Virus record (IMG/VR): IMGVR_UViG_3300037243_000174
Coordinates: 1 to 42,474 of that record
Origin: a virus
Lineage: Duplodnaviria > Caudoviricetes
Length of the DNA: 42,474 bases
Direction: 5' to 3' (one strand)
Below, piece by piece: positions 1 through 42,474 of the stretch. Each line of letters begins with the position of its first letter. Position 1 is the first letter of the stretch. The position numbers and the translations under genes are program-made. The notes under the pieces are model-generated. The model saw only the letters and a program-made list of their open reading frames with translations, searched no databases and was not told the DNA's origin.

Positions 1-3000
1 CCGCTCCGCCTGGGTGGGGGGCAGCCGCTTGTCCTTATCGGCGACCTGCTTGGCCTTCAGCTTGGCGAAGTTGTAGTGGTCATCCCACACCTTGTGGGTC
101 AGCCCATAGTCGATGATCACCGCATGCTGCTTGACATCGCCCCACTGCTCGGGCCGCTTCAGGTCGTCCGGGGACAGTTCATGCTGCTGCAGGCTGCGGA
201 CCAGTTTGCGGGTCCCCGGCGGTAGGTCGTCGATCACCACCTGCCGGTCAGCCGGGGTCTTGGCATGGGTGAGCTGGGTGATTCGGGAGCAGAAGGTGCC
301 GAAATCAAGCCCGAAGTCGCGCCGGAAGTCAGCGGGCACTAGCGCGTGGGCGTAGTCCACCACCAGCGCCAGGCTGCCCTGGGTGGCGAACAGCACCTGG
401 GCGATCGGCAGGTCGTTGAAGTTGCGGGCGATATGTTCCTCGACTTGATTCTGGGCCACCCCAGCCGGGTTCATGGCGATCTTGAGGGCATGCTCCTTGT
501 CGATCTGGTAGCAGATCCGGGAGCTGCCCTCGTCGCCCACCTGCAGGTAGCTCTCGGTGGCCCAGGTGCGCAGCAGCCACAGCTTGAACAGGGTGTCAGG
601 GTACGGCTTCAGCATCTTGTCCAGTGCACCCGCTTCGATCTGCTGGGCGCTCATGCCGACCAGCTTGGGCAGGGTGGTGATCCTGATCAGCGCGGTCATG
701 GGGAACGCCCCGCCCAGCTTGGTCAGGATCCACTTGGCGATCAGCGCTCCGTTCAGCTTGGTCCGGTCCAGCCGCTGAGTCTTGACCCGGCCATTGAAGC
801 CTTCGGTGAAAGCGACCGCGTCACTGGCGCCCTCGCCGTCGGGGCCCATCAAGAAGGAGAGCCGGTCGTCGGTGCTGGTGGTCAGGTAGGCCTCGACCGC
901 TGCCATGCCGGTATACAGGGTCAGGAACTTCCCGGCCCAGGCAACCACCTCGTTGGCGGTGTTCAGAGTGACCTGGGGCTGAGCCACCTGCCCCGGCTGG
1001 GGTGTGGCCGACTTCTTCCGCAGCAGCTTGGCGTGCTTACGTCGGGCGCCTCCTGACGGAAATCCGAGAGAGGCATTCGCCACAGCTCGTGGGACTGCAA
1101 ACTGCCCGTGGTTTTCCAGCCACTCATCGATGTCCCATTCCTCCCGCTGGTAGCTGTTAGCACCGGCGACGTCGAGCAGCTTGGCGTCACCAAGGTCAAA
1201 ATCCATATGAACCGCGTCCCTTGGCACCCGGATGCGCATGACCTCGGCTGGGCTCACCCCAGGAACCTCGCCGTAGCGCTGGGCCGCCTCATAGTCGTTG
1301 GTCAGGTATACCCACGGGGTGTTGAATCCTCTTTTTCGGATACGGGATGCCGCTTCCGGACTGGTTCCATGAAACAGTGTCACCGACCCTGATGCCTGCT
1401 TGCGCTGGGCCTCCAGCATCTCCTGCAGCTCGCCGCCCTGCTCCTTGGCCTCCTCGGCGTCGTCGACGTGGCTGGGGGTTTCCAGCGCGTGCACCAGCTT
1501 CTCGTGCTCATCGATCGCGTCGCCCAGGCTCATGGAGTAGGTGTCATCCTTGATCTGCTCGGCGGTCTTCGGCTGCAGCAGCTTGGCTACTCGTCGTCCG
1601 GCGGAGCGAGCAGGGGATTCGGGTAGGGGCAGGTCACCTGAGCGAGATAGCGCTGCATTTGCTCTGCCGAGCACTCGCTCGACCCCGTGACTGTCTTGGA
1701 CGGTGTAGAGATCACGTAGGATCCGTCGTCGTTCCAGGTCAGTGATCCCCCGCTGTAGGTTCTTCCATCTTTGGTCACGGCCTATGAACCCCTCAACGGT
1801 TAATTCTCGGTCGGATTGCAGGTCACGTCCATAAGAATCGCATAGCTCGGTAGAAATGGCCTTGACCTCGTAGTTGCAGCGATCCTGCCCCAGGTCGTTA
1901 TGCCTAGGGTTGTCGTTCATCTGGTCATACCCCGCACGGTCCCACTGGAACATGTGGGAAAGCTCGTGGGCAAAAAAGTTTTTAACTTCATGAACCAGAC
2001 TCGGAGAAAACCCGCTCAGCATGGATCGCACGTCCACCCCGTGTAGGTCCAGGGCCATCGCCTCCGGCCCCACCCCACCCCTGGCGGACACCGTGTCCCT
2101 CTTGCTCAGGTTCCACTGCACAGATAGGATGTGCACCCCTGCGGCAGGAATCCACTCGGGGATCACGTCGGCAACAGAAACCTGCGTCGACGCCGGTCCA
2201 GTGGTAGGGTTGTTACGGTAGGCCATGCGAACCGCCTCTTCGCACCTTCGCGCCAGCGTGTCCACCAGCTCTGGGGGGACTGGCACTGGGTGCGCCAGCT
2301 TCGGCTGCAGCAGCTTGGCCGTTCTCCCGGTTACTCTTCCCCGGGCCAGTTCTGGAATTCGCGCGGCAGCTCCGCTTCCAGCTCGGCTGGCAGTGGCTCG
2401 TCCGGGTTCAGCTCCGGATGGTTCATCCGCAGGTAGTTCTCCCTGGTAAGAGGAATCCCGTGGGATTTCATCGCCTCCAGTGTGGGGTTGAGCCCAGCTT
2501 GGGGTCTGGATCCCCCCGGCGTGATCGACAATGGCACTACGGGCGGTATCGGCATTGATGCTCCCCTTGGCGAACTTGGACCAGACGTGGTCGACCTGTG
2601 ACTGCAGTTTGGCATCTTTCTGCTCGGGCCTGAAGAGTCCCCTGACTGATTCCCAGGTGATCGACTGAAGCTCCCTGGGCTGGACGCCCAGCTCATTGGC
2701 TGCCCTGCGGTAGGCCTCAGCATAGAACCCGTAGAGGCCAGCGTTACCATGGACGGAACTCTTGACCGGGCCCGGCTCTCCGGGCTGACCCTTGACCGGG
2801 ATGTAGTTCTGGCCAAAGTTGTGCAGCACCTCGCGACTGGTCCCGGCCAAGGGGCGGATCAAAGCTGCGGCCACCGCATGGGTGTCAATCGTCACGTCTC
2901 CGCCGCTGGACAGAGGGGCGATCAGGTTGTTGTAGAAGCTGCGCACCTTGTGATTGGCGGTCTTCCCCTCAGGGCTGAGGATGCTGGAGATCACCTTGTT

Positions 3001-4536
3001 GTTGGTGGCCTCCACGCACCCGATCGCCTTGGAGATGGTGTCGAAGCCGCCCCAGGCCAGTCCGGTGGGGGTGCCATCGTTGTTCAGGTACCAGTCACCG
3101 AACTCCCCCTCCGGGGTGAGCTGGCGGCACTGGTGCGGGTTGGTGGCTTCGTCCCACGCCCGGACCCAGATGGCCATCCCGTAGAGATTGCCCTCCGCCT
3201 GCAGCTGGTGCAGAGTCTTACCCTCCAGCTCAGGTAGCAGGTCGACCGGACTGGGACGGCCGGAGGACGGCTTGGACCACACGTTGTCCTTACCCTTGGC
3301 CGGACCGGTGAGCAGGGCGGTCATGGCGGGGGACCAGGGCTGGTCGGCCTGCTGGCACACGGCGGTCATTACCCGCTCAGCCAGGGATACGTTCTGGAAC
3401 CAGTCCTTCTGGGGGGACAGGGAGGCCAGACACCCGGCCACCTGGTGGGGCTTCAGGCCGAACTTGGCCGACCAGCGGTGCACCAGCCGGTTACCACCGA
3501 CGTACCATGCCTTGGACCGCTTGCGCAGATTGGTGCCCCAGGAGTTGTAGAGCCAGATCAGGTTGTTCTTCATCAGCTCGATGATGGCTTCAGCCTGATC
3601 TTGCACGGAGCCCTTGCCGGTGATCCCGGTGAAGTTGGGGTAGCTCTCCAGTAGGGCGACATTGGCGGCAAAAGCGTCAGGATCCCGTGACAGGGGCTCA
3701 AGACCGGGCTGCAGCTTGTCGGCCCCATGGGGATTCTCCAGCGGCGTCTCGCGCGCCACCCCCCGGGGTGCCTCCTTGGCCCAGGGCTGGCGGGGGCTGA
3801 TGCGCATGTCGTCCAGGCTGTTGACCAGGTCGTCTTCGTCCTGCTCGATCACCGCGTCCCAGATCGGGTGCAGTCCGGTGAACCCCCCGACTGCCTTGAG
3901 GAACGGATTGAACTGATCGCCCAGGCCGGAGCGCAACTTGGCAACGAAAGCGTCGAAGGTCTTGACCCCACCCTGCATGGCCTGCTGGGCGATGCTGTAG
4001 AACTGCTCCAGCGTGGGGCCGTCGACCTGCAGCTGGTCGGCGACAATACCGCAGGAATCCAGCTTGGCGACGACGAAGCCTTTCTTCCAGCCGGTCCACT
4101 TCGGCTCCGGGGTTTTGACGAAGGCGTCGACAATGTCCCCCAGCACCTGCTGCTTGCGCAGCTTGTTCTCCAGCACCAGGGCCCGCACCCGCTGGTTGAT
4201 CTGGGTCGAAAGCATCTTGCTGTGCTTGACGCTGAAGATCAGCTCGACGTATTCCTGATCGAGCACCGCCCAGGCCTGCTCGGCAAACGCCTGGGCGGTG
4301 GCCAGCGGGGAGGGTCCCGGGGGCACCTGGACCAGGAACGGCTTGGAGCCATGGTTGCGGCCGTCTTCGCCGATCACGTGCAGCTCCCCGCGCAGACCGC
4401 CGCCTGTCAGCACCGGCTCGGCGTACAGCTCGAAGCTGGGCCCGGCGAGGCCTTCCAGGACGATCTTGACCACCCGGCCGCTGCCGTCGTCGATGTCGTG
4501 TTCAATGCGGGCGGTTACTTGGGTCACGGCGGCCAT
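1..4536 (-). CDS. Polyvalent protein A (3'-partial, >1512 aa): N-terminal unknown domain, HhH/EndoIII-like (DUF7178-like) domain, HExxH zincin, ART-like domain, protein-kinase-like domain
   Basis: Not in the ORF track. Hand translation from ATG 4536 (alternative GTG 4527, better spaced from GGAG) has no stop before base 1. Motifs: LSPQKDWFQN / HKVRSFYNN / VTIDTHA / PRELQSITWE (~3430-2640), HELSH (1954-1968), LFHGTS...VYLT (~1380-1290), GSSRICY..ALKIAMN..G..QN..E / DLKRPEQWG / IIDYG (~530-90). Confidence 0.9.
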   Translation of the reverse strand, partial: MAAVTQVTARIEHDIDDGSGRVVKIVLEGLAGPSFELYAEPVLTGGGLRGELHVIGEDGRNHGSKPFLVQVPPGPSPLATAQAFAEQAWAVLDQEYVELIFSVKHSKMLSTQINQRVRALVLENKLRKQQVLGDIVDAFVKTPEPKWTGWKKGFVVAKLDSCGIVADQLQVDGPTLEQFYSIAQQAMQGGVKTFDAFVAKLRSGLGDQFNPFLKAVGGFTGLHPIWDAVIEQDEDDLVNSLDDMRISPRQPWAKEAPRGVARETPLENPHGADKLQPGLEPLSRDPDAFAANVALLESYPNFTGITGKGSVQDQAEAIIELMKNNLIWLYNSWGTNLRKRSKAWYVGGNRLVHRWSAKFGLKPHQVAGCLASLSPQKDWFQNVSLAERVMTAVCQQADQPWSPAMTALLTGPAKGKDNVWSKPSSGRPSPVDLLPELEGKTLHQLQAEGNLYGMAIWVRAWDEATNPHQCRQLTPEGEFGDWYLNNDGTPTGLAWGGFDTISKAIGCVEATNNKVISSILSPEGKTANHKVRSFYNNLIAPLSSGGDVTIDTHAVAAALIRPLAGTSREVLHNFGQNYIPVKGQPGEPGPVKSSVHGNAGLYGFYAEAYRRAANELGVQPRELQSITWESVRGLFRPEQKDAKLQSQVDHVWSKFAKGSINADTARSAIVDHAGGIQTPSWAQPHTGGDEIPRDSSYQGELPADEPSGAEPGRATASRAGSGAAARIPELARGRVTGRTAKLLQPKLAHPVPVPPELVDTLARRCEEAVRMAYRNNPTTGPASTQVSVADVIPEWIPAAGVHILSVQWNLSKRDTVSARGGVGPEAMALDLHGVDVRSMLSGFSPSLVHEVKNFFAHELSHMFQWDRAGYDQMNDNPRHNDLGQDRCNYEVKAISTELCDSYGRDLQSDRELTVEGFIGRDQRWKNLQRGITDLERRRILRDLYTVQDSHGVERVLGRANAALSRSGDLPLPESPARSAGRRVAKLLQPKTAEQIKDDTYSMSLGDAIDEHEKLVHALETPSHVDDAEEAKEQGGELQEMLEAQRKQASGSVTLFHGTSPEAASRIRKRGFNTPWVYLTNDYEAAQRYGEVPGVSPAEVMRIRVPRDAVHMDFDLGDAKLLDVAGANSYQREEWDIDEWLENHGQFAVPRAVANASLGFPSGGARRKHAKLLRKKSATPQPGQVAQPQVTLNTANEVVAWAGKFLTLYTGMAAVEAYLTTSTDDRLSFLMGPDGEGASDAVAFTEGFNGRVKTQRLDRTKLNGALIAKWILTKLGGAFPMTALIRITTLPKLVGMSAQQIEAGALDKMLKPYPDTLFKLWLLRTWATESYLQVGDEGSSRICYQIDKEHALKIAMNPAGVAQNQVEEHIARNFNDLPIAQVLFATQGSLALVVDYAHALVPADFRRDFGLDFGTFCSRITQLTHAKTPADRQVVIDDLPPGTRKLVRSLQQHELSPDDLKRPEQWGDVKQHAVIIDYGLTHKVWDDHYNFAKLKAKQVADKDKRLPPTQAER
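1012..1032 (-). repeat. Linker motif variant encoding AKLLRKK
   Basis: GCCAAGCTGCTGCGGAAGAAG between the ART-like domain and the next domain of polyprotein A. Confidence 0.6.
1567..1587 (-). repeat. 21-nt linker repeat GCCAAGCTGCTGCAGCCGAAG (AKLLQPK), exact copy
   Basis: Identical to 2299-2319, 11743-11763 and 12505-12525; in frame at a domain boundary. Confidence 0.95.
1587..1778 (-). CDS. Candidate nested +1-frame peptide (63 aa) overlapping the zincin C-terminus and linker of polyprotein A
   Basis: GTG 1778 preceded by GAGGGG (10-nt spacer); TAG stop overlaps the first base of the AKLLQPK repeat; C-terminus QRYLAQVTCPYPNPLLAPPDDE. Confidence 0.4.
   Translation of the reverse strand: MTKDGRTYSGGSLTWNDDGSYVISTPSKTVTGSSECSAEQMQRYLAQVTCPYPNPLLAPPDDE
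2299..2319 (-). repeat. 21-nt linker repeat (AKLLQPK), exact copy
   Basis: Identical to the other three exact copies; immediately precedes a zincin domain. Confidence 0.95.
2331..2555 (-). CDS. Candidate nested +1-frame small acidic protein (74 aa) following the HhH/EndoIII-like domain
   Basis: AAGGGGAG SD 5 nt before ATG 2555; product MPIPP...LEAMKSHGIPLTRENYLRMNHPELNPDEPLPAELEAELPREFQNWPGEE is protein-like while the host frame here is a low-complexity G/A/R/P linker; stop lies just before the AKLLQPK repeat. Confidence 0.6.
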   Translation of the reverse strand: MPIPPVVPLSITPGGSRPQAGLNPTLEAMKSHGIPLTRENYLRMNHPELNPDEPLPAELEAELPREFQNWPGEE

Positions 4537-4549
4537 CTCCACTTAGGAA

Positions 4550-7500
4550 TCAGGGAGCAGTCGGGGCGGCCTTCAGCTTCTGCTTCCGCTCAGCCCAGCG
4601 CACCAGGTAGTCGTCCACCGCCAGGGCCACGTTGCGGATCAGGTAGCGCCGGTTGTCCTGGTTCCAGTGCCGGTTGTAGCGCTTCCAGGTGGCTGAGCGC
4701 ATCAGCAGCTGCTCCATCGGCAGCACGTCCGGCAGGCGCTGGACGCCCAGGTGATCCTCCACCTCCTTGATGATCATCTGCAGGAAGGCGCGCACCTCGT
4801 TGGGCGCGTTGAAGTATTCCAGGCCGCCCTTGGCGTAGCTGGGCCGGTCGGTGTTGTATTCGTGCCGCCGGGGGTCCATGAGGTGGGTCAGCTCGTGGTA
4901 GACCACGCTGCGCAGCTCGTTCCTCAGCGCGTAGGTGTCGGCATCGTCCCAGACCATGTAGAGGCAGTGGTGGTCCAGGGTGACGACGATGGTCGGCGGA
5001 GCGGACCCCTCATCATGCAGGGAGCCCTTGACCACGAACCGGCCGACGCTGCGCTTGGGGAACTTCACGTAGACCAGCTCCAGCTTGATCGGTTCGTTGT
5101 CGTACCACTCCGGGTGGGCATGCACGTGGCGCCCGGCCGGGTTGAGCCACTCCTTGCTCGCCTCCGGGCCGTCCAGCAGGGCCCGCTCGTAGCCCTTGGG
5201 GGGATGGTGCAGGATGGTGTCCAGCAGGATCGAGAGGATCTGGCCGACCGCGCCGGACGGCAGGGGGATGGCCCGGGCGGTCTTGGCCACCTGACCCTTC
5301 ACCACCTCGGCGCCGAACTGCTCCTGGAACCGCTTCACCTCGCTGCTTGGGACCAGCACCGCGACCCGGGTCTCGCCGGAGTCCCGCAGCACCGCCCACC
5401 GATGGCGGCCGTCGCCGAACATGATGCTGCCGCTCGGGGTCAAGCCCATCATGGGGACGTCGATCGGGGTGTCCGGGTTGTCCTTCAGCCACTGCTGGAA
5501 CTGGGAGTAGCGGTTGCCGATGGACGCTCCCGAGCCCCCCGCCCCTACATAGAAGTTGCTGTCCTGGGAGTAGCTGGCCTCGACCGCAGCCACGTCGACG
5601 GTGATCAGGGTGTAGTCGCGGTAGGTCCGCTTGGGCTGGTAGAGCAGGGCCTGCTTGTCGGCGGCCATCAAGGCCTTGTTCCCGGGATCCCAGGTCCCCT
5701 TGTTCTTGATCGACTTGAGCTGGGCCGGGTCGAACACGAAGCCGGTGAAGGTGCCGTCCTTCTCCGGCAGGATGGCGCCGTCGTAGCCCCGGTGCTTGAA
5801 CTCGCACAGCATGAGCTGGTCGTACTCCTTCCATCCCGCCGGGTTCGAGATCTTGGCGAACATCTCCAGGATGATGCCCTTCCCGGCGGCGCCGACCTCA
5901 CCGGCCTCGATCGCTGAGCGGTCGTTGGTGAACCAGATGATGCCCTGGGTGGTCAGCTTGGGGTTGAACGAGCGGAACTTCTTGTCGGTGCCGTGGTAGA
6001 CCACGACCGGCTGGCCGCTGGCGTCGACCACCTTGCTGTCGCTGAACCAGGACTTGAAGGCCGGGGACTCGGTGGGGTCCTGGACGGGCGCAGCCGCCGC
6101 CTTCGCCACCCCGTCTCCTCCCAACCATGTCCTGAACTCGGCCACGCCCATGGTCTTGATCGAGCCGAGCCGGTCGTTCTCCCAGCCCGCCGGGTAGTGC
6201 ATCAGGTAGCCGCGCTTGGCCTCCTCCAGGCTGGTGAAGCCGAGCATGCACTTCGTCTCGTCGAAGGAGCCGTCCTTCTTCAGCTGGTTGACCACGAACA
6301 CCTGCAGGGCGTCGTGACTGGGCCCGACGTAGACGTCGATGGTCTCCCCGTCTCCCCCCAGGGGACCGCCTTCGATGCAGCCGTAGTCGAGCAGGTAGAC
6401 CCGGGCCCAGGCCTTGCCCTCCTCGTCCTCGCCCAGCTTGGTGGACCCGGCCGGGTACTCGATTGCCACCGGGAAGCCGGAGACGGTCAGTCGGCGGCGG
6501 ATGGGGTCGTCCCCGGCAGTTCGTCGGGCAGCGACATGTAGCGCACGGAGCGAGGACCTATGGGGGTTGGGCAGGGCACCATCAGATCCCACCGGGGTCC
6601 GTGGCTCCATAGGGGCTCCACCTCCCCCTTGGGATTTATCCAGGACCCAGGCGAGGTCTCGGACAATTCTGTTTCTTCCGGCTTCAGGCATTTGTTCTCG
6701 GATGGCAGACCATCGCCAATCGGCATTGAGGAACTCCTCTATGGTTGTATCCCGCTCAGGTTTATCGGCTGTCTCTGGATGCGGTCGAGTCTGCAGCCAC
6801 TTCCTGAAGTCCATGCATAGTTCAGTCGCTAAGGCTTTGACCTCGAGGGGGTGGGCCATGGGGAGGGGGCCCCTGCGATTGCTGGCTTCCTGGTAGTGCT
6901 CTGCTCCCTCGTAGAGAGCCTGGGCTGCATGAGACAATTCGTGGGATACAGTGGACCACAGGTCCTTCAGTAGGAACGCGGGGGGAGCACTGGCCACCTC
7001 GCGGGATAAGGTGGTCGTCTTTATGATGATACCCGGGGGGGTCGCGTAGGTGCCTGCGTCCGCAACGGACGGGGTGCTACAGGGCACATTGGACACGCCT
7101 AGGTAGACCTTGAACTCGTAGCCCGAAAAACCTGCTAGGGCTTCGTCCAAAACGTAGTTGGATAGATCGGTGTCGACCCACATGCTGTTCGAGGCAACTG
7201 CACCGTCCCACGCCGCACCCGATGTGGCGGCAGCCAGCCCCTTCAGCTTTTGGGCCAACTCGCTTGTGACCGCGTCAACCAGCCCTGGGGCTATGCTGAT
7301 GGGCGCGGCAGTCTTGGCCGAGGCGGTCATCCGGGCATCAGCCGGATCGAATGCCCCGCTGTTGCCGATGGCGGACTTGATCTGGTTGGGGCTGAACGCC
7401 ACGTACATCGATCGCCCTGCGGCTTTCCCGGTGCCGACGATGATCATGCCGTCGTGCCCGGCCTTCTTGCACTTGGCCTGCAGGTCCTCCCAGTTGCTGT

Positions 7501-7870
7501 CGTACCAGAGCTGGGTCCACTGGCCGCCGGACTTGCGCACGTAGGGGTACTTGATCGACAGGTAGACCGGCTTGACGTTGGGCCCGGCCCCGCCCTTGTC
7601 CGACAGGCCCTTGTGGATCTCCGACCAGCGGGCCACGTCCTCCGCCTCGTCCGGGTCGCTGGTGAAGAAGAACCCCTCCCGGCCAGGGAACCTGAATTCC
7701 CCGTAGTTGCTGTTCTGCTTGGCCATCTCGAACGTGTCGAAATCGTGGGCGGTGCCGTGAAACACCATCAGCGGTCCACCGGAGGGGTCGACGACCTTGG
7801 ACCCGGTGAACCAGGCCTCGAACTCAGGGGTCGCGGGCGCCTTACGAGGCGGGACGAAGTTGGCGGGCAT
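4550..7870 (-). CDS. Polyvalent protein B (1106 aa): ART-PolyVal-like, HExxH zincin, inorganic-pyrophosphatase-like, second ART-PolyVal-like, ParB-like, C-terminal zincin
   Basis: AAAGGA SD. Two F.xWF.xSKVVD..G.P.V.(F/Y)HGT...G.DG...F.P.Q.KS..N.G.(F/W)D units; HELSH 6929-6943; IEYPAGS..DYG..GGDGETIDVYVGP..FDETKCMLGF; DGRHRW; HELTH 4883-4897. Confidence 0.92.
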   Translation of the reverse strand: MPANFVPPRKAPATPEFEAWFTGSKVVDPSGGPLMVFHGTAHDFDTFEMAKQNSNYGEFRFPGREGFFFTSDPDEAEDVARWSEIHKGLSDKGGAGPNVKPVYLSIKYPYVRKSGGQWTQLWYDSNWEDLQAKCKKAGHDGMIIVGTGKAAGRSMYVAFSPNQIKSAIGNSGAFDPADARMTASAKTAAPISIAPGLVDAVTSELAQKLKGLAAATSGAAWDGAVASNSMWVDTDLSNYVLDEALAGFSGYEFKVYLGVSNVPCSTPSVADAGTYATPPGIIIKTTTLSREVASAPPAFLLKDLWSTVSHELSHAAQALYEGAEHYQEASNRRGPLPMAHPLEVKALATELCMDFRKWLQTRPHPETADKPERDTTIEEFLNADWRWSAIREQMPEAGRNRIVRDLAWVLDKSQGGGGAPMEPRTPVGSDGALPNPHRSSLRALHVAARRTAGDDPIRRRLTVSGFPVAIEYPAGSTKLGEDEEGKAWARVYLLDYGCIEGGPLGGDGETIDVYVGPSHDALQVFVVNQLKKDGSFDETKCMLGFTSLEEAKRGYLMHYPAGWENDRLGSIKTMGVAEFRTWLGGDGVAKAAAAPVQDPTESPAFKSWFSDSKVVDASGQPVVVYHGTDKKFRSFNPKLTTQGIIWFTNDRSAIEAGEVGAAGKGIILEMFAKISNPAGWKEYDQLMLCEFKHRGYDGAILPEKDGTFTGFVFDPAQLKSIKNKGTWDPGNKALMAADKQALLYQPKRTYRDYTLITVDVAAVEASYSQDSNFYVGAGGSGASIGNRYSQFQQWLKDNPDTPIDVPMMGLTPSGSIMFGDGRHRWAVLRDSGETRVAVLVPSSEVKRFQEQFGAEVVKGQVAKTARAIPLPSGAVGQILSILLDTILHHPPKGYERALLDGPEASKEWLNPAGRHVHAHPEWYDNEPIKLELVYVKFPKRSVGRFVVKGSLHDEGSAPPTIVVTLDHHCLYMVWDDADTYALRNELRSVVYHELTHLMDPRRHEYNTDRPSYAKGGLEYFNAPNEVRAFLQMIIKEVEDHLGVQRLPDVLPMEQLLMRSATWKRYNRHWNQDNRRYLIRNVALAVDDYLVRWAERKQKLKAAPTAP
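6487..6726 (-). CDS. Candidate nested +1-frame peptide (79 aa) overlapping the zincin C-terminus and linker of polyprotein B
   Basis: AGAGGAG SD 7 nt before ATG 6726; C-terminal half WINPKGEVEPLWSHGPRWDLMVPCPTPIGPRSVRYMSLPDELPG spans a low-complexity host linker. Confidence 0.45.
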   Translation of the reverse strand: MPIGDGLPSENKCLKPEETELSETSPGSWINPKGEVEPLWSHGPRWDLMVPCPTPIGPRSVRYMSLPDELPGTTPSAAD

Positions 7871-8180
7871 TTGTGGTTCCTTTCGTGCGCAGGTGCTTAT
7901 GCTTCTTGGTGCCCATGGCCTGGGCCGCCTGCAGCGGAGCCATGTGCTGCGGGGTCATCGGCTCTTCCGGCCCGGGCAGGCCCAGCAGCGCGGCCTCCAC
8001 CAGCGGGCGCAGGGCCCGGCCGACCGTCTCGCCCTTGACCAGACCTTCCCACGGCTTCAACGTGGCCAGCCGGGCATAGACCTCGGCCCACAGGTACGGA
8101 GTCTTGGGTAGCACACCGTCACGGGCCTTGATGGACAGGATTTCACGTTGGACCAGCTTCATGACTTCGGCCTCGGTCAT
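7842..8180 (-). CDS. Hypothetical protein (112 aa)
   Basis: GAGGG SD; short overlaps with both neighbours; normal amphipathic composition. Confidence 0.7.
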   Translation of the reverse strand: MTEAEVMKLVQREILSIKARDGVLPKTPYLWAEVYARLATLKPWEGLVKGETVGRALRPLVEAALLGLPGPEEPMTPQHMAPLQAAQAMGTKKHKHLRTKGTTNARQLRPAS

Positions 8181-9393
8181 CTTCGCCCTCTACCTTGGCG
8201 GGGGAAGTTGCGACGATCGGGTGCGCCCGGCGCCAGCGAAACCGCTTGCCCGAGTTCTGCTCCTGGTGGTGCTGCGGGCAGGCGGGCCAGTTGATCGCCG
8301 GGTCCTTGGGGCAGCCGCAGCGGTAGCACTTGCCCTTCCGTTTGAACCGCAGGTAGCGCCGGTGCTGGTAGTCCTTGGAGTAGGCGGCCCGTTCCTCCTT
8401 GGTCATCCGGGCCTGGGCGGCGATGGCCTTCCAGATCCGCTGGCCAATGGTCGTCTCCCACAGGGTGAGCGCTTCCTCCCGGTGCATATGACAGAGGTAG
8501 TCCCCGTGCTTGTAGGGGTTATCGCAGCGCAGGCAGAGCCCCTGCTGCTGGCGACTCTGTTTCACCGCGCGGTAGCGCTGGGCGATCTTCTGTTTGCACT
8601 CAGGACAGCGGGTGCCCTTCTCGGGGAGCGGGTTCTTCCAGCAGGCCCGGCAGGGGGCGAAGCCCAAGCGGACGGTGGCAGCCGCGTAGTTATGCGCGTA
8701 GTGCTCTCGCTGCAGCTGAGTCCTGCACCCGGGACGATGACACACGTCGGGGACGGTTCGCCCTTTACCCTCGTAGGGAGGAATCTTGGCCCCACAGAAC
8801 CGGCAGGCCAGCTTGCCGTCCAATAGGTCCTGGTAGCGCTGACTGACGGGCCACTGGCGCCAGCTGGGGGGTCGGAACGGCGGCACCGGTAGGGTGGGAT
8901 TCTGGGGCACCGCCACCAGCGGCAGGAGGTGGAGTGGCAGGTAGCAGCTCGGGCTCGGCCACTCCTTGGCCTCTGGGGTCATCTGCCGATCCCCGCTGCC
9001 CTCCAGCACCCAGATCGGCCGGAACCCCAACAGGGCCAGACGGACCAGCACCTCCGCTCCGATCCTGGCGTGGTAGCCCTTCTCTAGGATGCAGGTGGAC
9101 CCCTCGGTACGGTGGAGCAACCGGCCAAACTGGGTCAGGGTCAGGCCCAGGAGATCCTGGATATGGGCGATCCGGGCACCGATCGCCGCCGTCGGCCGGG
9201 GGCGGGGCGGCCGCTGAAAGGAACGGACCGGCGGGGGTGGGTCGGGCTTCAAGGCCCCGGCCTGATCTAGGACCCTGACCACCTCGGCCCGGGTCCGGAG
9301 CGACCACCGGATCAGGTTCTTGATGGTGGCTTGGGTGGGGTGCTTGCGGTAGCGGGAGACCATTTCGGCCTTCACGGACGGGGTCAGTTTCAT
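8143..9393 (-). CDS. HTH-containing, multi-CxxC/CxxH zinc-finger DNA-binding protein (~416 aa)
   Basis: Start moved to ATG 9393, which forms an ATGA overlap with the upstream stop; Xre-like IGARIAHIQDLLGLTLTQFGRLL; CRFC, CHRPGC, CRAC, CPEC, CLRC, CHMH, CYRC, CPQH; very basic. Confidence 0.8.
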   Translation of the reverse strand: MKLTPSVKAEMVSRYRKHPTQATIKNLIRWSLRTRAEVVRVLDQAGALKPDPPPPVRSFQRPPRPRPTAAIGARIAHIQDLLGLTLTQFGRLLHRTEGSTCILEKGYHARIGAEVLVRLALLGFRPIWVLEGSGDRQMTPEAKEWPSPSCYLPLHLLPLVAVPQNPTLPVPPFRPPSWRQWPVSQRYQDLLDGKLACRFCGAKIPPYEGKGRTVPDVCHRPGCRTQLQREHYAHNYAAATVRLGFAPCRACWKNPLPEKGTRCPECKQKIAQRYRAVKQSRQQQGLCLRCDNPYKHGDYLCHMHREEALTLWETTIGQRIWKAIAAQARMTKEERAAYSKDYQHRRYLRFKRKGKCYRCGCPKDPAINWPACPQHHQEQNSGKRFRWRRAHPIVATSPAKVEGEDDRGRSHEAGPT

Positions 9394-9833
9394 GCTGGCG
9401 GCTCCAGTCGCTTGCGGTAGACCCACAAGGTGGTGGGGTGGATTCGTAGCCGGGCGGCCAGGTGCTGCCACTGCAGATCACAGCGCCGGGATAGGCCGAT
9501 CAGGGTGCGCACTTGGGCCTCCCGTTCACCCCGTTCGTGACCGTGACCGGGACTATCGATCCCGGCCCGGCCCAGGGCATCCCGCACGGCGTAGAAGCTG
9601 CATCCCATGGTCCGGGCCGTATGATCCATGGAGCGGAGCTGCTGGAACGCGGCCACGATCTCGGCGTCGGTGCGGTACATCGCCTCAGGACCCCGGGTGA
9701 TGGCCCCGGCACGCCATAGCCGGGCGTAGACGGCGCCGGTGGTCAGACCGTAGTCCGCCGCAATCTCAGCGATCGGGGTATGTCGGATCTGGTATAGGCT
9801 GATGATGACCTCGGTCTCGGGGTAATGGTCCAT
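9390..9833 (-). CDS. Tandem helix-turn-helix DNA-binding protein (147 aa)
   Basis: Three HTH-like units: IAEIAADYGLTTGAVYARL, MDHTARTMGCSFYAVRDAL, WQHLAARLRIHPTTLWVYR. Confidence 0.82.
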   Translation of the reverse strand: MDHYPETEVIISLYQIRHTPIAEIAADYGLTTGAVYARLWRAGAITRGPEAMYRTDAEIVAAFQQLRSMDHTARTMGCSFYAVRDALGRAGIDSPGHGHERGEREAQVRTLIGLSRRCDLQWQHLAARLRIHPTTLWVYRKRLEPPA

Positions 9834-9839
9834 ACCTCT

Positions 9840-9845
9840 ATGATA
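9840..9845 (-). promoter_or_regulatory. Possible -10 box (TATCAT) for a leaderless transcript of the HTH gene
   Basis: TATCAT sits 6 nt before ATG 9833 in a 112-nt intergenic gap; no clear -35. Confidence 0.3.
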
Positions 9846-9945
9846 GCGGGCGGCTACTCGTTCACGGCCTGGGGCAGACGACGCTTCTTTGGGGGCATAA
9901 GCCCAAAGTGTCTTAGATACGACCTCACCGCCTGGACACCTAGTC

Positions 9946-12900
9946 CTACCTCGCAGGAAATGTCCTCTGTCTCAACTCGACCTCTTTGAACAGCTTACCC
10001 CAACTCTGGGGTCCGGCAAATAGGATCAAGGTCCCGGGGAACCGATCGGCTCCGTTCCAGGTGTGGTCGTCAAGCAGCAGGTCCTGGGGCCTACCCACGG
10101 CCCCCTTGTCCTTCACCAGCTGGACGTGCCCAGGAGGTACGCTGGGGAACTCCTCCGCCATCCATTCCCGCTTCTCCTGGCAGGATTCCTCCCAGCGGTC
10201 ATCAGCGGGCTTGCTCAGGATGTAGACGGCCCCCGGGGCCATGCGCTGCAGCTTGGCCACCGCTTCCTTGGCCCCGGGCAGCACCTCCAGGTGGCGGAAG
10301 GCACCGGGCACGTTGAGCCATTCGTCGGGGGGGACCCCGGCCTCCTTGGCCGCCTTTGAATAAGCCGCGAGGGTGTCGTCCAGGTCGAGGTAGACCCGGA
10401 ACCCCCGGGCCAACTTGCTGCGCTTGTGCATAAGGTTGTAGGGTAGGTGCTTCCGAGCCCATCGGGCCGCTTCTGATACCTCGCCGGGGTCCAGGGGGCG
10501 TCCCACCCCTTTCGTGATCACCGAGAGATCGATGGGGCGCGGAATGGTTCCAGCACATCCACGGCTCAGATCAGCCAGGGTCGCCTCCCCCCTGGCGTCG
10601 ATCCCCATCCCCGACTCTGCGTCATAAACGAAGGCGTGGTGGCAGTCCCCACCCTCAGCGGGTGACCCGTCGCCATCGTCGAATAGGCCGTACATGGGGA
10701 GGCCGGTGATTCGGTGCAGAGCCACCGCCATGTCGAAACACCGGCCCCGCATCCACTCCCCAGCGTAGTCGGCCACCTTTGGCCGTAGCAGCTTGGCTCG
10801 TTTGCGCACAGGGACCTCTTCCTCTGATGGTAGCTGCTGGCTGGCCACCAAGCGCGCGTCGCCCTGGTCGAAGCTTCCTGAGTTCTCGACCCCCTTGATC
10901 TGGGTCGGCTCGAACACGACATAGACGTCCATGGGGTTGGGGTCCTCGGTGTTGAGGATGACCGCGCCGTCGTGCCCGCCCTCCTTGGCGTCGGCGATGA
11001 CCTCGGCGAACGACCGGCCGAGGCGACGCCCCTGGTGGTCCTCGACCAGCGGGTTGAGCATCCGCAGGTAGACGTCCTTGATCTCGCTGGTGCCCCAGTC
11101 GGGGGTGAAGTCCTGGATGGTGTTCAGGATCTGCTGGATGATCTCGATGGTTTTGCCCCCACCGGCGACCGACTGCTCCGCCTTCTGGACCGCCTGCAGC
11201 TCCCACTTCTTGGGCTTGGCCTTGCGCTCGACGTCGGCCTTGTAGCGCCCCGCCAGCTGCTGGTAGACCTCGAGCCGATCCCGCATCGAGCCGACGACCG
11301 CTTCCCGGACCTGATCTGCCGTCGGGTTCTTGGGCAACCGCTGGCGCCAGTCCCCGGCCATGAACAAGGTCCCTTCGGAGTAGCCGGTGTAGATCTTGCC
11401 GGTCAAGCCCTGGGCGTAGAGCGCCTCCCGGATCTTGGTCTCGGCTTGGCGCAGAGCGGTGCCGGTGGGGTCGGTCATGTTGGCGTAGGTCGCGGCCGCC
11501 TCCAGGTCCGGGGTGAAGAAGAAGCCCAGCTTGGAGCTGGGGGAGCCGGTGTTGCTACCCAAGGCTTTCGGGTCGAAGGCGTCGAAGCCACCCTTGGGGG
11601 TGCCGTGGTGGAACACCATGGGCTGGCCCGTACTGTCGACCGTCTTGCTGGCCCCGAACCAACGCCAGAAGTTGGCGATGCCTTCAGGGGTTGGGTGGAT
11701 GGGGGCACCGGCCGCGTTGGTGGCACCAGATCCGGCCGCCACCTTCGGCTGCAGCAGCTTGGCCCTCACCTGCACCATTCGGGGTGCTCGGTGTACATCT
11801 TGATCCGCGCCCAATACATTCTTTCGGCGAAGGTCTGCGACTTCGGGGTGCTCTCCGAGGAATTTGGTGTAGATGTACCCGAGGTCTCGGAGGACGTAAC
11901 GAACTGACTTTGGTCCGAGTTGCTGGGCAATTTCTGAGAATCCGTCGTATCCATGGATGAATGCCTCCGGCGTAAGTTTAGGATTCTGTTCGAGTTCGCT
12001 GGCGAATAGGTCGGCCATCTCGGCCCCATACGCTTTTCCCTCGTCGCGATCAGTTGGGGAGGGGGTGTGCGCCCCGAATGCCTCTAGTCCCTGGAATGCG
12101 CACTGATACATGTGAGCAAACTCGTGGATCAGGTTGTCCATCACGTAGCTCTTTACCGCGAGGGATAGGCTTACCGCTTCTTCACGTGAGGTGTCCCCGA
12201 ACACGTTCACAACAATCTGACGGCGCGAGGCGTCGAAGTGCCCCGGTGTGTCCGATGGGTCAGCCTTGCGGAGCCGAAGGATCACGTACAGGGGGTCTTG
12301 TCCCAGCTTGTTGGCGATCTCGGGCGCGGTCCGCTGTATGCAAGGAAACGCATCCACCGAGGCAGATACCCCGACGCGGGGAGACGACATCAAACGGCTC
12401 CACTGATCTGGTGAGGTGGACCGGGCCACTTCACTCAGTGCCGTAAGCAGGTTTGAGCGAATCTCCTGCACCATAGCCTCTGGAACCTGGATCGGCCGGG
12501 CCACCTTCGGCTGCAGCAGCTTGGCGGTCCGCCCAGCCACCGTGTTGTTCCAGAGCCACTTCAGGTAGGTCTGCACCTCGTACACGTCGGGGCTGACCCG
12601 GCCCGGGTTGTAGATCACGTCGTTCAGGTTCAGCTTGGGCAGGGACTCGCGCAGCTCGTCACCGTCCGGCATCGTCGCCCGCCGGAACTCGATGCCTGCC
12701 TCCCGCACCTGCTTCAGCTGCTCCATCTCCTGGTCGTTCAGCTTGCGGCCCAGGGCCCAGGCGTTCACCACGGCGGGCTCACCGGTGGCGCCGCGCTTGG
12801 GGTTGATCATGATCAGGGTCCACGGCCGTGACGGGGCCTTGCGGGTCTTCCGGTCCCCGGCCAGGAAGCTGGCGAACAGGTTCTCCGCTCCCTGCGCTCC

Positions 12901-14919
12901 GGCGATCGCCGCCTGCAGGGCCTCGGTCTCCTGCTTGGTGACCGGGCTGCTCCACTCGGGCCCCTTGGCGTGCGGCTGGGTCAGGAACCGGTTCGTGGTC
13001 TTCACCACGTAGGCCTTGGCGAAGCTCTCCTGGACGTAGTCATCCATCCTCAGGATGATCTTCGAGGAAACCGTGGGGGCCCAGCAGTAGGCGGGCCGAG
13101 GGTGGCTCGGGATCTGCAGGATGAACAGGTAGGCCGGGCGGGACTCCCACTCCAGCTGGTTCATGTCGCTGGTCTGGGTCACGAAGCCCGCACCGTAGCG
13201 CGCGTTGATCTTCTCGGCCTCGGCCTGCCAGTAGGTGCCGTGGCCATCGCCGATCCCGGCCAGGGCCTCCTGCGCCTCCTTGAGCGGCTTGCCGACCACC
13301 ATGACGTGGATTGCCACGTGATGGCAGACCTCATGCGCCACCACCTTGCGCAGGTGGTTCAGGTCCACCGCCAGCCCTTTCTGCAGGGTGATGTCGGAGT
13401 TGGCACCGGTGACGATGTCCTGGTTGAGGTTGAGCGAGTTGGTATGGCACAGGCCCAGGGTGTTGCTGGAGTTGCTGACGTAGCGGATCTTGGGGGGTGT
13501 GCACTTCCCCTCGGGGTCCAGGGCGGTCAGGAACTCCTGCATGATGGGCTGGAGGTCGGGGATCTTAGGGGCGGCGGCCTTCGGCTGCAGTAGCTTCGCC
13601 ATCTTGCCGTGCCACAGCTCAGTCACCTTGTTGGTCGCCAGGAAGTCGGCCAGTGGAAGGTCGGCTGTACGGTTGGCATCTCCGCGCTCCTCGCAGTAGA
13701 CCCGAGTGCGGGGGACCAGGTTCTGCTCCTGCAGGAACGCCTGGAACTTCTCGAACTGAAGCTTGGGGATTTTCCAGGCACAAATGACCGCCTCACCGTC
13801 GGTGATGGCGACGCGTGACCACCCCTTATCCATCAGCGTTTTAGTGAAATCGACGTCGTCCATGGCTCCCTGGGTGATGGCTCCTCCCCCGGGCTCCACC
13901 GAGTCCGCGACCTGCTCGTGCGCGGGATCTCCGATCCAGTAGCCCAGCACGTTTGCGGCGTGCTCCTGATGGCCCCATCTCGCTTCCTCAATCTCACCAG
14001 CCGGGTCCATCCAGAACTCGCCGGTAAGATTGTGGGAGGCGGTCTTGTCCTTCGCCTTGGGCAGATCCTTCAGCCTATCCTCCAACTCGGGCACCTGGTG
14101 GTCCTGCAAGCCGTCTACGAGCTTCGCGGCCTCTGCCAGGGCGTTGGGGGGCACCTCACCGGCTTCGGCCCTCCAGGCGTCAACCACGGGCTCCCATAGG
14201 TCCTTCCTGAGCTTCGCCAGGGTCTCGTCATCCGGGACCTCCTCCCGGTCGTTCTCGAAGCTGGGCTGGGGGATGATCACGACCTCGTCAGCCTTCTCCG
14301 CGTCCACGATCCCCAGGTCGTAAACCCGGGCCCACATGTCCACCATCGGCACGCTGACCAGGATGTCCTCCGGCTGGGCGATGGCGGTGACCAGGCGCCG
14401 GTCGACGTCCCCGAACACCTTGGCGTCGTAGATGTCCGTGCTCCAGGCGCTGGCGAAGTCGTATTGCTCCTTCCAGCCGTCCTCCCCCTGCAGCTTCTCG
14501 TTCCGGAACACCCGGACTGCCTCGGTGGGCCGGAACGGGGCCAGCAGGTCGGCCATGCTGAGCAGGCGCTGGGTGATGTCCTCCCGGTCGGCGTCGAACG
14601 AAACCCAGAACCGGGCCAGATGGCGGACTCGTAGGACATCCACCTCGGTCGGGATGGTGCGATCGGACTGGGAGACCCAGTTCGTGGGATCTTCGCCTTT
14701 GATTCGCTTGAACTCCGCTACGGCCTCCGCCGCGAAGGTCCGGTGCAGGAACGCGACCAGAACGGAGCGCTGGCCCAGGGATGCCACCCGGGCGGCCCGG
14801 GTCGCGCCCGCTCCGGCAGTCAGGCGCAGAGGACCCGCCACGGCCAGCTGGGCCGCCTTGGCGTTGAGGCCCTGCTGAACGGCGGCGAGCATGAGTTCGC
14901 TGGGGGAGGACATTTTCAT
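9946..14919 (-). CDS. Polyvalent protein C (~1657 aa): R-S-E ART-like, W..P.G..H domain, SprT-like peptidase, HExxH zincin, ART-PolyVal-like with insertion, Cys-His-Asp domain, HAD 5'(3')-deoxyribonucleotidase-like
   Basis: Start moved to ATG 14919, just after the upstream stop. VFR..SAWST..EKADEVV; AHEVCHH...GHGTYWQ (13321-13335); HEFAH (12112-12126); NFWRWFGASKTVD..FHHGT..GFFFT..GHDG; GRCFDMAVALH..HAFV..IDARG; YLDLDDTL..ILSKP..EKREW..LLLDD. Confidence 0.92.
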   Translation of the reverse strand: MKMSSPSELMLAAVQQGLNAKAAQLAVAGPLRLTAGAGATRAARVASLGQRSVLVAFLHRTFAAEAVAEFKRIKGEDPTNWVSQSDRTIPTEVDVLRVRHLARFWVSFDADREDITQRLLSMADLLAPFRPTEAVRVFRNEKLQGEDGWKEQYDFASAWSTDIYDAKVFGDVDRRLVTAIAQPEDILVSVPMVDMWARVYDLGIVDAEKADEVVIIPQPSFENDREEVPDDETLAKLRKDLWEPVVDAWRAEAGEVPPNALAEAAKLVDGLQDHQVPELEDRLKDLPKAKDKTASHNLTGEFWMDPAGEIEEARWGHQEHAANVLGYWIGDPAHEQVADSVEPGGGAITQGAMDDVDFTKTLMDKGWSRVAITDGEAVICAWKIPKLQFEKFQAFLQEQNLVPRTRVYCEERGDANRTADLPLADFLATNKVTELWHGKMAKLLQPKAAAPKIPDLQPIMQEFLTALDPEGKCTPPKIRYVSNSSNTLGLCHTNSLNLNQDIVTGANSDITLQKGLAVDLNHLRKVVAHEVCHHVAIHVMVVGKPLKEAQEALAGIGDGHGTYWQAEAEKINARYGAGFVTQTSDMNQLEWESRPAYLFILQIPSHPRPAYCWAPTVSSKIILRMDDYVQESFAKAYVVKTTNRFLTQPHAKGPEWSSPVTKQETEALQAAIAGAQGAENLFASFLAGDRKTRKAPSRPWTLIMINPKRGATGEPAVVNAWALGRKLNDQEMEQLKQVREAGIEFRRATMPDGDELRESLPKLNLNDVIYNPGRVSPDVYEVQTYLKWLWNNTVAGRTAKLLQPKVARPIQVPEAMVQEIRSNLLTALSEVARSTSPDQWSRLMSSPRVGVSASVDAFPCIQRTAPEIANKLGQDPLYVILRLRKADPSDTPGHFDASRRQIVVNVFGDTSREEAVSLSLAVKSYVMDNLIHEFAHMYQCAFQGLEAFGAHTPSPTDRDEGKAYGAEMADLFASELEQNPKLTPEAFIHGYDGFSEIAQQLGPKSVRYVLRDLGYIYTKFLGEHPEVADLRRKNVLGADQDVHRAPRMVQVRAKLLQPKVAAGSGATNAAGAPIHPTPEGIANFWRWFGASKTVDSTGQPMVFHHGTPKGGFDAFDPKALGSNTGSPSSKLGFFFTPDLEAAATYANMTDPTGTALRQAETKIREALYAQGLTGKIYTGYSEGTLFMAGDWRQRLPKNPTADQVREAVVGSMRDRLEVYQQLAGRYKADVERKAKPKKWELQAVQKAEQSVAGGGKTIEIIQQILNTIQDFTPDWGTSEIKDVYLRMLNPLVEDHQGRRLGRSFAEVIADAKEGGHDGAVILNTEDPNPMDVYVVFEPTQIKGVENSGSFDQGDARLVASQQLPSEEEVPVRKRAKLLRPKVADYAGEWMRGRCFDMAVALHRITGLPMYGLFDDGDGSPAEGGDCHHAFVYDAESGMGIDARGEATLADLSRGCAGTIPRPIDLSVITKGVGRPLDPGEVSEAARWARKHLPYNLMHKRSKLARGFRVYLDLDDTLAAYSKAAKEAGVPPDEWLNVPGAFRHLEVLPGAKEAVAKLQRMAPGAVYILSKPADDRWEESCQEKREWMAEEFPSVPPGHVQLVKDKGAVGRPQDLLLDDHTWNGADRFPGTLILFAGPQSWGKLFKEVELRQRTFPAR
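10777..10797 (-). repeat. Linker motif variant encoding AKLLRPK
   Basis: GCCAAGCTGCTACGGCCAAAG, between the ART-PolyVal-like and Cys-His-Asp domains. Confidence 0.8.
11743..11763 (-). repeat. 21-nt linker repeat (AKLLQPK), exact copy
   Basis: Identical to the other exact copies; between zincin and ART-PolyVal-like domains. Confidence 0.95.
11766..11954 (-). CDS. Candidate nested +1-frame peptide (62 aa) overlapping the zincin C-terminus and linker of polyprotein C
   Basis: GGAGG SD 9 nt before ATG 11954; ends FAERMYWARIKMYTEHPEWCR with TGA 2 nt before the AKLLQPK repeat. Confidence 0.42.
   Translation of the reverse strand: MDTTDSQKLPSNSDQSQFVTSSETSGTSTPNSSESTPKSQTFAERMYWARIKMYTEHPEWCR
12505..12525 (-). 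repeat. 21-nt linker repeat (AKLLQPK), exact copy
   Basis: Identical to the other exact copies; immediately precedes a zincin domain. Confidence 0.95.
13579..13599 (-). repeat. Linker repeat (AKLLQPK) with two synonymous changes
   Basis: GCGAAGCTACTGCAGCCGAAG; precedes the SprT-like domain. Confidence 0.9.
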
Positions 14920-14932
14920 AGGATACCCGCCC

Positions 14933-15562
14933 TCACATCTGCAAGTCCCACTGGAACACGATGTCAATGGATGCGGGCAGGTAGAAGCTACCGAATGTGG
15001 CGAAATTCAGCATGGTCATACTATCACTGCTGTTTGTCGTCGGGTTCCAGAACGCGGCGGTCAGGGGGTCGGTCCCGGCCCCACTATTAGCTGATTGTAA
15101 TCCTCCGCCCAGCAGTCCCATCTCCATCAGGGGGACATTGATGGCATCGGTGGTGGCGTTGAACGAGGTGAGGAACCGGACCAGGGTGGTCGGGACGGCT
15201 GAGACCGAGCTGTCAGGGTTCAGGAACAGCACCCCGCCGGGCGAGATCAGCGGCTTGCGCTTGACCGGATTGTAGGGTGCGGTCTCCGTGCCCAGGGCAG
15301 CGGGGGGCGGGGTGCTGGAGCTGCTGTTGGCCCAGGCCGAGGCTCCGGCGCCGACCACCAGTCCCCAGACCCCCCAGCAGGGGCCATCTCCCGCCGTCAT
15401 CTGAGGCCAGTTCATCTGGGCCAAGTGGCGGGCGAACAGGTTGCTGGCCCCGGCGACGATGGTATTGTCCTGGTCCAGCAGGACGTAGGCCGGATCATCG
15501 GCACTATAGACCTTGATGTGGCCATGCTTGATTGGACGGGGTGAGGCCAGGTCTTCGCGCAT
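14933..15562 (-). CDS. Phage baseplate/tail-fibre attachment-type structural protein (209 aa)
   Basis: N.IV..A..LFARHL, GLVVGAG, VRFLTSF, LMEMGLLGG, MLNFATF, IVFQWDL pattern typical of phage tail-collar/baseplate proteins; GGAG SD. Confidence 0.75.
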   Translation of the reverse strand: MREDLASPRPIKHGHIKVYSADDPAYVLLDQDNTIVAGASNLFARHLAQMNWPQMTAGDGPCWGVWGLVVGAGASAWANSSSSTPPPAALGTETAPYNPVKRKPLISPGGVLFLNPDSSVSAVPTTLVRFLTSFNATTDAINVPLMEMGLLGGGLQSANSGAGTDPLTAAFWNPTTNSSDSMTMLNFATFGSFYLPASIDIVFQWDLQM

Positions 15563-15614
15563 GTGGTATGTGCTCCACCCTTGGATTGGCTAGAGCGTCG
15601 CCCCGGCTTCGGTG

Positions 15615-17591
15615 CTACCGCCTGATACGTTCGATCGCCTGGATCGCCTGCGGGGCGACGGCCCCCATGAACAAGGCCCGGCGCTCCTGAGTCAGGACCC
15701 AGGACAGGCTGGGCCGGAACGAATCCGGGAACTGCTCCCGGTTGCTCTCGTCCAGGTCGGCCTCCTGGCTGGGGTGCAGGTCGTGCAGGGCGTCGGCCGC
15801 CACCTTGAGCTGCAGCACGATCGGCCCGAGGCCGGTGGCGTCGTGGGGGTCCGAGGTGACGATCAGGCCGTGCACCGGCAGGCCGAGGTCGGTGTGCGGG
15901 TAGCGCCGGTAGCTCGGGACGTGCTCGGTGTCAATTCCCTCGGCGCAGTACCGAGTGGCGTCCTCCGGCGAGCATCCGGTAAACACCTGCAGCACGGTGT
16001 CCGGCTGCAGGGTGGCAGCGGCGGGCCCGGCGGCCTTGACCAGCTGGTTGCCGACCGGCTTGAAGCCCAGCTCCTCAAGGCCTTCGTTCTCGAAGGTCTT
16101 GGCGGAGGCCACGACCGGCTTGTCGCTGCCGAGGCAGGCCAGCATCCGTGCTTCGACGCCGGTCCCTGGGGCGGTGACCTGCATGCTGAGGATCCGGCGG
16201 TCCCGGGGGTAGTCGGCGAACACCAGGGCACCCACGATGGCGCCAGCATCCCGGGCCACCACCAGGCGCCGGAAACTGCCCACACTTGAGGTCTTCAAAC
16301 CGGCGTTGATCGGCTGGAGAGAGGCAGAGGCAGGCTCCATTTTCTCCCAGTCCCCAGCCACATCCTCGTCGAAATACTCCACCATCTTGAGGGGACCGCC
16401 CAGGGCCATGTGGAGGGCGCCGCAGTTCATGAGGGCGGGGCCGGTCTCGGGGTTATGGTACCAGGGGCCGCGCTTCGACCAGGCAGAGACCACCACTTCC
16501 GGGCCCGGGTAGATGTGGACGGGGATTCCCTGAGATCCGATGAGGCCGAGGAGCTGGGGGTAGACCTGGGCCACCTGGTCGTGGATGGCGTCCAGTCCGG
16601 ACCAGGCGATGACCTTGTTCTGCTTGGGGTAGACCAGGGCCCGCGCACCCTCCCCACCGATCAGGGTCTGCAGCTCTCCCCGGGACGGGTTCACGTAGAC
16701 CGTCACCTCGTCGGGGGTGATGCCCCAGCCCTTGACCTCGATGGTGTCCCTGCTGGCGGTCTTGGCCTTCTCCCGGCAGCCCCAGCACACGCCCTCGGTC
16801 TCCGGCACGTTCCCGTCCGGGGGATAGGCGGCCCGGTGGGAGGACGTCATGCATTTGCAACGGGTGTGGCCCCCACAGGCGGTGCACCGCTCATTGGTGT
16901 GCTGCACGGATGCCACCTTCCCGCCACCGCCGTTCCCGCTCCAGCCCGGCCCCTTGATCGAGCGCACCCCGACCGGCCGCCCGGTGGAGTCGTAGACCAT
17001 CACGTAGAGGGGCCCGGCCAGGGGCTTGTTCTGCTGGCCGCGATACTTCTGGATGATGTTCTTCAGCGACGGGGTGGGCCGCTGCAGGATGCTGGTCTGG
17101 GGGCCGGTCTTGACGGCCTTGGGCTGGAACTGCGGGGTGCGGCGGACGATGGCGGCGTTGGCGGTCACCACCTTGGTGTGCGCCTGCTGCAGGAACCCCT
17201 CGGGCAGGTCGAACTCAGCTTCAAATAGCGTTTCTGTTTCCAGATCCCTGACCGTGTCCAGCACCCCGGAGCCGTTCTCGCTGTAGCGCTGCTCGGTGTA
17301 GCGGTGGTCCAGCGCCGAGACCGCGCCCTTGATGTTCTGGGTCAGCGCGTCCAGGATCTCAGTGTCGACCCCCTGCGCCTCCAGGTAGCCCTGCACCAGT
17401 CCGGTCAGGCTCTCGATCAGGTCGACGAACAGCAGCTCCAGCGGACCCTCGCCATCCAGCGGGGCCTGGATCACGAACGGCGCCAGATTGGGCATGGCCA
17501 GATCGATCCCCATGTGGATCCCGTTGGGGCCGACCATCAGGGTCAGCTCACCCTTCTTGGCTCCAACGAAGGCTAGCTTGTCCTGGGGCAT
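15615..17591 (-). CDS. Polyvalent protein D (~658 aa): unknown N-terminus, zinc ribbon, unknown domain, GNAT-like domain, degenerate ART-like C-terminus
   Basis: Start moved to ATG 17591 (AGGAGA SD). CTAC..CKC..CWGC; LVVARDAGAIVGALVF..GTGVEARML..LGFK; VFTGCSPEDA..GLIVT..IVLQLKV; K-x-A/S linkers KVAS, KTAS, KTSS, KAAG. Confidence 0.85.
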   Translation of the reverse strand: MPQDKLAFVGAKKGELTLMVGPNGIHMGIDLAMPNLAPFVIQAPLDGEGPLELLFVDLIESLTGLVQGYLEAQGVDTEILDALTQNIKGAVSALDHRYTEQRYSENGSGVLDTVRDLETETLFEAEFDLPEGFLQQAHTKVVTANAAIVRRTPQFQPKAVKTGPQTSILQRPTPSLKNIIQKYRGQQNKPLAGPLYVMVYDSTGRPVGVRSIKGPGWSGNGGGGKVASVQHTNERCTACGGHTRCKCMTSSHRAAYPPDGNVPETEGVCWGCREKAKTASRDTIEVKGWGITPDEVTVYVNPSRGELQTLIGGEGARALVYPKQNKVIAWSGLDAIHDQVAQVYPQLLGLIGSQGIPVHIYPGPEVVVSAWSKRGPWYHNPETGPALMNCGALHMALGGPLKMVEYFDEDVAGDWEKMEPASASLQPINAGLKTSSVGSFRRLVVARDAGAIVGALVFADYPRDRRILSMQVTAPGTGVEARMLACLGSDKPVVASAKTFENEGLEELGFKPVGNQLVKAAGPAAATLQPDTVLQVFTGCSPEDATRYCAEGIDTEHVPSYRRYPHTDLGLPVHGLIVTSDPHDATGLGPIVLQLKVAADALHDLHPSQEADLDESNREQFPDSFRPSLSWVLTQERRALFMGAVAPQAIQAIERIRR

Positions 17592-17601
17592 GGGGATTCT
17601 C

Positions 17602-20600
17602 CTAGTGGCACTCGGCGACCCAGGTGGAGTTGCCGGAGAAGGCACTGGCCAGGGTCGCATTCAGGGTGGTGCCGTTGAACAGGCTGGCCAGGGTGATGCT
17701 GCCATTGTACACCGCCAGTGCATTGGCGAAGCAGGTCTGCCAGGAGGGGTCCATGTTCGAGACCGCGCCGTAGGCACCCCAGGGATCGATGCCCTCGACG
17801 TAGGCGGCTGGGAGGTAGCCCGCCGGGCACTGCTGCAGGCAGTAGAGCAGGTTCCGGGTGAAGAAGTTCTGCCGGTCGGTGGCGTTGGCCAGGTAGTAGG
17901 CGCCAGGGTAGATGCTGCCGTAGCTGGCGGTGAAGAACGGGTTGGGGAAGATCATCGGCACCGGCACCCAGGCGGTGGCCGACTTGGTGATCAGCGCGGT
18001 CTGGCTGGGGAAGAAGATCGACACCCAGTTCTGGGACGCGGTCATTTCCCGCTGCAGCGATTCCAGCCCGGCGAAGCCGTAGTAGCTGTGCTCCATGTAG
18101 TCGACGATGTGGCCGGTCGAGGGGCAGGCGCTGAGCAGGCCCAGGAACAGGTAGGGCAGCATGTTGTACTCGTTGTTGCCGGAGTACTGGGAGTCCGTGA
18201 AGCTGCTCGGAATGCCACTGATTCCAGGGCCGGTGTAGCCCAGCACCATGGTCGGCCCGAAGAAGCAGTGCAGGGTCGCGTTCGGCATCCGGCTCCAGAG
18301 GCTGTTGCCATAGGCCTGCCCGAACGCCTGGACCTGGGCGCACATGGCGGCCCGGGAGATCGCCGGACTGTTCAGAATGGGGTTCTTGTAGCTGGTGGCA
18401 CTGAAATTGTTGAGCAGGTAGTTGGTGGAGTAGTTCTCCGGGTCGAACAGGAAGCTGCTGGTCCCGGCCGCTTCGGCGACCTGGACGAAGCCCGCGATCG
18501 CCGCGTCCATGTCAGGCACGGCGGTGGTGCTCTGAATGTTCCAGGTCGCGCTCGGGTCGGTGACGATCCGGATCAGCACCAGGTCCAGGGCACTGGCGAA
18601 ACCGGTGACGTTGGCAATGTCGGAACTCCAGGTGCTCAGCGACAGGTCGGTGGTCTGGCAGATGTTCTCGGTGCCCAGGGAGAACCGGGTCCCGGCCATG
18701 GTCGGGTTGGCAGCGATGGCGGCAGCGGTCTTGCTGCTGGCGTATTGAGCGCTGCCCGGGCCCAGCTGCAGCAGCCAGGTGACCCCGGTCAGCGCCGAGC
18801 CGCCGGAGGGCGCCGTATAGGTGCCTGAGCCGAACGCAGCCAGGGCCAGGGTCCCGCTGGAGCCCCCGGTGGGCGTTCCGGTGACCGTGACCGGCAGGCC
18901 CTTGAACACCGCCAGGATGCTGACCTCCTTGCTGACGACGGTACCCGTGACCGCTTCCTGTGCGGTCCCGGCCGGAAGCCCGACCCGGTAGGCCATGCCG
19001 TTGCCGTCGGACTGGGTGCCCAGGCTGAACCCGGTCCCGGTCTCGCTCAGCACCGGGGCGGCCCCGGCGCAGCCCCACACGCTGACCGCCAGGTTGTTGG
19101 CCTCGGAGACGGTGGCGACCCCCGAGGTGTGGCTGGTGGTGGTGCTGGCGTCGGAGGAGGTTGCGAAGGAGTCGACCGGTGCCGCCGGGAATGGGCCGTG
19201 AGCCACTTCCAGGGCGATTCCGGGCCCGGTGCCGGTCGTGGCGGTAGCGGTAGCGGTGAAGCTGCCGGTGGTCGAGCTGTTGGCGATCGCCCAGAACAGG
19301 GCCACCGAGGCGCTGCCGTTGCTCTGCACGGGGCCGACCTGGGTGTAGACGTTGCCGAAGGTGTCGGTCACGGCCGGACCCACCAGGGTGAAGTAGAGCA
19401 GGCCGACCACGATCAGGTCTCCGGGCAGGGCGGAGCCCGTCACGGAAGCGGTCGACAGGGAGGCGTAGCTCCCGGAATACTGGATGGTCCGGCTGCCCTG
19501 AGCGGATCCGGCCAGGGCCCCCAGGGTGCCACCGGAATGGCCGGTGTTGGCCTGACTGCCGAGGACGGTGCCGGTGAGCCCGCTCAGCACCCCGACGCTG
19601 CTTCCGGTGGTGGTGATCAAGCCGATGGCTCCGACCGAGATCGGGGCGAGGGTCCCGGTCGAGCTGCCCCGGACCCCGCGCTTCCCGACGCTGGCCCCGG
19701 TGAGGGCCAGGGACCCGGCACTGGTGCCTGGGATGATCGTGAGGGTCGCCTTGAACGCCACCAGGATATTGGTCATGACGCAGGGGATGTTGGTGGTGTA
19801 GGTGTCAGCTACCGGGCTGATGCTGCTGAGGGTCTTATGGCTGAAGCCGTTGCCGTAGTAGTCGCTGTCGGTAGTGAACGACGCGGTGTCGGTAGTCGTG
19901 GCGCTGGTGGCCCACTGGCCGCAGAAGCTGAAGGCCATGTCCCCGGCCTGGGTGGGGGTCAGGGTGGCGGAGCTGTGGCTGGAGCTGGCGGTCGTTTCAT
20001 CGGTGAAGACGATGCTGTCCATGGCCCCGGCACCGGACGCCACCTCGACGAACACCGCTGGAGAGCTGGAGGTCCGGTTGGCTACCGTCAGGCTGAGGGT
20101 GGCGGTTGCGTTGGCATAGGCCCAGAACAGGGTCGTGGAGAAACCGGTCGCCGCGTTGTACATCCCGCTGTTGGCGGAGGTGTAGACGTTGCTACCGGCC
20201 GGGGAGTTGTCGGTGACGGCCAGATTGGTGAACTCGGCATCGACGTAGCCGACCACGATCAGGTCCCCGACGTTAACCGCCAGCCCGGCCACGGTCAGCC
20301 CGGTGGTATTGGAGGCGGCCTGCTTGAACTGCACGATTGAATTGACCTGTCCCACCGTGCTCCCACCCAGGGCCAGGACGCCCGTGCCGCCGGTGGCGAT
20401 CGCCCCGACGTTGGCCACGCTCGCACCCGCCACCGGTTGCGGCACACTGGCGGCCGAATTGCCAGCCGGGAAGCAGGTTGCGGCCACACTGCCGATCGGC
20501 GCGGTCAGGGACCCGGCGGAGGGTCCGGAACCGATCAGGTAGCTGCCGGTGGCGGCACCGGTCGGCGTCAGGAGCGCCCCGGCCGAACCGCCGTAGGTGA

Positions 20601-23600
20601 AGCGGAAGATGACTTCGATGTCCCCCGTGGCGGGGATCAGGACTCCGGACGACCCACCCGAGGCCGCCACCAGCCCCTCGATATCCCCGGTCAGCCCCAG
20701 GCTTGCCGTGCTGGCCGCCAGACCCGGAACGAGCATCGTCCAGGCATCGGTCTTGATCTCCCAGGGACGCCGACGCTGCGGGGCCAGGACCCCGAACTGA
20801 CTGGCATCAGCCGCCACTACCGACAGGGTGACTGGCTGGCCGACGTAGACCGAGCGGCTCATCGGCTGCTGGGTCACCACCAGATTGCTGGTGAGGTCGG
20901 TCACCGGGTAGTGCAGGCAGGCTATGGCCCCCAGGAGGATGGGGGTCACGGACTGGGAGGACCCGGACACCCCTGATACCGCCTGCGCCTGTCCGGTGAC
21001 GGCCAGCACTCCGTTGGGGGAGTACGCGACGAAGGGCACCACGAAGGCCTGGCCACTGAGGGGTAGGGAGGCCGAGCTGCTACCGGCAAAATTGATCACG
21101 TTGCCCGCAGCGTTCCCGATGACGGGACCCAGCAGCCCCGGGGCCAAGCTCCCGGCCGGATTGACGTTCAAGGCTGCGGCACCGGCCAGGACCAGCGGCC
21201 CGGAGCTGAAGGCCTGCCCGACCCGGAAGGCGACGATTTGACCGGTGAGGGGGAGTGATGCGCCATGGGAACTACCCGCCTCCCCCTGTTTCCCGATCAT
21301 GGCCCCGGCGAGGGCTAGGCTGGCCGCTGAACTTCCGGACACGCCATGGACCGCTGCGGCGGTTCCGGCGAGGGTCAGCACCCCGGCCGAGCTACCCCCG
21401 TTGCCGGAGGCTGCCAGCCCACTCCCGGTCAGGGGTAGCGCCGGTTCGGCCGAGAAGCTCCCAGCCACGCCCTGGGCACCCTGGCTTAGACCACCCAGAG
21501 GGAGCGTCCCGGCCGCCGTTCCGATCGGGTAGGCCAAGGCGCTGACACCCCCTTGGATCCCTAGGGGGGCGGCGCTCGCGGCCAGGACCAGCGGAGGTCC
21601 ACCCAGGGCCAGGGTGATGTTGGACATGGTGCAGCTGAAGCTGGACGTCATCGCCTCGGCGACGGTCAATCCGGACCCGATGGTGGACAGGGTGTCGAAC
21701 CCGTTGCTGTAGTAGTCCTGCTGCTTGACCCAGCCCCCGGACGGGGTACGGGTGGCGGTGGTGGCCCACTGCATCCAGAACGACAGCACCAGATCGGCGT
21801 AGGCGGAGTTGGTGTGGCTGCCGGTGGTGTGGGCGGACTGGTTGGTGACCTCGTTCATCGTCACCGAGCTGCCGTCCAGGGTGCCCCCGGTGCAGACCAG
21901 AACGAAGATGGCTGGGCTGGCCGACAGACTGGGGGTGACCGTGATCGTCGCCGTACCGGCACTGGCGGCCCGGGCGGTGAATACCTGGCCGCCGAAACCG
22001 CCGACCGTATTCATGGCAGATCCGGCCTGGGTGTAGGCGTTGCCCAGGGAGTCGGTGCAGCTGGCGGTGAACGCGCTGCTGCCATTGACGAACCCTACGA
22101 CGATGAAGTCCCCGAGCAGGAGGGGAATGGAGGCGAGGCTGTTTCCGGTATCGTTCTGGTAGCTGGCCTTGACCACCGGGGGGTTGGCCAGGGTGACGAT
22201 GCCCTGGACCGCCCCCGCGAGAGCTAGCGAACCCCCGGAGGACCCGGCCGGGGTAACGACTCCCGCGCTGACTGATATCGGGGCCAGTACCCCGTAGGGG
22301 GGGGTTTTTATGGCGCTGCCCCCGGCGATGGTGCCGGGGAAGCCCAGGAAGATGGCGGCGGGGTTGCATAGCTGCGTGAGGGTTACGGTCCCGGCGACCG
22401 CCGAGCCGTTAAGGGAGTATTGGGTGTCAAAGCCGCAGGCATTGACGTTCTGCCACTGGGTCCACCCCGGAGGGGCCGTGCGGGAGTTGCTGGCCGTGTA
22501 CTGGCTGAACAGGCTTACCGCCAGGACGGGGCCTGGGGGGCAGGCGGCCAGCCCGATGGCCAAGAAGTTCCTACTCGGCGTGGCGATAGCCCAGTTAAGC
22601 CCCTCAGTCGTGGCGACCGCGCCCACGATGTCCAGCACAAAGAGGTTGGTGGTGGTCCCCGAGACCGAAGGGGTGACCGTGATGGTCAAGGTGGCGGTGG
22701 TCAGGGCCCGGGCGTATAGGACAGCGGCCCCGCCGTCCTCATTATACTCCTCTTTATAGGCCAGTGCATAGGTGTTCCCGGCCGTATCGGTGGCGGTGAT
22801 GGACGCCAGGGCGGAGGTCACATTGCTGGCCCAGCCCAGGACGATCAAATCGCCCGCCTGCACCGCCACGCCGGACACGGAGGTGGTGGTGCTCTGGTAG
22901 CTGCTGCGCACATAGACCAGACAGGTGCCGATCGGACCCAGGACCCCGGAGGAGGTGCCGGTGACCCGGGGGGCGCCAACCGCAGACCCCTGGAGGCCCA
23001 CAACTCCGGCCGAGCTGGCAGAGTTCAGCCCGGCGCCGGGGAAGGCCAGGATGATGGAGGACATCTGGCAGGCCGTGGCCGTGGTGACCGTCTCGGAGAT
23101 CGCGCCGCTGGTGGTCGTGGCGTAGTTGTCGAAACCGCTCCCATTGGCCTGCAGGAGGGCCGTGAAGCCGGAGCCCGGGGTATGGGCCTGACCGGAGCCC
23201 ACGTCACCCCACAGCACCAGGACCAGATCGCCGTTGGACCCGAGCGTGACCGTGCCCGAGGTGTGGGACGTGCTGGGGGTAGCGTCCACCATCCCCTGCA
23301 TCGGGCTATCCGGGATGCCCAGGGCCCCGTAGACCACGGCGACCGAGAGGCTACCCCCACCGATACCCGCCGCCGAGTAGGCATTGGGCTGAACCGTGAC
23401 GGTCAGGCTGGGGTTGGTCACGGTGGCCAGGGCGTAGAGCACCGCCATGCCAGAACCACCGCCCGGGACCAGTGCCAGGGGGCCCACGGTGTAGACGTTG
23501 CCGCTGCTGTCACTGCAGGTGGGGGCAAAGGCGGAGCTGGTTCCGTTGACGTAGCCGACCACGATCAGGTCGCCCGCCACCACCGAGATTCCGGACTTAA

Positions 23601-23736
23601 CCGTCGCAGGGGAGGCCTGATAGAAGGACCGGAGGGTGGGCCCGACGGGGCCGCCGAGGCCGTAGTTCATGGAGCTGCCCAGGGCCTGGCCATCCAGGGG
23701 CTGGGAACCCAAATCTCCGACCCCGGTGAACGTCAC
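17602..23736 (-). CDS. Large tail fibre/spike-like protein (~2044 aa) with repeated beta-sandwich modules, G/A/S-rich shaft and C-terminal glycoside-hydrolase-like domain
   Basis: AGGAGG 5 nt before GTG 23736 (track starts 23742). About five GD(L/F)IV(V/L)G modules; G/S/A repeats; Ig-like VTQQPMSRSVYVGQPVTLSVVA; C-terminal FLFDPENY..IVDYMEHSY. Confidence 0.85.
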   Translation of the reverse strand: MTFTGVGDLGSQPLDGQALGSSMNYGLGGPVGPTLRSFYQASPATVKSGISVVAGDLIVVGYVNGTSSAFAPTCSDSSGNVYTVGPLALVPGGGSGMAVLYALATVTNPSLTVTVQPNAYSAAGIGGGSLSVAVVYGALGIPDSPMQGMVDATPSTSHTSGTVTLGSNGDLVLVLWGDVGSGQAHTPGSGFTALLQANGSGFDNYATTTSGAISETVTTATACQMSSIILAFPGAGLNSASSAGVVGLQGSAVGAPRVTGTSSGVLGPIGTCLVYVRSSYQSTTTSVSGVAVQAGDLIVLGWASNVTSALASITATDTAGNTYALAYKEEYNEDGGAAVLYARALTTATLTITVTPSVSGTTTNLFVLDIVGAVATTEGLNWAIATPSRNFLAIGLAACPPGPVLAVSLFSQYTASNSRTAPPGWTQWQNVNACGFDTQYSLNGSAVAGTVTLTQLCNPAAIFLGFPGTIAGGSAIKTPPYGVLAPISVSAGVVTPAGSSGGSLALAGAVQGIVTLANPPVVKASYQNDTGNSLASIPLLLGDFIVVGFVNGSSAFTASCTDSLGNAYTQAGSAMNTVGGFGGQVFTARAASAGTATITVTPSLSASPAIFVLVCTGGTLDGSSVTMNEVTNQSAHTTGSHTNSAYADLVLSFWMQWATTATRTPSGGWVKQQDYYSNGFDTLSTIGSGLTVAEAMTSSFSCTMSNITLALGGPPLVLAASAAPLGIQGGVSALAYPIGTAAGTLPLGGLSQGAQGVAGSFSAEPALPLTGSGLAASGNGGSSAGVLTLAGTAAAVHGVSGSSAASLALAGAMIGKQGEAGSSHGASLPLTGQIVAFRVGQAFSSGPLVLAGAAALNVNPAGSLAPGLLGPVIGNAAGNVINFAGSSSASLPLSGQAFVVPFVAYSPNGVLAVTGQAQAVSGVSGSSQSVTPILLGAIACLHYPVTDLTSNLVVTQQPMSRSVYVGQPVTLSVVAADASQFGVLAPQRRRPWEIKTDAWTMLVPGLAASTASLGLTGDIEGLVAASGGSSGVLIPATGDIEVIFRFTYGGSAGALLTPTGAATGSYLIGSGPSAGSLTAPIGSVAATCFPAGNSAASVPQPVAGASVANVGAIATGGTGVLALGGSTVGQVNSIVQFKQAASNTTGLTVAGLAVNVGDLIVVGYVDAEFTNLAVTDNSPAGSNVYTSANSGMYNAATGFSTTLFWAYANATATLSLTVANRTSSSPAVFVEVASGAGAMDSIVFTDETTASSSHSSATLTPTQAGDMAFSFCGQWATSATTTDTASFTTDSDYYGNGFSHKTLSSISPVADTYTTNIPCVMTNILVAFKATLTIIPGTSAGSLALTGASVGKRGVRGSSTGTLAPISVGAIGLITTTGSSVGVLSGLTGTVLGSQANTGHSGGTLGALAGSAQGSRTIQYSGSYASLSTASVTGSALPGDLIVVGLLYFTLVGPAVTDTFGNVYTQVGPVQSNGSASVALFWAIANSSTTGSFTATATATTGTGPGIALEVAHGPFPAAPVDSFATSSDASTTTSHTSGVATVSEANNLAVSVWGCAGAAPVLSETGTGFSLGTQSDGNGMAYRVGLPAGTAQEAVTGTVVSKEVSILAVFKGLPVTVTGTPTGGSSGTLALAAFGSGTYTAPSGGSALTGVTWLLQLGPGSAQYASSKTAAAIAANPTMAGTRFSLGTENICQTTDLSLSTWSSDIANVTGFASALDLVLIRIVTDPSATWNIQSTTAVPDMDAAIAGFVQVAEAAGTSSFLFDPENYSTNYLLNNFSATSYKNPILNSPAISRAAMCAQVQAFGQAYGNSLWSRMPNATLHCFFGPTMVLGYTGPGISGIPSSFTDSQYSGNNEYNMLPYLFLGLLSACPSTGHIVDYMEHSYYGFAGLESLQREMTASQNWVSIFFPSQTALITKSATAWVPVPMIFPNPFFTASYGSIYPGAYYLANATDRQNFFTRNLLYCLQQCPAGYLPAAYVEGIDPWGAYGAVSNMDPSWQTCFANALAVYNGSITLASLFNGTTLNATLASAFSGNSTWVAECH

Positions 23737-23804
23737 TGGCACCTCCTATTTGGGTGGAGGTAGGCATCCAGTCGACCTGGACCACAATCGCCCCACCGGG
23801 AACG

Positions 23805-24333
23805 CTACCAGCCAATCGCGGGCAGCTGAGCCAGGATCCCGGCCACCGTGGGGGAGGGGGCACTGCCTGCGTCCACTTGGGCCAGCAGGGCGTAGCAGAA
23901 GGTCCACACCGCGTCGCGCCAGACGACCCCCCGCCTGCCCCTCCTTCTGGAAGGTAGGGTTACTGGAGGTGGCGTAGGTGCAGAGGCTCAGCAGACTGTC
24001 GTAGTTGCGGGATTGGGCGGTCTGGTCCATGAAGGCCTGGACCGCCGCGACCACCTGCTGCTGGGCTTGGACGGCGGCCTGGGCGATCTGGTCCGCCGTC
24101 ATCGCCGTCACCGCGTAGGTCACGGTCCAAACCCCATCAATCGGGGCCTGGGTTCCGGTGTCGGCCACGAGTTGGTTGGCCGTGGGAGTGGGCGGTGGGG
24201 GGTAGGTCAGGGTGGCGTACCCGAACGGAGCGAGGGCAGAGTCAGTCAGGGGGGTCGGAAAGGACACGTCCGGGAACAAGGGGAGGAAGTCGTGATCCCA
24301 GACGCGTTCCTGAGTTGTGAGGTTGATCAGCAT
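23805..24333 (-). CDS. Tail fibre assembly/chaperone-like protein (~175 aa when corrected), interrupted by a +1 frameshift in a G6 run at 23927-23932
   Basis: AGGAG SD. VQAFMDQTAQSRNYDSLLSLCTYATSSNPTFQKEGQAG continues in another frame as VVWRDAVWTFCYALLAQVDAG..LPAIGW-stop (TAG 23805-23807), the expected family C-terminus. As assembled the ORF runs 23746-24333 with a non-protein-like tail. Confidence 0.8.
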
Positions 24334-24341
24334 GGTGGCTC

Positions 24342-25313
24342 CTAGTGGCTTGAGGTGGCAGCAACGGCGCCGCCCCCTACCGCGACCAGTTGGGTTCCGG
24401 TCCAGCAGACGGAGTACGCTTGGCCTGTGAATATCGGCGTGAATCCCGCGTGACCGGTCCAGGTGATCCCGTCAGGGCTGGTGGCACAGGCACCCCCGAC
24501 TGCCACGAATTGAACCCCATCCCAACAGATGGAGTACGGGTCGTATCCGGCCCCGAAGGCGGTGGCGAATCCCGCACGGGCAGTCCAGGTGATTCCGTCG
24601 GGGCTGGTGGCGCACCCGCAGGGCTCATCACCCCCTACCGCAACAAACTCAGAGTTACCCCAGCAGATGCCGCAGCCGCCGCCGTTCTCGGTGAAATTGG
24701 TCGCAAACGAGGGTCGAGCGGTCCAGGTAACGCCGTCGGGGCTGGTGACGCAGACATCGGGCCCCTGCTGCGAGACCGCGACTAAAATCGAGCCGTTCCA
24801 GCAAATGGCGTCCACGTTACTGGACCCGTGCGCCGTGGTGAATCCCGCCTGGGCGGTCCAGGTGACCCCATCAGGGCTGGTGGCACACTTGCCCGACTGC
24901 CCTACCGCGACCAGTTGGGTTCCGGTCCAGCAGACGGAGTTCGCTTGGCCCGAGAACACCGTCGTGAATCCCGCCTGAGCGGTCCAGGTGATCCCGTCGG
25001 GGCTGGTGGCGCAGGCACCCTGGAACAGGGCATTAACCCCCACTGCGACGAATTGGGAGCCGCTCCAACAGACGGAGCGCGCCCACCCCCCGCCACTAAA
25101 CGCGGTCGGGAGCGTCCGGGAGGTCCAGGTAACGCCGTCGGGGCTGGTGGCGAAGGCATACCCCGCCGCGACGAAAATCGAGCCGTTCCAGCAGACACTG
25201 TAGATGGTGGGGGTACCCACCGCCGTTGCCAGTCCCGGCTGGCTCACCCAGGTGGTTCCGGCCGGGGTAGGGCCCGCCCCAGCTGCCGCCAGGAGTATAT
25301 CCAGGACGTTCAT
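24342..25313 (-). CDS. Beta-propeller tail adhesin/receptor-binding protein with Asp-box-like repeats (323 aa)
   Basis: About seven (V/I)CW..VAV blades, six carrying TSPDG(I/V)TWT; starts directly after the upstream stop (TAGATG). Confidence 0.85.
   Translation of the reverse strand: MNVLDILLAAAGAGPTPAGTTWVSQPGLATAVGTPTIYSVCWNGSIFVAAGYAFATSPDGVTWTSRTLPTAFSGGGWARSVCWSGSQFVAVGVNALFQGACATSPDGITWTAQAGFTTVFSGQANSVCWTGTQLVAVGQSGKCATSPDGVTWTAQAGFTTAHGSSNVDAICWNGSILVAVSQQGPDVCVTSPDGVTWTARPSFATNFTENGGGCGICWGNSEFVAVGGDEPCGCATSPDGITWTARAGFATAFGAGYDPYSICWDGVQFVAVGGACATSPDGITWTGHAGFTPIFTGQAYSVCWTGTQLVAVGGGAVAATSSH
24375..24940. repeat. Intragenic blade repeat: exact 41-nt copies at 24375-24415 and 24900-24940 within a ~120-nt near-identical duplication
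   Basis: ccctaccgcgaccagttgggttccggtccagcagacggagt occurs twice. Confidence 0.9.
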
Positions 25314-25919
25314 CTACGCCATCGCCTTTCCCAGCACGAACCCGCTCCAGGTCACGCCCCCGTCGTGGGTGATGAAGCCAAGCACATCACGCCCGGACGT
25401 GGTCAGGGTCGGCGCAGTCCCGGCGGCCCACTTGACTCCCCACCAGGTCAGCGCGTAGGCGCCGCCGTTGGTCAGGTCCAGCACGAAGCCCCCGAGCAGT
25501 CCGGTGGCCGGGACGTTGGTCACCGAAAAGGTGGTAGCGGCGGTCACTGTGAGGCTGAAGCAGGTGCCCAGGCCCAGGTTGATGGCCCCGCTGGCCAGGG
25601 CCACGGCGAAGCTGTTGGTCATGTCCCGGAGCATCTGAGCGACGGAGCGCAGCTCGGCCCGCGAGGCGGCAGCCCAGGCCTGGGCCGTGGTGCCGTCCTG
25701 GCCGCGCACGCAGGTCACCGCCGTGCCGGTCCAGCTGGTGACCTTGACGATCTCCCGGGCCGTTTCGGGGGTGGTTGGGGTAGCCAAGGTCAGGTAGACC
25801 CAGTCTCCGGCCCCCAGCGTCGGGAAGTTCGTGGTGGCTACCACGTTCAGCACCGTATCGGTCGACAGGGCAGGGCTGGACAGGGTGGTAGCCGCGCCAT
25901 TGGCGAATTGTTGGGCCAC
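25314..25919 (-). CDS. Short tail fibre protein (201 aa)
   Basis: N-terminal FANGAATTL..EIVKVT..VRGQDGTTAQAW..ELR and C-terminal LTNGGAYALTW..VKWAAGTAPTLTTSGRDVLGF modules typical of phage fibres; GAGG SD, GTG start. Confidence 0.85.
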   Translation of the reverse strand: MAQQFANGAATTLSSPALSTDTVLNVVATTNFPTLGAGDWVYLTLATPTTPETAREIVKVTSWTGTAVTCVRGQDGTTAQAWAAASRAELRSVAQMLRDMTNSFAVALASGAINLGLGTCFSLTVTAATTFSVTNVPATGLLGGFVLDLTNGGAYALTWWGVKWAAGTAPTLTTSGRDVLGFITHDGGVTWSGFVLGKAMA

Positions 25920-26001
25920 GATGTGCCTCGGAGAAAGACCCGCTTAGCGGGGATAGGTGAACGGCGGACCGAGGTCGAGACGCAGGCCTCTACCCTGGGA
26001 G

Positions 26002-26113
26002 GGGTAGCTGGGGGAGGTGGGTTTGGGCTAGGCGGAGGCCCTGTTCAGCAGTGGGTGAACAAGCTGACGAAACCGGGTAGCTGGGGAGGTGGGTTTGGGG
26101 TTAGGCGGTGGCC
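26002..26113. repeat. Imperfect ~39-nt direct repeat (26002-26040 and 26075-26113), G-tract rich on the + strand
   Basis: gggtagctgggggaggtgggtttgggctaggcggaggcc versus gggtagctggggaggtgggtttggggttaggcggtggcc. Confidence 0.85.
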
Positions 26114-26944
26114 TGGAGGGCGGAGCGGCGCTTGAGGGCCCGGTTGATGGTCAGCCGGTTCACGCCATAGTGGGCGGCCAGGTCCTTCTGGGGGAGAGGG
26201 CTGGCGAGGATGGCGTCGATGTCGGCCTCGGTCAGGGCCCGGGAGGCAGGTCGGCTACGGCGGTCGGGTTGGGGCCCGGTAGGGTCGGGGCCTAGGTGCG
26301 CCAACACCTGACTGTCCCTCACCCGGTAGATGGTCTTCCTGCCGACCCCGTATCTATCAGCCAGTTCTGCCCCCGACAGGGGGCTAGCCAGAATGAAGGC
26401 TACGTCCTCTTCCGTCAGGGGGCTGTTTGGGTGGAGCTTACCCCGGAAAGGGGAGGGGAGGCCCTTGTTCGCGGGAGCTGCCCCCTTCTGAAACCCGTCG
26501 GCGTTCCCCATGTGGGATTTCGACATGAGAGCCCTGGTTTCAACCCCAGGGTTCACTCCGAGGGAGTTCTGCTTCCCCATCATCGCCAGGGACTTCTTCT
26601 TTCTGACCTCGTCGGTGATCAGGTAGCCGCACTGGGAAGTTTGCCAGCCGCAGGATGTTGTAGCCATGGGCGGGGTTCCAGCAGCGCGTGGCGTCCAGGT
26701 GATGCTGCTCGAAGAACTCCAGGATGTCTTTGACCGGTGGGCAGTGGGTGAGAATCTCATAGACGAACGCGTCCTTGCCGTATTTGTTGTAGGCCCGCTG
26801 GAGCAGCACCGAGTGGTGCTTGTTCTTCTTCAGCTCGTGAGCGTGGACATACCACCTGAGCCGTATGTTTTTGGAGGAGCCCACGTAGACCTTGCCGGTC
26901 ACGAGGTTCCTGATCTGGTAGATCCCTGACTTCCACTCGTGCAC
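26101..26944 (-). pseudogene. Free-standing GIY-YIG homing endonuclease with NUMOD3-like and HTH C-terminus, split by a +1 frameshift near 26640
   Basis: SGIYQIRNLVTGKVYVGSSKNIRLRW..H..E..GYN in ORF 26540-26977; DEVRKKKS, ETRALMSKSH and two LTE.D...ILAS..LA..YGV.R.TI HTH units in ORF 26101-26760; likely GTG 26944 with AGGGG SD. Could be an assembly indel rather than a true pseudogene. Confidence 0.85.
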
Positions 26945-26965
26945 GGAAAAACCCCTACACATTCG

Positions 26966-26999
26966 ATAGCCCGGCAACCACGAATGGCGACCGGGCTAT
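26966..26999 (-). promoter_or_regulatory. Stable RNA hairpin with UUCG loop upstream of the homing endonuclease
   Basis: Minus strand AUAGCCCGG-UCG-CCA-UUCG-UGG-UUG-CCGGGCUAU; perfect 9-bp outer stem; no following U-tract. Confidence 0.6.
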
Positions 27000-27056
27000 A
27001 GGTATCTCATCGGTTATCGGCGAAGAAGGCGTTTGTTGCAACATTCTTAATGAATG

Positions 27057-27632
27057 TTACATTTGCCTCGTGAAACTAGTCACCGCAATGGGTCCAGCCG
27101 CGACTATTGATACAGTGTTCAAGTTCAGGTCCGCGCCGCTGGTGGAGATGACCCCCTGCTCCAGCACGTTCATCAAGTACGCGGTGCCGGTGCCGGTCAG
27201 GGTGGTCGCCGTGGCGATGAACATGTTGCCAACGGCCGCCGTGGTGCCCTGCAGGCCGATGCTCTCCCAGTTGGCGGCAGTCGAGGTGCCCATCGTCTGG
27301 ATCATGTAGGTATTGCCGACCACGAAGCTGGACCCGGTGATGCCAGCGGTGCCCTGGGAGAAGCAGCGGAAGAAGCTGGCGGTGCCGGTGGCCAGCGCGT
27401 TCTCCTGAGTCAGCGCGTTGGCGGTGATCACGGAGGGGGTGGCGGCGGTGGCGGTGCCGAACGGGGTGGCGGAGAACGGCAGGTTGCCCAGGATCGCGTT
27501 GCCGCTGTACGCGGTGTCGGCGGTGGCGGGCATGGTGCCGCTGAAGATGGCGAGCTGGGCCGCTGCGCCGAACTGCCCGGCGTAGTCGTTCAGCTCAGTC
27601 TGACGGGCGGACAGGGCGTAGGTGAGAGTCAT
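27057..27632 (-). CDS. Phage virion structural protein (191 aa)
   Basis: GAGGAG SD; LAIFSGTMPATADTA..GTASFFR..GADLNLNTVSI pattern with an inserted SFVVGNTYMI..VG..FIAT..GTGT module seen in tail proteins. Confidence 0.8.
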   Translation of the reverse strand: MTLTYALSARQTELNDYAGQFGAAAQLAIFSGTMPATADTAYSGNAILGNLPFSATPFGTATAATPSVITANALTQENALATGTASFFRCFSQGTAGITGSSFVVGNTYMIQTMGTSTAANWESIGLQGTTAAVGNMFIATATTLTGTGTAYLMNVLEQGVISTSGADLNLNTVSIVAAGPIAVTSFTRQM

Positions 27633-27714
27633 GCGAAGCTCCTCGGGATAAGCGACACGGTCGCCTATCCATGGGCCAGGAAGTCATTCGCCGGAACGCG
27701 TTGACAACAACCGG

Positions 27715-28740
27715 TCAGTGCAGCCCGGTCGCGATCTGCACCGGGGCCTGGGCCGGGAGCGGCAGGGGTAGGTCCTGATCCAGGGCCGTCACCTGCAGTG
27801 GGATCTGCTGCGACCAGACCGAGCCCAGCACCGGGTCGGTGATCTGCACGTAGTAGATATCGGTCGCGCTCAGGTCGTCGGTGTCCAGCTCGGCGACCAG
27901 ATTCAGCTCGGCACTGACCGCGCCCGGGATCGCCACGCCGTTCTTGAACCACTGGTAGGTCAGGTCCAGCAGGGGACCGGGGGACAGCACCGTGGCAGCG
28001 GTCGAGTCGTACGGGGCCAGACTCAGGGCCGGATCCGAATCAGCGCCGTCGGTCATGGCCATGACCAGGGCGAACGGGTCCTGAATGCCCTGGATCCTCG
28101 GGGTAATCTGCTCGGAGCCGGGGAACACCCCGATCAGCTCGACCCCGATATGGGCCGCCTTGGTCGCCGCGATCGCCTGATAGACGTCCTGGATCAGGTG
28201 TGGGCTGGAGGTGAAGGCGCTGCTGCCGGTGCTGGATCCGCCGATCGGTACCTGGATCCGAATGGTGTTCCGGTAGGAGACATCCACCCCCGGGGTACCG
28301 ATCAGGGTGTACATTTCGGTGACGGTGAAGGTGGACGGATCGGCCCCGGTGAAGGCCTCGATCAGGGCCGGAAACGCGGCGATCCGGGCCCCATGCTGGT
28401 AGGCCTTCAGCATCCGCAGCACCATGGTCTTGAAGTCCTGGTCGAACTGGCCGGAGCTGGGGTAGTCCTGGCCCAGGGGCAGCAGGCTGCCGTATTGGCG
28501 CAGCAGGTCGGGCGGGGTCAGCAGGGCCGGGTTGCGCGAGATCAGGGCGTACTGGTCCAGGTAGTCCAGGGCGCCCACCTTGCGGGCCAGGGCATGCAGC
28601 AAGAAGCCCCAGGCGGTATTGTCTCCCCCGTCCCGGTAGCAGTCGGGGACCCCGGCCAGGAGCGCGGCGAACGCGGCCAGCTCGTAGTTGATCAGCTCGG
28701 CCCGGGACTTCAGGTAGCCACTGTCCGGCTGCAGGGTCAT
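27715..28740 (-). CDS. Baseplate wedge/tail protein with C-terminal Ig-like domain (341 aa)
   Basis: Follows the J-like gene; ATKAAHI and LTYQWFKNGVAIPGA motifs; GAGGGG SD. Confidence 0.75.
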   Translation of the reverse strand: MTLQPDSGYLKSRAELINYELAAFAALLAGVPDCYRDGGDNTAWGFLLHALARKVGALDYLDQYALISRNPALLTPPDLLRQYGSLLPLGQDYPSSGQFDQDFKTMVLRMLKAYQHGARIAAFPALIEAFTGADPSTFTVTEMYTLIGTPGVDVSYRNTIRIQVPIGGSSTGSSAFTSSPHLIQDVYQAIAATKAAHIGVELIGVFPGSEQITPRIQGIQDPFALVMAMTDGADSDPALSLAPYDSTAATVLSPGPLLDLTYQWFKNGVAIPGAVSAELNLVAELDTDDLSATDIYYVQITDPVLGSVWSQQIPLQVTALDQDLPLPLPAQAPVQIATGLH

Positions 28741-28741
28741 T

Positions 28742-31700
28742 TTAATTCCCCTCGATCTGATAGGTGATGGTGACCTGCCCGGGGAGCAGATACTCCAACG
28801 GGCTCATGCCGATGTCCTGGGCGGAGGCCTCGCCGTAGACCTGATAGGTGACCCAGTACGGCAGCGCGGTCGGGGAGGTGGCCACCCCGGGCACGTTCAG
28901 TAGCACCTTGCCGTAGTGCTGGCTGGCCACCGGAGTGGTCGGACTGACCTGATCGTTCACCCCGATCAGGTAGAAGGCCAGATCGCTGGCGGCCGAGAAT
29001 TCTGTCAGCGAGAAGCAGCGGCGGTAGCTCTGGCCCTGGTAGAGCAGCCCCGCGAACGTATCCGGACCGGCACCGGATGGTCGGGTGCTGTAAGCCAGCA
29101 CCGGATCCTGGGTCACCCAGCTGGAGGCCTGGACCGGGAACAGGCTGGTCGGCAGGTTCAGGCTGCTGGGGGAGACCCAGGCAGTGCCGGTCGGAATCAC
29201 CTCACCGATCACGTAGGAGCCATCCGCCTTGGCAAACCGATCCAGCGGCAGGTCAATCGAGACCACCCCGGTCAGGGCGCGGACCAGGTAGACCACGTCC
29301 GACTGGCTGAGCTGGCCTGAGGCCATGGAGATCGCCAACGAGATGGCGGTACGCAGCTGAGGATCCATGATCGCAGCGGTGGCGTTCGGGCTATTGGCCA
29401 GGGTCACGGTCAAGGCCATATCCACCTGATTGGCAGTCATTGCTTTGACCAGGGTGTCGGCCCCGCCGTGCTTGGTTTTGCCGATGTCGGTAACCACCTG
29501 GGTCAGGAACTCCGGGTAGGTGTAGGCGGCGGTGAACACCTCGGCGGTGTAGTAGCTGACGCTCAGCACCGTGCTATCAGCGATCCGGCTGGGGCTGCTG
29601 GTGCCGGAGACGAACTTGCTCAACACCGGACCGAGCACGGGGTCGGTGCGAAGGGTGTAGTCGGACCCTTCCAGGTAGACGGTAATGCCGCCCGTGCTGG
29701 GATTGGTGGTGTAGACCTTGAGGTAGCGCTTCAGGTAGGTCACCTGGGCGGCGATCAGATCCGCGTCCTGGGTCAGGGCGGTTTGGCCATGGCTGACGGG
29801 GATGTGGACGTCCTGTACGAAGCCAGGGAAGCTGAGCGGAACCGCCGCCGACCCGGTCAGGGTAAGGCTGTCCGCCTGCAGGGTCAGGTGCTCGACCAGC
29901 TGGTAGGACTGGTAGGACACGTTGACGGCGGTGTCGAGCGGAATGGCGGATCCGGTCGGGCGGGAGATGCCGAAGTGGTTGTAGGGGCCCAGAATGACCA
30001 GGGTGTAGTCGATCCCGAACTGGTAGATGCTGGCCCCGTTCAGGGGGCGGACGGAGGTGATGTTGCCCGGGGCCGGAATGTCGGTGTTGGGGTCGACCTG
30101 CAGGGTGGGGACGTAGACCCCTTCGCCCAGGTCCAGCACCAGCAGCCCGTTGGTGGCCCAGGTCAGCTGGGTGTTGACGGTGACCTTGCCATTCAAGGCG
30201 CGAATGACGTCCCCGGCGGACGGGCTGTTGCCGGTGAGCAGCGGGTCGCTGGCGGTCTTGTCCAGGATGACCGAGGCGGTGGGCAGGGCCCCGGTGCTGC
30301 CATTGCCGACCACCGAGATCACGGCCTGCACCGGCTCCTGGGACGGGGTCACCTGGAGCGGGGACCAGGTGCGCAGCAGGGCGGAAACCGTCACTCCGGT
30401 CAGCCCGGTGAGCCATGCGGAGTTGGCGGCGCCTGGGGTGGTGCTGCCATCCGTGTTGTAGCTGTAGGACAGGTCGTTGGGGTTCAGGTAGAGCGCCCCG
30501 GTTTGGGGGTCCCAGGCGGCGGTGGTGACCCCGAGGTAGACCCCGCCGGTTCGGTCCAGCCAGACCTCCTCGATCGCGGCCACATCGTCGGTGATCCCGG
30601 TGGGGACGGTGAACTTGATCCGGGCTCCCGACAGCCCGGCGAAACTGAGGGTGACATAGGTGCCTACCACCCCCAGACTGCCACCGGTGGCCAGCAGGTA
30701 GGGGGTGGCCTGGGTGACCTGACTGAAGTTGCCGCCCCGGGTGTAGATGTCGACGCAGCCGTAGGTATGCCGCTGGCGCAGCGGATCCCAGTCGCGCAGC
30801 ATCTCCAGGTCACCCGCCTGGACCACCTGGGCGGCGATCACTCCGGCTGAGGCCATAGCGGTACCGTAATACCCCCCGGCGGTGCCGGAGTCAATGCCGG
30901 TGATCTGCCGGATCCGGATCCGGGCCGCCAGGGCTGCATTGCTCTCCTGGTCCTGGCCGGGCACGGTGGCGGTGGTCAGGTTGGTGCATAGCATCGGCGA
31001 GCTGAGCCCGCTGACCACGGTGCGGATGGTTCCGGCCCCGACATTGCCACTCGACCCGGCCGAGGTGGCCTGGCAGTCCACCGTGAAGCCCCAGCCGCTC
31101 AGCTCGGGGATCCAGTATGCGTTCAGGTTGGCCGGATCGATCAGGCCGGAGGCCAGGGACTGATAGGTGACACTGGCGGTGCTGGCATCGGGCACACTGG
31201 CGACGATCGAGGCCAGCGCCTCGCTGATTCTGACCTGGGGCGCGGTCATGCTGTAGAAGGTGACCGGGATGATGGCGGCCTGGGGCCCCTTGCGGGGAAT
31301 GCCCGCCCGCTCCGCATGGACGTCGAACTGATTGTCGATCAGGGTCTGGACCTGGGTATCCGTGACCCGGAACGCCTTGGCGATCGCCTGCTTGACCTGA
31401 CTGGTGGCAGCCGGGTCGGACACCCCGTCGCCGTTGGCGTCGTCGATCTGGCACAGCGCGGATAGGCTGGCGCTGGCCCGGGTGAACCAGCTGCGGATGG
31501 TGGCGTTGGCCAATTCCAGGGAAAACGGGTCCACCTGCAGGTCACGGGTTTCGGACCGGGGCGACTGGTCCAGGCCGCCGTATTCCTGGGCGACCAGGGT
31601 GATGATGTCCCCGGCGATCTGCTCCGGCTGGGTGGTGGGGGGAAAATCAGCCGGGGAGACCTGCCCCAGGTTGACGAACGAACAGGTGAACGGACCGGCC

Positions 31701-32455
31701 GCCGCCGACTGGTAGACCTGATGGGTGTTGGGGTCTTGCACCACAGTTGCGACCAGGACAAAGAACTGATCGGCGTTGATCTGGCTGTAGAGGATATCGA
31801 CCGAGGAGTAGGTCACCAGCTGCAGGGTCTGCTGGACGGTGAGGGTCTTAGTCGAGGTGCTGTCGGGATTGAGGCTGGACTGCTGGGTGCTGCTGCTGCT
31901 GGCCAACACCGAAGTCTGGCTGGAGGTGTTGTTGTTGGGTACCAGTCCGCCGAACTGGGTGTAGGGCACCGAAACCCCCGAGCTGTCGGTCGAGGTCTGC
32001 ACCTGAACCCCGAGGAAGCCGGGGGTGTTGACGTTGGCCCACTGGATCCGGATCCGGTCGTACAGCTGCAGCACCGAAACCGAAGCCGGGGGGTAGGCCA
32101 CTGCCAGGTCGGCCATGCTGGCGACGATCACGCTGGCGGAGAACAGCGGCGAGGCCAGACTGGGGCCGACCGGCGCATCCTGGGCGGCCAGGGTGAGGGT
32201 GTAGGTCCCGGCAAGCCCTGGCAGGGGCAGGTTGCCCGTGAACTGCCCCTGCGTCACCCCCCCGGAGGTGACCTGGGTGTAAGCGGTCAGGGGGAACACC
32301 TCGCCGGTCTCGACGATCGAGGCCATCACGACGCCGGTGTTGACGTCCGCCCGCACGGTCAGTGGCAGGCTGGCGGCATTGACCGAGATGGTTCCACCCT
32401 GGGGCAGCACCGGCAGGAGCAGGGAGGGGGTTAGCAAGCTGTAGGTCAGGGACAT
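28742..32455 (-). CDS. Baseplate J-like (wedge) protein (1237 aa)
   Basis: RSETRDL..P, G..GNVGAGTI, GQDQESNAALAARIR, GCVDIY, SQSDVV motifs of baseplate J/gp6-like proteins. Confidence 0.85.
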   Translation of the reverse strand: MSLTYSLLTPSLLLPVLPQGGTISVNAASLPLTVRADVNTGVVMASIVETGEVFPLTAYTQVTSGGVTQGQFTGNLPLPGLAGTYTLTLAAQDAPVGPSLASPLFSASVIVASMADLAVAYPPASVSVLQLYDRIRIQWANVNTPGFLGVQVQTSTDSSGVSVPYTQFGGLVPNNNTSSQTSVLASSSSTQQSSLNPDSTSTKTLTVQQTLQLVTYSSVDILYSQINADQFFVLVATVVQDPNTHQVYQSAAAGPFTCSFVNLGQVSPADFPPTTQPEQIAGDIITLVAQEYGGLDQSPRSETRDLQVDPFSLELANATIRSWFTRASASLSALCQIDDANGDGVSDPAATSQVKQAIAKAFRVTDTQVQTLIDNQFDVHAERAGIPRKGPQAAIIPVTFYSMTAPQVRISEALASIVASVPDASTASVTYQSLASGLIDPANLNAYWIPELSGWGFTVDCQATSAGSSGNVGAGTIRTVVSGLSSPMLCTNLTTATVPGQDQESNAALAARIRIRQITGIDSGTAGGYYGTAMASAGVIAAQVVQAGDLEMLRDWDPLRQRHTYGCVDIYTRGGNFSQVTQATPYLLATGGSLGVVGTYVTLSFAGLSGARIKFTVPTGITDDVAAIEEVWLDRTGGVYLGVTTAAWDPQTGALYLNPNDLSYSYNTDGSTTPGAANSAWLTGLTGVTVSALLRTWSPLQVTPSQEPVQAVISVVGNGSTGALPTASVILDKTASDPLLTGNSPSAGDVIRALNGKVTVNTQLTWATNGLLVLDLGEGVYVPTLQVDPNTDIPAPGNITSVRPLNGASIYQFGIDYTLVILGPYNHFGISRPTGSAIPLDTAVNVSYQSYQLVEHLTLQADSLTLTGSAAVPLSFPGFVQDVHIPVSHGQTALTQDADLIAAQVTYLKRYLKVYTTNPSTGGITVYLEGSDYTLRTDPVLGPVLSKFVSGTSSPSRIADSTVLSVSYYTAEVFTAAYTYPEFLTQVVTDIGKTKHGGADTLVKAMTANQVDMALTVTLANSPNATAAIMDPQLRTAISLAISMASGQLSQSDVVYLVRALTGVVSIDLPLDRFAKADGSYVIGEVIPTGTAWVSPSSLNLPTSLFPVQASSWVTQDPVLAYSTRPSGAGPDTFAGLLYQGQSYRRCFSLTEFSAASDLAFYLIGVNDQVSPTTPVASQHYGKVLLNVPGVATSPTALPYWVTYQVYGEASAQDIGMSPLEYLLPGQVTITYQIEGN

Positions 32456-32465
32456 CGGCGGATTC

Positions 32466-33236
32466 CTAAGAAGAACGCTTGGTCAACCCCAGGTCAAGGG
32501 TCTGCTTGGCCCCGGAGCGGGCGGTGAGGGCTACGGATACCCCCACCACCCGGGGGTCGTTGGGGTCCGCGCTGGCGGTAACCGACCCCACACTGGCCAG
32601 GACCTCATCCGGGCTCAGGGTCTGGAACTGGGCCTGGGCGGTCTGGATGGTTTTTAGGTTGGCCAGCACCGTGGACACCGAGTAGGCAGCATCCGAGGAG
32701 GTGAAGTGGCTGCCGCCCTTCTTGCCGATCTGGTTGCGCAGGCTGCAGACCAGGGCCGGGTAGAACGGACAGACGGACGTCAACACCAGCTTCAGGCAGC
32801 GCTGAATCAGCTTGGACAGGCCGTGCACCCGGCGCCAAGAACCGGAGGAGCTGAGCTGATAGTCGGCCACCAGATTGGTCCCCCCACATTTAAGGCAGTA
32901 GGGGGCCGCCGTGACGTAGCCGACCTCGATCACCCAGGTATTGACCAGCTGGGCCCGGTTGAACACGATCATGAACCAGCGCTGGCCCGGGGCCGCGTTG
33001 GGGTCGGGCTGGACCGACCACCCCAGCATCGCGTGGGTTCGCGGCACCGCCACGTCGTTGATGTAGAGCGTCACGGTGGCAGCCCCATTGACCGGCCGGG
33101 CCATGGCCTGACCCGAGGTGATTAGAGAGACCAGGGTCCGGCGGTCAGGCTGGAAGGCCATGCGCTCACGGGCGACATGATGGTCGCAGGCAGCCGGGGT
33201 GGTCAGGAGGTCATAGGACAAGGTTTCGGCCCTCAT
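32466..33236 (-). CDS. Baseplate wedge protein with gp25-like C-terminus (256 aa)
   Basis: C-terminal V.GLSKLIQ..LK.VLT...DPNDPRVVGVSVALTARSG; CDH and CLKC; lies directly before the J-like gene. Confidence 0.7.
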   Translation of the reverse strand: MRAETLSYDLLTTPAACDHHVARERMAFQPDRRTLVSLITSGQAMARPVNGAATVTLYINDVAVPRTHAMLGWSVQPDPNAAPGQRWFMIVFNRAQLVNTWVIEVGYVTAAPYCLKCGGTNLVADYQLSSSGSWRRVHGLSKLIQRCLKLVLTSVCPFYPALVCSLRNQIGKKGGSHFTSSDAAYSVSTVLANLKTIQTAQAQFQTLSPDEVLASVGSVTASADPNDPRVVGVSVALTARSGAKQTLDLGLTKRSS

Positions 33237-33242
33237 CCTAGG

Positions 33243-33866
33243 CTATGCAAGCAGTTCCCCGGCGTTCAGCCGTTCCCATGGAGTGGGCGGGTCGAGCGGG
33301 TGGGCCCGGTATCTCGGCTGGCCCATGAACAGGCTGGCGGCGGTCGTGGCGATCATGACCCCGGCATAGTGGGCCTGGGTGGCTAGCTGATCGAGCTGGG
33401 TCATCTGGGCGGCGATGAAGGCCGGGGCCTCTGCGGCGTCCTGGGCCTCGTCCTCCAGCCCCTCGATCTGGGTGCGCAGGTAGTTCAGCCGGAACGCCCC
33501 CTCACCCAGGGCCCCCAGCTGCTCCTGGTACCGATCCAGGATGGTGCCGACCACCACGCCGGGCAGGTGGTCGTCGCGTTGGGTTGGCAGGAAGTGGCCG
33601 CCCGGGTCTGGCTGCCAGGTATCCTTCTGGAATGAAGGCGACAGCGGAGCCGCCGCGCCGGGGTGGGCTGCCGAAGCGTAGAAGGCCTCCAGCAGTCCAG
33701 CCGCCTTGCGCAGCTGCTGGGCCTGGATCTGGCGGAAGCGGGAGATGGCCGGGAACTGGCCCCGGTTGACCGCGTCCCAGGTCTGGAACGCGGTCTGTTG
33801 GGTGTCGGTCAGGGTGCCCTGGAAAGCGAACGGCGGGCCGATGCGGGCGTAGGAGGGATGGGTCAT
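33243..33866 (-). CDS. Hypothetical protein in the baseplate module (207 aa)
   Basis: GAGGGG SD; tight packing; GC3-biased codons; helical composition. Confidence 0.8.
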   Translation of the reverse strand: MTHPSYARIGPPFAFQGTLTDTQQTAFQTWDAVNRGQFPAISRFRQIQAQQLRKAAGLLEAFYASAAHPGAAAPLSPSFQKDTWQPDPGGHFLPTQRDDHLPGVVVGTILDRYQEQLGALGEGAFRLNYLRTQIEGLEDEAQDAAEAPAFIAAQMTQLDQLATQAHYAGVMIATTAASLFMGQPRYRAHPLDPPTPWERLNAGELLA

Positions 33867-33873
33867 GGGCCCC

Positions 33874-36800
33874 TCAGCTACCGGTGGACGTGTGATAGAC
33901 CGTATACACGACGCCGACGCTCACCTGAGGGGCGTCGTAGTAGCCCAGGGGGGTGATCACCCGGCAGGTGAAGACGTTCGGATCGGTGACGGTGTAGGTG
34001 CTCCCGTAGGTGGTGGACGGGATTCCCAGCACCGGGCCGAACAGCCATGAGGCCCCGTTCCCGGACAGGACGGTGACCGTCAGGAGCGTGTCCCCGGTGT
34101 TGGTGATCTGCACCCCGTTGATGGTGACCGACGCGCCCGGCCCCGGGATGGAGGCCAGGGTGATGGTGCCGTTCCGCGCCGCCGAGTAGGTGCTCGAGTG
34201 GGTCAGGGTGATGGAGCTGACGAACGCGGGAGGCAGGGGGATCTGCCAGGTCACCGGGGTGGGGGTGCCCGCGCTCGTGGTGGCCGGGATGACGAAGCTT
34301 CGGTAGGCTGGGCTGGTGTAGATGGCGACCAGCCCCCCGTTCGCGGTGGTCACATTGACGGTGCTGCCCCGGGACCCATGGGCGTCGTTGTTGCCTACCA
34401 GCAGGGTCACCTGCTGCGGGTTGCCGTTGAAGGGGAGGGCGGGAGTGACCGTGAGCACCCATGGATCGGTGCTGCTGGAAGTGACCGACTGGGTCATCAC
34501 CCCGGGGAAGGTCAGGGTGGCGGTCGGGTTGATCCCTTCCGGGTCGGTAGCGTAGAAGGTCACCTGCACGGTTCCCATGAACAGGGTCTGGTTCAGGTAG
34601 GACGAGTAGTAGGAAATCCCGCCGCTGGCGGCTGAGATCACCGCCGAGCTGACCACCGGCCCCACCGAGTCATCCGGAACGTTGATGACGCAGGCCCCGG
34701 CGCAGATGGTGACGGTGCCGTTGGTCACCATGCCATAGGTATTCAGGTAGGTCAGCTGCTCGGTGATGGTGAAGCCGAAGTTGTAGCTGGTGCCGGGGAC
34801 GACCTGACCCTGCCCGCCGCTAGCCGGATTCTGGCTGGCGGCCGAAAGCGGGATGGTGATCACGAACCCGGTGATCTGGCCGTAGGCATTGGTGCTGGCA
34901 GTCATGGTGGTAGCGGCCAGCAGGTTGACCGGGCTGTTGTTGAGGCCGGAGGCTCCGCCCCCGGCGGCCGAGGTGGGAATCAGGGTCATCCCCGCCAAGG
35001 TCTGGCCTGGATTGAGCGGCTTGGGCAGGGTTACCGTCACCGTCGCATTGGACACGGTCTGGCCGTTCGCCCCGCCCAGGGTGGGGGTGCTGGGGGTGAC
35101 CGCCAGCCCGTTGCCGGAGTAGTAGTTGCCAAAGTAGGGCACCAGGAAGACCGGATGGCGGTTGGCCGAGACTCCGTTGACCTGGGTGGGGTCGTCGGCG
35201 TCGTAGAAGGACATGGCGGTGACGAACCCTCCCGCCGGGACCGTCTCCACCTGCCAGCCGCGCTCGCGCAGGATCCAGCCTGCAGGCTGCACCCCGGTGG
35301 TCATGGCCGGGAGCACCCCGGAAAAGGTCATGTACAGGTTGTGGTAGTAAGTGTCCCCCACGCCCGAATCGAAGGTCCAGCTGGCGCAACCACTCTGCCA
35401 GCTGGCGCTGCCCCCGGTTAGGCTGCCCGGGGCGGGAGCCGCCAGGGCGGCTTCCAGGATGGCCGGGGTGGTGGCGAAGTTGTTGGTGAAGATGTTGTTG
35501 TAGCCCGGGCCGTACGGCTCATAGACCGGGGAGCCGATGGTGCTGACGAAATTGAGCTGAGCCATGACCCCGTCCAGGACCGGGATATAGATGGCTGAGG
35601 GGTAGGTGCCGTAGGTCGAGGGGCTCAGCACCCCGCTCGGGGTGACAAAGCCCGGGTTCTCCCCGGGGAACGAGCCGTTGCCCGGCCCGGTAGCCCGGAA
35701 GTAGCCGCCCAGCTGTCCGGCCTCGGCCACCCCGGCCCCGTCAATCAGGGTGCAGGGGAGGTAGAAGGCTCCGGTATTGGTCAGGTTCAGTGCCCCGGCC
35801 ACGGTGACGGCGAAGATGGCGGTGCTGGACACCCCTGGAGTGGGGGCCTGGATCAGGGTGGCGGTGACCGTGGCCCCGTAGTCCCCCAGCGCCCCGAACG
35901 ACAGGGACGGATGGTTGGTCTGGAAGGTTCCGGTCACCTCCGCGATCCAGGGCTGCTGGTCCTGGGCGTGAACTCCGGAATTGCCGTAGCCCGCCGAGTG
36001 GAAGCGGTCCCAGGCGATCGCCAGGGGCAGGAAGGAGGTGAGGAAGTCCAGCGGCTCCGGCCACAATCCGGACACGTTCAGCTGGGGTCCCGACTTCCAG
36101 GCGAACGACCCCAGGTTGATGGGGAGCTGGGTGAAGCAGGTGACGGTGCTGGCGGTCGGGGTGGCATCATCGGTGATGCTGAAGTAGATGGTGGGGGCAC
36201 CCTGGGAACCATAGGCCGGGGTCCCGGACAATGTGAGCACGCCACTGACCATGACCAGGCTCATTCCCGCCGGGAGATTGGTGTAGGGCCCCGACAGGTG
36301 GTAGGTGCCGGTGCCGATGTAGCCGCCCGAGAGGGAGATCACTTGGCTGTAAGGGACATCGACGGTGGCCGGGGGCAGCACGGGGGTGGCCTGGATGGCG
36401 TTGGCACCCACCGTGATGGACAGCACCGCCTTCTGGATCAGGCCCTTGGCGTCGGTCACCGTGACGGTCGGGGTGATCGTGGCGCTGGTGAGTCCCGAAA
36501 CCGGGCCAACCGCCGAACGGCAGAGCAGGGTCGCGAACTGGGACCCGACGACGGTGAGTTGCGAGGTGATCGACTCTCCCGCGACGAAGCTGATCCCGCC
36601 CGAGGTGACGTCCCCGGCCAGGCCGGTCGCGGTCCAGGTGTAGGGCGCGGTGCCGTTATGCACCGACAGGTTGACGTAGTAGGGGGAGCCCAGGTAGGCC
36701 TGGGGCATGACCGAAGTGGCTGGGGTGGTGGCGGTCTGGGATCCGGGCAGGTTGGGAGCGTAGGCCGGGGGGCAGGTGACGGTGGTCGGGCTGCTGGAGC

Positions 36801-39800
36801 CCCAGGTGCCATAGGCCGTGATCTGCAGGTTGCCGTAGACGGTAAGGGTCAGGGGCAGGTCAACCGTGGCCGGGGTGACGTGCTCAGCATTAAGGGTGGT
36901 GTTGTAGGCTCGCACGGTGAAGTTGTAGACCCCGGCCAGGGTGGGAACCCCGCTGATCAGGCCTTGCGCGGTGACCCCGATCCCGGCCGTGAACAGGGCC
37001 GTTGCCCCCTGCACCACGTTACAGTAGAGGGAGGACTGGAAGTCGGTCAGGTTGACCGTGCCGGTCAGAGTATCCACTCCGCCTGAGGAGGTGTAGGTGT
37101 TGCTGTGTGCCAGGAGCTGGACCGAGATCGGGGTCGGGGAGCCGTACGGGCCCTGGACGAAGGCCACGCCACCCACCGGTCCCGCAATCGCCCCGGGGGC
37201 CGAAGTCCAGATCGGAGCGGTCGGATCCAGCACCTGGAGCATGAACGCCTGGGAACGCTGGGCGGCCAGGGGGGTGCGGGAGTCGGTGACGGTGAAGGTG
37301 TAGGCCTGCCCGGGAGGGGTGGCCACCACCGGCAGTCCGGTCAGTTCCCCGGTATCCGGGTCCAGGCTCATGCCGGTCGGCAGCGCCGGGGTGACGCCCC
37401 AGCTGTGATACGGGGGCACCCCTCCGGAGGCGGTCAGGAATACCCCGGCCTGGGCCACCGTATTGGTGCTGAAGAAGTAACTTCCGGTGGCCGGATTGGA
37501 GTAGACGGCCAGACTGCCCGTGGTGGCATCGTTGCCGACCAGGGCGGCATTGAACAGGGATCCCTGCAGGCCAATGGCGTTGGGGTCGAAGGCCCCGTTC
37601 CAGGGTGGGGTGAGCGGGGACTGCACGGTCTGACCGTCACCCCGCAGGTTCAGCTCGCCCCCGGCGATCGCCACCAGTCCTGCGCCGAAGGTATGGGCAC
37701 TGGCACCCCAGGGGATCTCATTGCGCGGATTGTTGCCGGTGGACAGGGGAGTGGTGGGGAACACGGCCCAGCTGCCCACCGCCGTGGTAATCGCCGGGGT
37801 CGTGGTGGGGGTGTAGAGCAGGATGCAGTTGCTGGTGGACAGCGGGGCCCCATTCACCTGATTGGCCGGGTCGGAGGCCCAGGGCGCCGTAGCGGGGGCC
37901 GCCAGGAACACCTGTCCGTTGGGCAGCACGCAGGCGGCCGGGACGATCGCCTGGATCGGCAGAGCAGCGTCGAAGGTCCAGGGGTTAGAGCCCCCCGAGG
38001 CCCCGGAGCCCGGGTAGAGCGGGTCGAGGGTCGGGTTGTAGATCAGGCAGAGGTTGCTGCCCTGGCCGTCGGCCGCTGGGGTCCAGGCACTGGACTCCCC
38101 CTGCAGGTCGCGCAGGCCGCCGAGGATCATGATTCGGCCGTCGTTCAGCTTGAGGGCCTGATGGAACACCAGGGGCACCGGCATCGGGGTCAGCGCGGTC
38201 CAGCTGGCGGCGGTCGGCTTGCCCTGTCCCGGCACGGTCCGGGTCAGCTTCAGCAGGTAGGCATACTGGGAGCGGTACTCGCCGTTCCCGTCCACCGTGA
38301 GGTCATCGCGTAGGCCGGGGATGCCCGGAGTAGCTGGGCTGGGGTTGGCGCGGGAGATCCCCCCGCACATGAAGACCGCGTCAAGGCCGAGGTTGACCGC
38401 AGCGGCCCCGTAGCGCTTGGTGATCACCGGGTTGTCCCCGGTCAGGCTATTCAGGTTGAACACCGGAGATACGGTGGTGACCCCGCTGACCGTGACGCTG
38501 TAGGGATAGCCATAGGTCGTGCTGGCGGGGATCGGGTTGCCGTTGTTGTCGACGGTGAAGGCCATCAAGGTGGCCTGATCCAGCGGCGTTCCGGGCCCCT
38601 GGGTCTGATTGCGGTCGTTGGCCACGCCCCCGATCACCACGATTTCCGTGGAAGCGGCCGCCGGGTTCGAGGCTCCGGTGTTCATGACCGCCGTAGCGGA
38701 CAGCATGTGGTTGGTCATGGTTGGGTCGACCGTTCCGGGCATGGTGCCCCAGCTGCCGATCGCCTGGGTGTCGTTGTTGACCGCGCTGAGGCTGAGGTAG
38801 ATCGGGTTCTCCGAGGGGGCCGAGCGGGCTGAGATCACATACTGGCCCCCAGCCACGGGGCAGCGGAAGCCCCCGACCACGACCATGTAGACCTGGGAGC
38901 CCAGGTTCAGCTTATGCGCCTTGGTCCAGGAGAACGCAGGGGACGCGGCCATCACCCCGCAGCTGCCGGTGGCGATTCCAGAGCTGGTGTCCGAGGATCC
39001 GTACGGCTGCCCCAGGTAGCCCTCCGGCAGGGTGGCGGTGATGATGGGGGTGCCCGAGCTGGCGATGCTGAGCGGGAGCACCACGCTGGCCGTGTTGGGG
39101 GTCGGGGACTGGTAGTCGGTCACCGTCACCGTCACGTTGCCGCTATAGGAAGCGCTGGGGATGCCCGACAGGACCCCGCTGTTCGGGTTGAGGGTGAGGC
39201 CTCCGGGGGAGGTCGGGGTCGAACTCCACAGGTAGTTGCCCAAGCTGTTGGGGACCCCGCCGAAGGCCTCGAGCGGAGCCTCGTAGCTGCCCCCGATCAC
39301 ACCCCCGGGCAGGCCCGAAGTGAAAACGTGCAGCGTCCCGGAAGGATTGGCTGAGAGCAGCAGGGTACGGGGCACCTGGGTGCCGTTGGCGTCGGTCACC
39401 GTGAAGACGACCGGGAGATTGGTCATCCCGCTGGTGGAGGTGGTTCCGGAGACCACTCCCGTGGCGGCATTGAGAGTGATGCCGGTGGGTAGACCGGTGA
39501 TCGAGGAGACCCCGGCCGGGATGGTGTCGCCCACCTGAGGGGCACTGGTCCAGGTGTAGGGGACGTTGCCGCCGGTGGCCGACAGGGTGGCGGCGTAGGC
39601 CAGCCCCGAGACCATGGCCGGAATCGAAGCGGTAACCAGGTTCAGCAGAGGGGAGGCGGTGACCACGATTCGGACCTTGAACAGGCCCGAACGCAGGGGG
39701 TTGGAGTCCAGGACCCGGATCACCGGCTCGAATACCCCGGACTCGATGGGAGCCCCGGACAGGACCAGGGTGGGCGGGTTGTTGGTGAACGAATTGCCCT

Positions 39801-42474
39801 GGTTCACGGTCAGGGTCACACCCAGGGGCAGGCAGCCATGGATGACGACCGGGACCAGGGGGGCTGCCGGGGAGCCGCCGCTGGCCAGCTGCTGGTTGGT
39901 TGCCCCGGCCACGGTCAGGGTGGCCAGATAGGGCTCTCCACACACGGTCGTGGGGTAGTTGGTCCCGGCGGCGCCCGGGATGCCGCCGCTAAGGTAGGTG
40001 TGGAGCACCGGATCCAGCACCACCGGAGTGGGGGTGATCACCAGATCGGAGCCGTAGACGTTCCAGGTGATGACCGCAGAGCCGATTTGCACCCCGGCCA
40101 GATAGTAGCCCAGGGTGGTGGTGGCCCGGGTCGGGGGGGCCTGGATTGCCCCGTACAGCGTCCCGGTGACCGAGTCCAGGGACACGCCGCTGGGCAGCTG
40201 CTCCGTGAACGAGGCCAGAGCCACCTGATCGAACCCGGTGATGGTCGGGGCTGAGGCGTTTTTGGCCGGGAACTGGGGGTCAAACGCGAACGGTTCGTAC
40301 AGGGACACCGGCAGCGGCGACACCGCCAGCAGCTGAAAACCGTAGGTGGTGTCCTGGTAGACCAGGGAGCCGATCGAGTATTCCCGGGCCGCCTTTTCGT
40401 AGGTCAGCCCTGCGGAAGTGGTCACCGCCGCGCGCACGACCACTTCCAGGTTGGCTCCGGTCGGAGGGGTGGGCGGGGTCTGGGGCAGGCTGAGCAGAGA
40501 GACCCGGAACGGCGAGCTATTGGGGTCGTCCAGCACCAGCTGCGCCAGGGTGGCCCCGCTCACGGCCGAGCTGATCGACAGGGCGACGGTGTCCCCGGCG
40601 TTGGTCCCGGTGAAGTTGACCGAGTCGGCCCCATCCACCAGGGGACCGGCAGAACCGCTGGTGGGGCCGCCGATCACGCCGGAGTTGAGGTAGCCGCCCC
40701 CCAGCAGGCCGCCGATCTTGCTGGGAAAGCAGGCGTCGGCCCAGGTGGCCATGGAATTGGCCGGGGTGAAGGTCAGGGTGTAGGAGCGGGTGACCGTAGC
40801 CGGGGTGGAGGCATTGTCGGTAACGGTCAGGCTGAACGAGAACTGGGGGTAGCCGCCGTAGACCGCCGGGGTGGGAGTATAGGTGCGCGGGATGGTCAGC
40901 TGGATCGTGCCATTGACCAGAATCGGGGTGACCCCGGTGGGCAGCCCGGCCGAGGTGGTCAGGGTATAGGCAGGGGAGGGATGGGTGAACGGGATGCCCC
41001 CGGTCACCGGGACGCACAGCTTGGTGTCCACCCCGGTGATCAGCAGCGATTGATCAATCGCGCCCAGGGTCAACCCCATCGGCAGCAGGGTCATGGGCAT
41101 GGCTAGCATGAAGGTGCCGCCGACCGCGTCGGTCACCTCAAAGGTCGGGGTGAAGGACTGGCCCGTGGCGGCCAGGGTGGATACGGTGCTGGACCACCCG
41201 GTGATCGCGCCGGACGACGGGTTGAGCGACAGGCCCGGCGGCATGCTGCCCGCCAGCAGGGTCCAGGTGTAAGGGGCGACCCCCTGGGTTGCCTGCAGTC
41301 CGGCCGCGTAGAACGTCCCGACATGGACCGTGGGCAACGTGGTGACCGGGTTTCCAGCACTATCCAGTCCCCCGGAAATGACCACGTTGGAGCGGGACAC
41401 AAAGAGCGACAGGGGGGTATCCGCGCTGAAGGGAGTGCTCTGGGAGTCCTGGACCGAGATGGTGATGGAGAACAGCCCGGTGGAGACCGGGGCCCCGGTC
41501 ACGATCCCGTCCTGGCTCAGGTACATGCCCTGCGGGAGGGTCTGGGAGAACCACCGGTACGGGGGTACCCCGCCCTGGGCCTGGAGCTGGAACGGAGTCA
41601 CCGGGCCACCGGCCACCGCATCCTCCAGCGCCGTGCTCAGGATCACCAGCGGAGCTGCAACCACCGGAGCTGGAGTCGACAGGGCGGTGAGGTCCAGCAG
41701 GTCGGTGGTGTGTGGGCGGCCCTTGAGCGGGAAGACGTCCACCGCCATGGTGCCCAGCTGGCTGGAGGCGCTGTTGCCGCGCGCGGTGGCCAGCATCAGT
41801 TTGAACTCATGGGTGGTCTCGTCGCGCACCAGGGAAGGGGCGATGGCCATGTAGTCATCCGGGGCAGGAATCACCCCATTGGCCCCGGCGACGTCAAACT
41901 TGGCTGCCACCGGGTAGGCCAGGGTGTTGCCTTGGTAGACGCTGCTGGACACCACCAGGGGCTGGGCGACCAGGAAGCTGCGGATCAGGGTGATCGGGGT
42001 CCCGTCCGAATTGGTGAGGGTCCGGCTGATGAACACCGTGACCTGATTGGACCCGGTGAAGGCGGATGGGAGGGCCATGGGCACGGCCGTGAGCGACAGG
42101 GGCAGCGGATTAGTCACCACCGGGGCCCCGGTCGGGGTGGATCCGGTCAGGTGCTGCACCTGGACCCACCAGGAGTCCCCGGACGGTCCGGTACCGGTAA
42201 CGCTGATCGGCTCCAGCAGGACGGTGAAGGGCTGGTTGATGGAGACACTGGTCCCGGTCGCGATGCTGACATAGGCACCCTGGGGGGCCGGGAAGGCGTC
42301 GTAGGCGTCCCACAGCGGCGAGGTAACCCCGGTGGAGGGGCCAAACGCCTGCATCTGCAGTGACAGGTAGCCCGCAGCGGCATTGCCGAGGGCGGTGGTG
42401 TAGCTGTAGGTCGACCCCGGTCCGGCGCCATCGGTGGCCAGCAGGCTGGATCCGGTGTGGGGACTGTTGGGCAG
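33874..42474 (-). CDS. Giant virion protein (5'-partial, >2860 aa) with many putative Ig (He_PIG-like) domains and a Kelch-like region
   Basis: Frame stays open from ATG 42354 to the window end, so the real start lies outside. Repeated GG.PPY.W..LP.G.SL...G..SG.P units; Kelch-like FHQALKLNDGRIMILGG and ACVLPNGQVFLA. Confidence 0.9.
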   Translation of the reverse strand: MPNSPHTGSSLLATDGAGPGSTYSYTTALGNAAAGYLSLQMQAFGPSTGVTSPLWDAYDAFPAPQGAYVSIATGTSVSINQPFTVLLEPISVTGTGPSGDSWWVQVQHLTGSTPTGAPVVTNPLPLSLTAVPMALPSAFTGSNQVTVFISRTLTNSDGTPITLIRSFLVAQPLVVSSSVYQGNTLAYPVAAKFDVAGANGVIPAPDDYMAIAPSLVRDETTHEFKLMLATARGNSASSQLGTMAVDVFPLKGRPHTTDLLDLTALSTPAPVVAAPLVILSTALEDAVAGGPVTPFQLQAQGGVPPYRWFSQTLPQGMYLSQDGIVTGAPVSTGLFSITISVQDSQSTPFSADTPLSLFVSRSNVVISGGLDSAGNPVTTLPTVHVGTFYAAGLQATQGVAPYTWTLLAGSMPPGLSLNPSSGAITGWSSTVSTLAATGQSFTPTFEVTDAVGGTFMLAMPMTLLPMGLTLGAIDQSLLITGVDTKLCVPVTGGIPFTHPSPAYTLTTSAGLPTGVTPILVNGTIQLTIPRTYTPTPAVYGGYPQFSFSLTVTDNASTPATVTRSYTLTFTPANSMATWADACFPSKIGGLLGGGYLNSGVIGGPTSGSAGPLVDGADSVNFTGTNAGDTVALSISSAVSGATLAQLVLDDPNSSPFRVSLLSLPQTPPTPPTGANLEVVVRAAVTTSAGLTYEKAAREYSIGSLVYQDTTYGFQLLAVSPLPVSLYEPFAFDPQFPAKNASAPTITGFDQVALASFTEQLPSGVSLDSVTGTLYGAIQAPPTRATTTLGYYLAGVQIGSAVITWNVYGSDLVITPTPVVLDPVLHTYLSGGIPGAAGTNYPTTVCGEPYLATLTVAGATNQQLASGGSPAAPLVPVVIHGCLPLGVTLTVNQGNSFTNNPPTLVLSGAPIESGVFEPVIRVLDSNPLRSGLFKVRIVVTASPLLNLVTASIPAMVSGLAYAATLSATGGNVPYTWTSAPQVGDTIPAGVSSITGLPTGITLNAATGVVSGTTSTSGMTNLPVVFTVTDANGTQVPRTLLLSANPSGTLHVFTSGLPGGVIGGSYEAPLEAFGGVPNSLGNYLWSSTPTSPGGLTLNPNSGVLSGIPSASYSGNVTVTVTDYQSPTPNTASVVLPLSIASSGTPIITATLPEGYLGQPYGSSDTSSGIATGSCGVMAASPAFSWTKAHKLNLGSQVYMVVVGGFRCPVAGGQYVISARSAPSENPIYLSLSAVNNDTQAIGSWGTMPGTVDPTMTNHMLSATAVMNTGASNPAAASTEIVVIGGVANDRNQTQGPGTPLDQATLMAFTVDNNGNPIPASTTYGYPYSVTVSGVTTVSPVFNLNSLTGDNPVITKRYGAAAVNLGLDAVFMCGGISRANPSPATPGIPGLRDDLTVDGNGEYRSQYAYLLKLTRTVPGQGKPTAASWTALTPMPVPLVFHQALKLNDGRIMILGGLRDLQGESSAWTPAADGQGSNLCLIYNPTLDPLYPGSGASGGSNPWTFDAALPIQAIVPAACVLPNGQVFLAAPATAPWASDPANQVNGAPLSTSNCILLYTPTTTPAITTAVGSWAVFPTTPLSTGNNPRNEIPWGASAHTFGAGLVAIAGGELNLRGDGQTVQSPLTPPWNGAFDPNAIGLQGSLFNAALVGNDATTGSLAVYSNPATGSYFFSTNTVAQAGVFLTASGGVPPYHSWGVTPALPTGMSLDPDTGELTGLPVVATPPGQAYTFTVTDSRTPLAAQRSQAFMLQVLDPTAPIWTSAPGAIAGPVGGVAFVQGPYGSPTPISVQLLAHSNTYTSSGGVDTLTGTVNLTDFQSSLYCNVVQGATALFTAGIGVTAQGLISGVPTLAGVYNFTVRAYNTTLNAEHVTPATVDLPLTLTVYGNLQITAYGTWGSSSPTTVTCPPAYAPNLPGSQTATTPATSVMPQAYLGSPYYVNLSVHNGTAPYTWTATGLAGDVTSGGISFVAGESITSQLTVVGSQFATLLCRSAVGPVSGLTSATITPTVTVTDAKGLIQKAVLSITVGANAIQATPVLPPATVDVPYSQVISLSGGYIGTGTYHLSGPYTNLPAGMSLVMVSGVLTLSGTPAYGSQGAPTIYFSITDDATPTASTVTCFTQLPINLGSFAWKSGPQLNVSGLWPEPLDFLTSFLPLAIAWDRFHSAGYGNSGVHAQDQQPWIAEVTGTFQTNHPSLSFGALGDYGATVTATLIQAPTPGVSSTAIFAVTVAGALNLTNTGAFYLPCTLIDGAGVAEAGQLGGYFRATGPGNGSFPGENPGFVTPSGVLSPSTYGTYPSAIYIPVLDGVMAQLNFVSTIGSPVYEPYGPGYNNIFTNNFATTPAILEAALAAPAPGSLTGGSASWQSGCASWTFDSGVGDTYYHNLYMTFSGVLPAMTTGVQPAGWILRERGWQVETVPAGGFVTAMSFYDADDPTQVNGVSANRHPVFLVPYFGNYYSGNGLAVTPSTPTLGGANGQTVSNATVTVTLPKPLNPGQTLAGMTLIPTSAAGGGASGLNNSPVNLLAATTMTASTNAYGQITGFVITIPLSAASQNPASGGQGQVVPGTSYNFGFTITEQLTYLNTYGMVTNGTVTICAGACVINVPDDSVGPVVSSAVISAASGGISYYSSYLNQTLFMGTVQVTFYATDPEGINPTATLTFPGVMTQSVTSSSTDPWVLTVTPALPFNGNPQQVTLLVGNNDAHGSRGSTVNVTTANGGLVAIYTSPAYRSFVIPATTSAGTPTPVTWQIPLPPAFVSSITLTHSSTYSAARNGTITLASIPGPGASVTINGVQITNTGDTLLTVTVLSGNGASWLFGPVLGIPSTTYGSTYTVTDPNVFTCRVITPLGYYDAPQVSVGVVYTVYHTSTGS

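What the first reader, a model, noticed from the sequence alone, without database searches (positions are those of the whole stretch)
1587..11954. Candidate new system: effector domains in phage polyproteins each paired with a small gene nested in the +1 frame
Seen: in three polyproteins, four effector domains (one HhH-like, three zincins) are followed by a low-complexity G/A/R/P linker. In each case a same-strand +1 ORF of 62-79 aa (2331-2555, 1587-1778, 6487-6726, 11766-11954) starts inside the end of the domain behind an SD-like sequence, is S/T/P-rich where it overlaps the folded domain, and becomes protein-like across the linker. Three of the four stop within 12 nt of the AKLLQPK repeat. 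Established: polyvalent proteins of phages and plasmids are thought to be delivered with the DNA, and polymorphic toxins carry adjacent immunity genes. Inference: each cassette is effector plus overprinted inhibitor, which would restrain the domain during late expression, be left behind at packaging, and travel with the domain when cassettes are shuffled without breaking the polyprotein frame. Caveat: chance +1 ORFs of similar length also occur in these genes.
Basis: partly seen in the sequence, partly recalled or inferred. Interest (0 to 1): 0.88.

Follow-up and report, generated by a model that had tools for sequence, protein, structure and literature searches.

The report
Partner genes hidden inside phage polyproteins
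Four small reading frames sit one base out of frame inside the spacers of a peat phage's giant multi-enzyme genes; one is conserved as a protein beside the same DNA-glycosylase-like domain across distantly related phages, the other three are likely genes, and each likely makes a built-in inhibitor of the enzyme domain just before it.

Summary
Observation confirmed: all four ORFs exist (minus strand, +1 frame, ribosome-binding sites) and are the top 4 of 60 off-frame ORFs by codon score. n1 (2331-2555) is a real gene. It follows the HhH-glycosylase-fold domain DUF7178 in 52 of 80 viral loci chosen by the domain, and 53 of 54 loci chosen by the peptide carry the domain. Selection acts on the nested frame; the linker is its off-frame read-through. 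It also occurs as a separate downstream gene, on the opposite strand, and beside broken domains. A cultured phage carries it unannotated. The three zincin ORFs start at the same alignment position (plus or minus one codon) in three paralogues, but no homologous DNA was found, so they are probable only (about 0.75). Best reading: enzyme-plus-inhibitor cassettes (0.5). Binding, inhibition and translation are untested, and 11 of 44 domain lineages lack the peptide. I found no paper describing this. This scan reported the same architecture before on other genomes (unchecked AI notes).

The parts
2331..2555 (-). n1: nested +1 gene, 74 aa; conserved ~50-aa acidic helical core after a variable N-terminal extension; partner of the DUF7178 domain
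2561..2568 (-). SD-like site of n1 (AAGGGGAG), inside the domain's last helices
   Evidence: SD plus start kept in 27 of 31 representatives
2476..3717 (-). DUF7178 (PF23802) domain of polyprotein A; predicted HhH-GPD glycosylase-like fold; Lys257 and Asp278 invariant in alignment A2
1587..1778 (-). n2: nested +1 ORF, 63 aa, after zincin A; SD-like GAGGGG at 1789-1794; probable gene
1648..2295 (-). zincin A (HELSH ... EVKA) of polyprotein A
6487..6726 (-). n3: nested +1 ORF, 79 aa, after zincin B; SD-like GAGGAG at 6734-6739; probable gene, least protein-like of the four
6620..7303 (-). zincin B (HELSH) of polyprotein B
11766..11954 (-). n4: nested +1 ORF, 62 aa, after zincin C; SD-like GGAGG at 11964-11968; probable gene
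11818..12504 (-). zincin C (HEFAH) of polyprotein C
4586..5257 (-). fourth, C-terminal zincin of polyprotein B (HELTH), different sub-clade, no nested ORF: internal control (GC3 0.94, four +1 stops in the matching region)
1..4542 (-). polyprotein A (runs off the window; its zincin A is 100% identical to the 1568-aa database protein P0007): DUF7178, zincin and further domains
4550..7870 (-). polyprotein B, 1106 aa: ART-PolyVal, zincin, InPase, ART-PolyVal, zincin
9946..14967 (-). polyprotein C, about 1660 aa (likely start ATG 14919): SprT-like, zincin, ART-PolyVal, NT5C
2290..2323 (-). one of 7 AKLLQPK-type junction repeats (others 1003-1036, 1558-1591, 10768-10801, 11734-11767, 12496-12529, 13570-13603); module border
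   Evidence: six more in related protein P0154

Best explanation
Each of these four enzyme-like domains is followed by a small ORF nested in the +1 frame, and the small protein likely binds and inhibits the domain just upstream, so that the likely virion-delivered polyprotein would carry its own toxin-immunity-like cassettes. Shown: n1 is under selection in its own frame, has a conserved start and ribosome-binding site, and travels with the DUF7178 domain whether nested, separate or inverted. Shown by composition: the linker is what an ordinary gene looks like in the -1 frame, where stops are rare, so the polyprotein can read straight through. Inferred: ribosomes initiate internally at the SD inside the domain's last helices and make a free peptide alongside each polyprotein. 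Inferred: the acidic helical peptide blocks the predicted DNA glycosylase/AP lyase in the producing cell and is absent when the polyprotein enters a new host. Inferred by paralogy and codon signal only: n2, n3 and n4 do the same for the zincins.
For: Domain to peptide: 52 of 80 viral loci, 50 in +1 and 2 in +2; 20 of 33 genome-contig loci. Peptide to domain: 53 of 54 loci; the 54th has only 80 nt of upstream DNA; 9 of the 54 are contigs already. In 23 fully nested representatives, amino-acid identity is 38% in the nested frame against 23% in the host frame over the same bases, and the third nested codon position varies most; the pattern is reversed in the domain body, 48% against 24%. SD plus start 8-29 codons before the core in 27 of 31 representatives against 96 of 403 control windows. 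The peptide stays adjacent as a separate +2 gene (L043, L058, L146, L161) and on the opposite strand (L158), so it acts as a protein and not only as a frameshift product or cis element. It is intact beside domain remnants in two Acidobacteria contigs (L176, L178), like an orphan immunity gene (analogy recalled). The domain fold is HhH-GPD: best Z 9.0, rmsd 3.7, 184 aligned, and the top 22 rows are glycosylases or their fold relatives. The peptide core has mean net charge -4 and folds into four short helices, pLDDT 81.5. [quoted passage not shown] Zincins: same start position in three 23-29% identical paralogues, using rare host codons AAT 13%, CAT 26%, CGT 7.5%.
Against: 11 of 44 representative domains lack any detectable peptide (L061 has a weak match, E 2e-4, and is counted as a carrier); the 9 peptide-negative rows included in alignment A2, L061 among them, keep the invariant Lys and Asp, so the peptide is not obligatory. 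13 of 33 genome-contig loci also lack a hit. Other enzyme domains in the same proteins (ART-PolyVal, InPase, NT5C, SprT, the fourth zincin) have no nested gene. The identity comparison is biased towards the nested frame, because rows were chosen and aligned on the peptide. For n2-n4 no homologous DNA was found; they do not resemble each other or n1; and the protein-only test against P0005 was not clearly positive (11 of 24 substitutions could be silent in +1 inside n4, 11 of 33 outside). The three zincin modules have lower GC3 (about 0.70) even upstream of the nested starts, which may inflate their codon scores. Toxicity of any domain is unknown; Iyer et al. favour autoprocessing as a role of such peptidases (PMC5512222 section 8). 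Z 9.0 is modest for a helical protein.
Confidence: 0.5

Rival explanations
1. The nested proteins are real partners but positive ones: folding chaperones, activators, specificity subunits or packaging/processing adaptors of the upstream domain.
For: Explains the exclusive linkage equally well. Lineages lacking n1 often have a conserved folded extension fused at the same place (L017 clade; L156, L159, L166, L169), which could replace an accessory subunit.
Against: Intact peptide genes beside broken domains (L176, L178) fit protection against an incoming domain better. The acidic surface fits a DNA-site blocker (inference).
Confidence: 0.22
2. The peptides are inhibitors aimed at incoming copies of the domain from related phages (superinfection immunity), expressed from their own short transcripts rather than with the late polyprotein mRNA.
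For: Orphan copies in chromosomal contigs and an inverted copy that needs its own transcript. RNA-library contigs of three studies all cover n4 and stop at 11786-11787 where DNA contigs run on (weak hint, strand unknown).
Against: No sigma-70-like promoter in 1400-12600 (0 found, 1.3 expected). Contigs cannot show starts, strand or level, and DNA may be in those libraries. Not exclusive of the best explanation.
Confidence: 0.13
3. n1 is a real gene, but n2-n4 are chance or decaying frames in recently imported, lower-GC zincin modules, so there is no general four-cassette system.
For: No homologous DNA; lower GC3 throughout those modules; the SD-like GAG-G partly follows from the conserved host E-x-F; a fifth +1 ORF with a strong SD (963-1127) scores negative.
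Against: Ranks 1, 3 and 4 of 60 by codon score; same start position in three paralogues; no +1 stop inside against 6-9 upstream in each module; the linkerless fourth zincin lacks all of it. This rival concerns only n2-n4 and overlaps the others.
Confidence: 0.25
4. The nested frame matters in cis: a programmed +1 frameshift gives the domain an alternative C-terminus, or internal initiation tunes translation of the downstream domains.
For: The +1 frame is open from inside the domain's end; one broken locus has the peptide in frame with a domain fragment (L176).
Against: Dedicated SD and start; separate +2 and opposite-strand copies; residue-level conservation of the peptide.
Confidence: 0.06
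5. The small genes are functionally independent passengers, captured with the upstream gene and kept by linkage alone.
For: Adjacent DNA travels together; peptide-less lineages exist.
Against: Linkage persists at 33-50% domain identity, across different downstream domains, frames and strand; no peptide locus with sufficient flank lacked the domain.
Confidence: 0.07

Closest known systems
Polyvalent proteins of phages and conjugative elements (Iyer et al. 2017, PMC5512222; keyword passages and section 8 read)
   Same: Large multidomain proteins with ART-PolyVal, InPase and several HExxH zincins, beside virion genes (baseplate J, Ig-repeat tail proteins).
   Different: The main text has no occurrence of 'overlap', and none of the passages shown for 'nested', 'immunity' or 'adjacent' describes partner genes; here partner genes lie inside the linkers. 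Its supplementary files were not seen.
MuF polymorphic toxins of temperate phages and their immunity ORFs (Jamet et al. 2017, PMC5576092; passages)
   Same: Phage enzyme domain followed at once by a small ORF proposed to be its immunity protein. The end-overlap form of the DUF7178-n1 pair (9 of 44 representatives) has this layout.
   Different: MuF toxins have one C-terminal toxin domain and a separate downstream gene. Here the domains are internal, several per gene, the host frame reads through the partner gene, no MuF domain was found by Pfam, and toxicity is untested.
ShiLan insertion with a hidden out-of-frame HNH endonuclease in a phage methylase (PMC11855218; abstract and outline)
   Same: A complete gene hidden out of frame in a phage gene whose own frame stays open as a loop.
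   Different: ShiLan is a selfish homing element with a nuclease. These peptides are 50-80 aa, match no family, and are tied to the upstream domain.
Embedded spanin genes, lambda Rz/Rz1 (recalled; also named in earlier scan notes; no paper read)
   Same: Small gene wholly inside another in the +1 frame, with its own SD, whose product partners the host product.
   Different: One structural pair in a small lysis gene, both frames functional. Here modular enzyme cassettes are repeated in giant genes and the host frame is a passive linker.
Engineered overlapping alternate-frame insertion, OAFI (bioRxiv 10.1101/2024.11.07.622342; abstract and outline)
   Same: [quoted passage not shown]
   Different: Synthetic; this would be the natural counterpart.
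HhH-superfamily DNA glycosylases (T. maritima OGG 3n0u, AGOG, EndoIII), including antiviral ones (bioRxiv 10.1101/2025.10.29.685425; passages)
   Same: Fold of the DUF7178 domain; invariant Lys and an IDTH Asp in the expected order (roles recalled).
   Different: Phage-borne, inside polyproteins, 15% identity or less to the solved glycosylases listed, substrate unknown, with a dedicated partner gene.

Membership tests
Polyvalent proteins (host genes) | Large multidomain protein joining unrelated effector domains such as ART-PolyVal, InPase, zincin | tested here: met
   Pfam hits PF18760, PF18823, PF10263, PF06941, PF23802; four HExxH paralogues
Polyvalent proteins (host genes) | Encoded by a phage near virion genes | tested here: met
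   Baseplate_J and He_PIG genes in the window
Polyvalent proteins (host genes) | Packaged and delivered with the DNA | not testable with these tools
   needs virion proteomics
Nested (embedded) same-strand gene: n1 | Open alternative frame with conserved start and SD in homologues | tested here: met
Nested (embedded) same-strand gene: n1 | Purifying selection in the nested frame | tested here: met
   (38% vs 23% identity; third-position variability), with the stated selection bias
Nested (embedded) same-strand gene: n2-n4 | Conservation in homologues | tested here: inconclusive
   no homologous DNA found; paralogue and codon evidence only
Nested (embedded) same-strand gene: n1-n4 | Translation demonstrated | not testable with these tools
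   only contigs of RNA libraries available
Polymorphic toxin-immunity pair (MuF type) | Small gene immediately downstream of the effector domain, specifically linked to it | tested here: met
   n1:
Polymorphic toxin-immunity pair (MuF type) | N-terminal MuF trafficking domain with a single C-terminal variable toxin | tested here: not met
   domains are internal; no MuF Pfam hit
Polymorphic toxin-immunity pair (MuF type) | Domain is toxic and the small protein binds and neutralises it | not tested
   no binding prediction and no experiment available
HhH-GPD DNA glycosylase superfamily (DUF7178 domain) | Helical HhH-GPD fold | tested here: met
   VIA-align Z 9.0, rmsd 3.7, 184 aligned; top 22 rows from this fold; Foldseek weak, AGOG E 0.47; no significant PDB sequence hit
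HhH-GPD DNA glycosylase superfamily (DUF7178 domain) | Catalytic Lys and Asp at the structurally equivalent sites | tested here: inconclusive
   K257 and D278 invariant in 37 rows; residue-level superposition not shown by the tool; roles recalled
Zincin-like MPTase of polyvalent proteins | HExxH plus downstream Glu | tested here: met
   H127, E128, H131, E155 invariant; definition in PMC5512222 section 8
ShiLan-type homing insertion | Hidden ORF encodes an HNH endonuclease | tested here: not met
   no Pfam hit for n1-n4; n1 core is a four-helix peptide

The most novel reading that the evidence does not exclude
Phage polyvalent proteins are strings of toxin-immunity cassettes compressed into one reading frame. 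Each dangerous domain carries its own inhibitor gene in the +1 frame of the following linker, the linker being that gene read off-frame, so cassettes can be shuffled at junction motifs without losing immunity or breaking the polyprotein. The 'disordered linkers' of giant phage proteins would then be a general, unannotated reservoir of enzyme inhibitors, including a family of inhibitors of HhH DNA glycosylases and matched zinc-protease inhibitors.
Probability: 0.4. Interest if true: 0.9.

Novelty: new variant of a known kind. Interest (0 to 1): 0.74.

Why it matters
Annotation misses fully nested genes: the cultured phage LS06-2018-MD07 (OP947163) carries an n1 homologue inside its giant 'methyltransferase' CDS with no feature annotated there. 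If the peptides are inhibitors, they explain how a phage could make DNA- and protein-attacking enzymes in its own factory cell. They would flag which polyvalent domains are dangerous to self, and give a handle for cloning and assaying domains of unknown function by co-expression. The architecture also explains the odd G/A/R/P linkers of these proteins and shows a natural route to same-strand overlap. Cultured material exists for testing: the phage above and Jannaschia seohaensis DSM 25227 (L153).

Tried and rejected
Homologous DNA for the zincin cassettes: nothing from viral scans with zincin A, zincin C and P0011, from tblastn of zincin C in GenBank phages, or from degenerate motif scans. Those gave 8 metagenome matches, all unrelated, 0 viral matches and 4 viral matches, all unrelated. 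No zincin of this family lay in the loci held or the 33. Zincin B was not used as a single query. Strain variation: runs X5, X11, X13 and X20 held identical low-depth pieces and no usable variants. One RNA-library contig at depth 3.9 differs at 11896, silent in the host and T20M in n4; it may be an error. Family scans: no Pfam hit for n1-n4; PHROGs 1 of 32 n1 members at E 0.003; Atlas blank for n1 and n4; Foldseek nothing for the n1 model; the wide structural search of that model was not run. The fifth +1 ORF (963-1127, strong SD) is not counted: codon score negative, second half strongly so. Direction of origin: the quick tree (careful search unfinished; L069 left out as truncated) needs at least 5 changes for 'nested' and 3 for 'end-overlap', with one end-overlap pair inside a nested clade, so the states interconvert and the ancestral state is not settled. 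Assembly artefact rejected. Covariation between peptide and domain was not attempted: too few independent pairs. Literature searches that found no description of nested partner genes in polyvalent proteins: (listings; open-licence library only; supplements not seen).


Full report
Setting. The window is a minus-strand block of a GC-rich (66%) phage: Ig-repeat and baseplate genes, then three polyproteins, A (1-4542, open-ended), B (4550-7870) and C (9946-14967). Pfam finds DUF7178, ART-PolyVal, InPase, SprT-like and NT5C domains. Four HExxH zincins are paralogues. Of 24 runs listed as holding this DNA, 23 are peat and one permafrost metagenomes. Run X2 covers all four nested ORFs with no differing letter.

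Observation. Under a codon model trained on the structural genes they rank 1-4 of 60 off-frame ORFs and are the only positive ones. Host GC3 falls to 0.45-0.56 over them, from 0.69-0.84 upstream in the same modules, while the linkerless fourth zincin stays at 0.94 with four +1 stops. Stops lie 12, 0 and 3 nt from AKLLQPK, but that motif also marks junctions without nested genes.

n1 is a real gene. Of 80 viral loci fetched with the upstream domain (38-50% identity), 52 carry an n1 homologue directly behind it, 50 in +1 and 2 in +2. After removing near-copies and one truncated locus, 44 representatives remain, including the window: 23 fully nested with the host frame open across the gene, 9 where the host stops at or near the peptide's start, and 12 without a hit, one of which (L061) has a weak match at E 2e-4. 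In the 23 nested cases identity is 38% in the nested frame and 23% in the host frame over the same bases, and variability peaks at the nested third position. In the domain body it is 48% against 24% the other way. That comparison is biased, because rows were picked and aligned on the peptide; the 52 of 80 count is not. A start with SD lies 8-29 codons before the core in 27 of 31 representatives (L043 left out as +2) against 96 of 403 control windows. From the peptide side, 53 of 54 loci have the domain immediately upstream and the last is cut by a contig end; 9 of the 54 repeat earlier contigs. In genome contigs 20 of 33 loci have it: 16 in +1, 2 in +2, one on the opposite strand right behind the domain (L158), and one in frame with a broken fragment. 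Two Acidobacteria contigs keep an intact peptide with only the tail of the domain (L176, L178). The protein database holds 73 clusters, nearly all unnamed or 'hypothetical'. One of three GenBank phages with the domain, LS06-2018-MD07, carries the gene unannotated inside a giant CDS. The core folds into four short helices (pLDDT 81.5), is acidic (mean -4) and matches no family or fold.

The domain. The model (pLDDT 89.6) matches HhH-superfamily glycosylases: best Z 9.0 to T. maritima OGG, and the top 22 rows are all of this fold. Foldseek was weak and the PDB sequence search gave no significant hit. Lys257 and Asp278 (TIDTH) are invariant in 37 rows. That these are the lyase Lys and catalytic Asp is recalled from the family, not superposed here. 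The substrate is unknown.

n2-n4. The starts fall at the same place of three 23-29% identical paralogues, after E-x-F-[IL]: n3 and n4 at one column and n2 one codon later, each needing a rare host codon. Protein homologues split into a large linkerless group and a small sub-clade followed by low-complexity linkers. No DNA of that sub-clade could be fetched, and the protein-only test on P0005 was inconclusive. The peptides do not resemble each other. I put them at about 0.75 real. In P0154 the zincin C module with its linker lies between AKLLQPK motifs and is separated from its neighbours in C by other domains, as expected of shuffled cassettes. RNA-library contigs of three studies all cover n4 and end at 11786-11787: a weak hint only.

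Why always +1. Ordinary genes of this genome read in the -1 frame give 1.0% stops against 3.5% in +1, and 52% G/A/R/P; read in +1 they give 47% S/T/P. Three of the four linkers have 54-55% G/A/R/P, and three of the four peptide N-termini are the S/T/P-richer half. So the linker is the partner gene read off-frame and the peptide's N-terminal extension is the domain read off-frame. This favours read-through of an existing downstream gene over overprinting on a linker, though the tree does not fix the direction. An unbiased screen of the fetched loci found further conserved +1 frames in other linkers (see Noticed in passing).

Mechanism. Shown: a separate selected gene, with near-exclusive linkage that survives changes of frame, strand and downstream domain. 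Inferred: internal initiation, a free peptide, binding to the upstream domain, inhibition in the producer cell, absence after delivery. I give this 0.5; a positive partner 0.22; superinfection immunity 0.13; a cis effect 0.06; a passenger 0.07. Separately there is about 0.25 that n2-n4 are not genes. Against the best reading: 11 of 44 lineages lack the peptide, and those included in the alignment keep the invariant residues; most other enzyme domains here have no nested gene; and such zincins may be autoprocessing rather than toxic (PMC5512222 section 8).

Comparison and novelty. It works like a polymorphic toxin-immunity pair (PMC5576092, passages) but is not a MuF toxin. It is laid out like Rz/Rz1 (recalled), the ShiLan hidden HNH (PMC11855218, abstract) and engineered OAFI overlaps (abstract). 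Seven searches of the open library showed no paper on nested partner genes in polyvalent proteins; subscription papers and supplements were not seen. This scan's earlier notes describe the same layout on other genomes, after HhH-like, zincin and ParB-like domains. They are unchecked AI notes, one partly fell on later checking, and look-ups by sequence and place found no match to this window. They are not counted as evidence. Verdict: a new variant of a known kind, interest 0.74; 0.9 if inhibition is shown.

Noticed in passing
L099:202-454 and L103:1-166; L103:607-766 and L110:649-781: Two further small helical +1-frame families nested in linkers of related polyproteins, more conserved than the host frame, with SD-like sites and ATG; unrelated to n1.
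   Followed up: partly
L028:3803-3938, L029:5536-5671: A very basic 40-aa +1 ORF inside an acidic host linker, conserved in the nested frame in two loci.
   Followed up: no
L022:3211-3418, L038:4672-4888: A +1 cluster passed the screen in the clade that lacks n1, but the host frame looks folded there; possibly a false positive.
   Followed up: partly
L176:3905-4507, L178:3782-4415: Acidobacteria contigs with an intact n1 homologue behind only the last 40-70 residues of a broken DUF7178 domain: orphan partner genes.
   Followed up: partly
L158:1848-2078 (minus): n1 homologue on the opposite strand, convergent with and directly behind the domain gene.
   Followed up: partly
L017, L021, L025, L037, L044, L047, L077; L156, L159, L166, L169, L091: Where n1 is missing, the domain often runs into a conserved folded extension; in the L017 clade it keeps an 'SY' at the place where the nested gene's 'LT' lay.
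   Followed up: no
window 963-1127 (minus): Fifth +1 ORF, 54 aa, with the strongest SD (-9.8) of the 45-aa-plus set, at the end of another domain of polyprotein A; codon score negative.
   Followed up: partly
window 1003-13603: AKLLQPK-type motif at 7 domain junctions, and six in related protein P0154; could be a processing, packaging or recombination signal.
   Followed up: partly
window 11786-11975 and 9331-9560: RNA-library contigs of three studies coincide over n4 with a shared end; two also coincide at 9331-9560.
   Followed up: no
window 8143-9833: Between polyproteins B and C lie Cys-rich and helix-turn-helix-like ORFs without Pfam hit for 8143-9471.
   Followed up: no
L153 (Jannaschia seohaensis DSM 25227, NZ_UETC01000013.1): Cultured strain with the domain and a nested +1 n1 homologue (E 1e-22); candidate test system.
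   Followed up: partly

Follow-up and report, generated by a model that had tools for sequence, protein, structure and literature searches.

Whole genes that are read in another frame of a longer gene, and that possess their own ribosome-binding site, are exemplified by Rz1 within Rz of phage lambda and by E within D of phage phiX174, with Rz1 in addition being a partner of the protein which it overlaps. To our knowledge, tailed phages seldom possess an entire gene that is nested in another frame and retained across genomes as divergent as those described below. A precedent for acidic immunity proteins directed at DNA-acting toxins is provided by Rehh and its acidic partner RehhI (10.64898/2026.09.22.753552, accessible part of that work), and the proteins Ugi, p56 and SAUGI are described, in the accessible parts of their literature, as inhibitors of host uracil-DNA glycosylases. 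The locus analysed here shares features with each of these systems, being a small and mostly acidic gene that is embedded in the frame of a predicted DNA-acting phage protein.

A small gene in the +1 frame of a polyvalent-type protein

In the current work, “the window” denotes the whole stretch of DNA that was analysed, namely a linear virus record of 42,474 nt (IMGVR_UViG_3300037243_000174) that is present in peat metagenome runs and has an estimated completeness of 12%. Its minus strand contains a baseplate gene, a gene whose product has an Ig domain, and several large ORFs in which ART-PolyVal, InPase and SprT-like domains are found, the large ORFs being read as polyvalent type because of this domain signature (accessible part of PMC5512222). 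The last of these ORFs specifies a large protein that joins unrelated effector domains and that is located among polyvalent and virion genes, as is typical of polyvalent proteins; from this gene context, and by analogy with the proteins covered by the accessible part of PMC5512222, the host protein is presumably packaged in the virion and injected. The features to which the analysis refers are the following:

1..4542 (ORF 4542..<1), minus strand: host polyvalent-type protein of 1514+ aa, open at the window edge
2473..3690, minus strand: long form of the DUF7178 domain (host residues 285-690), with a predicted fold of the HhH glycosylase superfamily
2947..2949, minus strand: Lys532, invariant (HKVR motif), candidate catalytic lysine from HhH Lys-Asp chemistry
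2884..2886, minus strand: Asp553, invariant (TIDTH motif), candidate catalytic aspartate
2561..2568, minus strand: Shine-Dalgarno (SD) sequence AAGGGGAG, 5 nt before the ATG, spelled by host Lys-Gly-Ser codons
2331..2555, minus strand: nested gene of 74 aa in the +1 frame of the host ORF (ATG 2555-2553, stop ending at 2331)
2490..2555, minus strand: non-conserved leader at the N-terminus of the small protein, in overlap with the last helix of the host domain and its P-x-W motif
2352..2489, minus strand: conserved core of the small protein (residues 23-68), three short helices predicted, +1 frame under selection
2334..2472, minus strand: host-frame linker that shadows the nested gene
1954..1968, minus strand: HExxH motif in the host domain that follows, which has no Pfam hit and resembles a metallopeptidase in this motif only

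A first-pass annotation of the window had marked the 74-aa ORF as a nested gene preceded by an SD sequence with a 5-nt spacer; the translation proved to be as quoted, as did the reading of the host frame, and the strand, which had been left unstated, is the minus strand. The SD sequence AAGGGGAG corresponds to a duplex of -7.6 kcal/mol. Over 2502-2353, GC3 minus GC2 as counted in the host frame is -0.34, which is the lowest value among 1117 segments of 150 nt from eight long ORFs (median +0.36), and the frame switch is thus visible in the window itself. Contigs from other peat runs span 2213-2526, 2434-2584, 2408-2558 and 2427-2635 with zero substitutions or indels, and since these contigs are identical over the overlap, the two-frame arrangement is not the result of an assembly slip. 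RNA-library contigs also touch the nested-gene region, such contigs being uninformative as to strand, level and translation. On the sequence evidence, 2555..2331 is confirmed as a real gene nested in the host +1 frame.

The nested gene product belongs to a large family

A profile search, as suggested by the first-pass annotation, returned numerous homologs, the family comprising 776 clusters at 50% identity (three-sequence profile, E<=0.001), with lengths of mostly 50-130 aa among the best 150 of these clusters. Across 140 aligned proteins, residues T37, R38, Y41, E58, E60 and P64 of the small protein are conserved at 94-99% and the first 20 residues exhibit no conservation. The conserved core, for which the model consists of three short helices (pLDDT 87), is mostly hydrophobic and contains the motifs T-R-E-N-Y and E-x-E-x-x-L-P. 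Tandem double copies of the small domain occur in four proteins (P0027, P0062, P0155 and P0156), and in another (P0159) it is fused to an HTH_17 domain. One spurious locus (L001), obtained in a single-sequence viral scan, was left out of all counts.

The family did not match any described group: no PDB fold match exceeded Z 2.4, no family model was found in Pfam, PHROGs, PADLOC or NCBIfam, the ESM Atlas was likewise without a match, a Pfam scan of 150 small-family proteins yielded only single-member chance hits, and tblastn of the small protein against named phages and plasmids produced no credible match. In the GenBank phage OP947163 the small gene is present and unannotated, with only a CDS of >3000 aa annotated over it, which illustrates that current annotation overlooks nested cases.

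The earlier description of the product as acidic and possibly DNA-mimicking is borne out in its first part, given that the small protein of the window has a net charge of -6, that 113 of 140 database proteins are net negative, and that the core is acidic in 34 of 41 clusters. The mimicry itself appears weak, considering the hydrophobic nature of the core, its neutral or basic charge in 7 of 41 clusters, and the net charge of the DUF7178 domains, which ranges from -15 to +21 and is not consistently basic.

The overlap is constrained in the +1 frame and carries its own start site

For 17 close pairs of loci (star pairs, which are non-independent), substitutions in the core overlap number 34, 31 and 105 at the first, second and third +1 codon positions, respectively, and in the DUF7178 domain 27, 13 and 292 by host codon position. 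Across 714 sites of the overlap these pairs display 49 amino-acid changes in the +1 frame versus 127 in the host frame, and over 23 nested clusters the mean pair identity is 0.42 in the +1 frame versus 0.23 in the host frame. By these measures the +1 frame is the constrained one in the core overlap and the host frame stays open, in agreement with the first-pass description of the host frame as a shadow of the nested gene, and the possibility that the host linker would be the better conserved of the two did not materialize. In the 5’ part of the overlap it is the host wobble position that takes most changes (42 vs 26 and 15). The constraints are therefore staggered, with changes falling on the host wobble in the 5’ part and sparing the +1 frame in the core. 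The last helix of the host domain specifies the SD sequence, the ATG and the free leader, and the small-protein core provides the host with a low-complexity linker; G, A, S, P, R and T make up 68% of such host-frame linkers versus 40% of the DUF7178 domain.

The start site was assessed by requiring an ATG with an SD of -5 kcal/mol or better at 15-45 codons before the conserved Thr, following removal of 4 of 45 clusters that were unanchorable. Such a site was retrieved in 33 of 41 clusters, whereas among 323 control segments it occurred in 46.

On the tree, the nested and the non-nested state are intermingled, with long nesting requiring 10 changes (at least 2 forced), and switching between these states has therefore recurred. 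Because the tree is a quick, midpoint-rooted version it does not provide the order of events, and the direction of this switching is one that we infer. In the simplest account, a downstream gene that already overlapped the host ORF would have become nested once the fusion of additional domains extended the host frame across it, the sequence of that gene thereby coming to serve as a linker when read in the host frame. The idea that the partner-less clade retains a remnant of this shadow in its host frame was rejected, no positive score being obtained with the profile built from 23 shadows.

The host domain is predicted to have an HhH glycosylase-superfamily fold

The model of host residues 285-690 (pLDDT 93, pTM 0.92) was compared to known structures by an exhaustive search, in which ranks 1-22 were all members of the HhH superfamily, with OGG2 (3n0u) on top (Z 9.2, rmsd 3.7, 181 aligned residues) and queuine salvage enzymes, EndoIII-3 and AGOG among the other top-ranked folds; a Z of 9.2 is moderate for a helical protein and was found by the exhaustive aligner only. 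Foldseek against the PDB retrieved nothing at E<=0.001, and a profile search of PDB sequences with the host domain gave no significant match. The long DUF7178 domain is thus predicted, on the basis of its model, to adopt the HhH glycosylase-superfamily fold. The first-pass designation as HhH/EndoIII-like is accordingly supported as to superfamily, with OGG2 rather than EndoIII as the nearest structure.

All 54 alignment rows contain K532 and D553, and from their motifs these invariant residues are probably equivalent to the known catalytic Lys and Asp; a Lys-Asp chemistry that matches this pair is described for the HhH glycosylase Dag1 (accessible part of 10.1101/2025.10.29.685425). The long form of the domain, which is located in head/tail gene blocks or in polyvalent proteins, is characterized by an insertion of about 90 profile positions and by extra C-terminal helices. 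Short forms of ~200 aa, present in three phages among small non-structural genes, are without this insertion and these helices, and the short relative in phage Cece was annotated as ‘glycosylase’ by its depositors.

The small gene accompanies the DUF7178 domain

The small gene is located behind a DUF7178 domain in all 34 viral loci of the first set (L025 included), and is wholly nested in 24 of these; its frame in 33 of the loci is +1 in 29 cases, +2 in three, and in frame after a stop in one. In a second viral set, which shares some contigs with the first and for which the A4 seed was drawn from linked members, all 67 loci place the small gene no further than about 0.5 kb from the domain end: 62 directly behind it (61 in +1), one about 450 nt behind it, and four inverted. 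The link to the domain with the HKVRSFYNN and TIDTHA motifs, as anticipated by the first-pass annotation, is consequently present in every viral locus of both sets; homologs unlinked to the domain do exist outside viral contigs (see below). In the four inverted loci the domain is on the opposite strand and ends 60 nt from the small-gene match. Two of these (L170 1343-1549 and L175 2977-3186) are arranged tail to tail, with stops that overlap by 4 nt and with their own strong SD, the remaining two being L171 and L178.

When approached from the side of the domain, using the best 80 of 165 loci and excluding three incomplete ones, 50 of 77 assessable loci (27 of 37 clusters) carry the small gene, which among these 50 is in the +1 frame in 48 and wholly nested in 35. 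The module is found between portal and major head genes, among head-closure/tail genes, before the terminase gene, and inside polyvalent proteins with differing domain sets, and the host domains of phages that keep the nested gene are only about 40% identical. The link between domain and gene survives both relocation and inversion of the module. In one database protein from a single contig (P0161), DUF7178 and the small domain are fused in frame, with several conserved residues altered. The three short stand-alone DUF7178 forms, which lie outside virion blocks, are encoded by genomes from which the small gene is absent.

Partner-less domains and orphan copies

Among the same best 80 of 165 loci, 27 of the 77 assessable ones are without a small-gene match, two of these having a divergent positional candidate; one such candidate is a divergent +1 ORF at the expected place (L097, about 6990-7250; E 7e-5 for a single comparison) in a sister of the clade that lost the small gene. 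A search that matched OP947163 as positive control showed the family to be absent from six genomes (G001, G002, G003, G006, CRP-738 and zth2-2) that encode the long domain and are complete or nearly so. The enzymes of these six genomes keep Lys532, Asp553 and nearly all conserved residues, and no residue or charge change marks partner-less enzymes off from partnered ones. The tree requires five changes for the absent state, at least two of them forced. The small gene is dispensable. CRP-738, a cultured roseophage, carries its partner-less long domain as gp40 between portal and coat genes (L140 6777-9284).

Metagenome contigs provided 22 loci, of which 11 are linked to the domain and one is cut at the contig edge, all being of one lineage, and 10 show no domain nearby, with only three of these 10 having over 3 kb upstream. 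Both genome loci (2 of 2) are orphans in Acidobacteriota MAGs, and a search of the two orphan-bearing MAGs for the DUF7178 domain gave no match. One of them (G009) contains four orphan copies (L144-L147) in small islands that also harbour RHH-like and integrase-like ORFs; one of the copies adjoins a tRNA-Ser gene and an integrase-like ORF. A loose first look at 400 other Acidobacteriota genomes revealed no match to the small family, and for the protein of another orphan (L117) no viral relative was found. A further orphan (L116) is located near a Doc-like pair of toxin-antitoxin type, as recognised by eye.

Other ORFs and motifs in the window

Three further ORFs of the window lie behind HExxH domains. 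The first (6726..6487, minus strand) is a 79-aa +1 ORF with an SD of -8.6 and a net charge of -6, behind the HExxH domain of a 1106-aa ORF; its codon-position signal of -0.08 is the second most extreme, and a viral scan with its host region found no relative. The second (1778..1587, minus strand) starts with GTG and encodes 63 aa; it is read in a frame other than that of the host protein, immediately follows the HExxH domain of the latter, and shows a dip in the codon-position signal (0.02) and no match in a Pfam search. The third (12029/11954..11766, minus strand) is a +1 ORF of 87 or 62 aa, with an SD of -9.5 for the shorter version, behind the HExxH domain of a 1673-aa ORF, and a homolog search for it found none. 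In addition, a short motif resembling A-K-L-L-Q-P-K recurs between the domains of three large ORFs (1-14967, minus strand), and such motifs are possibly processing or packaging signals.

Discussion

A conserved +1 gene that stays beside the same domain across very different phages is likely to be that domain's own off-switch. Our preferred reading, which we consider to have an even chance of being correct, is therefore that the small gene, being conserved and having its own ribosome-binding site, encodes a cognate inhibitor of the virion-region domain with the predicted HhH glycosylase fold, an inhibitory role also having been proposed in the first-pass annotation. The large protein would be packed into the virion and then injected, as has been proposed for polyvalent proteins, and Lys532 and Asp553 would endow its domain with a base-excising or AP-lyase activity directed against the DNA of the host or of a rival. 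One late mRNA would give rise to the large virion protein and, by internal initiation, to the small partner, which would use its conserved T-R-E-N-Y and E-x-E-x-x-L-P surfaces to bind the domain and silence it while progeny DNA is made and packaged. The partner would be left behind or stripped at injection, so that the enzyme is freed. Phages without the partner may manage otherwise, for example through absence of the substrate from their own DNA, and orphan copies may serve as immunity or decoys. The pair is not classed as a toxin-immunity pair, because obligate co-occurrence fails: the partner gene is adjacent to the effector domain, and intact effectors are not always accompanied by it.

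A possible, though distinctly less probable, explanation is that the small protein binds the domain as an accessory subunit, i.e. as a chaperone, a packaging adaptor or an activating/specificity subunit, rather than as an inhibitor. The same linkage data would apply, the core is largely hydrophobic, and the gene occurs with the long virion-region form and is absent in the three short-form phages. Furthermore, loss without any change in catalytic residues fits a non-essential helper, and an in-frame fusion fits a subunit better than a removable inhibitor, although the fused protein is known from one contig and has several conserved residues altered. Moreover, the orphans in domain-free bacterial islands would have nothing to chaperone.

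It is those orphans, located in small integrated elements (one of them beside tRNA-Ser and an integrase-like ORF), that lend some credit to a third explanation, which we regard as unlikely: the small protein would act in the same pathway on another target, blocking a host HhH glycosylase, AP endonuclease or defence glycosylase, and would be co-inherited with its neighbour without contacting it. The effect of such a block, on this equally unlikely account, would be that lesions made by the phage domain persist or that phage DNA is spared. The phage glycosylase inhibitors Ugi and p56 act on host enzymes, according to the accessible parts of their literature, and bacteria are described as using HhH glycosylases in defence (accessible part of 10.1101/2025.10.29.685425). 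Nevertheless, adjacency to the 3’ end of one particular domain, maintained through relocation and inversion, is tighter than pathway partners usually need.

A programmed +1 frameshift, in which the ORF would provide a second possible C-terminus and a short protein consisting of domain and tail would thereby be released from the polyprotein, is very improbable. The predominance of the +1 frame (29 of 33 linked loci, and 48 of 50 from the best 80 of 165) would be expected from it, as would the existence of one in-frame fusion, yet this bias is accounted for by the SD and ATG being written in the last helix of the host domain. Independent initiation is favoured over frameshifting because the ATG with its SD is conserved and because members exist as stand-alone orphans, on the opposite strand and, downstream of the host stop, in frames 0 and +2; in addition, an in-frame stop is present 0-3 codons upstream of the chosen ATG in 7 of 38 clusters. 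That the +1 ORF is a chance by-product or an assembly error, as the low recognition score in the hitless ESM Atlas search and the lack of family models might suggest, is already contradicted by conservation across 776 clusters, by +1-frame selection, by the codon-position signal and by the unchanged sequence in other runs, and its probability is negligible.

The cognate-inhibitor reading can be extended to a broader one that we put forward as speculative and rather doubtful: polyvalent proteins may hide +1 safety-catch genes behind their effector domains, the present gene silencing an injected glycosylase weapon during assembly, the orphans acting as bacterial or satellite immunity, and the three HExxH-adjacent +1 ORFs of the window following the same design.

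The nested partner gene is real and apparently undescribed so far, given that no literature on ‘DUF7178’ was found, nor any description of the domain-small gene pair, in a search with thin coverage of subscription journals. The pair represents a direct handle on an uncharacterised and widespread HhH-fold phage effector; should the domain be toxic, the partner would permit its cloning and assay. It also makes testable how phages keep the enzymes of injected polyvalent proteins quiet during production. An HhH glycosylase inhibitor, if true, would constitute a new inhibitor class, as those found in the accessible literature act on uracil-DNA glycosylase or on deoxyinosine repair.

Compared with known systems, the DUF7178 domain resembles OGG2 (3n0u), AGOG, EndoIII, MutY, the queuine salvage enzyme and Dag1/Dag2 (accessible part of 10.1101/2025.10.29.685425) in its predicted fold and its invariant Lys-Asp pair, whereas it differs from known HhH glycosylases by identities of under 13%, by its large insertion and by being embedded in virion-region proteins. 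The host ORFs resemble polyvalent proteins (accessible part of PMC5512222) in carrying ART-PolyVal, InPase, LPD3/22/38, ddrB-ParB and PBECR5 domains; the main text of that paper contains zero occurrences of ‘glycosylase’ or ‘overlap’, and its supplements may list the domain under another name.

As in Rehh/RehhI, as far as the accessible part of that work describes the system, a small and mostly acidic gene is located directly behind a predicted DNA-acting domain and orphan copies occur elsewhere, but here the effector is a phage HhH-fold domain and the putative partner is nested in the effector's frame and often lost. The small protein is like Ugi, p56 and SAUGI, as these are described in the accessible literature, in being a small acidic protein tied to a glycosylase, and unlike them in its all-helical prediction, in lacking a PDB fold match and in its position beside the phage's own domain.

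Unlike in Rz1/Rz and E/D, finally, it is here the nested frame that is constrained and the host frame that serves as a disposable linker, and the two genes shift between nested, overlapping, tandem and inverted layouts.
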